From: Candidatus Cloacimonetes bacterium 4572_55
Lineage (GTDB): Bacteria > 4572-55
Assembly (NCBI GenBank): GCA_002084765.1
Contig: NBMB01000031.1
Location: forward strand, 3,821 to 67,820
Length of the DNA: 64,000 bases
Direction: 5' to 3'
Numbering within the stretch: the stretch's first letter is position 1; each line of letters starts with the position of its first letter. Position numbers and translations under genes: made by a program. Below are positions 1 to 64,000 of this stretch, piece by piece. The notes under the pieces were generated by a model. The model saw only the letters and a program-made list of their open reading frames with translations. It was not told the origin of the DNA and did no database searches.

Positions 1-1861
1 ACAGGCTCGTCTGATCAGTATTCAGATAGCCGCGGGCGATCCCATCTCCAGCGACATATATCTCCCCTTCGACATCTGGCGGCGCGGGGTTCAGATAGGG
101 ATCGAGGATATATGCCTGGCTGTTGCCGATAGCGGATCCGATGGGAATATACGTCGCGTTTTCGTCGAGGTCGGGAATCACATAATATGTGGAAAATGTT
201 GTGGCTTCGGTGGGGCCATACACATGGACGATCGCGTCTTTCGTCTTGCGCTGGGCGAGCGCGGATCGAATATGCCATACCGATGCGTCTTGTCCGCCAA
301 AATAGATTTTGTCAAAACAACTGATCGTTTCTGGTTTCACATCAATCAGTTGGTTGATTAACGCGGTGGTGATGAACATGATATTGATCTGGTTCTCAAG
401 GATAAAATCGCCCAGGCGGCTCAGATCATAGAGAAAATCGTGGGGGATAAGATAGAGAGCCGCGCCGTTCAGCAAAGCCGCGTATATGTCGTAAGTCGAG
501 CCGTCAAAGCTGTAATCGGAGAGCTGCAAAATCCGATCGCCAGGACCCGTGTGGGTATAATTGCTGTCCCTCACCAGCCGGACAACGCTGCGATGCTCCA
601 CCATAACCCCCTTCGGCTTTCCGGTCGAGCCAGAGGTGTACATCACATAAATCAAATTATCGGAGCGAGTTATCCGAGAAGGATTTTGGGACGGTTGATG
701 GCTCAACTCTTCTTCAATCTCCAAAATATGAATCGAATTCTCCGACCGGTTGACTCGCTGAGGTTGATCGGTCAAAATCAATGCGGCTCCGCTATGCTCC
801 AGCATGAGCGCGGTGCGAGACGCGGGCTGATCCGGGACAATTGGCAGATACGCCGCGCCGGCTTTCAGGATTGCCAACATTGCGACGATCATCCGATTTG
901 ACCGATCCATGACCATAGCGATAATGTGATCCGGCTGAATCGATCGCTGTTCCCGCAGGTAATGCGCCAGCCGATTTGCCGACTCATTGAGTGCCTGATA
1001 TGTCATGCTCTGTCCCTGGAAATAGAGCGCGGTCGCTTCCGGGTGGAGAGCCGCCTGCTCTTCAAACAGCTCAACAACGGTTTTGTCTCTGGGATAGTTG
1101 GACTGCGTTTCATTGAGATCGTAAACAATTCGGTGATACTCCTTTGGGCTGAGAATATCGATATTTTTTATCCATGTATCGATCTCCAAAAAGCTCGCCA
1201 AAATGCGTTGATAATGATCCGCTATTTGCTGGACAAACCGGCTGTCTAAGCAATCCGGATTGTACGAGAGATGAACGACCAGTCCTCGATTTTGACTTTG
1301 CTTGATCTCCAGGATCAGATCATATTTTTCCTTTTTGACGAGTTGTCCATGAATCTCCGGCGAGAAAATTGCCACGTTTGTTCGAGCAATATCCGGCTCG
1401 AGCTTCTCTTTTTCTATGATCGGATCCAGCGGAAAATTTTGGTATTGGTAGCTGTCCGATACGACTCCGTTGATATGGAAAATGAGTTCTTTAATCGACT
1501 GTTCCGGGTCGATTTTCCCGATCAAAGCCACGGTCGGCTCATAAATTTGGCTTGATCCATCCCGCGTAAAAAGCGGCGAATCTATCACAATTTGTCGATG
1601 ATCGCTGTATCTCGCGGATAGGATATACCAGCCGGTCAAAAGCAGGATATAGGTCTCCATGGGGCGGGCTTGGGATATATTTTTTATCAGGGTTCGCTCT
1701 TTTTCGCCTAACAAAATGGTCATCTTTTGATGTCGGCAACTCCGCAAATTGATATCCCTGTTGCCGGGAAATCGGTAGGGTCGGTTTATTCCGACGAGTT
1801 TCTCAGTCCAATACGCGATGTAAGGCGCATAACGGCTTTCGGTAAAAATAATTTGATCCAT
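1..1861 (-). CDS. Non-ribosomal peptide synthetase, 5' part (partial, continues past left edge): condensation-domain C-terminal lobe + adenylation domain
   Basis: Absent from the ORF track because it has no stop in the window. My reverse-strand translation from ATG 1861 (MDQIIFTESRY...) stays open to nt 2. It contains A-domain cores SMTYQALNESANRLAHYL, YVMYTSGSTGKPKGV, VYGPTEATT and GEIYVAGDGIARGYL. No HHxxxDG is seen in the ~260 aa before the A domain. Confidence 0.85.
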   Translation of the reverse strand, partial: MDQIIFTESRYAPYIAYWTEKLVGINRPYRFPGNRDINLRSCRHQKMTILLGEKERTLIKNISQARPMETYILLLTGWYILSARYSDHRQIVIDSPLFTRDGSSQIYEPTVALIGKIDPEQSIKELIFHINGVVSDSYQYQNFPLDPIIEKEKLEPDIARTNVAIFSPEIHGQLVKKEKYDLILEIKQSQNRGLVVHLSYNPDCLDSRFVQQIADHYQRILASFLEIDTWIKNIDILSPKEYHRIVYDLNETQSNYPRDKTVVELFEEQAALHPEATALYFQGQSMTYQALNESANRLAHYLREQRSIQPDHIIAMVMDRSNRMIVAMLAILKAGAAYLPIVPDQPASRTALMLEHSGAALILTDQPQRVNRSENSIHILEIEEELSHQPSQNPSRITRSDNLIYVMYTSGSTGKPKGVMVEHRSVVRLVRDSNYTHTGPGDRILQLSDYSFDGSTYDIYAALLNGAALYLIPHDFLYDLSRLGDFILENQINIMFITTALINQLIDVKPETISCFDKIYFGGQDASVWHIRSALAQRKTKDAIVHVYGPTEATTFSTYYVIPDLDENATYIPIGSAIGNSQAYILDPYLNPAPPDVEGEIYVAGDGIARGYLNTDQTSL

Positions 1862-1882
1862 GACAGTATGATCCCTTTGGGT

Positions 1883-1907
1883 AATTACGAATTACGAGTT
1901 ACGAATT
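1883..1907. repeat. 7-bp tandem repeat (AATTACG x3.5) across the btpA stop / NRPS leader
   Basis: aattacg aattacg agttacg aatt read directly from the sequence. Confidence 0.6.
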
Positions 1908-2692
1908 TTTTTTATGAAGGCTGCTACGCGTTTTGGATCGACTGGGTTGGTTGTGAGCGCGTCGATTTTGAACTCGGTTCCAACAATCGCGCCGTCTATC
2001 ATGGGCGCGTATTGTTCCAGATTATGGACATTGACGCCGCTGCCGATCCAAATAGGACGATCTGGGACCGCCTGCTTGACCCGCCTCGCCGATTCGGGAG
2101 AGGTGGGCAGACCCGTGCCTGCGCCGGATAGGATCAGCGCGTCGGCACAACCGCGATACGCAGTGTCTCTCGCGATATCCTCAAGCGTGAATTCTCCTAA
2201 ACGCGTCGCGTGTTTGACAGCGACATCCGCCATGACAAGAGCCCCACAGCCGATCTCCCGTCTATAACGCATAGTCTGCGCGGCTCGCCCCTCTATCACG
2301 CCTTGATCGGTCAACATGGCACCGGTGTGGATGTTGACCCGCACAAAAGAGGCTCCCACAGCACTGGCAATTCCGATAGCCGCGGCCGCGTGGTTCCGAA
2401 GCACGTTGATACCAATGGGCATATCGTTTGTCAATTCCCGAATTTGCCAGGCAATACGAGCGATCAGAGCTATGGTATGAGATCGCACTCTATCTTTATA
2501 AAAGGGCGCGTCTCCAAAGTTCTCGATCATCAGCCCATCAACGCCATTTTCTACCAAGAGACGCGCGTCTCGCAGCGCGTTTTCCTCGATCTGGGCGATT
2601 GAGCCGCCAAATCTCGGACTGCCGGGAAGAGGGCTGAGATGAACCATGCCGATAACTCGAATCTGACCGTCGATTTTTTTTGATAATCTCAT
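1892..2692 (-). CDS. BtpA/SgcQ family TIM-barrel protein
   Basis: 266-aa ORF. VIGMVHLSPLPGSPRFGG, GVDGLMIENFGDAPF, PIGINVLRN, FVRVN and YRREIGC match my memory of cyanobacterial BtpA along the whole length. Confidence 0.8.
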   Translation of the reverse strand: MRLSKKIDGQIRVIGMVHLSPLPGSPRFGGSIAQIEENALRDARLLVENGVDGLMIENFGDAPFYKDRVRSHTIALIARIAWQIRELTNDMPIGINVLRNHAAAAIGIASAVGASFVRVNIHTGAMLTDQGVIEGRAAQTMRYRREIGCGALVMADVAVKHATRLGEFTLEDIARDTAYRGCADALILSGAGTGLPTSPESARRVKQAVPDRPIWIGSGVNVHNLEQYAPMIDGAIVGTEFKIDALTTNPVDPKRVAAFIKKIRNS

Positions 2693-2715
2693 GGGGTTAC
2701 TCCTTATAATTTTTC

Positions 2716-5010
2716 CTAAATTATTTTTCCTAATTGGTCGCTCGTTGGGGCTAATAACACCTTCAGCGAGACAAGCGTCATGTCGTCGTGTTGTTCCGCT
2801 TTCCCGACGAACTGATTGACGTCTTCCAGTATAATATCCATTAAATTCCGAGCACTTTCACGTTGATTTTTTCTGATCAATTTGATCAGCCGCTCTTCTG
2901 TGAACTCTTCCCTCTGCTCGTCCATAGCCTCAGTGACTCCGTCCGTGTAGAGCAGCAACAGGTCTCCGTCCTGCACGTTGATTTCTACTTCCTCCAGATT
3001 CGGTTCGAAAATCGAGGTGCCTGCGATGCCCAAAGCCATCCCTTTTCCGTCCAACATCACGCATTCATTTTTCTTAGAATTGAGAAAAATTGGATGATTA
3101 TGACCTGCGCGCGCGTATAAGAGCGTCCTATTTTCCAGATCAAAAATGCCGTAGAAAAGGCTGATGAACAGGCGACGATCACTCTCTCGACGTAGCAGGC
3201 TGTTGACATGAACCAGAGTCTCGCGAGGGGACTCATCCTGAAGTGCATGGGCTCTCACAAAACTGCGCACTATCGCCATATAGACCGCGCCGAAAACGCC
3301 TTTTCCAGATACGTCTCCAATCACGAGTCCGATCCGTTTGGAAGAGAGATTGAAAAAATCAAAGTAGTCTCCGCCCACCTCGATAGCGGGCAGGGTGATA
3401 CAGCTCAGTTCAATGCCGGGAAAGGTCTGATATTGGGGCGGAGAAAGCACTTGTTGAATCCGTTGCGCAATTTCCATCTCTTTTTTTGCGCGTTCTCTGG
3501 CGGCTAACTCTTCATATAGATGAATGTTTTCGATAGCGACCGCGAGCTGGGCACTCAGGACGTTCAACAAAGTCATATCTTCATACGTGTAGCGAAGTTT
3601 AGTAATTTTTTGACCAAGGGTGATAAAGCCCTTCATTTTCCCTTGACGCCGGATCGGGACAATCAAATAGACGTCCAATTTCTTTAATAATTCCTGAAGT
3701 TTCAGGGCTTCCTGTTGATCGGGTACCATACGTAATAAATTTTTTGCCAAGATCGGCTCGTTGATATTTTTGATCTGCTTGATCAATCTGCTTTTTTCAT
3801 TAAATGTTGTCCATTCCAACATTTTTTTACACCAGGCAACCGGCACATAACAATCGCTTTTGAGGCTTTTCAGATAGAGGATCACCTGGTCTGTCATCAA
3901 GGATTTTGAGAGCCGTTCGACCACCTCTTGCTTCAGCGTTTCAAAATCGAGTATGGTGAGAACCTCGCTACTTAACTCCTGTATAGCGGTTCGATAATCG
4001 CTGCCCCCGCGCAAGAAAATTTTGTCCATGAAGGTTTCCAAACCGCTCATCAGCGGTTGAAACAGGATCAGCGCAAAGAGGAAAAAGCCTATTTCCAGTA
4101 CAGGAATCTCCTGTCCAAAAATTTTCTGGATCATTTGATCAAAATATCGGATCACCATGAGGTAAGTCCCGCCGATAAGCGCGGCGGAGAATGTATAAAA
4201 GATGCTTTTTCGCAACAAGAGGTTGATGTCCAGGAAGCGATAGCGAATGATCGAGACCGCTACGGAACCGCTGCCGATTAACAGTCCAGTCGCTATCAAT
4301 CCGCTCTGGAGAAGTAGGGGGATTTGGAATTCAAATATGACGGGAAGCAGGATAAGAGCCGCATATAATCCCGCGGCAATGCAAATACCAACGATGACGA
4401 ATCGAATTTGCTGTTTCAGATGCGGTTGTTGGATGCGGTTGTAATTGTAAGATAGGGTGAGAAGGGCTATCAAGAAAAAAATAATGTTCGCAATGGAGAA
4501 AAGTTTTTTATGGAGAATCAGGCTCACTTCGATCAATTTGCTGAGCATGCTTCCAAACAAAATCAAAAATTCTGGAAGGTTTTCGGTCATTTGACCAGAA
4601 ATATGGGCGCGGTATAGGACGAATAGTTGAGGCGCGACGAAGATCACTAAAAAGTGGAGCAGATGCGGGATAAAGATCGCTACAGGCAACCAACGGAAAC
4701 GTCTCAATAGGCGATACTCGGTCGGAAATACCAGCGCAAAAAGTAAGAGTTGGGGGAAAAAAAATTCCCATATCGCTGCGCCGAGTTCTCGGTATATCTG
4801 AAAATCCAGCCAATTTTGGATCTGGAAAATTTCTTGTAGGAGCAGGTCCAACCCGCCGAACGAGGCTCCCATCCCGCCCCACCACAGCATCAAACTCGTG
4901 ATTTTATTCAGCCGTTCCTGTGGATTGTCGCGGTAGATGGCGAATCCTAATAGAATCAAAACCATGCCGCTTAAACCGTAAAGAAGCGTGAATAGGATGT
5001 TGAACGTCAT
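2716..5010 (-). CDS. Membrane sensor: multi-TM N-terminus, GAF-like middle, PP2C/SpoIIE-type serine phosphatase C-terminus (RsbU-like)
   Basis: 764-aa ORF with many hydrophobic helices in the first ~330 aa. The C-terminus has GGDYFDF, GDVSGKGVFGAVYMA, LYTDGVTEA and HDDMTLVSLKV. The start overlaps the glycerate kinase stop as ATGA (5007-5010). Confidence 0.85.
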   Translation of the reverse strand: MTFNILFTLLYGLSGMVLILLGFAIYRDNPQERLNKITSLMLWWGGMGASFGGLDLLLQEIFQIQNWLDFQIYRELGAAIWEFFFPQLLLFALVFPTEYRLLRRFRWLPVAIFIPHLLHFLVIFVAPQLFVLYRAHISGQMTENLPEFLILFGSMLSKLIEVSLILHKKLFSIANIIFFLIALLTLSYNYNRIQQPHLKQQIRFVIVGICIAAGLYAALILLPVIFEFQIPLLLQSGLIATGLLIGSGSVAVSIIRYRFLDINLLLRKSIFYTFSAALIGGTYLMVIRYFDQMIQKIFGQEIPVLEIGFFLFALILFQPLMSGLETFMDKIFLRGGSDYRTAIQELSSEVLTILDFETLKQEVVERLSKSLMTDQVILYLKSLKSDCYVPVAWCKKMLEWTTFNEKSRLIKQIKNINEPILAKNLLRMVPDQQEALKLQELLKKLDVYLIVPIRRQGKMKGFITLGQKITKLRYTYEDMTLLNVLSAQLAVAIENIHLYEELAARERAKKEMEIAQRIQQVLSPPQYQTFPGIELSCITLPAIEVGGDYFDFFNLSSKRIGLVIGDVSGKGVFGAVYMAIVRSFVRAHALQDESPRETLVHVNSLLRRESDRRLFISLFYGIFDLENRTLLYARAGHNHPIFLNSKKNECVMLDGKGMALGIAGTSIFEPNLEEVEINVQDGDLLLLYTDGVTEAMDEQREEFTEERLIKLIRKNQRESARNLMDIILEDVNQFVGKAEQHDDMTLVSLKVLLAPTSDQLGKII

Positions 5011-6143
5011 CTTTTTCCTCGAAAGGGATATTGTATTGTAAACAGATTGCTTACAGCCGCTTGCAATAGTTCCGCGCCTCGATCCTTCGCGTCTGTTATA
5101 GACATGCTAGGCGGCGCAATCGCATACGCGGCATCCAATCCCAATGTCTGAACCGCATCGGGTTGAAACGATCCGGCAAATCCGATGATCGGGATAGATC
5201 GCGGCTGTTCTCTGACCAAATCCATCAGTCCGCTGATCGCCTTACCCGAAACCGATGTCATATCGATGGAGCCCTCGCCGGTGATAATGAGGTCTGCGTG
5301 GCGAATTTGCTCCCGGAGGTTGATCAGATCAAAAATGGTTTTCGCGCCGGGGACCAGTGATCCGTTTAGAAACGATACCAGTCCCGCGCCAAGTCCGCCA
5401 GCCGCGCCTCCTCCGACAATCATCTCCACATCGGGATAAAAATCCCGGATAATGGTCGCGGCATGGATCGTATTTCGGCGCAACAATTTCAGATCATTTT
5501 CATTCGCGCCTTTTTGTGGGGCAAAGGTCAAGACGCCGGATAAAAGGGTGTGCGTCACGTCGTAGAGGCCTATGATCGTAACATTTTTTTTATGGGAGAG
5601 GCGAGGGTCCAGTCGGCTTAGATCAATATGCGCCAAACGATAAAGTTCTCTGCCGATTTCGGGTATCCGCCGACCTTGCGCGTCAAGAAATCGTCCACCT
5701 AAAGCCGAGGTCATACCGATTCCCAGGTCCACGGTCGCGCTTCCGCCCAATCCGACAAATATCTTCCGGCATCCCTTGTCCAAACAGGCGTGGATGAGTT
5801 GACCCGCGCCGTGACTCATCGCGGTCAGCGGCTGCCGCCTATCTGTCGGGACAAGGTCCAGTCCGATTGCCGCCGCGGTTTCGACAATGCCCGATCCATT
5901 ATCCAGCGTCCCAAACCGAGCGAGCGTTGGTCGTCCCAGCGGTCCCGTTACTTCGATCTCATGGAAATCTCCGCCGCACCCAGCGACCAAACTCTCGACC
6001 GTGCCTTCTCCGCCGTCGGCAATTGGTAAAGCGATCACTTTTGTGTCTGGTCTCACCCCAAGGATACCCTGCTTGATCGCGTTGCCCGCCTCTGCAGAGG
6101 TCATACTGCCTTTGAATTTATCAGAAATAACAAGCGTTTGCAT
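5007..6143 (-). CDS. Glycerate kinase
   Basis: 378-aa ORF. VISDKFKGSMTSAEAGNAI, PIADGGEGTVESL, GLGGSATVDLGIGM, GGGAAGGLGAG and ITGEGSIDMTSVSGK match the GarK/GlxK family pattern. Confidence 0.85.
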   Translation of the reverse strand: MQTLVISDKFKGSMTSAEAGNAIKQGILGVRPDTKVIALPIADGGEGTVESLVAGCGGDFHEIEVTGPLGRPTLARFGTLDNGSGIVETAAAIGLDLVPTDRRQPLTAMSHGAGQLIHACLDKGCRKIFVGLGGSATVDLGIGMTSALGGRFLDAQGRRIPEIGRELYRLAHIDLSRLDPRLSHKKNVTIIGLYDVTHTLLSGVLTFAPQKGANENDLKLLRRNTIHAATIIRDFYPDVEMIVGGGAAGGLGAGLVSFLNGSLVPGAKTIFDLINLREQIRHADLIITGEGSIDMTSVSGKAISGLMDLVREQPRSIPIIGFAGSFQPDAVQTLGLDAAYAIAPPSMSITDAKDRGAELLQAAVSNLFTIQYPFRGKR

Positions 6144-6354
6144 GATCGGGTTTACGTCAATTCAAGGGTTAAGTTTCGAGTTCGCGCGGCTATCGTATAT
6201 TTTATTTGATAATGCAATTTATATAATACAGAATGGGCTATGGCTTGTCATGGCTGAATAGTTACGGCAGGCTCAAGAATAAAAAAATACGATTTTCGGT
6301 TGCAATCTCAAATTTCTGATAGAGTTGCAACGCATTATTACTAAAACTGCTCAA

Positions 6355-6861
6355 CTAATCGCTCGATTCTTTCAACAATTCTTGTAGAAACATCAATGAA
6401 ACCCTATCTTTATCTCGAAACGTCTCTTTTTTTACTGCAATCAAGGTTTTTAAATCCAACGTATGCACGCGTAAATCTCCACTCAAATCCATTTCAACCG
6501 TATAAGGAAAAAGCCTATCATAATCACGATTTTTGCCGATCATTCCCAGAACATTCAATGGTCCGCGTTTGGTTTCAAACAAATGGTGACCCAACCCAAG
6601 CAGAGCCGTTGCGTCCGGCTTAATAATACGCCCAAATTGACCCCGGTAGATTGTGTCCAGGGATTCCAAAGCTTCAATCAGGCGAGCCACATTGTCGATG
6701 TGTCGCGAATGAACGATATCCAGATCAAATGTTGTTATCGGCGCGCCGTGCAGTATGGCTCCGACGCCGCCTACGATAATAAAATCAATCTTGTAGTGAG
6801 CCAGTGTTTCCAATAAACAGAAGAAATCAACGGATGATTTTGGCACGGCGCAACCTCTCAA
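6355..6861 (-). CDS. Minimal nucleotidyltransferase (Pol-beta superfamily, MNT-like)
   Basis: 168-aa ORF. IIVGGVGAILHGAPITTFDLDIV fits the hG[GS]-x9-13-Dh[DE]h nucleotidyltransferase signature. No other domain is recognised. Confidence 0.6.
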   Translation of the reverse strand: MRGCAVPKSSVDFFCLLETLAHYKIDFIIVGGVGAILHGAPITTFDLDIVHSRHIDNVARLIEALESLDTIYRGQFGRIIKPDATALLGLGHHLFETKRGPLNVLGMIGKNRDYDRLFPYTVEMDLSGDLRVHTLDLKTLIAVKKETFRDKDRVSLMFLQELLKESSD

Positions 6862-7000
6862 CTGAATTAACTGCCTGTTGTAATGCCATTAACCGTTCAC
6901 GCGGGGTCAAAGATAACATCCAGCGGATCAATGTTAAATCAACGCCTTCGGTGCTATAGTCACTGTTTTGTGCGAGTATATTTGTTTTTTGATCGATCAT
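6827..7000 (-). CDS. Small ORF (57 aa) overlapping the nucleotidyltransferase start; possible partner/antitoxin-like protein
   Basis: Below the ORF-track size cutoff. My translation is MIDQKTNILAQNSDYSTEGVDLTLIRWMLSLTPRERLMALQQAVNSVERLRRAKIIR*. It overlaps the downstream ORF start (6861) by 35 nt on the same strand. Coding status is unproven. Confidence 0.4.
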   Translation of the reverse strand: MIDQKTNILAQNSDYSTEGVDLTLIRWMLSLTPRERLMALQQAVNSVERLRRAKIIR

Positions 7001-7117
7001 ATTTCCGTATTGTCTCCCCCACGATGAAAATCGCTGGCTATTCTGTTAGATAGTTCCCTATGTATAACGCTCATTGTTTTGTCATAAACATCGTGGTAAG
7101 GTCTTTATTTTCACAAA

Positions 7118-7525
7118 TCAAATATGCCCATTAAAAAGCATACCGACAACGTCCAGATCAGCTTCCAGAAAGTCGTATCGAATCAATTCCCTCCTCGATA
7201 CCCATCGAATTTGCTCAAACACATTGTTTTCCATCTCTCCGATGTAGTTTTCGATCTGGTAGAAAAAAAGATGCACCTCTATTGCGACCGATCCGTGACG
7301 CTCATAAACATGACGCGTGTGCGAGACCAGTCTTCCGACTGACGCTTGAATCGACAGTTCCTCCCACAACTCACGCTGGAGACATTCGGGACCGGTTTCT
7401 TTCGGTTCGATTTTCCCCCCTGGAAATTCCCACTTAAGGGGCATTTCGCCGGCTTGATGGCGTTGGCAGATCAAAACTTTGTTGTTTTCCTCAATAATTC
7501 CGGCAGCGACTTGAATTTGTTTCAT
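7118..7525 (-). CDS. NUDIX hydrolase, MutT-like (8-oxo-dGTP/CTP pyrophosphohydrolase type)
   Basis: 135-aa ORF with Nudix box GGKIEPKETGPECLQRELWEELSI preceded by VAAGIIEENNKVLICQR. Confidence 0.85.
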   Translation of the reverse strand: MKQIQVAAGIIEENNKVLICQRHQAGEMPLKWEFPGGKIEPKETGPECLQRELWEELSIQASVGRLVSHTRHVYERHGSVAIEVHLFFYQIENYIGEMENNVFEQIRWVSRRELIRYDFLEADLDVVGMLFNGHI

Positions 7526-7531
7526 AACCTG

Positions 7532-8519
7532 TTATGATTTCTTTCGTTGGAAGATATAATGCTTCACGTCCAGGCGGAGAGATAAGACAATGACTGTGAG
7601 CAGAAAAAGGATCGCCGCTATCGTGAATGGGAGGGAGTAGGTCTCTCGATAATAGAGCGCGCCTTTACCGATTTTTGATTTTTCTTCCTCAAGATAGGGC
7701 ATGACGCTAATGCCGTAATCATTTGCAATACGTCTAATCTGCAGAATATGGATAATCGGCAGACCTCGTTCCGCCATGCGGGTGATAACGCCTTCTGCTG
7801 GGAACTCGACCGCGGTCAGATCCCGAGACAAGCCCGCTTTGATCAGCTTTCCGTTCTGTGACGATCCCAAGCTGGCGATACCACCGCCAATATTGATATA
7901 GACCTTGATACTCTTTCTCCGGCTCCTCTCCATTTCACTGTAGATATCCAGCCGTCGGTCGATACTCGCGCTGAGATGGCTTTCATGGATAAAGTCCATC
8001 TTTTTGTCAGACTCGGAAATTTTTGAATTTCTCTTGATCGCTTCTTTTAACAGGCTACGTCCTTTCCGACTTAAGCCGCGTCCACGATCTCCGCCGCCGC
8101 CTATTGATACGGCTTTAGAACGGTAGTGGATCAGCCCTTTCTGATAAAGCTCGGACTCCATATCCAACCAGGTGAAATCCGGATTGCTCGCGCCCCATGA
8201 CGAAGCACCGATGGAGGTGACGATAATTGGCTCCAACTCCATGTAACACGCCGGTATCGGTGGTGATCAAGGTATATTGTTCGCCGATCAGACCGGTTTC
8301 TGCCGGGTCGTTTTCTTTATCAATCGGAATACCCAGCTCGACAATACGCTCCTTCAGGGCATTCTGCGCCAGGGATGCCAGTCGAGTGGCTTCGGTTTTC
8401 TGTTTAAGATAAGGCTGGGCTTTAGGCGACTTCGAGCTCTCGACCAATGCGTAAACCGCAATCGAAAGAAGCGTTAAACCAATCAGCAAATAATGGGAAG
8501 GAGATCGATAGATGTTCAT
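7532..8519 (-). pseudogene. Poly-gamma-glutamate-system-like membrane-anchored protein, reading frame broken near 8240-8255
   Basis: ATG 8519 overlaps the pgsC stop as ATGA. Frame A reads MNIYRSPSHYLLIGLTLLSIAVYALV...LIGEQYTLITTDTGV. Frame B (8242-7532) reads ...LEPIIVTSIGASSWGASNPDFTWLDME... 8519-8242=277, which is not divisible by 3. TM helices are present at both ends. The family call comes from remembered motifs only. Confidence 0.55.
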
Positions 8520-8977
8520 AAGCTCAGGTCGCCTCCGTAAAAGATGATCATCATCATTTTCACCAATACGGCAGTCATAATCATGGTGCAGACCGTCTTG
8601 TTCACGCCCTGCCGCTCCATCCAAATAGCGATCAAGCCAGGAATGATATAGCCGACTGCCTGAAAATCCATCTGCAATTCCGTGATGGGAGCCTGAAACA
8701 GTTGACGGGTCGCCCATCCCGATATGAAACCAATGAGAATGGTCAGAACCGTGCGGCGACGGCCATAAATTAACATAAAATTGGATAAAAGCCGGATAAG
8801 TCCGAACGTGGCTAACGCGGCGAGCAATGTGCCGGCAATGCGCGAGGGGTGATGAATCATCAACGCCATGTAACCGGGGACGACCATTCCTCCGGCAGCT
8901 AACCCAAGCGCTTCCGAGAAAAAAAGGCTAAGGAGTAGTCCCAAGCCAATGAATTGAGGAGTGATTATCGGATCCAT
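8516..8977 (-). CDS. pgsC: PgsC/CapC-like small membrane protein (poly-gamma-glutamate synthesis component family)
   Basis: 153-aa ORF. GLLLSLFFSEALGLAAGGMVVPGYMALM, LIYGRRRTVLTILIG and GYIIPGLIA align well with my memory of B. subtilis PgsC (LLSLIFAEKTGIVPAGLVVPGYLGL, ILYGRRKF, GIIVPGLIA). Confidence 0.8.
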   Translation of the reverse strand: MDPIITPQFIGLGLLLSLFFSEALGLAAGGMVVPGYMALMIHHPSRIAGTLLAALATFGLIRLLSNFMLIYGRRRTVLTILIGFISGWATRQLFQAPITELQMDFQAVGYIIPGLIAIWMERQGVNKTVCTMIMTAVLVKMMMIIFYGGDLSL

Positions 8978-9068
8978 TAATGGTGAACCTCAGTTGAACA
9001 GGTGAACTTTGCAAAGGTTATGAATTTTTGCAAGGTTTTCAATTAACCGTTAGAAATCCAATTTCTAA

Positions 9069-10163
9069 CTAACACGAATTTGGTATTTCAATATTTTTCC
9101 CTTCATAATTTCGTAATGTCCATGACGACTCGTCTTTTGAAACGACGTAATTCGGATCCAGGGGAATTTTACCGATACGTGTGGATATCGCATACCGAGG
9201 CACGGCAAAACCTGTTGTAAAACCCTGCAAGTCCCTTATGATCTCCTGGCCTGTTTCAAGCGGAGTACGAAAATGGGTACTACCTGTTACAAAGTGGCAG
9301 TGGAAAATATAATAGGGTCTGACGCGTATTTCTAAAAGTCGGTGCATCAACTTTTTCATGGTTTTGGAATCGTCGTTGATCCCTTTCAGCAATACGGTTT
9401 GATTTCCCAACGGAATCCCTTCGCGTAACAATATGTCACACGCCTTTGCAGTTGCTTTTGTGATTTCTTTGGGATGATTAATTTGGGTATTGATCCATAC
9501 CGGATGATGCTTAGCAATAATTTTTGCCAAATTTGAAGTGATTCTCTGCGGAAGTGTGCAGAGGGTTCGCGTTCCTAATCTGATGATTTGCACATGGTCT
9601 ATTTTTCGTATCTCGCCTAAGACATAGTCCAGTCGCTCATCTTCAACCATCAGCGCGTCTCCACCCGTAATAAGCACATCTCTAATTTCCGTTGCCTGCT
9701 TGAGATAATCAATCGCCTTTTCGATACGATTAAGCGATGTGTCTTTGTCTGTCTTACCAATTCGCCTTTTACGGAAGCAATGCCGGCAATAACTCGGACA
9801 CTGGTTGGTTAAATAAAGCACTAATCTATCAGGATAAAGTTGAAATAAACAATCTACAGGGAGGCTTTTCTCCTCTTTTTTAGGATCATAAACTCCTATA
9901 GTATCACCAAGTTCTTTTATATCGGGAATCATCTGTTTTCTGAGCGGGCAATTTGGGTCGCCCTTATCCATCAAACTCGCATAATAGGGGCTGATAGCAA
10001 ATCTTAACTGTTTAGAAACAGATTTGATACTATCAATTTCATACGGGGTCAGGTCTACATACTGGCTCAATTGTTCAATAGATTCAATCCTATTTGCCAA
10101 CTGCCATTTCCAATCATTCCATTGCTTACTCACATTCACGTCCATCTCGTTCACGCCATCCAC
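9069..10163 (-). CDS. KamA-family radical SAM aminomutase-like enzyme (substrate pocket not lysine-type)
   Basis: 364-aa ORF. WNDWKWQLANRI, ISPYYASLMD, YPDRLVLYLTNQCPSYCRHCFRKRR (CxxxCxxC), DVLITGGDAL, PQRIT, HPVWINTQINHP, GNQTVLLKGIND and RVRPYYIFHC are collinear with lysine 2,3-aminomutase. Confidence 0.85.
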   Translation of the reverse strand: MDGVNEMDVNVSKQWNDWKWQLANRIESIEQLSQYVDLTPYEIDSIKSVSKQLRFAISPYYASLMDKGDPNCPLRKQMIPDIKELGDTIGVYDPKKEEKSLPVDCLFQLYPDRLVLYLTNQCPSYCRHCFRKRRIGKTDKDTSLNRIEKAIDYLKQATEIRDVLITGGDALMVEDERLDYVLGEIRKIDHVQIIRLGTRTLCTLPQRITSNLAKIIAKHHPVWINTQINHPKEITKATAKACDILLREGIPLGNQTVLLKGINDDSKTMKKLMHRLLEIRVRPYYIFHCHFVTGSTHFRTPLETGQEIIRDLQGFTTGFAVPRYAISTRIGKIPLDPNYVVSKDESSWTLRNYEGKNIEIPNSC

Positions 10164-10226
10164 AAAAAATTTCCTTTTTGTTAAAATTATATATGAGTTG
10201 CCTCATACATCCTCAAAAATTGAGAA

Positions 10227-10763
10227 TTAATACTTTTCCTGAATCCGACTCCACTCCATTTTAAACCATGGCGTGTACCTATCCGGATTTTCCGCCAAAT
10301 CTCGATTCAGCTCATCAATCGTGACGAATTTCCATTCATCAATTTCATAGGGATTTGCGCGAATCGGCTCCTCGCTACGACCCATATAAACGGCACACAG
10401 TTCGTTTTCCGATCCTTTGTCGAGATAATTTGCCTGATATTGAAATTTATAGAGAAAACGAAGTTCCGCCTGCAAGCCGAGTTCCTCTTCCAGGCGCCGC
10501 TTTGTCGCAGTCTCATAGCTTTCCCCTTTTCGAGGGTGGCTACAGCACGCGTTTGACCAAAATAGGGGCCACAAGGCTTTATCCGCCCCCCGTTTTTGTA
10601 ACAAAATCTCGCCATTCCCGTTAAAAATAAATATCGAGAACGCTCGGTGAAGAATTCCTTCCCCCTGATGACAATCCGACTTTGGCTTATAACCGATCTT
10701 ATTATCGTCCTCGTCCACCAAGATCAAAAGTTCGCTATCAAAAGAGACCTGTTTGTGATCCAT
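10227..10763 (-). CDS. idi: Isopentenyl-diphosphate delta-isomerase, type 1 (NUDIX fold)
   Basis: HRAFSIFIFNGNGEILLQKRGADKALWPLFWSNACCSHP, RRLEEELG, ENELCAVY and YTPWF match type 1 Idi. I prefer start MDHKQVSF at 10763. The ORF-track start 10886 adds a non-homologous extension. Confidence 0.85.
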   Translation of the reverse strand: MDHKQVSFDSELLILVDEDDNKIGYKPKSDCHQGEGILHRAFSIFIFNGNGEILLQKRGADKALWPLFWSNACCSHPRKGESYETATKRRLEEELGLQAELRFLYKFQYQANYLDKGSENELCAVYMGRSEEPIRANPYEIDEWKFVTIDELNRDLAENPDRYTPWFKMEWSRIQEKY

Positions 10764-11058
10764 GGGGCTTGCTCCGTTAATTTTTGAAAAGTTGCATTGT
10801 GCATTTATAGGCATGCGTTTATCATAGCGTGTGTAAAGATAGCAAATCGATGCGCGATTGTCAATAAATTTTAAGACCATAACCAAGATAGCGAATCGGC
10901 TTGGATAAGCTCAATTGTTGAGACATCTGAAAAACTGTTTGCAATTTAGCGACTTCTTAGTATAATATCTACGGAAAATCAAAAATTATGTAGCGCAGAA
11001 CGTTATTCTGCATTACAGGCGGGGTTCTCCGAAAATTTAACAAAAAGGACGGCATATC

Positions 11059-12465
11059 TTGAAAAAAATTATCCTGTTGTCATTGCTTGTATTGATCTTG
11101 CAGACCCTGCCGGCTCAGGCGCGACGGAGTGCGGAAGATCATCTGACCATTGCGCAGACCTTGATCGACAGTATGCGTTATGAGCAGGCAACGATCCACT
11201 TACGCCGAGCTATCGAGATGGACACAACGCTTGCCCAAGGGTATCGCAGTTTGGGGTCGATCTATGAGGGTTGGGAGGCTTATGAAGACGCGTTTGATGT
11301 ATATCAAACCGGCTGTCAGATTCTCTCTGACGAGGAGATATGCGCTAAGGCGGAGGAACTCTCGGATTTAATCGAGCAATCGGAAGATGGGCGGAAAACT
11401 CGGTCAATCGGTCAGTCGATCTGCCTGTTGATGATCTTTTCCACGAATTATGACGATATTAAGGAAGCGAAAAAAATGTTATCAGAAGGGAGCTATTTCC
11501 CCGATGTCGCCGAGAAATATTCGCAAACCGGGGTCATCAAGCAGGTGGATTGCTACGAATCTGGCAATATCGATCCGATGCTGGTGCCGGAGGTGGAGAA
11601 GTTGGCAACAGGTTCGATCAGCGATGTGTTGACAAATGCACGCGGGTATTATATTCTGCTGAAAGTATTCCAGGGCAAGACCGAGCGCATAAAGCAGTAT
11701 CCGTGGGAGCCGGTATTGCAGGCAATACGGGATTCCCTTGGCATTCATCCGCCGGAAGAAGTCGCAGAAGCGGATTCTGTTGAGGCAGGAGAGACTGAGA
11801 CGCGTTCTCGTCGATCCCGTCGTGGAAAATCCGAATCTGACACAATTGTGACGACCATAGTTGCCGACGTCCAGGCTCTTGCTGACTCTTCTGCGATTGA
11901 GATCGATTCACTTCTTGCCACGCCCGACTTTGTCTCGGTTATGGCGGATAGCGCGACAGTTGCTTCGGGTAGCTCTGCGGCTGTCGATAGCGTTATCATA
12001 CTGGAGGAGCCGGAAGGATCGACTGCCCCTGATTCTGCCCAGACAAATTTGGAGGAAGAGAACGTTGTGGATGGGAATGAGCAAGAGCCTCCCGAAACGC
12101 CCGTTATTGATCCAAATGACGATCCCAATATCGCCCCGATGATGGACATTTTCAACAATCCGACAACGATTTTTTATCACAAATCGCCGGAATTGATTGA
12201 GCGCGTCGAGCCAGAGCATCCAGAGGCTTGGCAGAATCGAGGCGGAGAAGTAACGTTGCATGTCCTGATCGACGATAAGGGCAAAGTATTGAATGTCAAG
12301 GTGAAAGAAAGCTTTGACGATGAGGGCGTGATGGGGTTTAATCAGCTGGCAATAAAGGCGATCATGCAGTGGAAATATAAGCCTGCAACCCGGTATGATA
12401 AGCCGCTTATGGTCTGGATAACCGAACGGATCGTTTTCGCTGAAGAGGAAGCTGGCGAGGAATAG
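11059..12465 (+). CDS. Secreted fusion protein: TPR region + parvulin-like PPIase-like domain + acidic linker + TonB C-terminal domain
   Basis: 468-aa ORF with TTG start. Signal peptide MKKIILLSLLVLILQTLPAQA. Parvulin-like FPDVAEKYSQ...GSISDVLTNARGYYILLKV. A long D/E/S-rich linker. TonB_C-like GGEVTLHVLIDDKGKVLNVKVKES...AIKAIMQWKYKPATRYDKPLMVW. Confidence 0.7.
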   Translation: MKKIILLSLLVLILQTLPAQARRSAEDHLTIAQTLIDSMRYEQATIHLRRAIEMDTTLAQGYRSLGSIYEGWEAYEDAFDVYQTGCQILSDEEICAKAEELSDLIEQSEDGRKTRSIGQSICLLMIFSTNYDDIKEAKKMLSEGSYFPDVAEKYSQTGVIKQVDCYESGNIDPMLVPEVEKLATGSISDVLTNARGYYILLKVFQGKTERIKQYPWEPVLQAIRDSLGIHPPEEVAEADSVEAGETETRSRRSRRGKSESDTIVTTIVADVQALADSSAIEIDSLLATPDFVSVMADSATVASGSSAAVDSVIILEEPEGSTAPDSAQTNLEEENVVDGNEQEPPETPVIDPNDDPNIAPMMDIFNNPTTIFYHKSPELIERVEPEHPEAWQNRGGEVTLHVLIDDKGKVLNVKVKESFDDEGVMGFNQLAIKAIMQWKYKPATRYDKPLMVWITERIVFAEEEAGEE

Positions 12466-12493
12466 GATAAGACCTATGCGAAATCTATGAAGT

Positions 12494-15283
12494 TTGCGGA
12501 CTCTTAACTTTAGCAATAAAAGCAATAAATATGGAGAAATATTGTTGAATAATTATAATTTAGTGCTTAAATTGATTTTTATTTTTGTTTTTATGATATG
12601 CGCGCCCATTTCCATCGGTTACGCGCAGCAGACCTCGATTGACAGTATCATTGACAACTATCTGCACATCATCGAGACCAATCCGGACTATGAAAAGATC
12701 GAGGATATTTATTATGAGCTGGGAACCCTCTATTTTCAGCGGGAAAATGAACGTTTTGAGATAGCGTTTGCCGCGTATCTGGAGAAGACCGAGATCGATT
12801 CGGATATCTCGGACAAGGCTCCGGAGCAGGTTTTTCCCAAAACTATTGCCCATTATCAAGATTTTTTGCAGCGGTTTCCCGAGTCGGACTACATCGACGA
12901 CGTCAATTACCATCTGGCTTTTTGCTATCAGGAACAGATGGATTGGGAGACCGCAACAACCTATTATCGGCATATTACAGAACAATTTCCCGATAGTCCG
13001 TTTGCCGCGGAGAGCTGGTTTCGGATAGGCGAGATCGCTTTTGAGGAGGATATACTGGAGGTTGCTCTGGAATCGTACCAGCATGTCTTGACCTATCGAG
13101 TCGACGCGCTTTATGACGAGGCACTCTACAAATTGGGATGGACCCATTACCGCCTGAACAATTATTCGGACGCGATCAGCATTATGATGGGAGTGATGGA
13201 CAATTTCGCGGATATGGGAAATAAGCAGAAAGCCTCGCAAGTCATCGACGAGACCTTGCAATATTTGGCGATCTGTCTGAGCGAATATGGAGATGCTCGC
13301 GTCGCTGAGAAGATATTCAACAAATTGACAAAAAAGCGCTGGTACGAACGGGATATCTATGCCAAGATGGGGAAAATTTTCTTTCTACGGAATCTTTATG
13401 ACAAGGGAATGCAAGGCTATGAAATCTTGATCTCCCATTTTCCAGAGGATCCTGAAGTCCCTCAGTTTTTGGATCAGATGATCGTCCAGACCGAGCGGCA
13501 GAATCTGACAGAGCACTCGGTGGACCTGAAGGAGCGGCTTGCTTACGACTATGGAGACAGCAGTGTCTGGCGTCGTGCCAATCTGGTTCATAGCGTCTTG
13601 ACGGTGACCGACAGCCTGCGAGCCATCCGATTGATCGAGGTTGCGGCATACTATCACCGGTCAGGAAATGAGGAGAGCGACTCGGAGAAATGGCGTCATG
13701 CGCGGCAATCTTATTCTGATTTTTTGCACTATTTTCCAAATCATTCTCGCCGGGATTATTGTCTGTTTCGACTCGCTGACTGCGAGTATCGTCTGGAAGA
13801 TCTGTCGGCTTCAGCCGAGAACTATCTGAAGCTGGCGACTGAATTTCCCACGGGAGAATATACTGAGGAGTCTCGCTACAACGCTGTGGTCTGTTATAGC
13901 CAATATCTGGAAGCGGAAGCGGACAGCCTGATTTTGACAAAATTGGAGCGGGAGGCTGATCAATTTGTCGGCGATTATCCGATCAGCGAATTTCTGCAAG
14001 ACGTCCTGTTTGTGTACGGCGACGCGGAATTTAACGCCAAAAATTATGAGAAATCATTGGAGATTTACGCCAATATCTCTGAATATCCCGATTTTGATCC
14101 AAGCGCGTTGGAAAATGCAGCGTTGATGGCCGGGAAATCCGCGTTTCAACTGAATCGCTATAGCGAAAGTGAGAAATGGTTCCGCCAGGCAGAACAGACA
14201 AGCGGTCCATCCCAAAATGGGCAGGCTTCGGAGCTGACTCAGAGGGCGTTGTATGAGCAGGCAAAAGAGATGCTCGCGCAAGCCGACACGTTGGGAGCGG
14301 CTCGTATGCTGATCAAAACTGACAGGGAAATTCCCTATTCCGATCTGGGCGCGGCGGCTCTCCTGCAAGCCGGGGAACTGTTTGAAAAAGTGACAGAGTG
14401 GCAGTCCGCCGCGGATGTCTGGAGTCGTTTTTCCGAAAATTTTTCAGAGCATAAAGATCGTGGAACTGTCCTGTGGCGCATAGCTCGCAGTTTGGAAAGG
14501 GCTGGAAAAGTAATCCGAGCCGCAGAAGGCTTTCTTGAGATTCCGACCAAAAATCCGACCGACCCTTACGCGGCTCAGGGCTATGTCGAGGCGATTCGTC
14601 TCTATCTCGCAGAGGAGCGATGGGGAGATATTTTGTCGGTTGCCGACCGGATGAACGCCCGCTATCCCCAAGAAGCTCAAAACCCGAATGTGACTTACGC
14701 GCAGGGAAAGGCGAGTTTTGAATCTGGGAAGTTTGAAAACGCTCGGAAATTCTTGCAGCACTTTATCGAAAGTTCTAAAAAAGAGTCTGTCGAATGGGAG
14801 GCGGGAGCCTATTTCATGTTGGGAGAGATGCTTTTTCCGGACTATCGACAGATGGAGATCAAAAAACCGGTCGAAAAAACATTGGCGGAGAAACAAGAAG
14901 CTTTTGGCGTGACACTGGAGCCTTATACCGACGCGCTTAATTTGGGCGTGCCGGCATACTCGACCGCAGCTTCTTATCGCATTGGACTGATATTCGAAGA
15001 TTTTGGTGAAAAATTGGGCGACTCGCCGCGTCCAAAAGGTCTGAGCGATGAGGAAAAACAAGCCTATGAATCCGCGCTGAAAGATCAAGTCACGCCCTAT
15101 TTTATGGAGGCGCAATCCGTTTATCAGAAGACTGTAGATCAGGCGGAGGCAGAGGCATATCAAGATGAATGGCTCGACAAAATTCAACTGCGACTGAACG
15201 GGCTAAATGGAAAATTGGAGTTAAAAAAAGAACCGGAATTAAAAAATGATTCCGAGTTAAAAAATGATTCCGAGGAGGAATAA
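12494..15283 (+). CDS. Large tetratricopeptide-repeat (TPR, YbgF/BamD-like repeats) envelope protein
   Basis: 929-aa ORF. Signal-like LKLIFIFVFMICAPISIGYAQQ. Repeated ...Y.LG..Y....Y..A...Y..F...FP.S.....A.Y.LA.C.. modules occur throughout. The start codon is uncertain (non-ATG; GTG at about 12562 is also possible). Confidence 0.75.
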   Translation: MRTLNFSNKSNKYGEILLNNYNLVLKLIFIFVFMICAPISIGYAQQTSIDSIIDNYLHIIETNPDYEKIEDIYYELGTLYFQRENERFEIAFAAYLEKTEIDSDISDKAPEQVFPKTIAHYQDFLQRFPESDYIDDVNYHLAFCYQEQMDWETATTYYRHITEQFPDSPFAAESWFRIGEIAFEEDILEVALESYQHVLTYRVDALYDEALYKLGWTHYRLNNYSDAISIMMGVMDNFADMGNKQKASQVIDETLQYLAICLSEYGDARVAEKIFNKLTKKRWYERDIYAKMGKIFFLRNLYDKGMQGYEILISHFPEDPEVPQFLDQMIVQTERQNLTEHSVDLKERLAYDYGDSSVWRRANLVHSVLTVTDSLRAIRLIEVAAYYHRSGNEESDSEKWRHARQSYSDFLHYFPNHSRRDYCLFRLADCEYRLEDLSASAENYLKLATEFPTGEYTEESRYNAVVCYSQYLEAEADSLILTKLEREADQFVGDYPISEFLQDVLFVYGDAEFNAKNYEKSLEIYANISEYPDFDPSALENAALMAGKSAFQLNRYSESEKWFRQAEQTSGPSQNGQASELTQRALYEQAKEMLAQADTLGAARMLIKTDREIPYSDLGAAALLQAGELFEKVTEWQSAADVWSRFSENFSEHKDRGTVLWRIARSLERAGKVIRAAEGFLEIPTKNPTDPYAAQGYVEAIRLYLAEERWGDILSVADRMNARYPQEAQNPNVTYAQGKASFESGKFENARKFLQHFIESSKKESVEWEAGAYFMLGEMLFPDYRQMEIKKPVEKTLAEKQEAFGVTLEPYTDALNLGVPAYSTAASYRIGLIFEDFGEKLGDSPRPKGLSDEEKQAYESALKDQVTPYFMEAQSVYQKTVDQAEAEAYQDEWLDKIQLRLNGLNGKLELKKEPELKNDSELKNDSEEE

Positions 15284-15648
15284 TGCGGATTTTGATAACA
15301 ACTTTAGTTTTTTTGCTTTTATCCGCGTCGGTTCTCTGCGCGCAGGAGACGCAGAGCGCAGAGACTGACTCGACGCTGTCTGTGCAAAAAAAGGATCCGA
15401 AAGATGGGGGTCAGAAAAAAACGGATCGTCTGGAGCGGCAGGTGATCAAGTTGGAGGAGAGCCAAGTAGAGGGGAAACTCTCCCGTCCTCAAGTGGTTTT
15501 TCTGCTTCAACACAACGAACATGCCTATCGCACCTTTAATATCAAAAAAGATATGAGCGGTCAATTAAGGAGCTACAGGACGAAAAATGAGATGCTGAAA
15601 CAATATAAGATGTTTTATGTTGATCGATTAAAAGAAAGAGTTTGGTAA
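15283..15648 (+). CDS. Small secreted hypothetical protein
   Basis: 121-aa ORF with signal peptide MRILITTLVFLLLSASVLCAQE. The ATG overlaps the TPR gene stop as TAATG, which suggests translational coupling. No family recognised. Confidence 0.5.
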   Translation: MRILITTLVFLLLSASVLCAQETQSAETDSTLSVQKKDPKDGGQKKTDRLERQVIKLEESQVEGKLSRPQVVFLLQHNEHAYRTFNIKKDMSGQLRSYRTKNEMLKQYKMFYVDRLKERVW

Positions 15649-15676
15649 ATTTTGCTCCTCCTTACTGCCACCTTCA

Positions 15677-16657
15677 TCAGGCGGATATTTTCGACAAATG
15701 GCAACTGACCGCATGATCCGGATCCACTTCTCTAAGCTCTGGCGGGACCTCTTTACACTCAGGCTTGACAAAGGGGCAACGGGGATGAAAATGGCATCCA
15801 GATGGCGGATCTGCAGGACTGGGCACATCGCCCCGTAAGATAATCCGCGTACGCTCTAAATCTGGATTCGCTACCGGAATCGATGAAAGCAGGGCTTTGG
15901 TGTAAGGATGACGCGGATCCGCATACAACTTCTGACTTTCGGTAATCTCGACAATTTTGCCGAGATACATGACCGCCACCCGCGTGCTGATATGCTTAAC
16001 CACGCTGAGATCATGCGCAATAAATAAATATGTCAGACGGAATTCTTTTTGCAAATCCTGAAGCAAATTAATAATCTGCGCCTGGATCGAGACGTCCAAA
16101 GCAGAGACCGGTTCGTCGCAGACAATAAACTTTGGATTCACGGATAAGGCTCTGGCAATACCAACCCGTTGACGCTGTCCCCCGCTGAACTCGTGTGGGT
16201 AACGCCGAGCATGAACCGGAGAAAGTCCGACAATCTCCAGCAGTTCCGCCACCCTCTTTTTGACCCCATCGCCGGAAGCCAATTTGTGGACTTTCAGTGC
16301 TTCTTCCAACATGCTTCCAATCGTGATGCGAGGATTCAGAGAACTGTAAGGGTCCTGAAAGATGATCTGCATCTCCCGACGCAGCGGACGCATCTGGCTA
16401 TGCTTCAGCATGGTCACCTCTTTGCCCGAGAATTCCACAAAACCAGAAGTCGGCTCGATCAAACGGAGGAGGCAGCGACCGGTCGTTGTCTTGCCGCATC
16501 CACTCTCGCCGACCAGGCCCAAGGTCTCTCCGGATCGGATATTGAAGCTGACATCGTCCACAGCCTTTACATAGCCGGCGATACGAGAAAAAAAACCCTT
16601 GCGAATAGGAAAATATTTTTTTAAATTTTTGATTCTTATCAAGTTATTATTCGACAT
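15677..16657 (-). CDS. Oligopeptide/dipeptide ABC transporter ATP-binding protein (OppF/DppF type)
   Basis: 326-aa ORF. Walker [10 protein letters not shown], signature [15 protein letters not shown], Walker [13 protein letters not shown], and the C-terminal oligopeptide-type extension [10 protein letters not shown]...CHFHPRCP. Confidence 0.9.
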
Positions 16658-16737
16658 ACCACCCTCTTTATCACTCTTTTTAATAAATCAGAAATATCTA
16701 AATAAAATTTTGTATTGATCTGCGAAATTTGCGGACC

Positions 16738-17718
16738 CTATTGATCATGATCAAGAAATTTCCAGCAGGAAACTTGATGATCTTCAAATTTATGTTTTAA
16801 GGATGGGAATTTTTCCCTGCAAATATCCATAACGTCTGGACAACGAGGATGGAATCGACAGCCAGACGGGAAATTTATCGGATTTGGCACGGTGCCTCGG
16901 ATGACAGCCAGGCGGCTTTTCTCTTCGTTGACTTTTGGGATCGATTCCAACAGTCCTTTGGTGTAAGGATGCTGGGGGCGATTAAAAATATCCTTGACGT
17001 CTCCATATTCGATCACGCGTCCCGCGTACATTACAGCGACCCGATCCGCGATCTCCGCTATCACGCCGAGGTCGTGAGTAATCATAATAATCGCCATCTG
17101 AAATTCTTCTTGAAGACGATTCAGCAGATCCAATATTTGCGCCTGGATCGTCACGTCCAGCGCGGTTGTGGGCTCGTCTGCGATCAGCAATGAGGGATTG
17201 CAAGAGAGCGCCATGGCGATCATAACCCGTTGGCGCATCCCGCCTGACAGTTGGTGGGGATATTCATCGACTCGTTGTTCGGGCGCGGGAATGCCGACTT
17301 TTTTGAGCATCTCGATCGACTGCTGACGCGCTTCCTTACGGGGTAAATTTTGGTGCAGCATGATTGCTTCTTGTATCTGGTTTCCGCAGGTGAAAACCGG
17401 ATTCAGCGATGTCATTGGTTCCTGGAAAATCATTGAGATTTCGTTGCCTCGAACACGCCGCATCTCGGATTCGGGCAGTGTCAGCAGATTTTGATCCTTG
17501 AAAAATATCTCTCCCTCAATGATCTTTCCCGGAGGAACCGGTATCAAGCGCATGGTGGAAAGAGAGCTGACGCTTTTCCCGCATCCGGACTCGCCGACCA
17601 ATCCTAAGGTTTGTCCTTTTTCCACCTCGTAGGAAACGCCGTCCACCGCGCGTGCGACGCCCTCGTCAGTATAAAAATAGGTCTTTAGATTCTTTATTTG
17701 CAGAAGCGGTCGTTTCAT
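16738..17718 (-). CDS. Oligopeptide/dipeptide ABC transporter ATP-binding protein (OppD/DppD type)
   Basis: 326-aa [49 protein letters not shown] and CRFHPRCP. Confidence 0.9.
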
Positions 17719-17727
17719 ATCATATCC

Positions 17728-18867
17728 TCAAATGTTTCGTAATTTTGGGTCCAGGGCATCTCGCAGACCGTCGCCCACCAGATTATAACTCAACGCAGTA
17801 AAAACAATGGCGATACCCGGAAATGTGGATATCCACCAAGCACTAAGCATATTGTCCTGCCCTTGAAAAATGATGTTGCCCCATGTGGGTGTCGGAGGTT
17901 GGACGCTGAGTCCCAGGTAGCTTAGAAAGCTCTCTGCCAGGATCGTATTTCCAATGCCTAATGTGGCGACGACAATCACCGGCGCGAGCACATTCGGCAG
18001 AATATGACGAAAGATGATGCGGGTGTGGCTCATCCCTAACGCCTTTGCTGCCAAGATATAGCCCTCTTCTTTGATCGATAAGACCTGTCCTCGCACAATC
18101 CGGGACGTACCCATCCAACCGGTGAATCCAAGAACCGCCATTGTCAACCAAAGGGAGTTGGAATACATGGCGATCAACGCCAATACCAAAAAAATGCGGG
18201 GAAACGCGAGCAATATATCGACAAATCGCATCAGAACCGTGTCGATCATCTGACCAAAATATCCCGAAATCGCCCCAACTGCGGTCCCGATCACTACCGA
18301 TATGGAGACTGCGACGAACCCGATAGACAATGATATTCTTGAGCCGTAGATCAGACGGCTGAATATATCTCGACCAAATTTATCCGTGCCTAAAGGGTGG
18401 TCAAAAGAGGGCGACAGATAGCGAGTTTTTACCACATCCCCCTGCATATTCGGATCAGCGACCGCCAAAAGTGGGGCCAAAAGAGCGACGGCATAAAATC
18501 CCAAAACGCAGATTAAACCGATGATTGCCAATCGATTTTTTTTGAAATCTCTCCATATAATAAGCCATTGATCTCGGCTTCCGTCGCTGTTTTTCTGTCT
18601 GGAATAAACCGATTGATAAACGCTTGAAAACCATATCGACGCGATCATTCCGAAGAGAAAAATAACAGCGATCCATTCGTCGATTTTGTTGGATTCTAAA
18701 GCAGACGCGATTTTATCCCATGAAAAGATAGCGAGTGCCAAGAGGCTCAGGTATGACAAAAAGCAGAGGCTCCCCGCGAGACGTTCTCCCGCGGCAAATC
18801 GGTCAAATCCGGGTAAGATTGCCGATAGGAGCGCGTGACGGACTTTCGATTTTTGTAATAAAATCAT
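17728..18867 (-). CDS. ABC peptide transporter permease (OppC/DppC type) with ~100-aa N-terminal extension
   Basis: 379-aa ORF. HPLGTDKFGRDIFSRLIYGSRISL and the EAA-like loop AAKALGMSHTRIIFRHILPN. Extra TM helices lie upstream. Confidence 0.9.
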   Translation of the reverse strand: MILLQKSKVRHALLSAILPGFDRFAAGERLAGSLCFLSYLSLLALAIFSWDKIASALESNKIDEWIAVIFLFGMIASIWFSSVYQSVYSRQKNSDGSRDQWLIIWRDFKKNRLAIIGLICVLGFYAVALLAPLLAVADPNMQGDVVKTRYLSPSFDHPLGTDKFGRDIFSRLIYGSRISLSIGFVAVSISVVIGTAVGAISGYFGQMIDTVLMRFVDILLAFPRIFLVLALIAMYSNSLWLTMAVLGFTGWMGTSRIVRGQVLSIKEEGYILAAKALGMSHTRIIFRHILPNVLAPVIVVATLGIGNTILAESFLSYLGLSVQPPTPTWGNIIFQGQDNMLSAWWISTFPGIAIVFTALSYNLVGDGLRDALDPKLRNI

Positions 18868-18888
18868 TTTTTCTCCCTCTCGCGCTTG

Positions 18889-19854
18889 TTAATCGAACCG
18901 TATTCTCGGGTCCAGGACCGAGTAGAACACATCTGCTACTAAGTTTCCAAAAATGACCATAACCGCGGATATAAAAGTGGTCGCCATAACTAATGGATAG
19001 TCACGGTTAAATATAGAATTTATAATCACTTGACCCATACCTGGCCAGGCAAAAATCACTTCGACGATCAGGGATCCGCTCAACAGAAATGGGATGCTCA
19101 GACCCGCGATTGTGACAATTGGGATCAACGCATTGCGCATCGCGTGTTTCCAGATAACCAAAAATTCTGGCAGTCCTTTTGACCGTGCAGTCCGGATGTA
19201 GTCCTGACGGATCACTTCCAGGAGGCTGCTGCGCATATATCGCCCTTTTGAGGCTGCGTTGCCGATAGCCAGCACAAAAACCGGCAGGATCGCATGCTGA
19301 ACTCGATTCCATAAGTAAGGAAGGAGAGTCAGGGTGTCGGCGTCTATGGATCGGACGTTAGACGCGGGGAGGAGACGCAGTTTTAAAGAAAAAATAATGA
19401 TTAGCATCAATGCCAGCCAAAACGAGGGCATGGCATAGATAAAAAATGATAGGACAGTCACCAGATGATCATAGATCGTATATTTCTTGAGCGCGGATAC
19501 AACGCCGATCGCAATGCCGGTGATAATAGACAGGAGTAATGATGTGGAGCTTAATAATAGGGTATGGGGAACAGCGTCAAAAAGCACGTCCTTGACCGGG
19601 CGATTATGAGAATAGGAATGTCCGAAATCGCCTGTCAAAAAATTTTTGATCCATTTAAAATAGCGGATCGGCAGAGGGTCGTTTAAACCGAATCGCTCCG
19701 CCATGATTTCCCGTATTCCAGGGCTGATCTCTGGATTAACATACATTGCCAGAGGATCGCCGGGCGTCAGATTGATCACGAAAAAGGTGACGGTCAGAAC
19801 CCCCAGAATAATCGGAATCGAGGTGAAAACGCGGCGGATGATATATTTTGGCAT
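18889..19854 (-). CDS. ABC peptide transporter permease (OppB/DppB type)
   Basis: 321-aa ORF. MPKYIIRRVFTSIPIILGVLTVTFF, DYIRTARSKGLPEFLVIWKHAMRNALIP. Confidence 0.9.
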   Translation of the reverse strand: MPKYIIRRVFTSIPIILGVLTVTFFVINLTPGDPLAMYVNPEISPGIREIMAERFGLNDPLPIRYFKWIKNFLTGDFGHSYSHNRPVKDVLFDAVPHTLLLSSTSLLLSIITGIAIGVVSALKKYTIYDHLVTVLSFFIYAMPSFWLALMLIIIFSLKLRLLPASNVRSIDADTLTLLPYLWNRVQHAILPVFVLAIGNAASKGRYMRSSLLEVIRQDYIRTARSKGLPEFLVIWKHAMRNALIPIVTIAGLSIPFLLSGSLIVEVIFAWPGMGQVIINSIFNRDYPLVMATTFISAVMVIFGNLVADVFYSVLDPRIRFD

Positions 19855-19901
19855 GGGCGTGTTCCAGTCGAAAATTTAGTAATTTGGACTTCATGATAGG
19901 G

Positions 19902-21539
19902 TCACGGCTCCTCTATCCACCATTCCTCCATGTTATAATAGACGCCTTTGGGCCACGTCTTGACGCCTTTTATCCGGTTATCTATTGCGTCCACATGATC
20001 CTTGACATAGAGAAAAGTATAGGGCTGATCCTCGTATAAAACCTCTTGAAATCGATACCAGATATGGCGGGATTTGTCTTTGTCCAATGTGCGTCGTCCC
20101 AGATCGATCAGAGAATCGACCGCGGCGTTGGCGTAATTGTGTTCATTATATCCGCTCGCAATGGATTTGGAATGCCATATATCTGTCGGGTCAAAAGTGA
20201 TGTTCATGGACCAACCGGAGATTAGCGCCTCATAGTCTCGAGCAGTTTGTTGCGCGATCATCACATTAAATTCGACGATCTCCAAGACCGCTTTTACGCC
20301 GATTTTTTTTAGATCGGCTTGGATCATCGTGGCTGCGTCAATACGCAACTGGCTGTTGATATTGGTTTTCAGAACAAAGCTCAGGTTTTTCCCCTCTTTA
20401 TCCAAAATGCCGTCGTCGTTTCCATCAGTCCAACCTGCTTCCGCCAATAACGATTTCGCCTGTTCCGGATCGTATGGCAGGGGTTTCAGCCTCGAATTAT
20501 AGAAATCTTTTCGAGCTGGGTGGACGGGACCGATACACTCGCGCGCATATCCATGGAAAAGCGCGTCCACAATCTGCCGTCTGTTAATCCCCATAGTCAT
20601 GGCGCGGCGAATCCGGCGATCTTTGAACAGCGGATGGTCGTGCAGCCATCCGATATATTCATAACTTAAACTTGGATATATCAACATATTGAGATTCGGA
20701 TTATCTTTTTGCAGGCTCTCCACCTGTTCCGGGGAGACAGATTGCACCAACTGCACAGAGCCGGTCTTAAGAGAGGTCAAACGAGAGATTTGGTTTGGGA
20801 TCACACGGAAAATAAAGCGGTCTATATGAGGTTTGGAGAAACCATATTCCGGGTTTTTTTCAAATTCGATCAATTGTCCCCGCTCCCATCTCTTAAGACG
20901 GTAGGGACCGCTCACAACGGACGGATTCTCATTAAAAGGGTGGTCGCGCATTTCTTCGCTACTCACGCGGTCAAAGACATGTTTGGGGAGAACCTCGAAA
21001 TTGATATGATCCAACTCATTGGCATAAACTTCTTTAAAATGAAATTTTATCTCATAATCATTTATCACCCTGCATGTATCCACAAAGTCAAATCTGCTAA
21101 AGTGGGGGTAACCGATGACTGGATCAATCATTTTTTGGTAGGTAAACAACACGTCATGGGCTGTGATAGGCACGCCGTCCGACCAACGAAGGTTTTCTTG
21201 CAAATAGAGCGTGACGTTCAAAAAATCCTCAGAAAATCGCCACGAATGAGCCAGGCAAGGGCGAAAATCCGAGCCGCGAATTTTCAAGTTCTCATTATAT
21301 GTCAACGTTTTGAGAAAGAGAAATCTACGCAGTTCTTCTCCGTGAGATTGTTGAGAAAAAAGCGTATTCCAACTGTCAATGTCAGAACTGATGGCTGATA
21401 CTACGGTTCCCCCATTTTTTTTCTGAAGGGAGTTTCCATCATTTTTGCTGCCTTTATTGTCTTTATCAGAAGAACAACTGAACAAAAACAACGCTACTAA
21501 AAAACAGATCAAAGTTGTCCGACGCATATTTTTCTCCAT
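19902..21539 (-). CDS. ABC transporter substrate-binding lipoprotein, family 5 (OppA/DppA-like), paralog 1
   Basis: 545-aa ORF with lipobox LFLFSCSS. WSDGVPITAHDVLFTY, YRLKRWERGQLIEFEKNP and the C-terminal ...YYNMEEWWIE. A close paralog of the next gene. Confidence 0.85.
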   Translation of the reverse strand: MEKNMRRTTLICFLVALFLFSCSSDKDNKGSKNDGNSLQKKNGGTVVSAISSDIDSWNTLFSQQSHGEELRRFLFLKTLTYNENLKIRGSDFRPCLAHSWRFSEDFLNVTLYLQENLRWSDGVPITAHDVLFTYQKMIDPVIGYPHFSRFDFVDTCRVINDYEIKFHFKEVYANELDHINFEVLPKHVFDRVSSEEMRDHPFNENPSVVSGPYRLKRWERGQLIEFEKNPEYGFSKPHIDRFIFRVIPNQISRLTSLKTGSVQLVQSVSPEQVESLQKDNPNLNMLIYPSLSYEYIGWLHDHPLFKDRRIRRAMTMGINRRQIVDALFHGYARECIGPVHPARKDFYNSRLKPLPYDPEQAKSLLAEAGWTDGNDDGILDKEGKNLSFVLKTNINSQLRIDAATMIQADLKKIGVKAVLEIVEFNVMIAQQTARDYEALISGWSMNITFDPTDIWHSKSIASGYNEHNYANAAVDSLIDLGRRTLDKDKSRHIWYRFQEVLYEDQPYTFLYVKDHVDAIDNRIKGVKTWPKGVYYNMEEWWIEEP

Positions 21540-21553
21540 TTCAGTTATTCGAT

Positions 21554-23224
21554 TCAGTTATCAGAAGGGTCGTTGATCCACCATTCTTCTGGATTAAAAT
21601 TGATTCCCAGGGGCCACGTTTCGATTCCTTTTACTCGCCGGCTGACTCCGTCCAGATTATTTAAGATATACATGAAGGTTACAGGTTGATCTGCATAAAG
21701 TATTTCCTGAAATTCATACCAAATTTTTTTCGCCTTGTCTCGATCCAGAGTTCTTCTGCCGAGATCAATCAAAGAATCGACTTTGGGATTGGAATACTCG
21801 AATCGATTAAACCCGCCAACCATCGCGCTGGAATGCCAAAATACCTTGGGGTGATTCACGATGCCCATACGAAATCCAGAAAGTGCCGCGTCATACTCCC
21901 GATTTTTCAACTGTGTGATCATCACGCTAAACTCGACCATGTCCTGTCTCATCTCTATCCCGACCTGCTTCAGATCGTTTTGAATCATGGTGAGCGCGTC
22001 TCGTCGTCTGCTATTGCCCAGCCCTGTTTTCATTGAAAAGGAGAACTTTTCGCCTTCTTTATCCAAAATACCATCGTCGTTGGAATCCCGCCATCCCGCC
22101 TTATGGAATATTTTTTTTGCCTGTTCGGGATCATAAGGAATCGGTTTCATCTGCTTGTGATATATCTCTTTATAAGCGGGGTGGATCGGACTGATACACT
22201 CTTTACCGTATCCCATCAGCAGAGCGTCTACGATCTCTCGACGGTTGATGGACATAGTTAACGCCCGACGCATCTCTCGATCCGAAAAAATTGGATGTCG
22301 CTCCAGCCAGGCAATATAGTCGAAAGACATGCCTGAATAGCTCAAGACTTGAATTTTATCCGCATGATTTTTTTTTATCTCCTCTGCTTGTTCCGGCAAA
22401 AGACCCGGGACAATGTCCACGTCCCCGATCTTGAGATTTGTGACCCGGCTGACCGCGTCGGGAATAATGCGGAACACAATGCGGTCAAGGTTCGGCTTTT
22501 GGAAGCTACACATATCGTTCTGGGTCAACTCGATCATTTGTTGACGTTCCCATCTTTTGACGCGATAGTGACCGTTGACCACAGTTGGATTTTGATTATA
22601 GTCATGGTTGATAAATTCTTCCGCGCTGATATCCCCAAAGATATGGCTGGGCAACGGGGTGATTATATTCACATCGTCAAGCTCGTTCGAGTAAACCTCT
22701 TTGAACCTGAAAGTCACCTCGTAGTCACCCTTGACGATACATTCCTCAGTCAGATCGAAATGACTCCTGTTGGAACAAGGAATATTTGGGTCAGTCATTT
22801 TATCGAAAGTGAATTTGACGTCGTGAGCCGTGACCGGTACGCCGTCTGACCAGGTGATGTCTGAGCGTAAAATCAGCGTCAGTTCTAAGAAATCCTCTGA
22901 AAATCGCCACGATTTGGTCAAACAAGGTCTATAATCCGACGTATGAAGTTTGAAATGCACGTCGCGCCTGAGCAAATTAAGATAGATTAAACCTTGAATG
23001 TCAGACGCGGCTGAGAGCGTGGATAGAATAGGGTTGAAATTGTCAATATCGGTTTTCATGGCGATGACAACTGTCCCTCCGGACGGTTCAGAAGAGTCGG
23101 AAGATTCCTCTTGATCGGGAGGATAGCACCCTGTTGATACGATAGATAAAAGTATAAATAGCAATCTCAAAGCCGTCTTATAGCTCATTGGTTTTTCCTG
23201 GAAATACAATCCGCGGATCAACAA
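21554..23224 (-). CDS. ABC transporter substrate-binding lipoprotein, family 5, paralog 2
   Basis: 556-aa ORF. The likely true start is MSYKTALRLLFILLSIVSTGC at 23188. WSDGVPVTAHDVKFTF and YRVKRWERQQMIELTQN are collinear with paralog 1. Confidence 0.85.
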   Translation of the reverse strand: MLIRGLYFQEKPMSYKTALRLLFILLSIVSTGCYPPDQEESSDSSEPSGGTVVIAMKTDIDNFNPILSTLSAASDIQGLIYLNLLRRDVHFKLHTSDYRPCLTKSWRFSEDFLELTLILRSDITWSDGVPVTAHDVKFTFDKMTDPNIPCSNRSHFDLTEECIVKGDYEVTFRFKEVYSNELDDVNIITPLPSHIFGDISAEEFINHDYNQNPTVVNGHYRVKRWERQQMIELTQNDMCSFQKPNLDRIVFRIIPDAVSRVTNLKIGDVDIVPGLLPEQAEEIKKNHADKIQVLSYSGMSFDYIAWLERHPIFSDREMRRALTMSINRREIVDALLMGYGKECISPIHPAYKEIYHKQMKPIPYDPEQAKKIFHKAGWRDSNDDGILDKEGEKFSFSMKTGLGNSRRRDALTMIQNDLKQVGIEMRQDMVEFSVMITQLKNREYDAALSGFRMGIVNHPKVFWHSSAMVGGFNRFEYSNPKVDSLIDLGRRTLDRDKAKKIWYEFQEILYADQPVTFMYILNNLDGVSRRVKGIETWPLGINFNPEEWWINDPSDN

Positions 23225-23337
23225 ATCAATTGCCCGCGTTTTTCAGCGAGTTGCGGATGACAGAGGGAACTCATAAATTCATAATCTTAAGAATAACGAT
23301 TTATAGGAATCCATGCAAGGGATTTTTCCCGGTTTTG

Positions 23338-23679
23338 TTATCGACTTGTGCGCCAAAAGTAAACGCCGCCAGCGATAATTGCCAGGACACTGGCGAGAAA
23401 TAGGATGAATGATCCGAAAAATTGTAGTTGAAAGTAGGTGCGTATCAGATCCGTATCAGACGGGTTGAGCTTGGGCCCGTATGCGATTGTCGTATGAAAG
23501 TGGAGTAGGGCGTAGATGATGATCAATCCAGCGGAAATGAATGGAAGCGGCCACAAAGGAATTTTTAATCGTATAAGCTGCAGTAGAAATCGTAAGACAA
23601 TACCAATCAAAACAAGGGCAACGGCAAAAAGTAGGATGCCGAAAGCAAAAAAAATTTCTTGCAGTGTGCTTACAAACAT
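23338..23679 (-). CDS. Small integral membrane protein (4 predicted TM helices), hypothetical
   Basis: 113-aa ORF made almost entirely of hydrophobic helices. No family recognised. Confidence 0.5.
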   Translation of the reverse strand: MFVSTLQEIFFAFGILLFAVALVLIGIVLRFLLQLIRLKIPLWPLPFISAGLIIIYALLHFHTTIAYGPKLNPSDTDLIRTYFQLQFFGSFILFLASVLAIIAGGVYFWRTSR

Positions 23680-23736
23680 TGAAATCTCCTCATTTGAGCG
23701 TTCTCTGATCGTTATAAAATCTATATTTACGAGTGT

Positions 23737-24102
23737 TTACCGACGACGTGTTTCCGGTGTGGAACGAGGCCGGATAATGTGCATAAATTGCAACGTGCCG
23801 CCCATAGAAAATATACCAGATAGGAGAAATGCCGAATAACCAATCCACCGCTGCAAATTAGGCATCATCAGTTTTTCCTGCCCATACGCGACAGCGGATA
23901 GGAGAACATAGAGCAAGATTCCGGACGGCGCGATCAACATATATTGCCATTTTGTCGGCTTATGAAAAACGATCTCGTACCGGCGGGCGATGAGCGCGAG
24001 AAAAATGAAGGTTCCCCATAGAAAAACCGCGCCCATAATTAAAAATAGATTGTGCATGGTGATATACCAAAATTGTTGGGTTTCAGTCAAAATATCTAAC
24101 AT
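23737..24102 (-). CDS. Small integral membrane protein, hypothetical
   Basis: 121-aa ORF with 4 hydrophobic segments, tandem to the previous gene. Confidence 0.5.
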   Translation of the reverse strand: MLDILTETQQFWYITMHNLFLIMGAVFLWGTFIFLALIARRYEIVFHKPTKWQYMLIAPSGILLYVLLSAVAYGQEKLMMPNLQRWIGYSAFLLSGIFSMGGTLQFMHIIRPRSTPETRRR

Positions 24103-24233
24103 TGTCCTTTTCTCCTTACATCAGTCAGCTCATATTTATGTAACGAATAATGGTAGATGACGACTGATACGCTTTTTTATTAAAAAATCGTTTTACTTGG
24201 TGAAAATTCGAGATATGAAAGACTCAATATGGG

Positions 24234-26288
<2,055 letters not shown>

Positions 26289-26311
26289 TTATGTTGTTGT
26301 TATTTCTATTA

Positions 26312-27637
26312 TTAAATCATTTTATTTAATTTTTTTTTTAACTTTCCCTGGACAAAAGAAATATGAAAGATCAGGCTATACAGCTCGTTCATATAACTCA
26401 AAGGAACAGAAATTTTGGCGATTTGATCCTCGATTTGACGCAGTCGATCCATTTGTTTCTCGATTTTTTCCGGATTGGTTTGATTTTTTGTCTCGTACTC
26501 CACATCTCGGATCAGACGGTACCATCGGTAGATACGGGAACGGATTCTCCAGCGGTACGTAGGCGTTGCCAAACGTCCCAGGGGGATCAGAAGCGTCAAC
26601 AACGGCAATAGAAATATTTTCATACGATCCAACATTGACACTGTCCAAAAGGAGATATAACGCAGTAAAAATGGCGGTCCCCACTCGATAAAACGTTTGG
26701 CGTCTTTATTCAAAGTCAGGTGCGTGTATTGGTCAGAAGGAAAGCTATATGAAGCTTTGGAAAAGATCGAGTGCCGATTATGAATCTGTGTGATGACTTG
26801 CAACATCAGGGGAATCATGGCAGGGTGAATATCTTTCCGGCAGACCAGATTTGCCGTTGGAGATAGCAAAATTGTCGTCTGATCCGGGATGTTTTTTTCC
26901 AGATCGATTGCGCCTTCCGGAAGAACCACGCTGGAAAGAAAGGGATATTGGCTGCAATAGGCTTTATGCCGGCGGAAACTCATCAGGCGGATGTCTGGCA
27001 TGGTGAATAACTCACGGATGAGAACGGATTGGGGACTGGTCACGAGAGAAAAAACGTCAATCTCGCCAGCGGCTAAAGCTCTGATTGCCTCGACGCCACC
27101 CAATGGGAGCAGTTCTGTATTTTCCGACGTCAGACCGTTATCGCCCAAAAGAAGGATCGCGAGTTTCCGGTTACCGCTCCCCTCGCCGCCGACAGCGACT
27201 TTTTTTCCCTTAAACAGGCGAAGATCGTCGATCTCCTCCTCATTCCGATAAAATATCCATAGCGGTTCAAAATAGAGACTGCCCAGAGATTGCAGCGACT
27301 CTTCTGCATTTGATACTGTCACGCCTCCCTGAACTAAAGCCAGGTCCACATCGTGATCCAATAATCCTTGCAAATTCTCTAACGACCCCCTGGTCTGGAC
27401 AACATCGAGTGTGATATCCTCTTCCGCTAGCGTAGTCTGGTATACCTTGCCAAATCGATAATACTCGCTCTCAGCTCTGCCGGTAGCGATCACAAGATGG
27501 TTCGGAGGCGGAGGCTCTACAAAAAGAAACGCTATGAAAAAACCGATACCGACCAGTAGACCGACAAATATCCACACTTTCAGATCGTATTGTTTGACAA
27601 ACGCGACGCTTTTATCTATAAATAAAATTTTTTTCAT
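26312..27637 (-). CDS. TAXI-family (TRAP-associated) solute-binding-like protein with N-terminal anchor and C-terminal membrane/coiled region
   Basis: 441-aa ORF. LVIATGRAESEYYRFGKVYQ...VQTRGSLENLQGLLDHDVDLALVQG resembles TAXI receptors. There is an N-terminal TM helix and extra hydrophobic helices near residue 330. Confidence 0.7.
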   Translation of the reverse strand: MKKILFIDKSVAFVKQYDLKVWIFVGLLVGIGFFIAFLFVEPPPPNHLVIATGRAESEYYRFGKVYQTTLAEEDITLDVVQTRGSLENLQGLLDHDVDLALVQGGVTVSNAEESLQSLGSLYFEPLWIFYRNEEEIDDLRLFKGKKVAVGGEGSGNRKLAILLLGDNGLTSENTELLPLGGVEAIRALAAGEIDVFSLVTSPQSVLIRELFTMPDIRLMSFRRHKAYCSQYPFLSSVVLPEGAIDLEKNIPDQTTILLSPTANLVCRKDIHPAMIPLMLQVITQIHNRHSIFSKASYSFPSDQYTHLTLNKDAKRFIEWGPPFLLRYISFWTVSMLDRMKIFLLPLLTLLIPLGRLATPTYRWRIRSRIYRWYRLIRDVEYETKNQTNPEKIEKQMDRLRQIEDQIAKISVPLSYMNELYSLIFHISFVQGKLKKKLNKMI

Positions 27638-27936
27638 TTTTTCCCCTTAACCCACCAAAACATCTCGGAATAAAAATCGTATAGATAGCCAATAATAAAA
27701 AAATGTCATTCAAAACGCTATTTTGAATTTTACCCTTTAAATTTCAAAGGCTTTTAAGCCTGAATTGCTGTGGTAAAAGTAGTCAATTTTTCTATATGAG
27801 GCAATAAGAATTTAACAGATGATTGAGGATCTTCGCTAAAATTTTTCGATCGCTAAAGAAACCCGAATCATAAAATCGGCATATTTATTGCTTTATCCAT
27901 GAAATAAAATAATCGAAAATTTTCGAGTAAATTTAT

Positions 27937-28161
27937 CCTGCATTATTCACAATCCTCGGGGAACCGGAGGTCTCAGATGTTTGATATTTAATGGGTTAAA
28001 GTCTATTTTTAACGACATTTCCAAGAGAACTCAGCTTCTATGAGAATTTCAGAACCCTTATTTGGGCTGACTCTAAAAAAAATATAATTCTTTAATTATC
28101 AAATCTTAATCTGCGATAATCTGCGTAATCTGCGGATCGATTTCCGTGATGACGAATAATC
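27937..28161 (+). repeat. Dispersed intergenic repeat element, copy 1 (225 bp), ending 25 nt before the propeller-kinase gene
   Basis: Near-identical to 37608-37906 except for a 74-bp indel. It contains 3 tandem TAATCTGCG(A/G) units at 28107-28135. The ends carry an imperfect inverted ATTATTC motif. Confidence 0.85.
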
Positions 28162-28186
28162 CAGGTTATAAAGTAAAGGAGAAAAA

Positions 28187-31100
28187 TTGTCTATGAGTAT
28201 TATCCAAAAAATTTCTTTTTTCACTCTCGGCGTTATGCTTCTGACGTCAAGCCGGTCGGTTTCCGCCGGCGAACAGCTCCACTTCGAGAAAATTGGGGTG
28301 CAAGACGGCTTGTCACAATCCTCAGTCTCCCATATTTACCAGGATCAGCTGGGTTTTATGTGGTTCGGCTCCGAGGATGGTCTGAACCGCTACGACGGTC
28401 ATGACTTCAAGGTATTCCGCAATAGTCCAATTGATTCGACAACGCTTTCCGAAAATCGAATCATCGGAATTTGGGAAGATGAAAGCAGCCGTTTATGGGT
28501 TGTGACGCAAAATAGAACTCTTCATAAATTTGACCGCCGATATGAGCGTTTCACCCGTTACACGTTACCGACCAATAGTATCAAAAATTTGTCAAGCATG
28601 TCGGAAAATTTACACTTTGGAACAGATGGGAACGGATTGTTGTGGATTTTGGAGGAGGGCATGTTGATCGCTTTTGATCCGGTTAGCGAAAAATCTCTGC
28701 TTATCAAATATGATCCTGACGATCCCAACCAGATCAATTCTCCCCAAATAAAAGCCATTTGCATCAGTCGCAAGGGTCACGTATGGGCAGCCTCCAACAG
28801 CGGTTTGAGCCGGGTCGTGGACTGCCGTATAGCGGAAGGAACCTATCAGGTCAAGACCTTCCGCCATAATCCCGACGATCCACATACGCTCAGTTCAGAC
28901 TCCCTCCGAGTGATACATGAGGATCAATCCGGTATGTTATGGGTTGCCACACGTCGCAGCGGGCTGAATCGGTTTGATCCAAATACAGGCAAAGCGACGC
29001 GTTTCCAACAGACCCCAGACGACTCGCTGAGCCTGAGCGATGATATTGTCCACTGCATCCAAGAGAGCCCAGAGGGGGATTTATGGATCGGTACCGAGTA
29101 TGGGCTGAATCGATTTGATACTGAGACCAATCAGTTTCATCGCTATTATCCGAATCTATCCATATCAGAAAATAGCGAGGAATGGATAAACAGGATCAGT
29201 TCTCTGCTTATCGATCAAACCGGCGGAGTGTGGCTTCTAATTAATCTTTTTGACAAAAAAGGAGTGGTCACTCTTTTTCAGCCGGAGAAGGAGCAGTTTC
29301 TCTATTATTTCCCGGAAGAAAACAACTCTTACAGTCCCACAGGTTTTTGCGAAATGATGTATCAAGATCAATCTGGTGCTTTATGGTTTGATGTAGGCAT
29401 TGATTTGAATAAGGTGAGCCTGACCCGCCAGAAATTTGCTCTGTATCGATCCGATCCTAATAAGCCAGAAGGGATGCCGACCAGCAGTGCATGGTCTATA
29501 TTTAAAGAGAAAGACCAAACCCTCTGGATCGGGACCTCAGAAGGGTTGAGTCGGCTGGATGAAAAGACAAAAAAATGGAAGACTTATACAAATAGCTCCG
29601 ATATATCCTATGGTATAAAGGACTTTTATTTTTCAAGAATTTTCAAGGATTCTAAAGATCGGATCTGGTTAAACGGGAGATCATCCGGTTTGTGTTCTTA
29701 TAATCCGCAGACTGACAGCTTTAAAAGCTATCCTTATATCACTTCAGACGGAAGGACGCTTACTCAATATTCCGCTTCTGGAATTTATGAAGATCGAGAT
29801 GGTGCGATCTGGGTCTGTGTGGCAAATTTTTTAAACCTATTTCATCCGGAAACGGGTCTTTTTACGCGCTATCCGATCTATAAAACTCCAGGCGACACTG
29901 CAAGTTCCCGGGTATTTCCTGGCGTAATTGTCGAAGATTCGGAGGAGATTCTTTGGTTAGGCTCTCGGTCGGGTTTATATGGATTTGACAAAACCGCCCG
30001 AGAAGTCACGTATGCTTTTCATCATAACCCTAAAGACGTCAACTCATTGAGCGATAATGTTGTTATGTCGGTATTTGAAGATAGCCGCGGAGACCTATGG
30101 GCAGGGACATGGGCGGGTCTCAATAAGTTGGACAAAGAGACCGGAAAATTCACCCGATACACCCAGGAAGACGGTCTGCCAAACGATTCAATTTATGGGA
30201 TTTTGGAAGATGAGAGAGGTCGCCTTTGGTTCAGCACGAATCTTGGACTCTCCTGCTTTGATACGGAAAGCGGCTCGTTTCGGAACTATGACATCAAAGA
30301 CGGTTTGCAAAGCAACGAATTTAATGCCGGCGTATTTCATAGGGCATGGGATGGGGAGATGTTTTTCGGCGGGATAGGCGGCATCAGCGCGTTTTATCCA
30401 TCGGATCTCCGGGATAATACCTATAAACCGCCAGTTGCTATCACTGCTTTCAAGAGATTTGACACTCCCGTTATTTTTGACCGACCTCTTGATCAAGTCG
30501 AACAGATCACATTTTCCTACAAAGACACCTACTTCAGCTTTGAATTTGTGGGGCTGGATTATAACGCGCCGGAAGAGGTGCAATACGCGTACATGCTGGA
30601 TGGACTGGATAACGAGTGGCGGAATTTGGGTTCTCGTCGGGCGATTTCGTTTCCCGGTCTGAAGAGCGGCGACTATACGCTGAAGATTAAAGCCGCAAAT
30701 AATGACGGGCTATGGAACGACGATCCGACGTCGGTCAAGCTGACTGTGGCACCGCCGCCCTGGCAAACCTTGTGGGCGTACTGCTTTTATGCGCTCTCGT
30801 TTGGCGGAATAATATTTGGCTATGTGCGCTTTCAAGCAAAAAAGCTGGAACAGGAGCGCATGGTCAATGAGCGATTGCGCCAGATCGACCATCTGAAAGA
30901 CCAGTTCCTCGCCAACACCTCTCACGAATTGCGCACACCCCTGAACAGCATCATCGGTATAGCGGAATCGCTCATTGACGGGGTTGCTGGAGAGCTGCCA
31001 AAACCCGCGATGTTCAATCTTTCCATGGTTGTGACCAGCGGCAAACGGTTGTCGCATCTGGTCAACGACATTCTCGATTTTTCTAAGCTGAGGAACAACG

Positions 31101-31966
31101 AATTGGTTCTCCACAAAAAGCCGATCGATATTCGGCAGATCGCCGAGATTATTTTGACCATTGTTCGGCTGTCGATGGGGCGGGATTCTATCGAACTACA
31201 CAATGATATTCCTGAGGAATTTCCCCCTGTGGATGGCGACGAAAATCGATTGCAGCAGATCATGTATAATCTGATCGGCAATGCGGTGAAGTTCACGGAA
31301 TCGGGCAAGGTGGCCGTATCGGGCGTGCATAGAAACGGCATGGTGGAAATTTTGATCACAGACACCGGCGTCGGAATCCAGAAAGAAAGGCTAAGGGATG
31401 TCTTCAAATCCTTTGAGCAGGCGGATGGATCGATCAGCCGAGATTTTGGCGGAACTGGATTGGGTCTGTCGATCACCAAGCAGTTGGTGGAGCTGCATGG
31501 CGGACGGATCTGGGTGGAATCAGAAGAGGGCAAAGGCTCTTGCTTTACGTTTACGCTGCCGGTCAGCGGAGAGAAATCTGTCCAGAAAGACGATCTCAAG
31601 GATCAGTTGGGCAGATTGCAGGAGGACATGCTGTCTATTGGATCGGTGCCATCGAGCCCCTTGCCCTCAAGCTCGAACTCCTTGCCAAAAAAATCTATAG
31701 TAAGCCACGCGGGCGTAGACCCTCGATTGCAGCCGGTTGAGACCCAGTTTAATTTGCTGATCGTTGACGACGAGCCGGCAAATGTGCAGGTCTTGATCAA
31801 CCACCTCTCGCTGCATCGTTATAATGTGACCAAAGCCTTGAGCGGTCAAGAGGCTCTCGGTCTGGTGGAAAATGGACATAAATTCGATCTGGTCGTGCTG
31901 GATATTATGATGCCGCGCATGTCGGGATTTGAGGTCTGCCGCCGTCTAAGGGAAAAATTCGCATGA
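28187..31966 (+). CDS. Hybrid sensor histidine kinase: beta-propeller repeats + Y_Y_Y + TM + HisKA/HATPase + start of receiver; prematurely terminated by a tandem duplication
   Basis: 1259-aa ORF. Repeated ...D..G.LW.GT..GLNRFD... propeller blades. [16 protein letters not shown] (Y_Y_Y). H-box [37 protein letters not shown]. Receiver [11 protein letters not shown]...[14 protein letters not shown]. The stop is created at the duplication junction. Confidence 0.85.
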
Positions 31967-32020
31967 TGCCGCGCATGTCGGGATTTGAGGTCTGCCGCCG
32001 TCTAAGGGAAAAATTCGCAT
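31907..32020 (+). repeat. Perfect 56-bp tandem duplication (2 copies) inside the receiver domain coding sequence
   Basis: atgatgccgcgcatgtcgggatttgaggtctgccgccgtctaagggaaaaattcgc occurs at 31907-31962 and again at 31963-32018. 56 is not divisible by 3, so TGA forms at 31964-31966. Confidence 0.95.
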
Positions 32021-32280
32021 CCAGCGAGTTGCCGGTGGTGCTGCTGACCGCAAAAAATCAAGTGACCGATCTGGTTACCGGATTTGATTCTGGGGCAAAC
32101 GATTATTTGACTAAGCCCTTTTCCCGCAGCGAGTTGTTGGCTCGCATCAAGACGCACATCAATCTTGCCAAGATCAACGCGGCTTATGGGCGTTTTGTGC
32201 CGCATCAATTCTTGAATTACCTGCAAAAAGAGCATTCGATCCTTTACATCCATATCGGAACAGATGACTCCAGAGGATAA
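31963..32280 (+). pseudogene. Receiver-domain C-terminal fragment (out-of-frame continuation of the hybrid kinase)
   Basis: 105-aa [65 protein letters not shown] is the rest of a REC domain. The tail ...FVPHQFLNYLQKEHSI is the usual linker into a class III cyclase, and the frame is then lost. Confidence 0.8.
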
Positions 32281-33001
32281 CTTTAAGTTTATCAACGATT
32301 ATCTGAGCCGCATGGAGCCGATTATCGAGCAGCATAACGGATTTATCGACAAATATATCGGCGATGCGATTATGGCACTGTTCGGAGGATCGTCAAACGA
32401 TAGTGAGGAAAAGGTTACAAGCGCGGACGACGCGCTACAGTCCGCTATATCAATGCTGCGTCGTCTGGCGAAATATAATCAAACTCGCCGGAAGATAGAA
32501 CAACCTCCGATCAAAATAGGGATCGGACTGAACACCGGCATGTTGATGTTGGGAACGGTCGGTGGCGAAAAACGAATGGATGGAACTGTGATCTCGGACG
32601 CTGTCAATCTGGCTTCCAGAGTCGAGGGCATGACAAAAGTGTATGGCGCGAATTTGCTTATCACCAACGAAACCTACTCGACTTTGGATGATCCCAGCGC
32701 ATATTGCATCCGCATTATCGACCGAGTAAAGGCGCGGGGGAAAAACGAACCTGTCACAATCTTCGAGGTTTTTGATGGAGATTCGGAGGAAATGATTCGT
32801 CTCAAAAAGCAAAATTTGTATGAATTCGACAGGGCGGTAAGCTTGTATCGAGAACAGAAATTTGATCACGCGGCAAAGGGTTTCAAAAAGGTGGTAGCGG
32901 CAAACCCGGGTGATCAAGCCGCTCAGGTCTATATTCAAAGATGCGAATATTATCAACTGCACGGCGTGCCGGAAGGATGGGATAACGCGAAGATATTGTG
33001 A
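32264..33001 (+). pseudogene. Class III adenylate/guanylate cyclase catalytic domain, N-terminally truncated fragment
   Basis: 245-aa ORF whose frame is open from 32216 (ITCKKSIRSFTSISEQMTPEDNF...). FIDKYIGDAIMALFG, GLNTGMLMLGTVGG, GTVISDAVNLASRVEG and a C-terminal TPR-like tail. The strand carrying the first metal-binding Asp is missing. Confidence 0.8.
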
Positions 33002-33030
33002 TGAAACACGTTGTATGATGATAAAAATAA

Positions 33031-33068
33031 AAATGGGATGCGTCTATTGCAGGCACATCCCATTTTTT
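33031..33068. terminator. Bidirectional rho-independent terminator between convergent genes
   Basis: Stem aaatgggatg (33031-33040) pairs with catcccattt (33056-33065). It is flanked by an A-run upstream and ttttt downstream. Confidence 0.7.
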
Positions 33069-33096
33069 GTCTCAATTCCAATTTATCTCAATTTAT

Positions 33097-33954
33097 TTAA
33101 AACTGAGGCAAATTGGGATAATTTTGATACGCCCAGTCAAAAGTGATCGTACGATTCGGAAAGTTGTCTTCGATACTGATCACTTTCATCTTGGCATAAT
33201 GAATCTGATTGTCCGCCCCATCAGTGAATCTGATGTGATAGACATGGTTCAGAACAATATCTTGTCTCTGCGCTGTCATACTGACAAGAGCCGTGCCAAA
33301 GTCGTCCAGATCGAAGTCGCCATTATCCTCGATATAAGCCTCCTTTGACCAATCGTTGGGGCTTTCCACCAAGGTCGGGCTTTTGATTTGGAGCGTTCCG
33401 TCGCCATCGTTGTCCTGATCAGTCCCAATATAGACGTCGATTTTATCATGGTTGTCGGCAAAAGTCATGGAAAATGCCTGCCCAAAGTTGAAGCCAAAGC
33501 CGCTGGGGTTGTCCGAACTGCTAAACTCCCAAATAATCGAGTCGGTACCTTCAGGTCGGGGCGATACTGTCACGTCGTCCGTGTGGTTGTCGCCATAAAA
33601 CTCGGTATTGTCCTCATATTCTCTGACTGTCCGCACATGAAAAGTATACAGATTGTCGTTGTCCAACGGAACGCCGTTAATTGAGGTAATCTCATACGTA
33701 TTCTGCGTTGTCTCGGCAATCTTGGTAATGCTTGCGATATCGTCTAAATTGGATGCGGCAAAAATGTAAAAGGTGTAATATACGTCTCCCACATCGCCGT
33801 CCCAAGAGAGCGTCACTTTCTCATCGTCAAGCACGTAAGTCAACGTTGTTGCAACATCCCCCGGAGGGAGAACCGGATCATCATCATCATCTCCACAACT
33901 TGCTATCAAACCGATAGAGAACAATAAAATTAATAACCAACTGAACTTTTTCAT
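33097..33954 (-). CDS. Hypothetical lipoprotein (acidic, beta-rich; possible FN3/Ig-like N-terminal domain)
   Basis: 285-aa ORF with lipobox LLFSIGLIASCGDDDDD. No catalytic motifs recognised. Confidence 0.55.
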   Translation of the reverse strand: MKKFSWLLILLFSIGLIASCGDDDDDPVLPPGDVATTLTYVLDDEKVTLSWDGDVGDVYYTFYIFAASNLDDIASITKIAETTQNTYEITSINGVPLDNDNLYTFHVRTVREYEDNTEFYGDNHTDDVTVSPRPEGTDSIIWEFSSSDNPSGFGFNFGQAFSMTFADNHDKIDVYIGTDQDNDGDGTLQIKSPTLVESPNDWSKEAYIEDNGDFDLDDFGTALVSMTAQRQDIVLNHVYHIRFTDGADNQIHYAKMKVISIEDNFPNRTITFDWAYQNYPNLPQF

Positions 33955-34440
33955 AAAAACGCCTCCTCAGTAAATCAATAGTAAATCAATAAAATAAAAC
34001 CAGAAATCAAATAAAACCCGACTAAAAAAAAATGTGGAATTAAAAAATAATTAGGAAAATTCGTACTATTTTTTGAAGTTCTAAATACCGCGTGGAGTTT
34101 TGAAAGTTCAGAATTATTTTACATTTTTTTTTATTTGACGCTGTATAGAATACTTCAAATACGCATCACAATTCGTTTATTTGAAATTAATGTGAATTAA
34201 TGCCTTTTTAATTTCACCTTTAATTTCACTTAATAGGTGATCATTTTCAAATTCAACGACGCTCGTATCCCCCCGATGAACAATTCATTTGGCCTCCATA
34301 AATAGAATGTTGTTGACAAAAAGACAAAAACCTTTTACCCTGTCTCTTAGTCGATTTTGATTTCGGCATATCTTATAAATTCTAATTAAATATTAAAATT
34401 AAATAAGATTTGGTTTTGATGCTAAATAACTCAACAATTT

Positions 34441-34473
34441 ATTTTTGTGATATTTTTGTGATATTTTTGTGAT
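34441..34473. repeat. 11-bp tandem repeat ATTTTTGTGAT x3 just upstream of the M42 peptidase gene
   Basis: Read directly from the sequence. It ends 22 nt before ATG 34496. Confidence 0.8.
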
Positions 34474-34495
34474 AATTTTTTGAAAGGATGTTTCG

Positions 34496-35572
34496 ATGAG
34501 TGACCGCTCGATTAATTTGTTAAAACGACTGACCGAAGCGGACGCGCCCTCCGGTTTTGAGGACGAGGCGCGCCGTATATTCGAGGATGAACTAAGAGAG
34601 ATTGGCGAGATCAAAAAGGACCGGATGGGTAATCTGTTCTGTTCTCATACGGGCAGTTCGGACACGCCCGTAGTGATGTTGGATTGCCATCCCGACGAGG
34701 TAGGTTTTATGGTGCAGAGTATCACCTCTCAGGGATTTATTAAATTCGTTCCATTGGGCGGCTGGTGGGGTCATGTGTTGCTCAGCCAGCGCATGACTGT
34801 GATGGGCGATAAAGGAAAAATTCACGGCGTAATATCGGCTACGCCTCCCCATCTTTTGGAAAAGGGTGCCCGCGAAAAAGTCGTCCATATTGAGGCAATG
34901 CATATCGACGTGGGCGCGGCTGACCGTGAGGAAGCAATGGACAAATTTGGGATACAACCCGGAAATCCGATCGCTCCTTTTTCTCCCTTTATACCGATGG
35001 CGAATCCGAAAATGCTTTCTGCAAAGGCGTTTGACAACCGGTGCGGCTGCGGTCTGGTCATCGAATCTATGCAGCGTCTCGCAGAGCAAGATCATCCTAA
35101 TCAGATATACGGCGTGGCGAGTGTTCAAGAGGAGGTCGGCATACGAGGCGCCGAGGTATCGGTAGCGCGCGTCAAACCAGATGTGGCGATTGTCCTGGAG
35201 GCACCTCCAGCGGATGATCTGCCCGGATCAGATCGTGATGCCTTGCAGGGAATTCCAGGCAAGGGTATCCAACTCCGGCTGTTCGATCCCACGATGATCG
35301 TGCGTCCTCAACTGGCGAGGTTTGTCCAAGATATCGCCGAGGAGAAGAAAATTAGACATCAAGTCTCTGTGAGAAGGGCCGGAGGAACCAACGCAAGAGC
35401 TATCCACCGATACGGTCAAGGCGTGGCGACGATCGTATTGGGCGTGCCCGCGCGCTACATTCATACGCATGTCTCGATCATCCATATCGACGACTATCTT
35501 GCCGGTTTGGACCTGGTTGAAGCTCTTGTTATGAAGCTCGACGAGCAGGCCTTGGAAAATATTTATCGGTAA
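34496..35572 (+). CDS. M42 family metallopeptidase (glutamyl aminopeptidase / FrvX-like)
   Basis: 358-aa ORF. LLKRLTEADAPSGFEDEAR, DEVGFMV, KAFDNRCGC, VQEEVGIRGA and GVPARYIHT match the M42 pattern. Confidence 0.85.
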   Translation: MSDRSINLLKRLTEADAPSGFEDEARRIFEDELREIGEIKKDRMGNLFCSHTGSSDTPVVMLDCHPDEVGFMVQSITSQGFIKFVPLGGWWGHVLLSQRMTVMGDKGKIHGVISATPPHLLEKGAREKVVHIEAMHIDVGAADREEAMDKFGIQPGNPIAPFSPFIPMANPKMLSAKAFDNRCGCGLVIESMQRLAEQDHPNQIYGVASVQEEVGIRGAEVSVARVKPDVAIVLEAPPADDLPGSDRDALQGIPGKGIQLRLFDPTMIVRPQLARFVQDIAEEKKIRHQVSVRRAGGTNARAIHRYGQGVATIVLGVPARYIHTHVSIIHIDDYLAGLDLVEALVMKLDEQALENIYR

Positions 35573-35982
35573 TTTCAAAATACGAATATTTGCTTTGATG
35601 AGACTGGTTGAATGCGCGTCAATTTTTTTTTTGGGTTTTTATGAAAGTTAAGTATTGACATTTCTATTCTCAAACTCTATCTTTAATTTAAGATTGATAC
35701 TAAATTTTCCATGGAGAGCCGCTATGACAAACGCTTTCCATTGCAATTTATCTATTAAAAATGTCATATTTTAATACAAAATGTATAAATGAGACGTTAT
35801 ATCGCAAAAATGGAAATAATTTATACTGAATAAACGAATTATCTCCACGACACGCTGATCAAAACGTCACAAAATAAGATAAAACTCAATCCCTCACTTA
35901 TTGTCGATAAGGGGAATATTGAAATAGCGTAAGCCGTTTATGTTTAGCCGCTTTTACGATAATTTGAATTATTTTCGAAATC

Positions 35983-35998
35983 TGGCATGCGATCTGCT
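35983..35998 (+). promoter_or_regulatory. Candidate sigma-54 (-24/-12) promoter for the pilin gene
   Basis: TGGCAT-gcgat-CTGCT has the correct GG-N10-GC spacing. It lies ~100 nt upstream of the pilin start. Type IV pilin genes are often RpoN-dependent. Confidence 0.5.
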
Positions 35999-36009
35999 AG
36001 TTTAAAGAT

Positions 36010-36036
36010 AACGACCTACTGACCCAGTAGGTCGTT
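36010..36036 (+). promoter_or_regulatory. Perfect 12-bp stem / 3-nt loop hairpin at the predicted 5' end of the pilin mRNA
   Basis: aacgacctactg-acc-cagtaggtcgtt. It begins 12 nt after the -12 element. No T-tract follows, so it is not a terminator. Confidence 0.5.
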
Positions 36037-36101
36037 GAGATCGCAAAATAGCACTAAATTTTTAATCGTTCTTATTTCATCTAAAAAAAGGAGGAATGCC
36101 G

Positions 36102-36527
36102 ATGCGTAAGGCCTTAGCCAAAAAAAGAAAGGGTTTTACACTCGTTGAAGTTCTAGTCGTGTTGGTGATCATTTCGATTCTGGCGGCAATTGCCGTTCCT
36201 TTATATACCGACTACGTCAAGGGTGCCCGCTCTTCTGAGGCGCAGACAACGATCGGCGCAGTCTGGACATCGATCCGGATTGAGTATCAAAAGACCGGTC
36301 TCTGGACTAATGACCTGGATGAGCTATCGATTGATATGGATCAGTCGACACTGGACAAATGGGAATTTGATATTGTGGGCGGCGGCGGCGATAATCCGCC
36401 AACCATGGTGACGGCTACAAGCAAAGCAAAGATGTCCGGGGGCGAAGGAAAGGTTGTCACTTTTGACATCAAAACCGGCGAATTTTCAGGTTACGGTATT
36501 GACGATGAAGATGAACAAACCAATTAA
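36102..36527 (+). CDS. pilA: Type IV pilin (major pilin candidate), prepilin with class III signal
   Basis: MRKALAKKRKG|FTLVEVLVVLVIISILAAIAVPLY is a canonical prepilin cleavage/methylation motif. The GGAGGA RBS favours ATG 36102 over the ORF-track ATG 36096. The protein has no Cys and an acidic tail. Confidence 0.85.
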   Translation: MRKALAKKRKGFTLVEVLVVLVIISILAAIAVPLYTDYVKGARSSEAQTTIGAVWTSIRIEYQKTGLWTNDLDELSIDMDQSTLDKWEFDIVGGGGDNPPTMVTATSKAKMSGGEGKVVTFDIKTGEFSGYGIDDEDEQTN

Positions 36528-36548
36528 TTTTTAGGGAGCGAATTATCT

Positions 36549-37607
36549 GTGAATATTAACGATTTACTCATATTCTCCACGAACGCGGGTGCTTCGGATT
36601 TACACCTGAGTTCCGGATCCTCGCCTATGGTGAGAGTGCATGGGCGAATGCGAAGGATTAATCTGCCGCAAAAATTGAGCGATGAAGATATTCAGAAGAT
36701 GATTTTATCTGCGCTCAATGAAGAGCAGTTGGAGAAATTCAAACGCGTCAAAGAAGTCGATTTCTCAAAAGAGATCAAAGGTGTGGCTCGTTTTCGAGTC
36801 AATGTATTTCAGCAAATTCGGGGCATAGCCGGCGTATTTCGAACAATTCCTGAGGAGATACGCACTTTTGAAGAGTTGGGTCTGCCGGATGTGTTGAAAT
36901 CTTTGTGTCTGAAGGAGAAGGGGCTCATTTTATTGACCGGTCCGACCGGTAGCGGTAAATCAACCACATTAGCAACAATGGTGGATCATATTAATGAAAA
37001 TCGAGAATGCCACATCATCACTATTGAAGACCCGGTCGAATTTTTCCATCATAGCAAAACTTCTCTGATCAATCAGCGAGAGGTGGGGGACTCAACACAC
37101 TCATTCTCGAATGCGTTGCGAGTGGCTCTTCGGGAGGACCCCGACGTAATTCTCGTGGGCGAAATGCGGGATTTGGAAACGATTTCGTTAGCCTTGACCG
37201 CGGCGGAGACAGGTCACTTAGTCTTGGCAACTCTGCACACGAGTAGCGCGGCAAAAACTATTGATCGCATCATTGATATTTTCCCGAAAGAGCAGCAATC
37301 GCAAGTGCGGTCTATGCTCTCGGAATCGTTAGAGGCGGTTCTCTCTCAAAAACTCTTGCCAACAAAGGATGGAAACAGTCGGGTGGTAGCCTGCGAGTTA
37401 CTTATCACCACGACTGCGGTGCGGAATTTGATCCGAGAAGAGAAAATTTATCAAATTCCATCGGTCATTCAAGCCGGGAGCAAGATGGGTATGCAGACCC
37501 TGGACCATGATTTGAGCCGTTTGGTTATGGAAGGAAAAATCGATCGTATGGAAGCGGCGCAGCGAGCGGATAATCCCAAGTTGTTCGATACTGCCGGCAT
37601 GTTCTAA
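36549..37607 (+). CDS. pilT: Type IV pilus retraction ATPase PilT
   Basis: 352-aa ORF with GTG start. ASDLHL, GPTGSGKSTTLA, DPVEF, ILVGEMRDLETI and GHLVLATLHTSSA. Confidence 0.9.
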   Translation: MNINDLLIFSTNAGASDLHLSSGSSPMVRVHGRMRRINLPQKLSDEDIQKMILSALNEEQLEKFKRVKEVDFSKEIKGVARFRVNVFQQIRGIAGVFRTIPEEIRTFEELGLPDVLKSLCLKEKGLILLTGPTGSGKSTTLATMVDHINENRECHIITIEDPVEFFHHSKTSLINQREVGDSTHSFSNALRVALREDPDVILVGEMRDLETISLALTAAETGHLVLATLHTSSAAKTIDRIIDIFPKEQQSQVRSMLSESLEAVLSQKLLPTKDGNSRVVACELLITTTAVRNLIREEKIYQIPSVIQAGSKMGMQTLDHDLSRLVMEGKIDRMEAAQRADNPKLFDTAGMF

Positions 37608-37906
37608 CCTGCATTATTCATAATCCTCGGGGAACCAGAGGTCTCATATGTTTGATATTTAATGGGTTAGATTCGATTTTTAACGACATTTCCAAGAGAA
37701 CTCAGTTCTTATGAGAATTTCAGAACCCTTATTTAGGCTGACTCTGCGACTCTCTGTGACTCTGTTGCGAATATAGTGAAATGCGCGCAAAAGCTCCATT
37801 TCCCTGAAGAAAATTTGGCAAAAAAGATATAATTCTTTAATTATCAATTCTTAATCTGCGATAATCTGCGTAATCTGCGGATCGATTTCCGTGATGACGA
37901 ATAATC
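37608..37906 (+). repeat. Dispersed intergenic repeat element, copy 2 (299 bp), starting on the first base after the pilT stop codon
   Basis: Collinear with 27937-28161 with few mismatches, plus a 74-bp extra segment at 37746-37819. The TAATCTGCG triple repeat is at 37852-37880. Confidence 0.85.
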
Positions 37907-37927
37907 TATCAAGCTTTTGCCTACGGG

Positions 37928-38263
37928 ATGGAGTACATGGCAGAAACCGCGCATCGTCGTTTGGCTTTGGCATTAGCGGACTCAGAGATGAACAAGTGGG
38001 AAATTTTGGTCAGCCAAGAAGGTCTTACGAATGTGCCTCGCAACCGAGTCAAATGCGTGGTGGATCATCGAGATTTGAAGACCAAACGAGACGATCTGGA
38101 AGGATATATCGAATACGGCGAATTGGAATTGATGACCGAGACCATTGGGGAGCAGCCGGTTCAAAGCTACTATAAATTTTGGGTTCGGGTCTCCTGGTAT
38201 GAAAATAATGAAGACACACCGGAATTTGTCCAATTAATTTCCTATTTTCCAAAAAAAGAATAA
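37928..38263 (+). CDS. GspI/PilV-like minor pilin lacking the prepilin leader and hydrophobic helix (possibly truncated)
   Basis: 111-aa ORF. The C-terminal ...YYKFWVRVSWYENNEDTPEFVQLISYFP resembles the GspI-type ...V.V.W......L.L.T.. beta-sheet end. No G|FTLxE motif. The gene starts 22 nt after the repeat element. Confidence 0.45.
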   Translation: MEYMAETAHRRLALALADSEMNKWEILVSQEGLTNVPRNRVKCVVDHRDLKTKRDDLEGYIEYGELELMTETIGEQPVQSYYKFWVRVSWYENNEDTPEFVQLISYFPKKE

Positions 38264-38274
38264 GGGGAAATTGC

Positions 38275-38862
38275 ATGATAGGCACACAGCTTCAATATAT
38301 TTCCCGATGGCTTTTTTCTAGAAAGGGATTGACTTTCGCGGAAATGGTTGTGGCAATCGCTATGATGGGGGTTGTGACGTTGGGCCTGGCGTCGGTATTT
38401 GTCTTCGGTATCTCGGCTTGGGATAAAGCCGCGACCTATTATACGATACAGCGAGATACGCATCAGGCTTTAGAACAAATTAAAGATGAAATCCACGAAG
38501 CCGAGGATGACCGGCTTCCACCTTATGGGGGCCCCCGATTGGTTTGCGTCGGAGTGAATCGGATCAGCGACGGTTCCACTTCAGCTATGGAGGTGGAATG
38601 GCGACAAGGAGATCAAACACTTTGGTTGAACAGAAGTTTTTTCTTAAGAAAACCTTACCGGCTTATTCCCCTGCCGGAGGTGAAAATAGAGAGCCCAGGT
38701 CGCCCAAGGGTCACCGAATGTCTGTTTACTCGGGAATATGTCGAGGAAAGCACGAGCAACACCCAGGCGATTCGGGTTGAACTCACCGTGGAAAATGATT
38801 ACGGTGACATTATGCACTACAATCAATTAATGTATCTTAACAATAGTAAAAGAGATAAATAA
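38275..38862 (+). CDS. Minor pilin / pseudopilin (GspJ/PilW-like) with prepilin N-terminal motif
   Basis: 195-aa ORF. SRKG|LTFAEMVVAIAMMGVVTLGLASVFVF is a prepilin-type cleavage/methylation signal. Confidence 0.75.
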   Translation: MIGTQLQYISRWLFSRKGLTFAEMVVAIAMMGVVTLGLASVFVFGISAWDKAATYYTIQRDTHQALEQIKDEIHEAEDDRLPPYGGPRLVCVGVNRISDGSTSAMEVEWRQGDQTLWLNRSFFLRKPYRLIPLPEVKIESPGRPRVTECLFTREYVEESTSNTQAIRVELTVENDYGDIMHYNQLMYLNNSKRDK

Positions 38863-38956
38863 GCGATAAGCGTTTATAGACGATCTACCTAAAAACCCTT
38901 AAAGACTGTTACGAATTAGGAATTTAAGAAATAAAGAAGAATAAGGAGGTTTCCCC

Positions 38957-40359
38957 ATGTTATTAGTGAAAATGAGAAAGAAGCTCGCTGAGGAACAAGG
39001 TATCTCATTAGCTGGAGCTGTGATTTTTATCTTTTTGACTATTGTTCTCTCTATGTCTTTTTTGTATATTCCGGTTTACAACGCCCAAAGTTTTGAAGTG
39101 ATGTATGATGAAGCCCAAATTTATTGGACGTTGAAAGCTGGTCATGCCATTGCATTGACGCATTTACAGAATCGACCCGCTGTTGAAAATAGCTTCATTG
39201 AAAGCCACAATAAAGAATTGACTATTGAAAACGAAACGGTCGCAAAAATACCTAAAATCCGAATTGATCGGGCTAAAAAAAGCGGAAGCACGACATTTAC
39301 CAACGCGTACGTGTATAAAATCTCGGTTGGCGACAACAAAATGGATGTATTGAACGGCAAGAATCAAGTTCGGCGCTTCCAAGACCTGATCGTAGAAAAG
39401 ACGAGCTATGCGCTGTATGCGTATTTAAGCGATATAGAAACCGCGCCCAACGGTACGATCACGAGATTGACGATTATAACGCACAGCCGATTTATCAAGG
39501 AAATCCTGAAACGCACGTCGGCGCGGATTCGATTAATTTTCCTGTCCATGCCGATGATTTACGAGATGCTGCCCGCCAACAAAGTAATTTTATCAATCCG
39601 TCGGAATACAGCACGATTTGGGTGGCGCTGGGAACAACGTCAAATCCCTATAATAGCTCTGAGGACAGCGGAGACTCCCCGGTCAGCTCGATGTGGGGAA
39701 AGGTTTACGATGATGACGGGGAAGTAAGCTGGGATTTTATCGGGCAATTTATGACGCAAATCGGTCTGGACGAAGCGGTTTTTGTCGATGCGGATACCGT
39801 GCTTGTACATGGTGTAGTGAAAAATCGCTTGAGCGTCGGAAGTTCTGGAGATATGTATCTTATGGACGATATATATTATGTGGATTCAATGTCTCGCTAC
39901 GGTAGCATAAATCAGGGTAAGCCGCTGGATGGATGCGAAGATTACCTGGGTTTGATCTCTGAAGGAGACATCCTTATAGCCGATATTTTCTGGCCGGGAC
40001 GCACGGAACCGACTCCGGCTCCAACCGGCTATCCCAACCGCCACGATATTGTGATTGACGCCGGTATTGTCACTTTGGGCGAATCCTTTACAGTGCATTG
40101 CGGCGATCAGCCAGGGGAACGAGGGGATATCCATATGTGGGGCGCGCTGGCGCAAAAGCGACGCGGCGTGGTGCATACCATTGATAAATGCCCGAATCCC
40201 CAGATGATCTATACTGGCTACGGAAAAGATTATCACTATGATCAGCGGTTTCAATATTGGCCCCCGCCTTACTATCTCAACACCAATAGCGGTAAAGGTG
40301 GGAGCACGACTCATACGCTCTGGCGAAATAGAAAGATTAAAGGGGATTACGGTTTTTAA
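38957..40359 (+). pseudogene. Large minor pilin/tip protein (PilX/GspK-like), frame broken near 39440-39470
   Basis: Frame 1 starts ...EEQGISLAGAVIFIFLTIVLSMSFLY (PilX_N-like) and turns Arg-rich/nonsense after ...YLSDIETAPNG. The second frame is open from 39319 and reads sensibly from ...YDHEIDDYNAQPIYQGNPETHVGADSINF through ORF 39622-40359. Confidence 0.6.
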
Positions 40360-40530
40360 TCTGAATTATTCATAACTACGAAGGCACGGAGTCCAATCCG
40401 CATTATCGCTCGTAGATTAAGAATTAATAATTAGAGTTATGTGGCATTTTTTTGCGAATGTCACTCAAAACTCTGTTATAATTTCTCTCCGTGTTTTCTG
40501 TAGCGAGTTAGTCAGATTAATTCATAATTA
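40360..40530 (-). repeat. Diverged, inverted, partial copy (copy 3) of the intergenic repeat element, upstream of pilM
   Basis: attattcataactacg...ccgcattatcgctcgtagattaagaattaataattagagttat aligns to the reverse complement of 37820-37906. It starts right after the stop at 40357-40359. Confidence 0.6.
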
Positions 40531-40575
40531 AAATGAGATCGGAACGAGTTCGAAAATTGTAACAAGGAAAATTGG

Positions 40576-41652
40576 ATGTTTGGTTCAAGTAAAACGGCTG
40601 TGGGGCTGGATATTGGTTCTCACAGTATCAAAGTGGTCGAGGTGGAACGCCGGGATAGCCGCTATCGTTTGAAAAACTACGCGATTCGGGAAATTCTACC
40701 AGAAGGTCAATCATTGGAAAGCGAAGGACCCTCCGAGAATGATGTGATCGGTGCTCTGAATGAGGCGTTTCGTGAAATAAAAGTGAAGCCGAAACGAGTC
40801 AAAAAACTGGGCTCCTCCATCGGAGGACAAGCGGTCACCGTCAAACAGATTCGGTCAATTTCATTGGCACCGGAAGAGCTGGAGTCTTCTCTGACATTCG
40901 AGGCGAGAAAGTATCTTCCTCCTGACGAAGCGGAAGCGGTTCTCGACTTTCAAGTGTTAAAAGGCGATATTTCTACTTCCCACATGGATATCTTGTTGGT
41001 CGCCAGCTCCCGCAAGGGCTTTAATCAACACATGGATCTGCTGGAAGCTGTGGGCTGTAAACCCGGTATTGTGGATGTAGACTCTCTATCCATAATAAAT
41101 TCGTATCTGCTCCTGAATTCCGTGCCGGATGAGGGAATTCTGGTCATGCTGAATATAGGCGCGAAGAAGACAAATTTGATCGTCCTGAATCCTAACGGTC
41201 TTTTTTTCACTCGAGATATTTCTTACGGCGGGAATCATTTTACAGACGACGTGCGAGTTTCAAAAGGATTGGACGCGGCGATGGCGGAAAGATCGAAGAA
41301 AGAAGAGGGGGTTTTTGCCCCTGTTTCGCAAGAGGAGACTGACGGTATCTCTTTGGGTCACGCGGGTCTCGGGCTGTCCCGCCGGACCACGCAGGAAAAT
41401 TTGGCAAATGAGGTGACTCGTTCGCTCCGTTATTATGTAAAAGAGAGCGGTCATAATGAATTTTGGAAAATTTTGTTAGCTGGTGGCTCGGCTAAAATTC
41501 CTCAACTCGATGAATTTCTCGAAGAGAAATTGCGGGTGCCGGTCGAAGTATTTGACCCGACGGTTCAGCTTGAGATGGGCCGAGGAGTCAGTCTTGATAA
41601 GGAACCCCAATTGGCTCAGGCAATCGGATTGGCGTTAAGAACTTTGCAATAG
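40576..41652 (+). CDS. pilM: Type IV pilus assembly protein PilM (actin-like ATPase fold)
   Basis: 358-aa ORF. VGLDIGSHSIKVVEV, VDVDSLSIINSY, LNIGAKKTNLIV, ILLAGGSAKIPQLDEFL. Confidence 0.9.
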   Translation: MFGSSKTAVGLDIGSHSIKVVEVERRDSRYRLKNYAIREILPEGQSLESEGPSENDVIGALNEAFREIKVKPKRVKKLGSSIGGQAVTVKQIRSISLAPEELESSLTFEARKYLPPDEAEAVLDFQVLKGDISTSHMDILLVASSRKGFNQHMDLLEAVGCKPGIVDVDSLSIINSYLLLNSVPDEGILVMLNIGAKKTNLIVLNPNGLFFTRDISYGGNHFTDDVRVSKGLDAAMAERSKKEEGVFAPVSQEETDGISLGHAGLGLSRRTTQENLANEVTRSLRYYVKESGHNEFWKILLAGGSAKIPQLDEFLEEKLRVPVEVFDPTVQLEMGRGVSLDKEPQLAQAIGLALRTLQ

Positions 41653-41664
41653 GAAATCGGTGAA

Positions 41665-42234
41665 ATGGATATTCGTTATTTTCAAATTAATCTGAATAAA
41701 TTCGAAGAACGGACCCGAGAGGTCGAAAAAAAATTACGGGAATTTATCACCCGGCTTATCGTCTTTTTATTGATATTCGGCGGATTGTTCGCGGTCATGG
41801 TCTATTATACTGCTGAGCTGGATAAAGGGATCCTTACCAGGCAGCAGAAGCTTAACCAACTCGAAAACCAGATAGCGGCTCTGCAACAAAAAGAAGATTT
41901 CGTATCCCGAGCCGACGTGCTGTCGCTTAAAGAGTTAGAAGACAAGCGCATTCTCTGGGCGTCAAAATTTTCTCACCTTACGAAATTAGTTCCGACCAAT
42001 ATGATAATCTCCAATATTTACTTTCGCAAGGGCAAATTGCGTATCGAAGGGCTCTCCAAAATCATCGAAGGAGAACGAGAGTTCGATCGAGTCGCGCTTT
42101 TTATGGATCGGATCAAATCAGATTCTTCTTTTGAAGGTGAATTGACGGACGTCCGATTCGAAGCGTCCAACCGAATAAACATAAATAATCAAAATTTGTT
42201 GGATTTCGCGATTGCCTGTTATATAAAAAGATAA
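41665..42234 (+). CDS. pilN: Type IV pilus assembly protein PilN
   Basis: 189-aa ORF. INLNKFEER, a single TM helix, a coiled coil (QQKLNQLENQIAALQQ), then a ferredoxin-like tail. Position is immediately after pilM. Confidence 0.8.
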   Translation: MDIRYFQINLNKFEERTREVEKKLREFITRLIVFLLIFGGLFAVMVYYTAELDKGILTRQQKLNQLENQIAALQQKEDFVSRADVLSLKELEDKRILWASKFSHLTKLVPTNMIISNIYFRKGKLRIEGLSKIIEGEREFDRVALFMDRIKSDSSFEGELTDVRFEASNRININNQNLLDFAIACYIKR

Positions 42235-42280
42235 GGCTTATAAAGCACTTTAGCTTACCCTTAGATTAGAAGATATATTC

Positions 42281-42675
42281 ATGAAATTTCCTTATGGAAT
42301 GAGCGATTTCTATCAGCTCATTACCTAAGACTGTCTTTATATTGACCGAACGGATCGGATACCTCTGCTTGGGGAGATCGGCAAGACGCTTCTGTGGCCT
42401 CGTCGTTTTGTGGTTCTCTCCATGCTTGAGAACTATGATGATATCGAAAAAATCCGACCTCTCGGTACAATCGTTATCTCATCATGATGATGAAATGGGA
42501 CTTCTCCCTGATCGACGCTCAGGGATCACCACACGAGACCAAAAAAGCTCTCCACCGGCATATCAACGCGCAGATAAAAGAATTCGCTGTTAAATACAAC
42601 AATATACTGGATATTGACATTGATATCGAGCCGATTGACGCGATCGCCTCATTTCAGTCGGATTTGAGCGGCTGA
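42281..42675 (+). pseudogene. Decayed remnant of an AAA-ATPase-like (PF09820-type, PD-(D/E)XK-associated) gene
   Basis: MKFPYGMSDFYQLIT*DCLYIDRTDRIPLLGEIGKTLLWPRRFVVLSMLENYDDI matches the family N-terminus (M.KFPYGISDF..LI...Y.YIDKT..I..L...GK.LLFLRPRRFGKSL.LSMLE.YYD). It carries an in-frame TAA and small deletions, and the rest is frameshifted. Confidence 0.6.
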
Positions 42676-42761
42676 TTTTGGGAAATATTTGATAATTATA
42701 GAGCTATATGATGTTATTTTTGTTATTAAGGAATTGATAAAAGGAAAAAGAGGAAAGGTCG

Positions 42762-43331
42762 ATGCAAAAAAAGACGCCAACTGAAGCGATTTTAATTTTG
42801 CTTTTACTTCTTGTCGGGATAGGTTTTTATAGCTACGATGCATTTGTTTATCAGAAAAAGATAGAACAAATTCATAAACTTGACAAAGATATTGAACGGA
42901 AAAATGAGCAGCTTATTGCCGCGCAAATTTTGGATAAGGAGCTATCGGGCGTAGCCACCTTGATTCAACAAAATTTGACGTCTCCTGATAATAGAGAGAT
43001 GATAAAAAGTTCCGCTGTCAATTTTTTGAAATTTTTGACGCACACTTTGGACGCGATGAAGATCGAGTTGTTGTCGATTCAGCCCATTGTCACATCCAAG
43101 AAGAAGAAGGGTAAATATCTGGAATCTTCTTATAGGGTCGAAATTTTTTGTAATTATAAAAAAATGGGTCAATTGGTGACCAAGATCGAAAAATCGGATC
43201 GGATCATACGGGTGGATTCTTTTGAGGTGAAGTCAAATATTGATTATCTTCAAGGAAAAAATCATTCTCGTGGAATCGAAAATCGAGTTGTTGAACTGGA
43301 GCTTACTACATTAACGCTTTTAAAATCATAG
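42762..43331 (+). CDS. pilO: Type IV pilus assembly protein PilO-like
   Basis: 189-aa ORF with an N-terminal TM helix, a coiled coil (KIEQIHKLDKDIERKNEQLIAAQ) and an alpha/beta tail. Synteny with pilN/pilQ. Confidence 0.65.
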   Translation: MQKKTPTEAILILLLLLVGIGFYSYDAFVYQKKIEQIHKLDKDIERKNEQLIAAQILDKELSGVATLIQQNLTSPDNREMIKSSAVNFLKFLTHTLDAMKIELLSIQPIVTSKKKKGKYLESSYRVEIFCNYKKMGQLVTKIEKSDRIIRVDSFEVKSNIDYLQGKNHSRGIENRVVELELTTLTLLKS

Positions 43332-43341
43332 TAGAGGAAAT

Positions 43342-43851
43342 ATGGCACAAACACGATTATTAAAAGATATTTTATTTCTTTTTACTGCCGGTCTTTTGAT
43401 TTATATGAGTATTCGGACCTATCAAGTTTATAAGGAGACAAGCAGTCCGAGTATTCAAAAAGGCGTTGTCAGTACCGGTTTGGATAACGAATTGATGGAT
43501 GCTGTAGAATCGATGGATCAGGCGTTAAGTGATCGAAAAGGCTACACTTACAGCCAAAGTAAAGATCCAATGGACGCAACGAAAATTATTATTTTTGATC
43601 TGTCTGACCTGTATGATATGGCAGAGTTGCAAGCCCGTAACAAGATTATGCGCTTAAGTTGCACGATTGTGGATGAGAATCCGAGCGCAGTTATCAAGTA
43701 TCGAGGGAAGAGCCATGTGTTGCATATAGGAGAAAAGATCGGAAATAAAACTGTGATGGAAATCACACAGAAAATGGTGCGCTTTGATAACGGGGAGATT
43801 CTTTATAATAAAAAAGCACCGACTCTGAAAGAGCTGATGTCAAACGGTTAG
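43342..43851 (+). CDS. PilP-like pilus assembly protein (position-based call)
   Basis: 169-aa ORF with a TM/anchor helix and a C-terminal beta domain (VIKYRGKSHVLHIGEKIGNKTVMEITQKMVRFDNGE). Located between pilO and the secretin. Confidence 0.45.
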   Translation: MAQTRLLKDILFLFTAGLLIYMSIRTYQVYKETSSPSIQKGVVSTGLDNELMDAVESMDQALSDRKGYTYSQSKDPMDATKIIIFDLSDLYDMAELQARNKIMRLSCTIVDENPSAVIKYRGKSHVLHIGEKIGNKTVMEITQKMVRFDNGEILYNKKAPTLKELMSNG

Positions 43852-43912
43852 ATAGGTTTTGAGTTTAGTAATTTAAGTAGAGAATTATCATAACAAAAGC
43901 GGAGTAGTTTTA

Positions 43913-45364
43913 ATGAAACGAGTCGTAATTAATATATTGATACTTTTTTTTGTTTCATTTTTTATCCAATCTGGAACGATCGGTTTTGCCCAGGATGAGA
44001 ACGGATCAAAAGAAGATAGCGTGGACGGATTGTCACAGACAATTACGCTGGATGCGGACGATGCTTTTTTGCCGTCAATTTTGACAATTCTTGCGCAAAA
44101 AAGCGGCTATAACATCGTGACAGGTCCTGGAGTCAGCGACAAGCAACGGGTGTCGATTCATCTGAAAGATACGCCTATATCCGAGGCGGTCAATTTGGTC
44201 GTGCGGGCAGCGGGTCTCTCCTATGAAGTTGTGGGAACCTCTTTTCTGGTAGGAAGTTTCGAGACCTTATCAAAGGAAGAGGTCGGATTGAATTCGCATG
44301 TGATTGAGCTGCAATTTGCCGACGCTTACGATACCCGTGAGATGCTCGAAGATCTGACGCAAAATATCCAAGTGGATCCGAGCGGCAATCGATTGATTAT
44401 ACGCACCAGTCCAAAGATTATCGACGAGGTGCGTAAAGTGGTGCGCCTGGTGGATCAGCCCTCAATGCAAATTATGCTGGATACGAGAATTATCGAAGTG
44501 TCCGGCGGAAATTTGGAGGAATACGGCATTGATTGGGAACGGCTGAATCACATCACATCTATCTGGGTTGAGACGCCCTTGGATTATGTGACCGAAGTCG
44601 ATGACAATGGCACAGTGCGCAGACGATCCCAATCCGGAACAGGACGCGATCCGGAAGATCAAGATTTCGGAGGTCAAACGCCAGAATTAGACAAACTGCC
44701 TGAAAAATATACTTTTCAGCAGCTTGATGGGTTTAGTGACATCGGTTATTTTAGTCGTCAACTGGAAGCGTTTGACATCACACTGGACTATATGCTTCAG
44801 AATAACAAGGCAAAGCTTCTGGCAAATACCTCGTTGGTCACAATGAACAACAGAGAAGCCAGTCTGCACATCGGAGAGGTGATCCCCTTTATCGTCACCA
44901 GTCAAGATGAAGTGATGATCGAACGAGAGAGGGTCGGCACGATGCTGAAAGTTACCCCGAAGGTCAATACGGATGGTTATATTACCACCACTATAGAACC
45001 AGAGGTTAGTTCCGTGATCGAGCTGATCAATGGCGAAATCCCTCGCACAAAGGTTCGCACCGCAAAGACTACAGTTATTGTAAAAGACGGACAACGGATT
45101 ATTATCGGCGGATTGATCAGCAGCCAAGAGCGGGAAACGATGAACTCCATTCCACTGTTGAGTAGAATTCCGTTTATCGGTAAATTTTTTACTCATAAGG
45201 ATTTTGAAACCCGTGAGACCGATCTGTTGATCGAAATTACTCCCCACATTTTGCATGACGGAAGAGCGGCAAAGGGCGTAAAATCGACTCTGGAGCGCGG
45301 GATGTATTATGATGAGATGAGAAAATCTCTTGATAATGAGGAAGAAAAGGAAGAATTAAAGTGA
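43913..45364 (+). CDS. pilQ: Type IV pilus secretin PilQ (short form)
   Basis: 483-aa ORF with a signal peptide. Secretin core LLANTSLVTMNNREASLHIGE..., VIVKDGQRIIIGGL and IPLLSRIPFIGKFFTHKDFETRETDLLIEITPHIL. Confidence 0.9.
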   Translation: MKRVVINILILFFVSFFIQSGTIGFAQDENGSKEDSVDGLSQTITLDADDAFLPSILTILAQKSGYNIVTGPGVSDKQRVSIHLKDTPISEAVNLVVRAAGLSYEVVGTSFLVGSFETLSKEEVGLNSHVIELQFADAYDTREMLEDLTQNIQVDPSGNRLIIRTSPKIIDEVRKVVRLVDQPSMQIMLDTRIIEVSGGNLEEYGIDWERLNHITSIWVETPLDYVTEVDDNGTVRRRSQSGTGRDPEDQDFGGQTPELDKLPEKYTFQQLDGFSDIGYFSRQLEAFDITLDYMLQNNKAKLLANTSLVTMNNREASLHIGEVIPFIVTSQDEVMIERERVGTMLKVTPKVNTDGYITTTIEPEVSSVIELINGEIPRTKVRTAKTTVIVKDGQRIIIGGLISSQERETMNSIPLLSRIPFIGKFFTHKDFETRETDLLIEITPHILHDGRAAKGVKSTLERGMYYDEMRKSLDNEEEKEELK

Positions 45365-45550
45365 GATACTCGACTTGTTTGGGGCTTACTGAAATGCATT
45401 AAGAGGTAAGGGAGGTGTTAATAAAAAAAAATAGAAAATTTTTTTCGTCTCATCATTTCCCGGCATAAATTTTTATTTCTTATCCTGCTGTTCACAGTGA
45501 TTCTAAACGTCCTAACGGGTAGTGCAATTATTTGTTTTGAATGTATTAAA

Positions 45551-45610
45551 TCCCATCAATTCCTATCAATTCCTATCAATTCCTATCAATTCCTATCAAT
45601 TCCCACTAAT
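45551..45610. repeat. 10-bp tandem repeat TCCTATCAAT (4 perfect + 2 degenerate units) immediately upstream of the RBS of the Ig-like lipoprotein gene
   Basis: tcccatcaat tcctatcaat x4 tcccactaat read directly. The AAGGAGG RBS is at 45615-45621 and the ATG at 45627. Confidence 0.9.
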
Positions 45611-45626
45611 ATATAAGGAGGGGAGC

Positions 45627-47417
45627 ATGCTTTTATCGAGAAAAAATTTTATAGTGTGGTTTCTATTTTTTACTCTTGTATTCACCGCGATTCTGACCGG
45701 ATGTAGCAAACGGGATTCTGCAGAGCAAATCTCAACGGACCCAACCGTAGGGGCCAAGGTAGACCTGTTGTCATTGACTGCGATTCCTTCGTCCGTGACG
45801 ATTGACACCGTGGGCACGTCAGGAGAAAGCGATATTGTTGTCTTAGCAAAAACAAGCGAAAATGTCGGCGTACCGAATGTGGAGGTTATTTTATCAACCG
45901 ATTTGGGTTATGTGCAGAGCTTGGTTCGCACGGACTCCACCGGTTCTGCGACAGTTAAGATCAATAACGCAGGCTCTGACGGAACAGCTACTATCAAGGC
46001 TTACACGGTGGCCGAATCCGGTGATACGCTGCGGGCGGAAACTACGGTTGAGTTTAATATCAACCAACAAGATCCGACTAACGAGATATTAAGATTGCAA
46101 GCTGAGCCTACTATCATTTTTTCTGATAACAACGAGACCACATCAACAATAAGGGTCTTGTTGACTGATCTAAACGGGGAGCCGATTCCAGACCGAACTA
46201 TTTATTTTTCTGCGGTCGGTCAAGAGACTGGCGGCGCAATCGGTTCGATCGAACAAACAGTAGAGACCAATGAAAGTGGGCGAGATTCGCTCATATTCGG
46301 CGATGGCGGCGACGAGGGCGTGGCAATGATCATCGGACGGTCCAATATGTCCTTGGAAAATTCGGCAAAGGACACGCTCTTTATTACGATTGAAGCGGTG
46401 CCTTCTGATTCTATAGCGAGTATCGAGCTGGAAGTCGATGACTTTGACATCCAAGTTAAAGGCACGGGTGGAGACGAAACAGCGACCTATATGGCATGGC
46501 TTTATGATGAGAATAACAATCTTGTCCCAGACGGAAAACAGGTCACATTCGAAATTCTCTACTCCCCGGATTCGCTTGTCTATTTTAACAGTCCGTATCT
46601 CCAAACCGTGAATTCGGCTACCGCGGGTGGAGTGGCTACCGCGCTGATTTATAGCGGAAGATCATCGGGAACAGTCCGGGTGAGAGCCACTGCGGCAAGC
46701 ATTGTAGCGGAAAATTCTCAGGTTGTGATAGGCGCGGGACCTCCGGCGATAATCAGCGTTTTTCACGACGCGGAGGGCGAGCCGATCGGCGGCGGAATGT
46801 GGCAGATCGGCGTCAGTGCTGTGGTGGACGATCAGTATGGAAATTCGGTCGCGCATGGCACCGCGGTCTTTTTTGAACTGAACCCGCCGGAGCATCCGTC
46901 AGTCATCTATCCCTTTGCCTACACAGGAAATGGGGTGGATGGCGTCTGTAGTGTCGAAGTCGATTCGACAGGCGGCATCGCATTTACCTGCTTAGAATAC
47001 TCAGCACTCCAGATGTTCTCACAAGTGGTCATTATCGCGTCAAGCGATACCGTGTCCGGGCAACTCCTGGCGACTTTGCCTTTCCAGAACCCAGAAGATG
47101 GATCGCTTTTGATGATTGTGATTCCCACGGTGATCTATTGCGGCGGAGGACAAGCCACTGCGCAAGTCACCGCGATACTACTTGATGGATACGGTTACCC
47201 GGTCAGCGGAGGAACAATCGTATTCGAGAATGCCGTGGCGGGACAGATATTAAGCAATCCAGTTGTCACGGACGAGAACGGAGAGGCCCCAACCCTGATC
47301 CGTTTTACGCAAAGCGACTTCCCAGGCGAAGCCACACAGGTAACTGCGATTGTACGATCAAAACTCCAAGGGTATGACTTGATAAGCGACGATGTAAGTA
47401 TTACTGTTTTCAAATAA
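45627..47417 (+). CDS. Lipoprotein with multiple bacterial Ig-like (Big_1/invasin-type) repeats
   Basis: Preferred start is MLLSRKNFIVWFLFFTLVFTAILTGCSK (lipobox). Repeated ...T..V.V.L.D..G.PV....V.F modules, e.g. TIRVLLTDLNGEPIPDRTIYFS and AQVTAILLDGYGYPVSGGTIVFE. The ORF-track start 45522 would translate the tandem repeat. Confidence 0.7.
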   Translation: MLLSRKNFIVWFLFFTLVFTAILTGCSKRDSAEQISTDPTVGAKVDLLSLTAIPSSVTIDTVGTSGESDIVVLAKTSENVGVPNVEVILSTDLGYVQSLVRTDSTGSATVKINNAGSDGTATIKAYTVAESGDTLRAETTVEFNINQQDPTNEILRLQAEPTIIFSDNNETTSTIRVLLTDLNGEPIPDRTIYFSAVGQETGGAIGSIEQTVETNESGRDSLIFGDGGDEGVAMIIGRSNMSLENSAKDTLFITIEAVPSDSIASIELEVDDFDIQVKGTGGDETATYMAWLYDENNNLVPDGKQVTFEILYSPDSLVYFNSPYLQTVNSATAGGVATALIYSGRSSGTVRVRATAASIVAENSQVVIGAGPPAIISVFHDAEGEPIGGGMWQIGVSAVVDDQYGNSVAHGTAVFFELNPPEHPSVIYPFAYTGNGVDGVCSVEVDSTGGIAFTCLEYSALQMFSQVVIIASSDTVSGQLLATLPFQNPEDGSLLMIVIPTVIYCGGGQATAQVTAILLDGYGYPVSGGTIVFENAVAGQILSNPVVTDENGEAPTLIRFTQSDFPGEATQVTAIVRSKLQGYDLISDDVSITVFK

Positions 47418-47432
47418 GTGGTTGTCGATGAG

Positions 47433-47475
47433 AAAGCCGCCGTCGCCAACCCTAAGCGCGGCGGCTTTTCTATTA
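47433..47475 (+). terminator. Rho-independent terminator after the pilMNOPQ-lipoprotein operon
   Basis: Stem aaagccgccg (47433-47442) pairs with cggcggcttt (47459-47468), followed by ttctatt. Confidence 0.7.
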
Positions 47476-47522
47476 TTTATCCGCAGATTTCGCAGATTTC
47501 GCAGATTTTGCAATTGATCCGC
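47471..47522 (-). repeat. Partial inverted copy (copy 4) of the repeat element core: CGCAGATTT x3
   Basis: tattatttatccgcagatttcgcagatttcgcagattttgcaattgatccgc aligns to the reverse complement of 37840-37906 (gattattc...atccgcagattacgcagattatcgcagattaagaattgat). Confidence 0.6.
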
Positions 47523-47616
47523 TAAAAAAATCATATCAAAAAAAATGTTAATGCGCCGAAAATATAAATAATTTTTTTTATTACGTAATTTCGAATCAAA
47601 TGGACCCCAAAGGAGC

Positions 47617-49341
47617 TTGAGCTTGAGTTATAATCCGCAATTTGAGAAGATCGGGACCATCCTAGTGAAGGAAGGATTGATCGATAAAAAGCAGTTGGAC
47701 GAGGGGCTGCGGGAACAGCAACAACAGCCGAATATAAGGTTAGGCGAGCTTTTAGTTGGATTGAGTCATATCGACGAAGATGCCCTTATGAAAGGGCTGG
47801 GTTTACAGAATGGTTATGACGTGGTAACCGAGAACGATCTGATTTCAATCGATCCAGATCTGCTGAAAAAAGTTCCGGAATCTTTTGCAAAGGCGCATCT
47901 TCTCATCCCGTATCGGCGTCGCGGCAAAATAATTCAGGTGGCTATGCACGACCCAGAGGATATTCTTGCCACGGATAGTCTGCACCGTCTATTTGGCGGC
48001 AAGGTGGAGATTCTGATGATCGCGGCTACGACTGTGAGAGCCGCTATCGAACGCCATTATCAGAGCATCCGCCGTTCTGGAGAAGTGGACCAAGTGTTGA
48101 GCGGATTGGATATAATCTCTGCAGGTGAAGAAGAAGGCGAAGGCGTAGATATGCGCCTTTCCCAGAAAGATATGGAAGACGCGCCGATTGTGAAGCTGGT
48201 CAATATGATTATCACAGAAGCGATCCAAACGCGATCCACGGATATTCATATCGAATCGTTGGAGGATAGGCTGAGCGTGCGCTATCGTATCGACGGCGTT
48301 TTGCAGGAGATTATGACGCCGCCAAAATCTTCTCAGATGGGTATTGTCTCCCGTGTGAAAATTCTCGCCAAGCTCAATATTGCAGAGCGACGCCTTCCCC
48401 AAGACGGGCGCTTTACCGTTAAGTTGCCCGGACGAGAAATCGACGTCCGAACCTCGATTATGCCGACTGTCAAAGGGGAAAAGGTTGTGCTGCGTCTTTT
48501 GGACAAGTCCTCTTTTACCCTGAATCTGACCAGCCTCGGATTCGAAGAAGAGATGCTGGCAATTTTTCGCAATTGGATACGTCGTCCGTATGGTATCATT
48601 ATCGTGTCGGGTCCGACTGGCTCTGGAAAATCAACCACTTTGTATGCGTCCTTGAACGAGGTCAAGTCGACTGAGGACAACATTATCACGGTTGAGGATC
48701 CGGTCGAGTATCAGTTGGACAGAATCAATCAGGTTCAGATCAACTCTGATATTGACTTGACTTTTTCCCGCGTGCTGCGGTCTGTTTTGCGCCAGGATCC
48801 GGATAAGCTACTTATCGGAGAGATTCGAGACCATGAGACAGCGGATATCGCCATCAAATTTTCGTTGACCGGTCATCTGGTTTTCACCACCTTGCACGCC
48901 AACGACGCGCCCTCCACGATCACCCGAATGTTGGACATCGGTGTGCCTCATTTTCTGGTCGCTTCCTCGCTAAATTTGGTGATGGCGCAGCGGCTGGTGC
49001 GGACTATATGCGTAAATTGTAAGGAATCTTACTCGCCCCGCGCCGATGTCTGGAGCCAACTTCTTTTAGACCCGAAGAAGTATACAGGCAATCGTCTCCA
49101 ACGAGGAAAAGGGTGCGTGCAATGCCGGAACACAGGCTACTATGGACGAACCGGTATCTTTGAGATATTGGAAGTGAACGAGCCAGTCCGCCGATTGATT
49201 TATAACAAAGCCACGCAAGACGATATTCGAGATAAGGCTCTGGAAAATGGGATGGTCAGTCTACGAAAGAGCGGAATACGGAAGATGCTGTCTGGAGCCA
49301 CATCCCCTCGTGAAGTGATGAAGACTACTATTGAGGAATAA
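47617..49341 (+). CDS. pilB: Type IV pilus assembly ATPase PilB (GspE family) with N-terminal MshEN/T2SSE_N domain
   Basis: 574-aa ORF. GPTGSGKSTTLYA, DPVEY, LLIGEIRDHETA, GHLVFTTLHAND and a tetra-Cys Zn motif CVNCKE...CVQCRNTGYYGR. Confidence 0.92.
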   Translation: MSLSYNPQFEKIGTILVKEGLIDKKQLDEGLREQQQQPNIRLGELLVGLSHIDEDALMKGLGLQNGYDVVTENDLISIDPDLLKKVPESFAKAHLLIPYRRRGKIIQVAMHDPEDILATDSLHRLFGGKVEILMIAATTVRAAIERHYQSIRRSGEVDQVLSGLDIISAGEEEGEGVDMRLSQKDMEDAPIVKLVNMIITEAIQTRSTDIHIESLEDRLSVRYRIDGVLQEIMTPPKSSQMGIVSRVKILAKLNIAERRLPQDGRFTVKLPGREIDVRTSIMPTVKGEKVVLRLLDKSSFTLNLTSLGFEEEMLAIFRNWIRRPYGIIIVSGPTGSGKSTTLYASLNEVKSTEDNIITVEDPVEYQLDRINQVQINSDIDLTFSRVLRSVLRQDPDKLLIGEIRDHETADIAIKFSLTGHLVFTTLHANDAPSTITRMLDIGVPHFLVASSLNLVMAQRLVRTICVNCKESYSPRADVWSQLLLDPKKYTGNRLQRGKGCVQCRNTGYYGRTGIFEILEVNEPVRRLIYNKATQDDIRDKALENGMVSLRKSGIRKMLSGATSPREVMKTTIEE

Positions 49342-49464
49342 CTTTTTTAATTTCCTGATAAACTAAGATAATGCCGTAACGCAAAACGTGGTTCTGCCAT
49401 GACTCACAATAGCAGTTGCGCGGATCAGGGTTCTGCGTTACATAAAAATAGTTGAGAGGACGCC

Positions 49465-50718
49465 ATGCCAACCTTTATATATGTTTTAAAAGACCATCGC
49501 GGGGTAAAAAAAGAGGGGTCGATTCAATCGGATACGCTGAACGCGGCTTTGAATAAGCTGTCTGAAGGTGGAAATACCGTTATTTCGGTAACAAGCTCGG
49601 CGGATAAATCAGGTAAGAAACAGGACAGTCTCCTGGATCGGTTATCCCTGGCTATCTATAAACTCCGTACCCGCGTTCCGATGCGTACGCTGGTCTTTTT
49701 TACTCGCCAGCTTGCCACCATGTTTGCCGCGGGTCTGACGCTGGAAAAGGCGTTGGGAAATCTTGCGAACGACGAACCGAATAAAAGATTTAAAAAAGCT
49801 CTGAGGAAGATCACCAGCGATGTGAAAAAGGGGCAGAGTTTGTCAGAAGCCCTGAGTGAGCATCCGGGGGTGTTCGACTCGCTCTATATAGCCCTGGTGA
49901 AAGCGGGCGAGATTAGCGGCACACTGACCAACAGTTTGGATGAATTGTCAAACTACTTGGAGACAGTTGAGGACACCCGACGCAAGGTGGTCAGCGGATT
50001 GACATATCCCGCGTTTATCAGCGTTTTTCTCACCGGCGTGATAGCGGTTTTGTTGATCTGGGTGATCCCCAGTTTCCGAGATGTGTACGCCAAATTCAAC
50101 GCCGAGCTACCTCTGCCGACCCAAATGCTATTGGAGTTCAGCGCATTTGTTCAGAAAAATTTGTTCCATACCGGAGTTTTTATTATTTTCGGCTTATTGG
50201 GCATATTCGTCTTTGGCTTGACGGATCGCGGTCGTTATTTTATCGACTCGATCAAAATACGATTGCCTGTACTGGGGGTCTTGCTGGAATATTCGATTAT
50301 GAGCAAATTTGCCAAGACGTTCGGAATCCTGATGGGAAGCGGCGTGCCTATAATGGAAGCACTCTCTTTATCACAAAATGTGGTGCGCAACCGGTTGATA
50401 GAGATAGCTATCCGAGATGCCCGCGGCATGGTTCGAGAGGGATATTCTATTGCTAATGCGCTGCGCAAAACAGAGCAGTTCCCCCCGACTCTTCTGCAGT
50501 TGACAGCCACCGGCGAAGAAACCGGCGAACTGGATACGCTACTCTATAAAGTCGCCGAGTTTTATGAGAAACAGTTGGACTCTGTCGTGAAGCGAATCAC
50601 CTCGCTGATCGAACCGGTAATTATCGTCTCCCTCGGAGCCGTGGTGTTGATCGTGGTGGTTGCGCTTTATTTGCCGGTTTTTGAGATGGGAAAGGCGATG
50701 AAGCGAGGAGTGAGATAA
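49465..50718 (+). CDS. pilC: Type IV pilus platform protein PilC (GspF family)
   Basis: 417-aa ORF with two T2SSF repeats (FTRQLATMFAAGLTLEKAL; FAKTFGILMGSGVPIMEAL) and three TM segments. Confidence 0.9.
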   Translation: MPTFIYVLKDHRGVKKEGSIQSDTLNAALNKLSEGGNTVISVTSSADKSGKKQDSLLDRLSLAIYKLRTRVPMRTLVFFTRQLATMFAAGLTLEKALGNLANDEPNKRFKKALRKITSDVKKGQSLSEALSEHPGVFDSLYIALVKAGEISGTLTNSLDELSNYLETVEDTRRKVVSGLTYPAFISVFLTGVIAVLLIWVIPSFRDVYAKFNAELPLPTQMLLEFSAFVQKNLFHTGVFIIFGLLGIFVFGLTDRGRYFIDSIKIRLPVLGVLLEYSIMSKFAKTFGILMGSGVPIMEALSLSQNVVRNRLIEIAIRDARGMVREGYSIANALRKTEQFPPTLLQLTATGEETGELDTLLYKVAEFYEKQLDSVVKRITSLIEPVIIVSLGAVVLIVVVALYLPVFEMGKAMKRGVR

Positions 50719-50751
50719 GTCTGACCTCTGAGAAATTTTTGGATAAATATC

Positions 50752-50786
50752 GGGTAACGGCGAAAACCGTTACCCATTTTTGTTTT
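50752..50786. terminator. Bidirectional terminator between convergent pilC and nrdJ
   Basis: gggtaacgg (50752-50760) pairs with ccgttaccc (50767-50775), followed by atttttgtttt. Confidence 0.7.
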
Positions 50787-50787
50787 A

Positions 50788-53082
50788 TCAAGCCAGATCG
50801 CAATGTCCAGAACTGCAAGCCACCTCCTGAGCCGCGGTGGTATAATCCTCTTTTTCATAACGATACAATTTTGAGTAATCGATTGTAGGAAACTCTGATA
50901 CAAGCCGGTTATACTCTTCTTCCGAGATTTCCACATAAGGCATCTGATCATATTCCGCGCCAAACGCAGGCAAATACGCCATCCCGCCAATTTTATCCTG
51001 ATGCTTCCATATCCATTTTATCAAATCCAACGCCTCATCCGGCTGATACGTAATTGTGACGCTGGGATTATGCTCTGTCCAATGCAGCTTATTCTGCAGC
51101 CAATATTCGCATTGCTCGATTGCCGAACGTTCTCCACGAGTAATCGCGTTATCCGGTGCTTTCATCGGGGAATGAATCACCCATGTTGTGGCATTTGCTA
51201 CAGTTTGTCCATTTTCCGGATCCATCGGCACTCCGCTATTTTTTAGGACCTTGAATATTGGAGTATGAGCTCCCACCCGAACATTGCGGATATAAAATTT
51301 CGACCAGCGTGCGTGAATTCCTGGCGAACAGTCCAACAACTGGGAGGAGTTGCCAGAGGGCTTGACGCAGGTAAGTGCTGCGGATTGGTTAATGCCCAAT
51401 TTTTTAGCGTAGACTTGGTTAGTCTTCAGAACTGTTTGCCGGAGTCGGCTCTGAACCTCGGGCTGTCTCACAAGAGGACAATCCAATTGTCCAGTAATAT
51501 CCACGCCAAGAAGCCGCTCTTCTTCGCAATTCTTTTTCCATTCGGGTCGAAGCCCGGGAAAATGGGTCGCCATAGACTGAATCGTGCCAATGATCGCCGC
51601 CAATTCCACCTTTTCTTGCAAGTCTTCATGTGTGTCATCAGGACGAGCCACTCCGATAGATAAATTGCAAAACTGATACGGGCGCAGGATGATCTCTCCG
51701 CAAGGATTTGTGCCGAATTTCGCAGGCTTACGGCGATCCGGAAGCGTGTTGATTGCAGCCTGACGGTTGAAAATCCCCGGCTCGCCCCGCTTGGACTCGA
51801 CCATCTCTAACACATAACGAGCCACTTCCACTTGATCCAGCGTCCGAGATGGCCACACTGCTGAGTTGTTCGCATTCCAACGTTGGCTGTTATTCCGTCC
51901 AAAATCACCGGTTTTGCAATGCCGCATCTCCATATCGTCATAATCGAACAGAGCGATCATTGCCGTGCGCCGAACGCCTCCGGAAACCGCGGCGTTGCCC
52001 ACTGCGCACATGATATCGTGCGCGTCCAGAGATCGGAGAAAACCGCCCTGTCTCGCCAGAATTCGAGCGCGGGTAAACTCCAACATCTTCCGTAATGGTT
52101 CTGGTCCAGAAGCCCGACCCCCTTTGATCCGTAAGACCGATCCAGCCGGTCGAATCTGTGAGAAATCAAAGCGAATGTCCTCGCCGCAGAACCATGTCTG
52201 GAGACCGACTCGTAGCGCCTCGGCCCACCCTTCTGCGGAGTCCTCTACGACCATTTTTCGCGCAGCGCGGTGGGTCTGCCGCAAAACGCGAGGAAATTTT
52301 TCGATATACTCATTTTCGACCGTATAGCCTACGCCGCATCCGCACATGGATATAATCAGAGCCTCTACAAACGAATCCACGCTATCGACCGGAAGATATG
52401 AGCAGTTATAAATCGTCACATTATTCCTTCTTGCGGCGGACCCAGCCATAGCCAACAATCGCATCGACGGCATGACCCTCATATCCAAAATCGCTTGATG
52501 TAGCCGTTGATATGTCTGATCCGATAGGCGGTATTCCGACAGTTCTCTCAGAAACTCGACCGCGCGATCCACGGTCTCGATCCAGGTCTCACGTCGACCC
52601 AACTCATAGTTGAATCGAGAATATTTATCATAAAATTGAAATTTTTGCAATTGCGTGGGGAAATATTGATCCGACTCTTTAAACGTCTCTCGAACCTCAT
52701 CCGGTATTGGACGCTCTTCACGCAGCCGAGCGCGCTCAGCTCGGTACAAAATATAGCTTTTTGCCGCGTCGTACTCGCCTGCCGCTTGAAGCGTCATCTC
52801 CACAATATCCTGAACCTGCTCTACCGTGGGCTGGCTATATTTCGCGGCAACAATATTTGTCGCTTGCTTCGCCAGTTCCGACGCCGGAGTCAGCGGCTTA
52901 ATTCCAAGACCGGAAAAACAACGTCCGATCGCACGCTCGATCAAATCCACGTCAAACGGAACAATTCGTCCGTCCCGTTTGAGAATAGTTTTTGGTATCG
53001 CAACCCTGACCTTATTTGGGATGCGATACTTTAATTTCATTCTTCTTGCGCCGCCGTTTATCGGCACTACAGAGCTTACCAT
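50788..53082 (-). CDS. nrdJ: Adenosylcobalamin-dependent (class II) ribonucleotide reductase with N-terminal ATP-cone
   Basis: 764-aa ORF. ATP-cone ILKRDGRIVPFDVDLIERAI. Active-site TNPCGEIILRPYQFCNLS. C-terminal redox pair CSSGHC. Confidence 0.9.
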   Translation of the reverse strand: MVSSVVPINGGARRMKLKYRIPNKVRVAIPKTILKRDGRIVPFDVDLIERAIGRCFSGLGIKPLTPASELAKQATNIVAAKYSQPTVEQVQDIVEMTLQAAGEYDAAKSYILYRAERARLREERPIPDEVRETFKESDQYFPTQLQKFQFYDKYSRFNYELGRRETWIETVDRAVEFLRELSEYRLSDQTYQRLHQAILDMRVMPSMRLLAMAGSAARRNNVTIYNCSYLPVDSVDSFVEALIISMCGCGVGYTVENEYIEKFPRVLRQTHRAARKMVVEDSAEGWAEALRVGLQTWFCGEDIRFDFSQIRPAGSVLRIKGGRASGPEPLRKMLEFTRARILARQGGFLRSLDAHDIMCAVGNAAVSGGVRRTAMIALFDYDDMEMRHCKTGDFGRNNSQRWNANNSAVWPSRTLDQVEVARYVLEMVESKRGEPGIFNRQAAINTLPDRRKPAKFGTNPCGEIILRPYQFCNLSIGVARPDDTHEDLQEKVELAAIIGTIQSMATHFPGLRPEWKKNCEEERLLGVDITGQLDCPLVRQPEVQSRLRQTVLKTNQVYAKKLGINQSAALTCVKPSGNSSQLLDCSPGIHARWSKFYIRNVRVGAHTPIFKVLKNSGVPMDPENGQTVANATTWVIHSPMKAPDNAITRGERSAIEQCEYWLQNKLHWTEHNPSVTITYQPDEALDLIKWIWKHQDKIGGMAYLPAFGAEYDQMPYVEISEEEYNRLVSEFPTIDYSKLYRYEKEDYTTAAQEVACSSGHCDLA

Positions 53083-53294
53083 CTCATATCCTTTCTATAA
53101 CAGTTTGAATACTTAATTTAATTTAAAATGATACAGATAAAAATGTCTTTAATTTTTTTAAACATTTTTATGCACCACGGAAGTCAACTAATAAAAATAA
53201 TGAAAACAAAAAAAAAATCAACCGTTGGAGATTGTTTGATATTGCGCTGGCGACTATCGGCGCGATTTTGGTTTCATTCGGGTGATTTTGTCGC

Positions 53295-54026
53295 TCACCA
53301 AATAATCAGACGGATAGCGATTGCCATCAAAAGAGCCCCGGCTACCCGGCTGAACCAAATTTCCGACAACTTGAAAAATAATCGGTTTCCGAGATAAATT
53401 CCCAGAAAAAGCGCGGGAATCGAGATTAAACAGATGGTCAGCAATCGCAAATCGATTATCCCGGTCAGAGTATAAGCGGTTGTTCTCGCGGCGGCAGTCA
53501 TCAAAAAAATAGCGATCATCATCTGCCGGAATAGCCGCTTGACAAAGCGATGTCCCAGATAAAAAACAATGATCGGTCCGCTGATCCCGAACAATCCGTC
53601 GCTGATTCCAGCCAATAGACCGACTCCACAATCCAAAGCAGAACCGCGGCTGGGCAACCTGGTTTGTAATAAAGTCGCTTTCCGATGACGAAAAAATATA
53701 AGCCATATCCCGATACAAAAGATAATAACCCCGAGCAATGGCGTAAAGATTTGATCCGGAAGTTTTTCTAAAAACGCACTGCCTATGAGAGCCCCTAAGA
53801 CCATTGGTGCCGCTATGTAGAGCCAAAATCGACGTCCCGACCGAATTGGGTCCAGATAAAGTAAGTATCCGCCCGCGACAACATCCAGCATTGCTGAGAC
53901 AATAATCGCGGATTTGGATCCGATCAACAGGGATCCGATCGGAATAATGAGCAAAGCCGGTCCAAATCCGGTAGCACCTTTCAAAAAATAGGCGGCAAGT
54001 GCCACAATCGGTAAGTATATTTCCAT
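53295..54026 (-). CDS. TauE/SafE family (DUF81) anion exporter membrane protein
   Basis: 243-aa ORF. FLKGATGFGPALLIIP and GISDGLFGISGPIIV are the duplicated family motif, with ~8 TM helices. Confidence 0.8.
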   Translation of the reverse strand: MEIYLPIVALAAYFLKGATGFGPALLIIPIGSLLIGSKSAIIVSAMLDVVAGGYLLYLDPIRSGRRFWLYIAAPMVLGALIGSAFLEKLPDQIFTPLLGVIIFCIGIWLIFFRHRKATLLQTRLPSRGSALDCGVGLLAGISDGLFGISGPIIVFYLGHRFVKRLFRQMMIAIFLMTAAARTTAYTLTGIIDLRLLTICLISIPALFLGIYLGNRLFFKLSEIWFSRVAGALLMAIAIRLIIW

Positions 54027-54251
54027 TGGATTTCCTCGTTGGCATACGTTTTTTGGGGATGGGATAGCAGAGTCGTATCTTGATCATTCACACGGATTCA
54101 AGATATGAAAACAAACGAGTCTGTCAACAAATTTGTGTCATTTCCACCAAAGAGGCGTGAGTATGATCCAAAAGTAAATTACCCATTGCATGTGATACTT
54201 TTATGCTAAGTCAAAAAATTAGCCCTTGCTTTTTACAATTCGATCTTTGAT

Positions 54252-54293
54252 ATTAGACCTTGTGATGCAGTGTTGCAAGGTCTAATTTTTTTT
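54252..54293 (+). terminator. Orphan terminator-like hairpin at the left border of the defence islet
   Basis: attagaccttg (54252-54262) pairs with caaggtctaat (54276-54286), followed by ttttttt. There is no + strand gene upstream to terminate. Confidence 0.45.
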
Positions 54294-54336
54294 GGAGATT
54301 GACCGACTTTTTTAAATACTTGCATAGGAAATACAA

Positions 54337-57300
54337 ATGAAGCTATTGATCGATACTAAAAACCGAATGGTTAATAATTATATAAAAAAATTAAATATAA
54401 AATTCAAAACGGGTATTTCGACGGAACACTCGTATAGAGGCGATTTGCAAATTCTTTTGGAATCATTATCTGATGACGTGCTTGTGACCAATGAGCCAAA
54501 GCGCATTAAATGTGGCGCGCCGGATTATATCATTACCGAAAACAATATTCCGATTGGATATATCGAGGCAAAAGATATCGGCGCGTCCCTTAAGAAGACA
54601 GATAAGACCGAGCAGTTGAAACGCTATAAAGCCAGTTTAGATAATCTGATTTTAACCGATTATCTGGATTTTTGGCTCTATCGTGGCGGAAAATTCATCA
54701 CTTCGGTTGCTATCGCCGAAATATCAGGCGGCAAACTCACTCCCCTGGCACAAAATTATCAGGATTTTGAAGACCTGATCCTGAATTTTTATACGCATAC
54801 GGGTCAATCGATCAAGTCGGCTCAGAATTTGGCTGAGATGATGGCCGGCAAAGCGCGCATGATGCAGGCGGTGATTGACAAGGCTTTGTGCAGCGATGTG
54901 CAGGATTATCAAAACAGCTCTCTGAAAGACCAGATGGAGGCTTTCAAACGCATTCTGATCCATGATATCACGCCTTCCGAATTTGCCGACATTTATGCGC
55001 AGACCATTGCTTACGGCATGTTTGCTGCCCGTTTGAACGATCCGACTCTCGATGATTTTTCCAGGCGGGAAGCCGCTGAGCTGATCCCTAAAACCAATCC
55101 GTTTTTAAGACGGCTTTTCGGCTATATTGCCGGACCTGACATCGATGACCGCATCTTATGGATTGTGGACGCTTTGGCCGATATTTTCCGAGCAACAGAC
55201 GTGGCGGCAATCATGCATAATTTTGGCAGCTCCACGCAGATGAATGATCCGGTCATCCATTTTTACGAAACTTTTCTGGCAAAATACAATCCCAAACTCC
55301 GTAAAAGCCGGGGGGTCTGGTACACGCCCGAACCTGTGGTAAATTTCATTGTGCGGGCTGTAGACGATATTTTGAAAACCGAATTCGACCTGCCCCAGGG
55401 CTTGGCTGATACATCGAAAGTGCAGATCAATGCCCAGGGCGTCGCAGGCAAAGTCAAAAAAGATGTGCATAAAGTGCAGATTCTCGACCCCGCGACCGGC
55501 ACCGGCACCTTTCTTGCCGAAGTGATTAAGCAGATTCACAAGAAATTCAAAGGGCAGCAAGGTATCTGGAGCAGGTATGTGGAAAAGGAGCTGATTCCGC
55601 GCCTGAACGGTTTTGAAATTCTCATGGCTTCGTATGCCATGGCCCATCTAAAGTTAGATATGCTGCTGCGCGAAACCGGATACAAACCGAAAAATGAGAA
55701 TCGTTTCCGCGTGTTTCTGACCAACAGCCTCGAAGAAGCGCACCCTGATAGTGCTACCCTTTTTGCCACTTGGCTTTCGCAAGAGGCGACCGAGGCAAAT
55801 CAGATTAAGCGGGATACGCCGGTGATGTGTGTGATCGGGAATCCGCCTTATGCGATAAGTAGCAGTAATAAGGGTGATTGGATAGACAGTTTGATGAATG
55901 ATTATAAAAGAGGACTAAAAGAAAGAAATATACAGCCTTTATCTGATGATTATATAAAGTTTATAAGGTATGCACAGTATTTTATTGAAAGGAATAAGGA
56001 AGGAATTTTAGCATTTATTACAAACAACAGTTTTTTAGATGGTGTAATACACAGAGTTATGCGAAAAAGTATTTATAAATGTTTTGACAAAATTTATATT
56101 ATAGACCTTCATGGTAGCTTGAAACGAAAGGAAATTGCACCTGACGGTTATCCAGATGAGAATGTGTTTGATATTCAACCGGGAGTTTGTATTTTAATTT
56201 TTATTAAAAAAAAAGGCATAAAAAAATCAATAAATATATATGACCTTTTGGGGAAAAGAAAAAATAAATACGCTTTTTGTAATAAGGAAACACTCTCATC
56301 TATTAACTGGAAAACTTTCATAATAGACAGAACAAACCATCTTTTTAAATATATTGATAATGATATTAAAAAGTTATATGATAAATATTTGCCTGTCATT
56401 AACTTAATACCTTTTAAAACAAGTGGTATTAAAACGCATGGTGACTCATTCCTGACTAACTTCAGTTTAAATGAATTACGTACAAGTGTCACTGATCATT
56501 TTAATAAATTGGATTATAACCCTGAGCATGAAGAATTATATTGTTACCGACCTTTAAATATAAAATGGTTGTATAATGACTCTGAGTTGATAGGCCGATC
56601 AAGAAAAAAAACAATCTATCATTTAAAATATGACAATGTAGGTATTATACTCGTAAGACAATCACAGGTTATAAGCACAGAAATTTTTAGTGCTGTGTTT
56701 ATCACAAAATGCCTTACAGATACAAATATGTTTCGAAGGGGTGGGCCGCTTGTATTTCCACTCTATTTATACCCGCCGGAAAGCAATGAACAACAAACAT
56801 TTGATGATAAGAAAGAACGTAAACCCAATCTTGACGCGGACATAGTCAAACAAATCGCAAAATCTCTACAACTGACCTTTACCACTGAAAAAGAGGCAAC
56901 AAAAAACACCTTCGCCCCCATTGACATCCTCGACTACATCTACGCGGTTTTGCATTCCCCATCCTATCGCGAAAAATACAAAGAATTTCTGAAAATAGAC
57001 TTCCCGCGCGTCCCCTATCCGAAAAACAAAACTGTTTTCTGGCAACTTGTCACACTCGGCGGGGAACTCCGGACCATTCATCTGCTGGAAAATCCCATAG
57101 TCGAACAATATATCACAACCTATCCCGAAGATGGCGACAATATCGTCACGCGCCGTATCGTTAAAAAAGATTATGAGATCACGGATACGGCAAATCAGAC
57201 AGGGCACGTCTGGATAAACGCCCAACAATATTTTGGCGACGTTCCTCAAGCGGCTTGGGACTTTTATATCGGGGGGTATCAGCCCGCCAGAAAATGGCTG

Positions 57301-57420
57301 AAAGACCGGCGTGGCAGAGAGCTTGCTTTTGAGGATATTTTGCATTATCAAAAGATCATCGTCGCGCTGACCGAAACTGATAGAATTATGAAATGTATTG
57401 ATCTAATTGACTTTTCTTGA
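54337..57420 (+). CDS. Single-polypeptide Type IIG-like restriction-modification enzyme (PD-(D/E)XK-like N-terminus + gamma-class N6-adenine MTase + specificity region)
   Basis: 1027-aa ORF. GAPDYIITENNIPIGYIEAKDIG (D-x13-ExK). Motif I ILDPATGTGTFL. Motif IV VIGNPPYA. C-terminal DILDYIYAVLHSPSYREKYKEFLKIDFPRVPYP is typical of Type ISP/IIG-related enzymes. Nuclease activity is inferred only. Confidence 0.8.
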   Translation: MKLLIDTKNRMVNNYIKKLNIKFKTGISTEHSYRGDLQILLESLSDDVLVTNEPKRIKCGAPDYIITENNIPIGYIEAKDIGASLKKTDKTEQLKRYKASLDNLILTDYLDFWLYRGGKFITSVAIAEISGGKLTPLAQNYQDFEDLILNFYTHTGQSIKSAQNLAEMMAGKARMMQAVIDKALCSDVQDYQNSSLKDQMEAFKRILIHDITPSEFADIYAQTIAYGMFAARLNDPTLDDFSRREAAELIPKTNPFLRRLFGYIAGPDIDDRILWIVDALADIFRATDVAAIMHNFGSSTQMNDPVIHFYETFLAKYNPKLRKSRGVWYTPEPVVNFIVRAVDDILKTEFDLPQGLADTSKVQINAQGVAGKVKKDVHKVQILDPATGTGTFLAEVIKQIHKKFKGQQGIWSRYVEKELIPRLNGFEILMASYAMAHLKLDMLLRETGYKPKNENRFRVFLTNSLEEAHPDSATLFATWLSQEATEANQIKRDTPVMCVIGNPPYAISSSNKGDWIDSLMNDYKRGLKERNIQPLSDDYIKFIRYAQYFIERNKEGILAFITNNSFLDGVIHRVMRKSIYKCFDKIYIIDLHGSLKRKEIAPDGYPDENVFDIQPGVCILIFIKKKGIKKSINIYDLLGKRKNKYAFCNKETLSSINWKTFIIDRTNHLFKYIDNDIKKLYDKYLPVINLIPFKTSGIKTHGDSFLTNFSLNELRTSVTDHFNKLDYNPEHEELYCYRPLNIKWLYNDSELIGRSRKKTIYHLKYDNVGIILVRQSQVISTEIFSAVFITKCLTDTNMFRRGGPLVFPLYLYPPESNEQQTFDDKKERKPNLDADIVKQIAKSLQLTFTTEKEATKNTFAPIDILDYIYAVLHSPSYREKYKEFLKIDFPRVPYPKNKTVFWQLVTLGGELRTIHLLENPIVEQYITTYPEDGDNIVTRRIVKKDYEITDTANQTGHVWINAQQYFGDVPQAAWDFYIGGYQPARKWLKDRRGRELAFEDILHYQKIIVALTETDRIMKCIDLIDFS
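57373..57414 (+). repeat. Direct repeat, left copy (3' end of the R-M ORF)
   Basis: gaaactgatagaattatgaaatgtattgatctaattgacttt matches 59187-59229 with 1 mismatch and 1 indel. Confidence 0.9.
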
Positions 57421-57436
57421 GAATGGAGATAAATAA

Positions 57437-58504
57437 ATGATTGACTCATTTTCTATTAAAGGGTTTAAACAATTCACAGATTTGTTTTTGCAGGGTTTGA
57501 AACCGATAACCTTGATAGGCGGTAAGAACAACACCGGCAAAACAACAGTCCTTGAAGCACTTTTCATGCTTTATGACAGGGGCAATGCGGGAGTCACTAT
57601 GCGTCATCTTTTTTGGAGAGGCGTGGGCTCGATACCCCTTAATCCGGATTCGCTCTGGTCTCCGATTTTTCGTTCCTACGATATGAATAAGCCGATTGAA
57701 ATGAAAATCTGTGAAAATGGCATAACTGAAAAGATTGAGATAGAACATAAGAACGAATTTAAAACGCTCCTCTCTGCTTCGCCATTTGAAAAAGGCTCCC
57801 TGCCCAAAATTGAGACAGGCCAGCGCCCATTGATGACTGAATTCCTTGAATTCCGTTATTTTGCCAATGATAAAAAGACGGGGGAATCTTTCTTGACGCT
57901 TGGGGATCGCAAGTTAGATATGCAGTATAGTTTTAGCAAACCATCAAAAAAAATCGCTTTCATCGGTTCAGGCTTGCACCACAATTCGGTGGAGGATTCG
58001 GTGCTCTTCGGACAGTTGGATATTCAGGGGCATACGGAAAAGATCACAGAGGTTTTGAAAATCATTGAGCCGAATCTGAAGTCCCTGAGAACCATTTCTC
58101 ACGGAGAACACGCGTTGATTTATGGGGATATCGGCTTACAGCGCAAAATTCCAGTCGCCCACATGGGAGGGGGAGTGGCAAAAGTGCTTTCAATTTTTCT
58201 ATCCATCGCTACCAATGCTGGCGGAATCGTTTTAATTGACGAAATTGAAAACGGATGGCATTATTCATGTCTTCCCAACATATTGAAAGCGATTCATAAA
58301 ATGGCAAAGGAGTATAATTGTCAGATCATTGCGACAACGCATAGCTATGAAATCGGTCAATCACTGATAAAAGGGTTATCTCCTGAAGACCTATCGGATT
58401 TGGCTTATATAAGGCTTGATAAGACAAAAGAGCGTATAAAGCCGCATGTTTATGAAGCCCGAATGTTGGCTGCTGCTTTGGAAAGAAGATGGGAGATAAG
58501 ATAA
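57437..58504 (+). CDS. ABC/SMC-type AAA ATPase (AAA_21/AAA_15-like), OLD-family-type ATPase module
   Basis: 355-aa ORF. Walker A IGGKNNTGKTT, signature-like HMGGGVAK, Walker B IVLIDEIENGWH, H-loop IATTHS. It starts 16 nt after the R-M stop, behind a GGAG RBS. Confidence 0.8.
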   Translation: MIDSFSIKGFKQFTDLFLQGLKPITLIGGKNNTGKTTVLEALFMLYDRGNAGVTMRHLFWRGVGSIPLNPDSLWSPIFRSYDMNKPIEMKICENGITEKIEIEHKNEFKTLLSASPFEKGSLPKIETGQRPLMTEFLEFRYFANDKKTGESFLTLGDRKLDMQYSFSKPSKKIAFIGSGLHHNSVEDSVLFGQLDIQGHTEKITEVLKIIEPNLKSLRTISHGEHALIYGDIGLQRKIPVAHMGGGVAKVLSIFLSIATNAGGIVLIDEIENGWHYSCLPNILKAIHKMAKEYNCQIIATTHSYEIGQSLIKGLSPEDLSDLAYIRLDKTKERIKPHVYEARMLAAALERRWEIR

Positions 58505-59205
58505 TGGAAAATAAAGATCGTATTCTTGTTGACAAAGAAAATTTGGATACCTCGGAAGTTATTGACAAAGACAATTTGCTGATCGTGGAAGGTAAGGATG
58601 AGATCGGTTTTTTTGAAGCACTTTTGGCGCATATCAATGCTGAGGATAAAGTTCAAATTGTCCCGGTTGGCGGAAAGGACCAGTTTAAAAATGAATTTCC
58701 AACACTTCTCGAAAGCCCGAACTTTTCAAGAGTCAAGAGCTATGGGATTGTAAGGGACGCGGATGACAATGCTGATAATACATTTCAAAGTGTGCAAGGA
58801 CTGTTGCGTCGGTATGATCAGCCAATCCCGCAAGCGTCGGGGGAAATTATATCCTTGAATGGTGTCGCCACAGGCGTTTTTATTATGCCCGGTAACTCAG
58901 AAGAAGGCATGTTGGAAAATTTGTGTCTCAAGACGGTTGATGATCATCCTGTGTCCGATTGTGTGGATAAGTATATCGACTGTCTACATAAAACATTGGA
59001 GCATAGGGAAAAAAATACACCTAAAGACCCGAACACGTATTATTTCCCTAAGAATGAAGCAAAAGTAAAAATGTATGCTTTTTTAGCCGGTATGAACACC
59101 TACATACCCAGTTTGGGAATTGCCGCCAAGAAAGGGTATTTTAATCTTAATTCAGAAATTCTCGATGATATCAAAGCGTTTTTGCAGAAACTGATAGGAT
59201 TATGA
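58504..59205 (+). CDS. Small Toprim-like protein (DUF3226/DUF4435-type by motif memory), partner of the ATPase
   Basis: The start MENKDRILV overlaps the ATPase stop as TAATG. LLIVEGKDEIGFF (Glu), IVPVGGK and GIVRDADDNAD (DxD) form a Toprim-like acidic pattern, followed by IMPGNSEEGMLENLCL. 233 aa. Confidence 0.65.
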   Translation: MENKDRILVDKENLDTSEVIDKDNLLIVEGKDEIGFFEALLAHINAEDKVQIVPVGGKDQFKNEFPTLLESPNFSRVKSYGIVRDADDNADNTFQSVQGLLRRYDQPIPQASGEIISLNGVATGVFIMPGNSEEGMLENLCLKTVDDHPVSDCVDKYIDCLHKTLEHREKNTPKDPNTYYFPKNEAKVKMYAFLAGMNTYIPSLGIAAKKGYFNLNSEILDDIKAFLQKLIGL

Positions 59206-59229
59206 GAATGTATTGATCTAATTGACTTT
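59187..59229 (+). repeat. Direct repeat, right copy (overlaps the stop of the Toprim-like gene)
   Basis: gaaactgataggattatgagaatgtattgatctaattgacttt. Confidence 0.9.
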
Positions 59230-59263
59230 ATCGCGTAATTTGCGGAAAAAAAAGGAGAGTTCT

Positions 59264-59872
59264 ATGCGAATCAAGCTCATGTTTTTCATCCTCATGGGGA
59301 TGACGATCCCATCTGCACTTCATGCAGGCGCACATATTCAAGTCTCACTTCTTGGCGGAGTTTCCAACTACAGCGACGGGATATTATCCGTTGATAAAAG
59401 GCTGCCGCATATCCCTTCCGGCGGCGTGGGCTTCACTATTGGCATGAGGTCTTCGGTAGACCTTGGCCTGAATTTTCGTTATAGCTCTGATTCATTCACG
59501 TATTCTCCCGATCTCTTCGCGATGCCGGATCAAAGCGTCGAGTCTATCGATTTTAGCGATACTGCCGTGGATGTGTCCGGTTTATACAAATTTTATCAAC
59601 CGGAAAGTCGGACGATCACGGCTTATATCGGCGGAGGGGCTGGCGTCTGTTTCATCAGCTTGGATAGCGACAAATTGAACGGCGTAACCGAAGATCTTGA
59701 TAAAAAGTCCTTCTCTACTTTGCATGCGATAGCCGGATTGCGATTTAAGCTGGCTGTTTTTCCTGCGGCAATCACGATTGAAGGGCGTTACTCTTCATTT
59801 AAAATAAGTGAAGAAACCATTGGCGTGCATTCTATTAATGCGGGAATCTCATTTTACCTTTACAACTCATGA
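59264..59872 (+). CDS. Outer-membrane beta-barrel protein (OmpW/OmpA-beta-like, small)
   Basis: Preferred start is MRIKLMFFILMGMTIPSALHAGA (signal peptide) behind an AAGGAGAG RBS. Alternating amphipathic beta strands, e.g. AYIGGGAGVCFISL and ITIEGRYSSFKI. Confidence 0.55.
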   Translation: MRIKLMFFILMGMTIPSALHAGAHIQVSLLGGVSNYSDGILSVDKRLPHIPSGGVGFTIGMRSSVDLGLNFRYSSDSFTYSPDLFAMPDQSVESIDFSDTAVDVSGLYKFYQPESRTITAYIGGGAGVCFISLDSDKLNGVTEDLDKKSFSTLHAIAGLRFKLAVFPAAITIEGRYSSFKISEETIGVHSINAGISFYLYNS

Positions 59873-60008
59873 GTTTTTCACTGTGTACTCGATTTCATAT
59901 TTGAAAAACCCAATTTTTTAAATATTAGTGAAACTAAGTATTTTTAATACCTTCCCATTTTTCTTGAATTTCTCAGGCTAATATCAGGCTAATAAAGGAA
60001 AAAGGCTC

Positions 60009-63000
60009 ATGTATAAAAAGTCCCTTTTTTTTCTGCTATCCTTCATTATCCCCATCTTCATTATTCCTATCAGCCTTGAGGCGCAGCACTTCCCTTTTAA
60101 TGTCTATACGACGCAAGACGGATTGCCTGTCAGCCAAGTATGGACAGTCCACCAGGCATCAAACGGTTACATCTGGATCGGAAGCTACGGCGGCGGCGTG
60201 ACCCGTTTCGACGGATACAACTTCGAGACTTTCATGCGTCGTCACGGACTTGCGCATAATATGGTTCATACCATTTATGAAGACAGCATTGGTCGTCTAT
60301 GGTTCGGCACATTGGGCGGCGGTATTTGCTATTGGGACGGTCGTGAATTTGTGACCTTTAACAAGGATAACGGTCTGCCTGGCAATACGGCACTGTCGAT
60401 ATGCGAGGATCGGGAAGGCACTATTTGGATAGGCTTAAGCGAAAAGGGTCTTGCCTGTTGGGACGGAAAGACATTTCGATCGGTCACGCCGGATCCTGAC
60501 CAAAATATCTCCATTTTTTCTGTGCAATCTCTCTGCCTTGATAAGGATCAACGGTTATGGGTTGGAGCAAATTCAGGGCTTTATCTATACGACGACGGGC
60601 GTTTCTATGACTACACCGACTCTCTAAGTTATCCGCCAGACGTCCCCCGGAAGACCGTGATTCATCTCTATCAAGATCGAAGCGGGAAGATGTGGGTATG
60701 CACTTGGAGCCACGGTATCCATATTTTTGACGGGAACGATTTTTATCAATTGCCCTATCTTGACACATTAAAAGGCAATGTGGTATGGCAAATTCTTGAG
60801 GATAGTTCAGGCTCTTTTTGGTTTGCCTCCGACGATCTTTACTATTATGACGGAGAGAATCTGAATCGTTTCAGCCATAAGCAGGGTTTGGCAGAAGGCG
60901 TGGTTCGCGGCTTGATAGAGGATCACGAAGGAAATATTTGGATCGCGTCTTATGGGGGTGGATTGACGAAAAAAGGACGGATGCTATTTGTTTCGTATAC
61001 TGAGGAAGATAATCTGGTTGATAAAAATATCACAGCGATTTGTGAATTTGACAGCGGGGCTTATCTTTTCGGCACGGCAAACAGCGGCATTATCGGGATG
61101 CTTCAGAATGATGCGAGTCAATTGAATCCTCATATCAGTTGTATAAAAAAAGACGATACCGGCGATATCTGGATCGGAACCCGAGGCGGGGGGATCGGGG
61201 TGATAAAGGAAAACAAGTTGACGGATATTTTGAACTCGGAACACGGGTTTCTTTCAAACTATGTCAACGAGATATTTATTGATTGGGACGGTATGATCTG
61301 GGTCGCTACGGAAGAGGGTCTGTACTACGTGGATCCGACCACTTATGAGGCGGAGCGGATCACAGATCTGATGTCAATAAACGATGTGATCCGTGATGAT
61401 GAGGGTCGCTTATGGGTTGGATGTTCTCGAGGGCTGGCGATTGTTGATGAAGAAGACAAAACATATCAACTTTTCTCGACTGCGGACGGTCTATCGGATG
61501 ATTATATCACCTGTTTAGAGATAGATAAAGATGGGAATTTATGGATCGGTTCTTCATACGGGGTAAGTTTTTATCATAACGGGACTTTTTCTGTTCCGGA
61601 GTCGCTGATCGATCCTCTTTATGGCAAGATCAGCTTTATTCAATTCAGTTGGGACGGGAATATCTGGTTTGGCGCGTCTCACGGCGTCTATCGTTATCAA
61701 CCCGATAAGGAAAAATTGATACATTACACCACCCACTCTGGATTAGCTGGAGACGAGACCAATCCAGGCGCGGTTTATATCGATAGCGAAGGCTATCCCT
61801 GGTTCGGAACCACTCAGGGAGTTTCCTGCTTCAATATCGAGAGCGACAAAAAAAACGCGCTGCCCTCACCGCCGGTTTATATTGAAAATTTTCAAGTATT
61901 TGGGAGGGATTATTTTCATCCCAGAGCCAGCAGTCAGTCACTTGCCATCAGATCTCGGATAAAATCCCGATCCGCCACGCAGGATGCTGTTTTTTTTGAG
62001 AAAGCCGGAGCAAATATCACCAAAGATCATCACCAAATATTGGATCATACCCAACACTATTGCGCGTTTGAATTTATTGGCTTGTGTTATTCCAACCCCA
62101 ACTCGATTTTCTATCAATATCGTCTGAAAGGGTTGAATGATGAATGGATCACGACCCGACATCAATATGTGGCATACTCCAACTTGGCCCCCAACTCCTA
62201 CACCTTTCAGGTCAAAGCCGCAAATAGCGACGATGTGTGGAGCGAAGAGCCGGCGCAGTTCAGCTTTACTATCAAGGCGCCCTGGTGGAAAATGATTTGG
62301 TTCCGGTTCGTTCTTATATCTCTGGTCGTTGTCGGCGCGCCGACATTCTATCTGTATCAGATTCAGCGGATAAAAACCAAAAATGCAATGGAATTGGAGC
62401 GAGAGAAAGACAATCTGGAAAAACGCCGTTTAAAGGAAGAACTGGATCGGGCACGCGTGGTGCAGACGTCTATGCTGCCGACAGAAGACCCGGTTGTTCC
62501 AGGATTTGATATTGCCGGAATGTCCAGACCCGCGACCGAGGTGGGGGGGGATTATTATGATTTTGTCTGGCAAAAAAGCGGACGCTCGCCCCAAAGTCGA
62601 GATCAGGCACCGCCGCTCCATATTATTATCGGCGACGTGGCTGGACACGGTATGTCCAGCGGTCTGATCGTCTCTATGTGCAAAAGCTGCGTCTATATGT
62701 ATAACCAAGTCAAAAAGAAACCGGAGCCAGCTCTTGCCCTACAAGAGTTGAATAAGATGATTATCCGCACATCAAAGGAGCGCTTGTTGATGACGTGCGT
62801 GTATGCCAGACTGGATATAAATAATCGCGATATCCTATTCTCTTCCGCGGGTCATCCCTTTCCTTTTCATTATAAGGCGGCTGAAGACCGGATCGATGAA
62901 ATCGAGCTTTGTTCGTTCCCATTGGGTGTGCCAGAAGCGGAATTTCAGCAGAAAAAAATCCACTTGAATTGCAACGACGTGATCCTGTTTTACACGGATG

Positions 63001-63197
63001 GAATTGTGGAGCATTTCAATCCAAAAAGAGAGATGTTCGGCTTTGATCGATTGGAACGCGGACTGAAGGAAAATGCGCATTTGTCAGCCGCCACCCTCCG
63101 AGATCGATTGCTGGAAGCGGTTGAAGAATTCTCTGAAGGAAATCCGCAAGATGATGATATTACATTGGTTGTGATAAAAGTAAAGAGAGAGAAATAA
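60009..63197 (+). CDS. Beta-propeller/Y_Y_Y sensor fused through a TM helix and coiled coil to a PP2C/SpoIIE phosphatase
   Basis: 1062-aa ORF. Propeller blades (QDGLPVSQVW...YIWIGSYGGGVTRFDG etc.). Y_Y_Y (IFYQYRLKGLNDEWI...YTFQVKAAN). A TM helix. GGDYYDF, IGDVAGHGMSSG, YTDGIVEH and DDDITLVVIKV. Confidence 0.85.
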   Translation: MYKKSLFFLLSFIIPIFIIPISLEAQHFPFNVYTTQDGLPVSQVWTVHQASNGYIWIGSYGGGVTRFDGYNFETFMRRHGLAHNMVHTIYEDSIGRLWFGTLGGGICYWDGREFVTFNKDNGLPGNTALSICEDREGTIWIGLSEKGLACWDGKTFRSVTPDPDQNISIFSVQSLCLDKDQRLWVGANSGLYLYDDGRFYDYTDSLSYPPDVPRKTVIHLYQDRSGKMWVCTWSHGIHIFDGNDFYQLPYLDTLKGNVVWQILEDSSGSFWFASDDLYYYDGENLNRFSHKQGLAEGVVRGLIEDHEGNIWIASYGGGLTKKGRMLFVSYTEEDNLVDKNITAICEFDSGAYLFGTANSGIIGMLQNDASQLNPHISCIKKDDTGDIWIGTRGGGIGVIKENKLTDILNSEHGFLSNYVNEIFIDWDGMIWVATEEGLYYVDPTTYEAERITDLMSINDVIRDDEGRLWVGCSRGLAIVDEEDKTYQLFSTADGLSDDYITCLEIDKDGNLWIGSSYGVSFYHNGTFSVPESLIDPLYGKISFIQFSWDGNIWFGASHGVYRYQPDKEKLIHYTTHSGLAGDETNPGAVYIDSEGYPWFGTTQGVSCFNIESDKKNALPSPPVYIENFQVFGRDYFHPRASSQSLAIRSRIKSRSATQDAVFFEKAGANITKDHHQILDHTQHYCAFEFIGLCYSNPNSIFYQYRLKGLNDEWITTRHQYVAYSNLAPNSYTFQVKAANSDDVWSEEPAQFSFTIKAPWWKMIWFRFVLISLVVVGAPTFYLYQIQRIKTKNAMELEREKDNLEKRRLKEELDRARVVQTSMLPTEDPVVPGFDIAGMSRPATEVGGDYYDFVWQKSGRSPQSRDQAPPLHIIIGDVAGHGMSSGLIVSMCKSCVYMYNQVKKKPEPALALQELNKMIIRTSKERLLMTCVYARLDINNRDILFSSAGHPFPFHYKAAEDRIDEIELCSFPLGVPEAEFQQKKIHLNCNDVILFYTDGIVEHFNPKREMFGFDRLERGLKENAHLSAATLRDRLLEAVEEFSEGNPQDDDITLVVIKVKREK

Positions 63198-63277
63198 CTC
63201 TGTTCATTCTCTTCCCAAAACCGATTTGACACGGAAATTTGAAAGCCTGATCCCCCCATAACTTTCGGAGCATTGTC

Positions 63278-64000
63278 ATGCACCTATTACTGGTTGAGGA
63301 CAACCCAAAACTGCGACCCGCGCTAAAGCAGGGTCTGGAGAATACTGGAAAAGTCACAGTCATCTATGACTGCGACAGCGGCGAAGAGGCTCTGGAGTTC
63401 TGCCTGGACGCGGCGTCGCGTTTCCCGCTGGAGGGCTTATCCTGCCGGATACCGGACGTGATCTTGACGGATGTTCAGCTTGCCGGAAAATTGAACGGTA
63501 TTGAGGAGGCAGTGGCTGTTCGTCGAGAATTTCCCAGAATGCCGGTCGTGTTCTATTCGATCCAGGATGACGACCGATATTATCGGGACTTCCGCGAGTC
63601 CGGGATATTGAGCCATTACGCATACGTGCGAAAATCCAACTATCTCCTGCCGAACATGATTGTCCCCCTGCTGAAAGACGTCCTTCTGGGTCGCAGCTTC
63701 ATCGACCCCGACATTGAGTCCAGAGTTCAAGAGGTTCGTCACAAAGACAACAATTCGCCATTTGCCATATTGGAACCCAACGAGCAGAGGGTGGCTCAGA
63801 TGCTGGCAAAGGGTATGACCAACAAGCAGATCGCCAGGCGATTCGGCTTTCGTGATAAGCGCACTATCAGTCGGGTCAATGGGCAGATATACGCGGCTTG
63901 GGGATTAAACGAGACCGCTACTGATGAAAAGGTGGCTCGCACCCGAGCCGCGATTATTGTGCATGAAGGAAGGCTGATCCAATGGGACGAAAATGGTGCT
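63278..64000 (+). CDS. NarL/LuxR-family response regulator (REC + HTH), 3' end beyond window
   Basis: Not in the ORF track because it has no stop. My translation from ATG 63278 is MHLLLVEDNPKLRPALKQGL...DVILTDVQLAG...LEPNEQRVAQMLAKGMTNKQIARRFGFRDKRTISRV (LuxR HTH), open to 64000. Confidence 0.8.
   Translation, partial: MHLLLVEDNPKLRPALKQGLENTGKVTVIYDCDSGEEALEFCLDAASRFPLEGLSCRIPDVILTDVQLAGKLNGIEEAVAVRREFPRMPVVFYSIQDDDRYYRDFRESGILSHYAYVRKSNYLLPNMIVPLLKDVLLGRSFIDPDIESRVQEVRHKDNNSPFAILEPNEQRVAQMLAKGMTNKQIARRFGFRDKRTISRVNGQIYAAWGLNETATDEKVARTRAAIIVHEGRLIQWDENGA

Follow-up and report, generated by a model that had tools for sequence, protein, structure and literature searches.

A naturally occurring His/Ser branch of KamA-family radical SAM proteins, predicted to act on an amino acid other than lysine, in Candidatus Cloacimonetes bacterium 4572_55

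The window (a stretch of 64,000 nt from contig NBMB01000031.1 of Candidatus Cloacimonetes bacterium 4572_55) carries a gene for a KamA-family protein, referred to here as P0001. The gene is the single long open reading frame in its stretch according to the ORF listing. It is part of a same-strand run with the order idi - kamA - pgsC - TIGR04332 - NUDIX, the gaps being 63, 91, -4 and 6 nt. The G+C content of kamA (41.6%) is slightly under that of the neighbor genes. The DNA originates from marine sediment; pieces identical to it are also present in a hydrothermal-vent metagenome. All features are listed in Table 1.

Table 1. Features of the kamA region in the window. Codon coordinates of motif and pocket residues were checked against the sequence. 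LAM, lysine 2,3-aminomutase.
Feature	Position	Strand	Basis or remark
Type 1 isopentenyl-diphosphate isomerase, idi (NUDIX fold), upstream of kamA	10227-10886	-	NF002995, 168.8 bits (cut-off 127)
KamA-family radical SAM / PLP aminomutase, His/Ser class (P0001, 364 aa)	9069-10163	-	TIGR00238, 2A5H match, AF2 model
Lys95 (LAM Leu98), clade-specific cationic residue	9879-9881	-	0-9% in remaining family members
CxxxCxxC motif (C122/C126/C129), radical SAM [4Fe-4S] cluster	9777-9800	-	Equivalent to LAM C125/C129/C132
Arg131, equivalent to alpha-carboxylate-binding Arg134 of LAM	9771-9773	-	Alignment to 2A5H
Arg134 of P0001 (LAM 137), clade-specific cationic residue	9762-9764	-	0-9% in remaining family members
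His290, at LAM Asp293 position (first lysine epsilon-ammonium ligand)	9294-9296	-	Ungapped block with 2A5H
Arg323 (LAM 326), clade-specific cationic residue	9195-9197	-	0-9% in remaining family members
Ser327, at LAM Asp330 position (second lysine ligand)	9183-9185	-	After ungapped VPxY/F block
Arg329 (LAM 332), clade-specific cationic residue	9177-9179	-	0-9% in remaining family members
Lys332, equivalent to PLP-binding Lys337 of LAM	9168-9170	-	Alignment to 2A5H
PgsC/CapC-like membrane protein	8516-8977	-	TIGR04011, 126.6 bits (cut-off 96.45); PF14102
TIGR04332 "poly-gamma-glutamate system protein"	7532-8519	-	NCBIfam; split at 8243/8244 in the assembly
MutT-like NUDIX hydrolase	7118-7525	-	PF00293, 1e-18; TIGR00586, 91 bits (below cut-off of 97.9)

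The tight co-directional run had been described in the original prediction, and the Pfam and NCBIfam assignments agree with it, except that the TIGR04332 gene is interrupted in the assembly. The run is real but not conserved (see below). The stop codon of pgsC and the start codon of the TIGR04332 gene overlap (ATGA). Terminator-like sites were not found between the genes of the run, while one weak site lies within pgsC. A promoter-like site is at 10864-10836. The real start codon of idi is probably the ATG at about 10763, because the match to NF002995 begins only at residue 51. Compared to its relatives, the TIGR04332 gene lacks ~53 codons and has a +1 frame change at 8243/8244. In a Logan contig of the probable source run, an additional 152 letters stand precisely at the joint of 8243 and 8244. 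With these, both halves are in one frame (~379 aa), and thus the break is either an assembly omission of 152 nt or a minor variant. We had considered the gene to be a pseudogene (with a 53-codon out-of-frame deletion), which was rejected due to the extra letters at the joint in this independent contig.

P0001 passes the Pfam models PF04055 (Radical_SAM) and PF12544 (LAM C-terminal domain). The only NCBIfam model that it passes is that for the KamA family in general (TIGR00238, 315.6 bits, cut-off 199.2). All four function-specific equivalogs are missed: TIGR04368 (glutamate 2,3-aminomutase, 482.4 bits, cut-off 650), which is the top-scoring specific model, TIGR03820 (AblA-type lysine 2,3-aminomutase/KamA, 429.6 bits, cut-off 525.4), TIGR04468 (arginine 2,3-aminomutase, 415 bits, cut-off 600) and TIGR03821 (EpmB, 222.6 bits, cut-off 369.3). 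The AlphaFold2 model (mean pLDDT 84), when compared to the LAM structure with Foldseek, is predicted to have the LAM-type fold (2A5H, E 5e-39, TM 0.86). When searched against PDB with phmmer, residues 13-355 align with residues 15-360 of 2A5H (343 residues, E 7.5e-117). The alignment is interrupted only by small gaps at two places, near query position 90 (one residue) and in the Gly loop (two residues). Collinearity with LAM is thus confirmed, and sequence identity to LAM (KamA from Clostridium subterminale SB4 and AblA of methanogens) is ~47-50%.

The cofactor motifs are retained, as had been predicted. P0001 shares with LAM the three cysteines of the CxxxCxxC motif, the carboxylate-binding Arg, the PLP-binding Lys and the YPDR motif (Table 1). 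Arg at LAM position 134 is found in 97-100% of the members of every KamA class compared. The two proteins differ where the side chain of the substrate would be held. LAM has Asp293 and Asp330, the ligands of the lysine epsilon-ammonium group. This hallmark pair of lysine 2,3-aminomutase is absent from P0001, which has His/Ser instead, invariant across its clade (see below). His is found at LAM position 293 in 12/12 clade members but in only 1% of the remaining family members. The Asp residues are not conserved at shifted positions either: His290 is in an ungapped block, and the match of Ser327 with Asp330 is anchored N-terminally by the ungapped VPxY/F strand. The Gly loop ahead of Lys332 is two residues shorter than that in LAM, and Leu is found in place of Arg112. 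The Zn site of 2A5H presumably consists of Cys268 and a C-terminal Cys triad. A LAM-type Zn site is not found in P0001, which has Asp at position 268 and, with a length of 364 residues, does not extend into the LAM C-terminal domain. LAM itself continues to residue 416 with a Cys-rich tail attributed to Zn binding and oligomerization. The Lys/Asn pair, the hallmark of glutamate 2,3-aminomutase, is also absent from P0001. The original prediction had named Lys and Asn as the residues of glutamate 2,3-aminomutase at the two lysine-ligand positions. This agrees with the literature (PMC3965090), and only the Lys/Asn class passes TIGR04368. All that the prediction stated about the sequence is thus borne out.

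The residues at LAM positions 293 and 330 were surveyed in the 120 best homologs of P0001, which were retrieved from 5.8 billion protein clusters. The pairs fall into discrete classes. Gln/Asp is the most frequent (63), followed by Lys/Asn (16), His/Ser (12), Glu/Asp (10) and Asp/Asp (10), and a few sequences have Asn/Asn, Tyr/Asn or His/Asp. The 12 His/Ser sequences, which share 54-86% identity with P0001, form a monophyletic clade, with a support of 100 in a FastTree analysis of 214 sequences and of 99 in an IQ-TREE analysis of 63 sequences under a mixture model. A profile built from the clade scores its members at 604-695 bits and all others at 535 bits at most. The nearest relatives in both trees are other classes with a short loop (Gln/Asp, Glu/Asp, His/Asp and some Asp/Asp), this grouping having a support of 93 in IQ-TREE and of 52-92 on the FastTree nodes. 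The short-loop group is in turn sister (support 93) to a long-loop group of Lys/Asn, Asn/Asn and Tyr/Asn sequences, which includes the true glutamate aminomutases. All 21 Lys/Asn sequences have the long loop. The best 80 of at least 600 genome-contig matches comprised only the types Asp/Asp, Gln/Asp and Lys/Asn, His/Ser not being among them. Judged from these sequence data, the His/Ser class is a separate, sharply bounded and rare clade. The clade is under purifying selection, dN/dS being 0.11 between P0001 and its 85%-identical homolog.

P0001 does not belong to a clade with a known substrate, as none of the members of the His/Ser clade has one assigned. Residue signature, thresholds and phylogeny support the assignment to a putative specificity class of its own. 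The original prediction, neither lysine nor glutamate type by residue signature, is in line with these results: P0001 is below every equivalog cut-off and belongs to a well-supported clade. The further prediction that the substrate is a different one holds only in part. The class is separate, but the residue pair predicts a substrate and does not prove it, and glutamate stays among the candidates because the clade has gained cationic residues and has His291 (LAM numbering) in common with glutamate aminomutases. KamA classes without an assigned substrate are common and not exceptional. They are the rule, since only one of ten class representatives passes any equivalog cut-off, this being a Lys/Asn protein (TIGR04368, 707 bits, cut-off 650). 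Many KamA branches without an assigned function had already been noted by the SFLD authors in 2013 (PMC3965090).

The His/Ser clade was compared column by column to every other KamA class (LAM numbering is used in this paragraph). Residues found in every clade member but seldom in the other classes are Lys98, Cys108, Phe110, Leu112, Arg137, His293, Phe294, Arg326 and Ser330. In addition, the nine core clade members have Arg or Lys at position 332, which is Pro in 85-100% of the members of most other classes (55% in short-loop Asp/Asp). His291 is replaced by Gln outside the His/Ser and Lys/Asn classes. Arg137 recurs in the Asn/Asn and Tyr/Asn classes, which also lack both Asp. The glutamate enzymes, too, have class-specific residues at positions 98 and 110 (Met, Thr), which suggests that these positions line the pocket; positions 110 and 112 adjoin the conserved YPDR motif. 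Overall, two negative charges appear to be missing from the putative pocket region of the clade, and up to four positive ones to be new. This charge shift leads us to infer a side chain that is anionic or polar, or at least not cationic. Our guess for the substrate would be glutamate as the simplest candidate. The one-carbon-longer acid 2-aminoadipate may fit as well, since the glutamate enzymes have the longer residues Lys and Asn in place of His and Ser.

Comparison to related systems places the enzyme in context. In glutamate 2,3-aminomutase (Eam, TIGR04368), as in P0001, both lysine-binding Asp residues are replaced by non-acidic ones, and the C-terminal end of the Eam model coincides with the end of P0001. 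Eam differs by the Lys/Asn pair and the long loop, and an N-terminal part of ~50 residues in the model is absent from P0001. According to IQ-TREE, the His/Ser clade is placed in the sister group of the Eam clade. The unassigned short-loop classes, whose annotation does not go beyond "KamA family radical SAM protein", are the nearest phylogenetic neighbors. They share the loop shortened by two residues, the lack of Arg112, the short protein length and scores below all equivalog cut-offs. Unlike the His/Ser clade, they keep Asp330 (Gln/Asp, Glu/Asp, His/Asp, Asp/Asp), while Lys98, Arg326 and Arg/Lys332 are absent from all of them. They are also far commoner (65 Gln/Asp versus 12 His/Ser among the 214 sequences analyzed). 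The active-site Asp is also replaced in engineered alanine 2,3-aminomutases, which were derived from LAM of B. subtilis and P. gingivalis. In these, the exchange of Asp by Gly or His redirects the scaffold to a substrate other than lysine (Cargill patent, reviewed in PMC9850924). They are, however, laboratory variants with few point mutations, whereas the His/Ser clade is natural, branches deeply and shows about ten changes of its own. EpmB (YjeK), which acts in the beta-lysylation of EF-P, resembles P0001 in being a short KamA-family protein that lacks the LAM C-terminal domain (PMC2821294). By analogy, a lysine aminomutase of this type would need both lysine-binding Asp residues, whereas P0001 has neither.

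Five other His/Ser loci, which represent three contexts, were recovered by a targeted metagenome scan. In the locus of the closest homolog, the order is P-type ATPase, kamA, a 288-aa protein and P6C dehydrogenase. Another context was seen twice and consists of kamA, an overlapping NUDIX gene, murC and an Rce1-like gene, with a transglycosylase upstream in one case. The third has an integrase, kamA, a NUDIX gene and murC. Gene neighbors thus differ among the four His/Ser contexts when the window is included. Neither pgsC nor TIGR04332, pgsB or idi is found in any of the five other loci (0/5). The only recurring neighbor is a NUDIX gene, but between the two lineages its products share no more than ~34% identity over 64 residues. 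A conserved partner gene that would point to a pathway was not found across P0001 and the five other loci. Two neighbors were considered as partners and dropped: the 288-aa protein has no family match and no relative in this genome, and the murC adjacent to the Microgenomates-type members is an ordinary murC (407 bits, cut-off 335) in a compact mixed operon. P6C dehydrogenase (780 bits, cut-off 730), two genes downstream of kamA, is an enzyme that produces 2-aminoadipate. The lead to 2-aminoadipate comes from this one locus, because the dehydrogenase is equally present in relatives without the His/Ser enzyme. Its co-occurrence was dropped as a lead, the gene being found in 3/3 related genomes with or without the enzyme, and its neighbors in the present genome are uninformative.

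The distribution suggests lateral spread of a single self-sufficient gene. On the contig of the 85%-identical homolog, the other genes are at most 60% identical to those of the present genome or have no match at E 1e-10. One His/Ser member is labeled Microgenomates, an ortholog of P0001 is absent from both a same-family (G001) and a same-class genome (G002), and the G+C content is lower, as mentioned above.

Several other readings of the gene have to be weighed. We consider it unlikely that P0001 naturally acts on a small neutral amino acid, e.g. as an aminomutase that converts L-alanine to beta-alanine and feeds pantothenate/CoA synthesis. The appeal of this reading stems from the laboratory-evolved alanine 2,3-aminomutases, in which the change of the active-site Asp to Gly or His was decisive (PMC9850924), and from the present genome (93% completeness), which has panC while panD was not found. 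The same pattern of panC without panD is seen in G001 (99% complete), which has no KamA homolog. Therefore, the lineage gets its beta-alanine in another way, and the assumed role was dropped. Also, a methyl side chain leaves the four gained cationic residues unaccounted for. We consider it highly improbable that P0001 still is a 2,3-aminomutase for lysine or another basic amino acid, with a different mode of side-chain binding as in a divergent LAM or EpmB. Such an enzyme would lack an acidic residue at either ligand position, and the clade shows a net gain of positive charge. The scores are below the AblA (430 vs 525) and EpmB (223 vs 369) cut-offs, and epmA, efp or ablB was not encountered as a partner among the genes scanned in any of the His/Ser loci. 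This has to be set against the LAM-like state of every cofactor motif and the fact that P0001 is the sole KamA-family gene found in the genome.

Gene neighborhood gives rise to two more readings. The enzyme could be dedicated to the adjoining PgsC and TIGR04332 proteins, supplying a beta-amino acid (e.g. beta-glutamate) that is built into a capsule-like polymer by a PgsB-type ligase system. The tight same-strand run, devoid of terminator-like sites between its genes, would fit, and so would the TIGR04332 gene, which is intact in the reads. Here, pgsC and TIGR04332 are parted from pgsB (423 bits), which sits alone on another contig (C92) of the genome, while the order pgsB-pgsC-TIGR04332 is shown by at least four out of seven TIGR04332 loci of relatives. 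However, none of these seven loci has a KamA-family gene within ~1.5 kb, and the pgs genes are missing from the five other His/Ser loci recovered, so that the link of kamA with pgs is seen only once. In these loci, the KamA gene is not a conserved component of the PgsB-PgsC-TIGR04332 system. The gene run fails as a clue to function, and a dedicated role of this kind is very unlikely. Slightly better, though still distinctly unlikely, are the chances of another chemistry on the KamA scaffold, directed at a peptide, a nucleotide-linked or a phosphorylated compound, maybe together with the recurring NUDIX neighbor. A phosphate-bearing ligand would suit the several added cationic residues. NUDIX genes occur within two genes of kamA in two independent lineages, with idi upstream and the MutT-like gene downstream in the window, and with a NUDIX gene overlapping the 3' end of kamA in the loci L097-L099. 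However, the NUDIX proteins of the two lineages have little similarity (see above) and match no specific family, and the locus of the closest homolog has no NUDIX gene. In addition, the alpha-carboxylate Arg and the PLP-binding Lys argue for a free alpha-amino acid as substrate.

As the best explanation, for which we see slightly less than an even chance, we propose that P0001 is a KamA-family 2,3-aminomutase that is functional and works on its own, and that it represents a separate His/Ser subfamily with an anionic or polar substrate (glutamate or 2-aminoadipate). We infer the 2,3-aminomutase chemistry from the retained motifs, while the nature of the substrate is a guess. The L-alpha-amino acid would be bound as an external aldimine on PLP (Lys332), its alpha-carboxylate being held by Arg131. 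The 5'-deoxyadenosyl radical derived from SAM at the [4Fe-4S] cluster would drive the shift of the amino group from C2 to C3. In the predicted side-chain pocket, neither acidic lysine ligand is retained and several cationic residues are new, so that the substrate would be neither lysine nor arginine. The most likely substrate would be L-glutamate, which would be converted to beta-glutamate, or a longer acid such as L-2-aminoadipate. Beta-glutamate is a known compatible solute. The gene appears to be passed on by itself between distant lineages, in keeping with a one-enzyme trait. Both ablA and eam are tied to osmoprotection (PMC9337991). The origin from marine sediment is likewise counted in favor of our main reading. 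Several points count against it. No osmotic-stress riboswitch or other RNA element was detected with Rfam around the P0001 gene and the five related loci, and neither a conserved partner gene nor a second locus with the P6C dehydrogenase link supports a pathway. In the true glutamate aminomutases, Lys and Asn provide longer residues than the His/Ser pair does, and the His/Ser clade is outside the glutamate aminomutase group and not nested in it (IQ-TREE).

A more far-reaching version is that the clade represents a natural 2,3-aminomutase for an amino acid not known as a substrate of radical SAM aminomutases (L-2-aminoadipate, another anionic amino acid or alanine). Its beta-product would then be one without a known enzymatic source, and it would be encoded by a mobile gene of sediment anaerobes and candidate-phyla bacteria. 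We consider this version plausible but somewhat doubtful.

To our knowledge, only three substrates are established for the KamA family: lysine, glutamate and arginine. Several His/Ser members are labeled "lysine 2,3-aminomutase" in public data, and this label is very probably wrong. The significance is tempered by the many KamA branches already known that lack an assigned function, by the rarity of the His/Ser branch and by surroundings that name no pathway. If our reading is true, this branch with its re-charged pocket would add a fourth specificity to the family, or would at least show that glutamate can be held in two ways. As beta-amino acids are in demand as building blocks and osmolytes, the His/Ser branch would then also be a ready-made natural template for protein engineers.

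The closest homologue of the window's KamA in the His/Ser class (named, as are all classes here, for the residue pair at LAM Asp293/Asp330) is encoded in locus L095/L096. Its gene shares 85% identity with kamA of the window, whereas the adjoining P6C dehydrogenase reaches only 60% identity. The P-type ATPase, MoaC and the 288-aa protein of this locus were searched against the source genome, and no match was found at E 1e-10. The contrast in identity between the KamA gene and the other genes of the locus suggests that the aminomutase gene alone was moved by lateral transfer, without these neighbors.

Another His/Ser kamA locus, from a metagenome (L097), codes for an anaerobic ribonucleotide reductase (NrdD, 1130 aa). 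The protein has an insert of ~330 residues (residues about 181-512), a probable intein, given its match to intein-containing models. The gene after nrdD is an activase-like radical SAM gene.

Four other KamA classes (Gln/Asp, Glu/Asp, Asn/Asn and Tyr/Asn), just as unassigned as the His/Ser class, are much more frequent than it, and they score below every NCBIfam equivalog cut-off (homologs P0010-P0120; loci L001-L003, L007 and L011). The Gln/Asp class, with a Gly loop two residues shorter than that of LAM, is large (63 of the 120 best matches) and is hosted by Spirochaetia, Nitrospirota and Deltaproteobacteria MAGs.

In the assembly of the window, 152 nt are missing at 8243-8244, inside the TIGR04332 gene, so that this gene reads as two overlapping ORFs. 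An independent contig of the probable source run (30,355 nt, depth 21) has the 152 nt at exactly this joint. In relatives, all three pgs genes are contiguous. In the source genome, pgsB is isolated on another contig (C92, excerpt L094), distant from pgsC and the TIGR04332 gene, and is flanked by a SPOR/beta-helix protein and two hybrid histidine kinase/response regulators.

Positions of the features discussed (window coordinates unless a contig or locus is named)
Feature	Position	Strand	Remark
idi, listed start	10886		TTG
Promoter-like site	10864-10836		TTGACA, 17 nt spacer, TG-extended -10
TIGR04332 gene	7532-8519	minus
its ORFs without the 152 nt	8115-8717; 7532-8242
168-aa ORF	6355-6861	minus	downstream of NUDIX gene
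pgsB	C92:22811-23995 = L094:7812-8996	minus	TIGR04012, 423 bits
KamA gene	L095:688-1746
nrdD	L097:4802-8194

For the idi ORF as listed, homology begins only around residue 51, and there is a good promoter-like site inside it. Judged from the sequence, the true start is probably an ATG at about 10763. The 168-aa ORF matched no family in Pfam or NCBIfam.

In another study's hydrothermal-vent metagenome there are short contigs whose sequence is identical to that of the kamA/idi region (9700-10913). By this sequence identity, the range of the source organism, or of a strain almost identical to it, extends beyond the source sediment.

Follow-up and report, generated by a model that had tools for sequence, protein, structure and literature searches.

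In Candidatus Cloacimonetes bacterium 4572_55, a restriction-modification (R-M) gene of the Type IIG / Type ISP-like kind carries at its 3′ end, between two copies of a 42/43-bp direct repeat, a pair of overlapping genes for an ATPase and an OLD-type Toprim nuclease. The analysis covered a stretch of 64,000 nt (the window, from whose first nucleotide all positions are counted; every feature described below lies on the + strand). Most probably this promoterless two-gene unit entered a few bases before the R-M stop codon by insertion with long target duplication. The duplication is inferred from the anatomy of the site and from sibling loci, because neither an empty version of this locus nor a related genome was found: a search for an own-locus empty site or for alternative cargo returned none, the R-M, ATPase and DUF3226 protein clusters consist of the source contig alone, and an exact look-up of the protein encoded downstream found only a second assembly of the same arrangement (L122).

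The left copy of the repeat (57373-57414, GAAACTGATAGAATTATGAAATGTATTGATCTAATTGACTTT) is contained in the R-M ORF (54337-57420), 3 nt short of its stop codon. The right copy (59187-59229, GAAACTGATAGGATTATGAGAATGTATTGATCTAATTGACTTT) covers the last five codons and the stop (59203-59205) of the DUF3226/Toprim ORF; the first-pass annotation had pointed out the overlap with the stop. That annotation called for a pairwise alignment of the two intervals, which yields 43 columns at 95.3% identity (blastn-short, E = 2e-12). The copies differ by one substitution (A57384 versus G59198) and by one extra base in the right copy (G59206), and the repeat is real, far above chance. An exact 23-mer (57392-57414 = 59207-59229) occurs twice in the window, with 0 occurrences expected from 100 shuffles. 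We sought a third copy across the 64-kb window and found none; exactly two are present, and within the window the repeat is unique rather than dispersed sequence. Flank-to-flank repeats of at least 40 bits were detected in 1 of 400 random 1.77-kb segments of comparable loci, and the window repeat reaches 66 bits. Folding revealed no secondary structure in either copy (z of +0.4 and about +0.6), and Tandem Repeats Finder reported nothing over 57000-59600. The two edges of the right copy fall at the end of the DUF3226 ORF (left) and at the cassette-free continuation (right).

The interrupted gene encodes a protein of 1027 aa with Pfam matches to Type_ISP_C (PF18135, 2.8e-75), N6_Mtase (PF02384), MmeI_Mtase (PF20473) and Eco57I (PF07669), and a PADLOC match to REase_MTase_IIG (E = 0). 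It joins an N6 methyltransferase domain and a Type ISP C-terminal specificity domain in a single polypeptide, as Type IIG / Type ISP enzymes do; the closest homologue in a protein search is 71% identical. The C-terminal motif HYQKIIVALTETDRxMKEIDKIEx is common to 120 R-M homologues, and members of the family terminate 0-3 residues past an ...IDxIxF motif. The left copy forms the last codons of the R-M ORF, as had been claimed, and encodes this family-consensus C-terminus (...ETDRIMKEIDKIEF...); it serves as the functional 3′ end of the gene (ETDRIMKCIDLIDF), with only the last codon and stop (TCT TGA) coming from the left end of the cassette. The right copy, once its extra G is removed, translates as ETDRIMKCIDLIDFIA* (asterisks denote stop codons), with the in-frame stop at the expected place. 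The right copy and the following 9 nt are the old end of the R-M gene, displaced from it, and the left copy keeps the R-M ORF intact. These nine nucleotides (ATCGCGTAA, 59230-59238) would be the original last two R-M codons and stop (...DF-IA*), orphaned by the insertion. Downstream lies a gene from the ORF list for an outer-membrane beta-barrel-like protein (59264-59872, 202 aa; the OMP_b-brl match in the precomputed annotation of L122 is weak), which would have directly adjoined the R-M gene before the insertion. The repeats had been interpreted as the footprint of a cassette insertion into the R-M tail; the consensus sequence of the left copy and the reading of the right copy as ETDRIMKCIDLIDFIA* without its G bear this out, as do mobile relatives with locus-specific duplications, one of them with an empty site.

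The DNA between the repeats (57415-59186, 1,772 nt) is the two-gene cassette, in agreement with the first reading, and contains only an RBS leader and the ATPase and DUF3226/Toprim genes. The 22-nt leader (TCTTGAGAATGGAGATAAATAA, 57415-57436) is the left end of the inserted unit. It is followed by the gene of an ABC/AAA_15-AAA_21 ATPase (57437-58504, 355 aa) with intact Walker A (GGKNNTGKTT) and Walker B (IVLIDEIE) motifs. Pfam assigns this protein to AAA_15 (1.5e-21) and AAA_21 (3.9e-19), and PADLOC to AbiLi (9.6e-54, residues 1-355 on profile positions 1-340), PDC-M38A (2.8e-45) and AriA (4.4e-24). The ATG of the second gene (58504-59205, 233 aa from this ATG; ORF open from 58489) overlaps the ATPase stop (TAATG). 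Its product matches DUF3226 (3.8e-35) and OLD-like_TOPRIM (4.2e-5) in Pfam and PDC-M38B (1.4e-16) in PADLOC, and the acidic residues E29/D32/E33 and D85-A-D87 are invariant in 29 relatives. The AlphaFold model (pLDDT 90.8) has its best PDB matches in the C-terminal regions of OLD nucleases (6njx/6njv/6nk8; E 2.5e-4, TM 0.45-0.50), and a PDB sequence search with the DUF3226 profile gave weak matches only. The AriB model covers residues 30-93 only (E 6.6e-4); Pfam yields no match to DUF4435, and the AbiLii models gave none either. Judged from sequence, the cassette has the AbiL / PARIS / RloAB architecture and is a predicted defence unit.

The last five codons and stop of the DUF3226 gene (KLIGL*) are read from the right copy in a frame that differs from that of the R-M gene. 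Since relatives of the protein natively end in ...FLQKLxA*, the ...KLIGL* of the window derives from the R-M tail. No integrase, transposase, prophage or recombinase genes are present in the insert, and no integrase or recombinase among the neighbouring ORFs. We found no pair of inverted repeats at the cassette ends (57415-57440 / 59150-59190). A search of the unit for attC revealed no RYYYAAC...GTTRRRY cores and no structure (z +0.57), and the DUF3226 ORF abuts the copy of the R-M tail. Between the R-M stop and the ATPase start, neither a promoter nor a terminator is predicted.

Elsewhere, the same pair of ATPase and DUF3226 genes occurs as a tight unit of an RBS plus two ORFs in unrelated contexts. 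We scanned 51 cassette loci with both flanks, about 45 of them independent, for flanking direct repeats. Strong repeats made of local target sequence surround the unit at about 5 of the 45 independent loci: 43 nt with 95% identity at the window locus (WIN), about 85 nt at L041, 94 nt with 89% identity at L080, 120 nt with 87% identity at L034/L035 and 170 nt with 88% identity at L109. The difference from random 1.77-kb segments (1/400) is significant (Fisher p = 4.8e-5). The duplicated targets at the other loci are hfq, an ABC_tran/ABC2_membrane junction, the 3′ end of an FGGY kinase gene and an intergenic region. The repeats of WIN, L034, L041, L080 and L109 share no core, and their lengths vary from about 40 to 170 nt. 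An empty site is found in the metagenome of L034, where L123 has the 120-nt target once and the two ABC genes overlap. This single copy can be aligned with each of the two in L034, and in each L034 copy the mismatches cluster in the segment that selection no longer maintains. The DUF3226 ORF of L041 likewise reads into its repeat.

Mobility of the unit is also apparent from comparisons between cassettes. Between the cassettes of L103 and L115, a block of 1,817 nt is 98% identical, with no similarity beyond it, and this block extends from 12-14 nt 5′ of the ATG to the stop codon; L076/L109 and L031/L038 display the same tight-ended pattern of homology. Conserved cassette termini were considered and rejected: the leaders and 3′ ends of 12 relatives have in common only an RBS-like AAGGTAA..ATG and the ...FLQKL coding end. 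This makes for a mobile cassette family, with ends no wider than RBS to stop, that repeatedly bears locus-specific flanking duplications. Most cassette loci (about 40/45) have no flanking repeat; therefore, other routes also move the unit. These include integron-like surroundings, in which L040, L044 and L063 are flanked by attC-like cores as integron cassettes are, and small plasmids, where the relatives are only distant (about 26%) and reside on small ColE1-type Klebsiella plasmids. DUF3226 had no match in 50,697 phage records.

Insertion with long target duplication would have involved illegitimate rather than site-specific joining, through ligation into a staggered break with the help of microhomology or through template switching during replication. 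In the R-M gene, the event would have turned the two final codons from IA* into S*. The native DUF3226 end (...TTTTTGCAGAAAtta...) and the R-M tail (ACCGAAACTGAT...) would share a 4-7-nt microhomology, GAAA(CTG), at which the right junction may have formed; the match is short and rests on the presumed pre-insertion sequence of the cassette. Joining at this position would have dropped the last few DUF3226 codons, with the duplicated R-M tail now supplying KLIGL*, and the right copy would later have gained one substitution and one 1-nt insertion. With a gap of 16 nt, an RBS of its own and no terminator predicted in between, the cassette is predicted to rely on read-through transcription from the R-M gene, and might act as an abortive-infection backstop beside the R-M enzyme. 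It is quite unlikely that the ATPase and OLD-type Toprim pair is itself an autonomous selfish element, or the substrate of a dedicated pathway—a bare RBS-to-stop unit for which widely staggered breaks would produce 40-170-nt duplications without transposase, integrase, terminal repeats or att sites.

Looping-out of the cassette is possible in principle: RecA-type recombination over the 23-nt identical block could remove it and restore ...DFIA*. The first-pass annotation had predicted a recombinant R-M protein ending in ...ETDRIMRMY*, which requires a crossover within the identical blocks of 7 or 11 nt that precede the extra G. The block of 23 nt, the longest stretch of identity, follows this base and would give ...KCIDLIDFIA*; the deletion product most likely ends in ...DFIA*, not in ...RMY*. 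Such a product, or an empty site, would join ...ATTGACTTT to ATCGCGTAA, downstream of CGCGCTGACC, and would contain the k-mer GACTTTATCGCGTAATTTGCGG after intact R-M sequence.

The tail-cassette-tail geometry is also the exact product of a single crossover of the Campbell type, in which a circle with the cassette and one R-M tail recombines with the resident tail and is excised in the same way. The 23-nt perfect block is near the minimal length for RecA recombination, and the copies differ at two positions, as alleles of two strains could. The circle could have looped out of a donor arranged in the same way, or be a transformed fragment that had circularised, and its junction would be TTTTTGCA-repeat joined to TCTTGAGAATGG (DUF3226 3′ end, repeat, ATPase leader). 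Furuta et al. proposed a life cycle for units flanked by long direct repeats, which invade, amplify by means of these repeats and are later released into new hosts. We nevertheless consider such an origin unlikely. It merely moves the formation of the first tail-cassette joint one step back, and it demands a donor that already pairs the R-M gene with the cassette, whereas tblastn detects the cassette in 0/30 R-M homologue loci and this R-M family in 0/86 cassette loci, so that the adjacency is unique to the window among the 116 loci examined. The mismatches at the sibling locus L034 are concentrated in the no-longer-selected part of each copy, and decay in place therefore fits better than two alleles.

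An unrelated rearrangement, such as a tandem second R-M copy that was replaced or deleted save for its last 43 nt, is improbable. Family members P0010, P0012 and P0016 possibly share one 31,068-nt contig, and L118 has two IIG genes in tandem, but the neighbour in L118 has another tail and comes from an IIG family that is unrelated (22% identity), and a tandem R-M paralogue remnant was rejected on these grounds; no flanking repeats surround the L118 R-M island. At the window locus, the right copy and the resident tail agree at 95% identity, the edges of that copy match the end of the DUF3226 ORF and the cassette-free continuation, and the cassette family duplicates its targets at non-R-M loci too.

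Integrase-mediated elements typically enter the 3′ ends of genes and reconstitute the ORF. The 42-nt repeats might by this analogy be the attL and attR of a non-autonomous element mobilised by an integrase in trans, with the R-M tail as its docking site; the first-pass annotation had raised a similar idea of a docking site for exchangeable defence modules. A scan for tail duplicates in 21 R-M homologue loci with a downstream flank revealed only L001 (the same event as L117), where a second independent remnant of the R-M tail begins within about 10 nt of the same tail position. This remnant, however, brackets two histidine-kinase genes, not defence genes. The site-specific reading is highly improbable and already largely refuted at the family level: there is no integrase in or beside the insert, the repeat is without attC-like structure, sibling repeats of about 40-170 nt consist of their own local targets with no common core, and the cassette is never found beside this R-M family elsewhere, its other targets being unrelated genes. 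Chance insertion into a 3′ end that tolerates it, rather than a dedicated docking site, would have brought the module here. Although the source is a metagenome assembly, an origin of the right copy from mis-joined reads is barely conceivable, since the independent Logan assembly L122 (run SRR6301447) is 100% identical to window positions 57642-64000 and reproduces the right copy, mismatch and extra G included, which is thus no artefact of one assembler, and the two copies are non-identical and both sit within intact ORFs.

Insertion with long target duplication of R-M units was described by Nobusato et al. 2000, as cited in Furuta, Abe & Kobayashi 2010 (PMC2853133), who defined the class, include in it cases from H. 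influenzae in which a 46-bp duplication overlaps the 3′ end of a gene, and discuss integrase-mediated 3′-end integration as an alternative class. The window agrees with this class in several respects: repeats of more than 30 bp (42/43 nt here) directly flank a segment shorter than 20 kb (1,772 nt here) without integrase, transposase or prophage genes; the repeats are a duplicated unique local target, often at a gene 3′ end; repeat length varies between events; and the cargo is a nuclease-based defence or addiction system. The empty site that characterizes the class is seen for the sibling pair L034 and L123. The cargo differs, being R and M genes in the class and a split OLD-family ATPase and Toprim pair in the window, but the requirement for R and M genes defined the R-M screen of Furuta et al., not the rearrangement itself. 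The roles are also exchanged: R-M is the passenger in the class, and the R-M gene is the target in the window. In the literature searched, insertion with long target duplication is not described for non-R-M defence systems, and DUF3226 is not mentioned.

[quoted passage not shown] PARIS cleaves tRNA after sensing anti-restriction proteins. The window ATPase aligns along the whole of the AbiLi and PDC-M38A models, with AriA as a weaker match; its Toprim partner is assigned to DUF3226, as opposed to DUF4435 in AriB of PARIS. The Toprim model matches 6NJV, a structure reported as an AbiLii match (PMC13064643), and RloA/RloB are grouped with AbiL/PARIS in the same work. The rloA and rloB genes overlap and sit inside the hsd island (PMC2928727). 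RloA/RloB and PrrC, embedded in Type I R-M loci of Campylobacter / E. coli, resemble the window in placing an ATPase(+Toprim) module of abortive-infection type in or beside an R-M locus. They belong, however, to Type I hsd clusters and keep their position across strains, whereas the host gene in the window is a single-polypeptide Type IIG/ISP enzyme. Integron gene cassettes resemble the unit in being promoterless, compact from RBS to stop, co-directional and, as predicted for the unit, expressed from upstream, but have attC and no 42-nt target duplication, the reverse of what the window shows. IS elements and DNA transposons are set apart by inverted repeats, duplications of 2-15 bp and a transposase, none of which occurs here, where the duplication spans 42 nt.

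To our knowledge, insertion with long target duplication was reported for R-M more than 20 years ago and has never been explained mechanistically. Here the same footprint recurs with a nuclease-based defence pair outside the R-M systems, at unrelated targets and in no fewer than five independent events. Owing to the recurrence of these events and the RBS-to-stop ends of the unit, the cassette provides a compact 1.8-kb two-gene model family for tests of the mechanism. Should the pair prove to be a selfish element or the substrate of a dedicated pathway, insertion with long target duplication would for the first time have a defined machinery. For the window itself, the insertion would be the route by which a predicted abortive-infection-type module came to sit behind an R-M gene, with which it is probably co-transcribed, resembling RloAB or PrrC in Type I loci.

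The R-M gene (54337-57420) encodes a single-polypeptide Type IIG/ISP-like enzyme (Type_ISP_C 2.8e-75, N6_Mtase, MmeI_Mtase, Eco57I; PADLOC REase_MTase_IIG at E = 0), and its 3' end is present twice. The left copy reads GAAACTGATAGAATTATGAAATGTATTGATCTAATTGACTTT (57373-57414) and the right copy GAAACTGATAGGATTATGAGAATGTATTGATCTAATTGACTTT (59187-59229). Pairwise alignment confirmed both intervals as placed by the first-pass annotation: 43 columns at 95.3% identity (blastn-short, E 2e-12), the copies differing by a substitution at 57384 (A) / 59198 (G) and by a G that only the right one has (G59206). An exact 23-mer (57392-57414 = 59207-59229) occurs twice in the window, none being expected from 100 shuffles, and no third repeat copy was found in the 64 kb. 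As a positional null, the 600 nt upstream were compared with the 600 nt downstream of 400 random 1.77-kb segments from comparable loci: the median best match was 19.9 bits and a single segment reached 40 bits, against 66 bits for the window pair. It is unlikely that the right copy is the product of one assembler, because an independent Logan assembly of run SRR6301447 (locus L122), 100% identical to positions 57642-64000, reproduces it with both its differences.

The 120 best R-M homologues share a highly conserved ending, ...HYQKIIVALTETDRxMKEIDKIEx before the stop codon. The left copy codes for exactly this segment (ETDRIMKCIDLIDF), and is therefore the working 3' end of the R-M gene. The right copy is frameshifted by its extra G; with that base removed and the reading extended through 59230-59238, it yields ETDRIMKCIDLIDFIA and a stop codon at the relatives' position, a complete family-typical tail. 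Judging from this coding content, we read the right copy and 59230-59238 as the probable original end of the gene; the present end (...DFS, stop) owes its last codon and its stop (TCT TGA) to the left edge of the insert. Farther upstream in the R-M gene, GC content is 27-29% at 55900-56800 vs 45-50% over the rest, which suggests an exchanged specificity domain at the place where the target-recognition domain of a Type IIG enzyme would lie.

The insert between the copies (1,772 nt) consists of a 22-nt leader carrying a ribosome-binding site (RBS), an ABC-type ATPase gene (57437-58504) and a DUF3226 gene (58504-59205) that overlaps it (TAATG). The ATPase (355 aa, AAA_15/AAA_21) has intact Walker A and B motifs and PADLOC matches to AbiLi (9.6e-54, full length), PDC-M38A (2.8e-45) and AriA (4.4e-24), while the DUF3226 product matches PF11536 (3.8e-35), an OLD-like Toprim (4.2e-5) and PDC-M38B (1.4e-16). 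Its Toprim acidic residues E29, D32, E33 and D85xD87 are invariant among 29 relatives, and the best matches of its AlphaFold model (pLDDT 90.8) are the C-terminal Toprim regions of the OLD nucleases 6njx/6njv/6nk8 (E 2.5e-4, TM 0.45-0.50), of which 6NJV is given as an AbiLii match in a recent review (PMC13064643). On these family and model matches the cassette is a split OLD-family pair of the AbiL / PARIS / RloAB type, with a predicted function; PADLOC classes it as candidate PDC-M38. No integrase, transposase, terminal inverted repeat or attC was found at the insert, and the 16 nt that separate the R-M stop from the ATPase start contain no predicted promoter or terminator. At its 5' end (58526-58591), the DUF3226 gene contains an imperfect in-frame 33-nt tandem duplication (76% identity) giving LVDKENLDTSE/VIDKDNLLIVE, where relatives have a single IEKDNLLLVE.

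The right copy also bears on the second ORF of the cassette. Close DUF3226 relatives end natively in ...DIKxFLQKLxA (for example TTTTTGCAGAAATTAGTGGCATAA), and the window reads TTTTTGCAGAAACTGATAGGATTATGA at this point; from GAAA on, its sequence follows the R-M tail (ACCGAAACTGATAGAATTATGA) and not the relatives, so that the last few DUF3226 codons have been lost. The ORF now finishes as KLIGL within the duplicated R-M tail, in another frame, and the junction sits in 4-7 nt of microhomology. At L041, a sibling cassette locus, the DUF3226 ORF likewise extends into the right copy of a flanking repeat of ~85 nt.

The cassette family is mobile, and its units have tight ends: near-identical cassettes are found in unrelated surroundings. 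Those of loci L103 and L115 are 98% identical across 1,817 nt, from 12-14 nt before the ATPase ATG to exactly the DUF3226 stop codon, with no similarity outside this block, and the pairs L076/L109 (85%) and L031/L038 (86%) follow the same pattern. Since homology ends there, the mobile unit comprises an RBS and two ORFs and has no dedicated terminal sequences, and the 22-nt leader in the window is consistent with such a unit. Neighbours are mostly co-oriented (26/38 upstream, 26/35 downstream), in agreement with a promoterless unit relying on read-through. Other contexts were also seen, which indicates that the pair spreads by several routes. Three relatives are flanked by integron attC-like cores (GTTAGGC ... 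GCCTAAC...GGTTAG; L044 about 3960-4075, L040 43-125 and 1832-1900, L063 52-130 and 2258-2320), with a strong hairpin after the stop codon in L044 (z -4.6); the pair thus apparently also circulates as an integron cassette. A distant pair (about 26% identity) is the sole cargo of small ColE1-type non-mobilizable plasmids of Klebsiella and Escherichia: L121 (NZ_CP024435.1, 4167 bp), of the 4.2-kb Klebsiella type, and about 130 more. No cassette relatives were found in phage genomes.

Among 86 DUF3226-relative loci, the ATPase-DUF3226 pair lies in wholly different, mostly housekeeping surroundings, including an rpoD-tsaE gap, the interior of an ABC-transporter operon, the hfq tail and a glnA-sugar kinase gap. 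Flank-against-flank comparison of 51 cassette loci (about 45 independent) revealed strong direct repeats at five independent loci, an excess over the random segments (1/400; Fisher p = 4.8e-5). Besides the window (43 nt, 95% identity), these are L041 (about 85 nt with an indel; 37-nt core at 95%), L080 (94 nt, 89%), L034 = L035 (120 nt, 87%) and L109 (170 nt, 88%). The duplications are specific to each locus. In three of the four siblings the repeat derives from a neighbouring gene: from the 3' part of hfq (L109), from the 3' end of ABC_tran together with the opening 11 codons of ABC2_membrane (L034) and from the 3' end of an FGGY kinase gene (L080); at L041 it is intergenic. For each genic repeat, one copy is part of the intact gene, and the other is a shortened remnant in decay. 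For L034 we found an empty site, L123, in the same metagenome (ABC_tran 81% identical), where the two ABC genes overlap (ATGATAAATAA) and the 120-nt target is present in a single copy to which both L034 repeat copies align. L034/L035/L036, L118/L119, L122 and L123 were all recovered from a single sampled community (ENA ERZ23491059, JGI 3300005264, run SRR6301447); because L122 is identical to part of the window, at least two distinct DUF3226 cassettes, each in another organism, and an empty-site relative occur there.

The earlier suggestion that the R-M tail serves as a docking site for swapping defence modules is not supported. Our search of the genome collection returned 30 R-M homologue loci, none of which encodes the cassette, and none of the 86 DUF3226-relative loci encodes the window's R-M family. 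Their adjacency is unique to the window among the 116 loci, and the other targets of the cassette are unrelated. No related genome was found for the window's own locus. Downstream flank was available for 21 of the R-M homologue loci, and a duplicate of the tail turned up in just one of them, L001. This is an orphan remnant (KIMKRIDKIKFM, then stop; 9464-9503) found in two Desulfococcaceae genomes; L117 (about 16573-16610), from a 98.6%-identical strain, represents the same event. The start of the remnant is no more than about 10 nt from where the window's repeat begins in the tail. It sits 5.4 kb past the stop of the resident R-M gene, behind two promoterless-looking hybrid histidine-kinase genes that follow this stop after an 18-nt gap. 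It is a second, independent hit on the same tail, bracketing signalling rather than defence cargo. At L118, an R-M homologue (P0005) lies with three small ORFs and another Type IIG gene unrelated to it (7051-15550) between dctP and dctQ/dctM of a TRAP transporter, so here the R-M genes are themselves an insertion into an operon; no repeats were found on either side of this island.

The window contains further repeats. A second long direct repeat (27934-28161 vs 37605-37906; 228 vs 302 nt, 9.67 kb apart) is non-coding, roughly 94% identical apart from a 74-nt indel, and carries the motif AATCTGCG three times. Between its two copies lie a hybrid sensor kinase, a cyclase ORF, an M42 peptidase, a pilin-like gene and a PilT-like ATPase. 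This repeat may stem from another rearrangement with a long duplication, or be a regulatory region that has been used again. Within the receiver domain of a 1259-aa sensor kinase ORF (28187-31966), 56 nt are perfectly duplicated in tandem (31907-32018), which shifts the frame; the next ORF (32264-33001) carries a guanylate/adenylate cyclase domain. Either this duplication is recent and disruptive, or the assembly is in error here. A 10-nt unit (TATCAATTCC) is repeated about six times in tandem at 45544-45613.

The most likely explanation of the cassette locus is an insertion with long target duplication, a class defined for R-M units by Kobayashi's group: a short insert without mobility genes lies between direct repeats of more than 30 bp, which duplicate a unique target and often overlap a gene 3' end, as in the 46-bp H. 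influenzae cases (PMC2853133). The insertion footprint proposed by the first-pass annotation is supported by the right copy, with its in-frame tail once the extra G is removed, and by the sibling duplications. Before insertion, the R-M gene (...DFIA, stop) would have been followed directly by the barrel gene at 59264. Joining was probably illegitimate and microhomology-assisted, through a staggered break or template switching, and the right copy would later have decayed in place by one substitution and one insertion. Campbell-type integration of a circle with one tail copy yields the same geometry, yet it presupposes a donor already carrying this joint, of which no example was seen, and is an improbable proximate step. 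Descent of the right copy from a tandem R-M paralogue is not supported, and a site-specific att mechanism is contradicted by sibling repeats that are locus-specific and variable in length, and by the lack of any integrase found. Recombination between the repeats had been predicted to leave an R-M protein ending ...ETDRIMRMY; this is the less likely outcome, as the extra G has the longest block of identity (23 nt) on its right, and exchange within that block would give ...KCIDLIDFIA.

Following the insertion, the cassette is predicted to be co-transcribed with the R-M gene, and by analogy with PARIS (PMC11464382) and RloAB, which sits inside Campylobacter hsd islands (PMC2928727), it may act as an abortive-infection backstop next to the R-M system. 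This type of rearrangement and this type of cassette are each known already. As far as the searchable literature shows, their combination is new, and so is a cassette family that moves as a bare RBS-to-stop unit and leaves long duplications of its targets time after time. The family offers a compact and tractable model of an insertion mechanism still to be explained.
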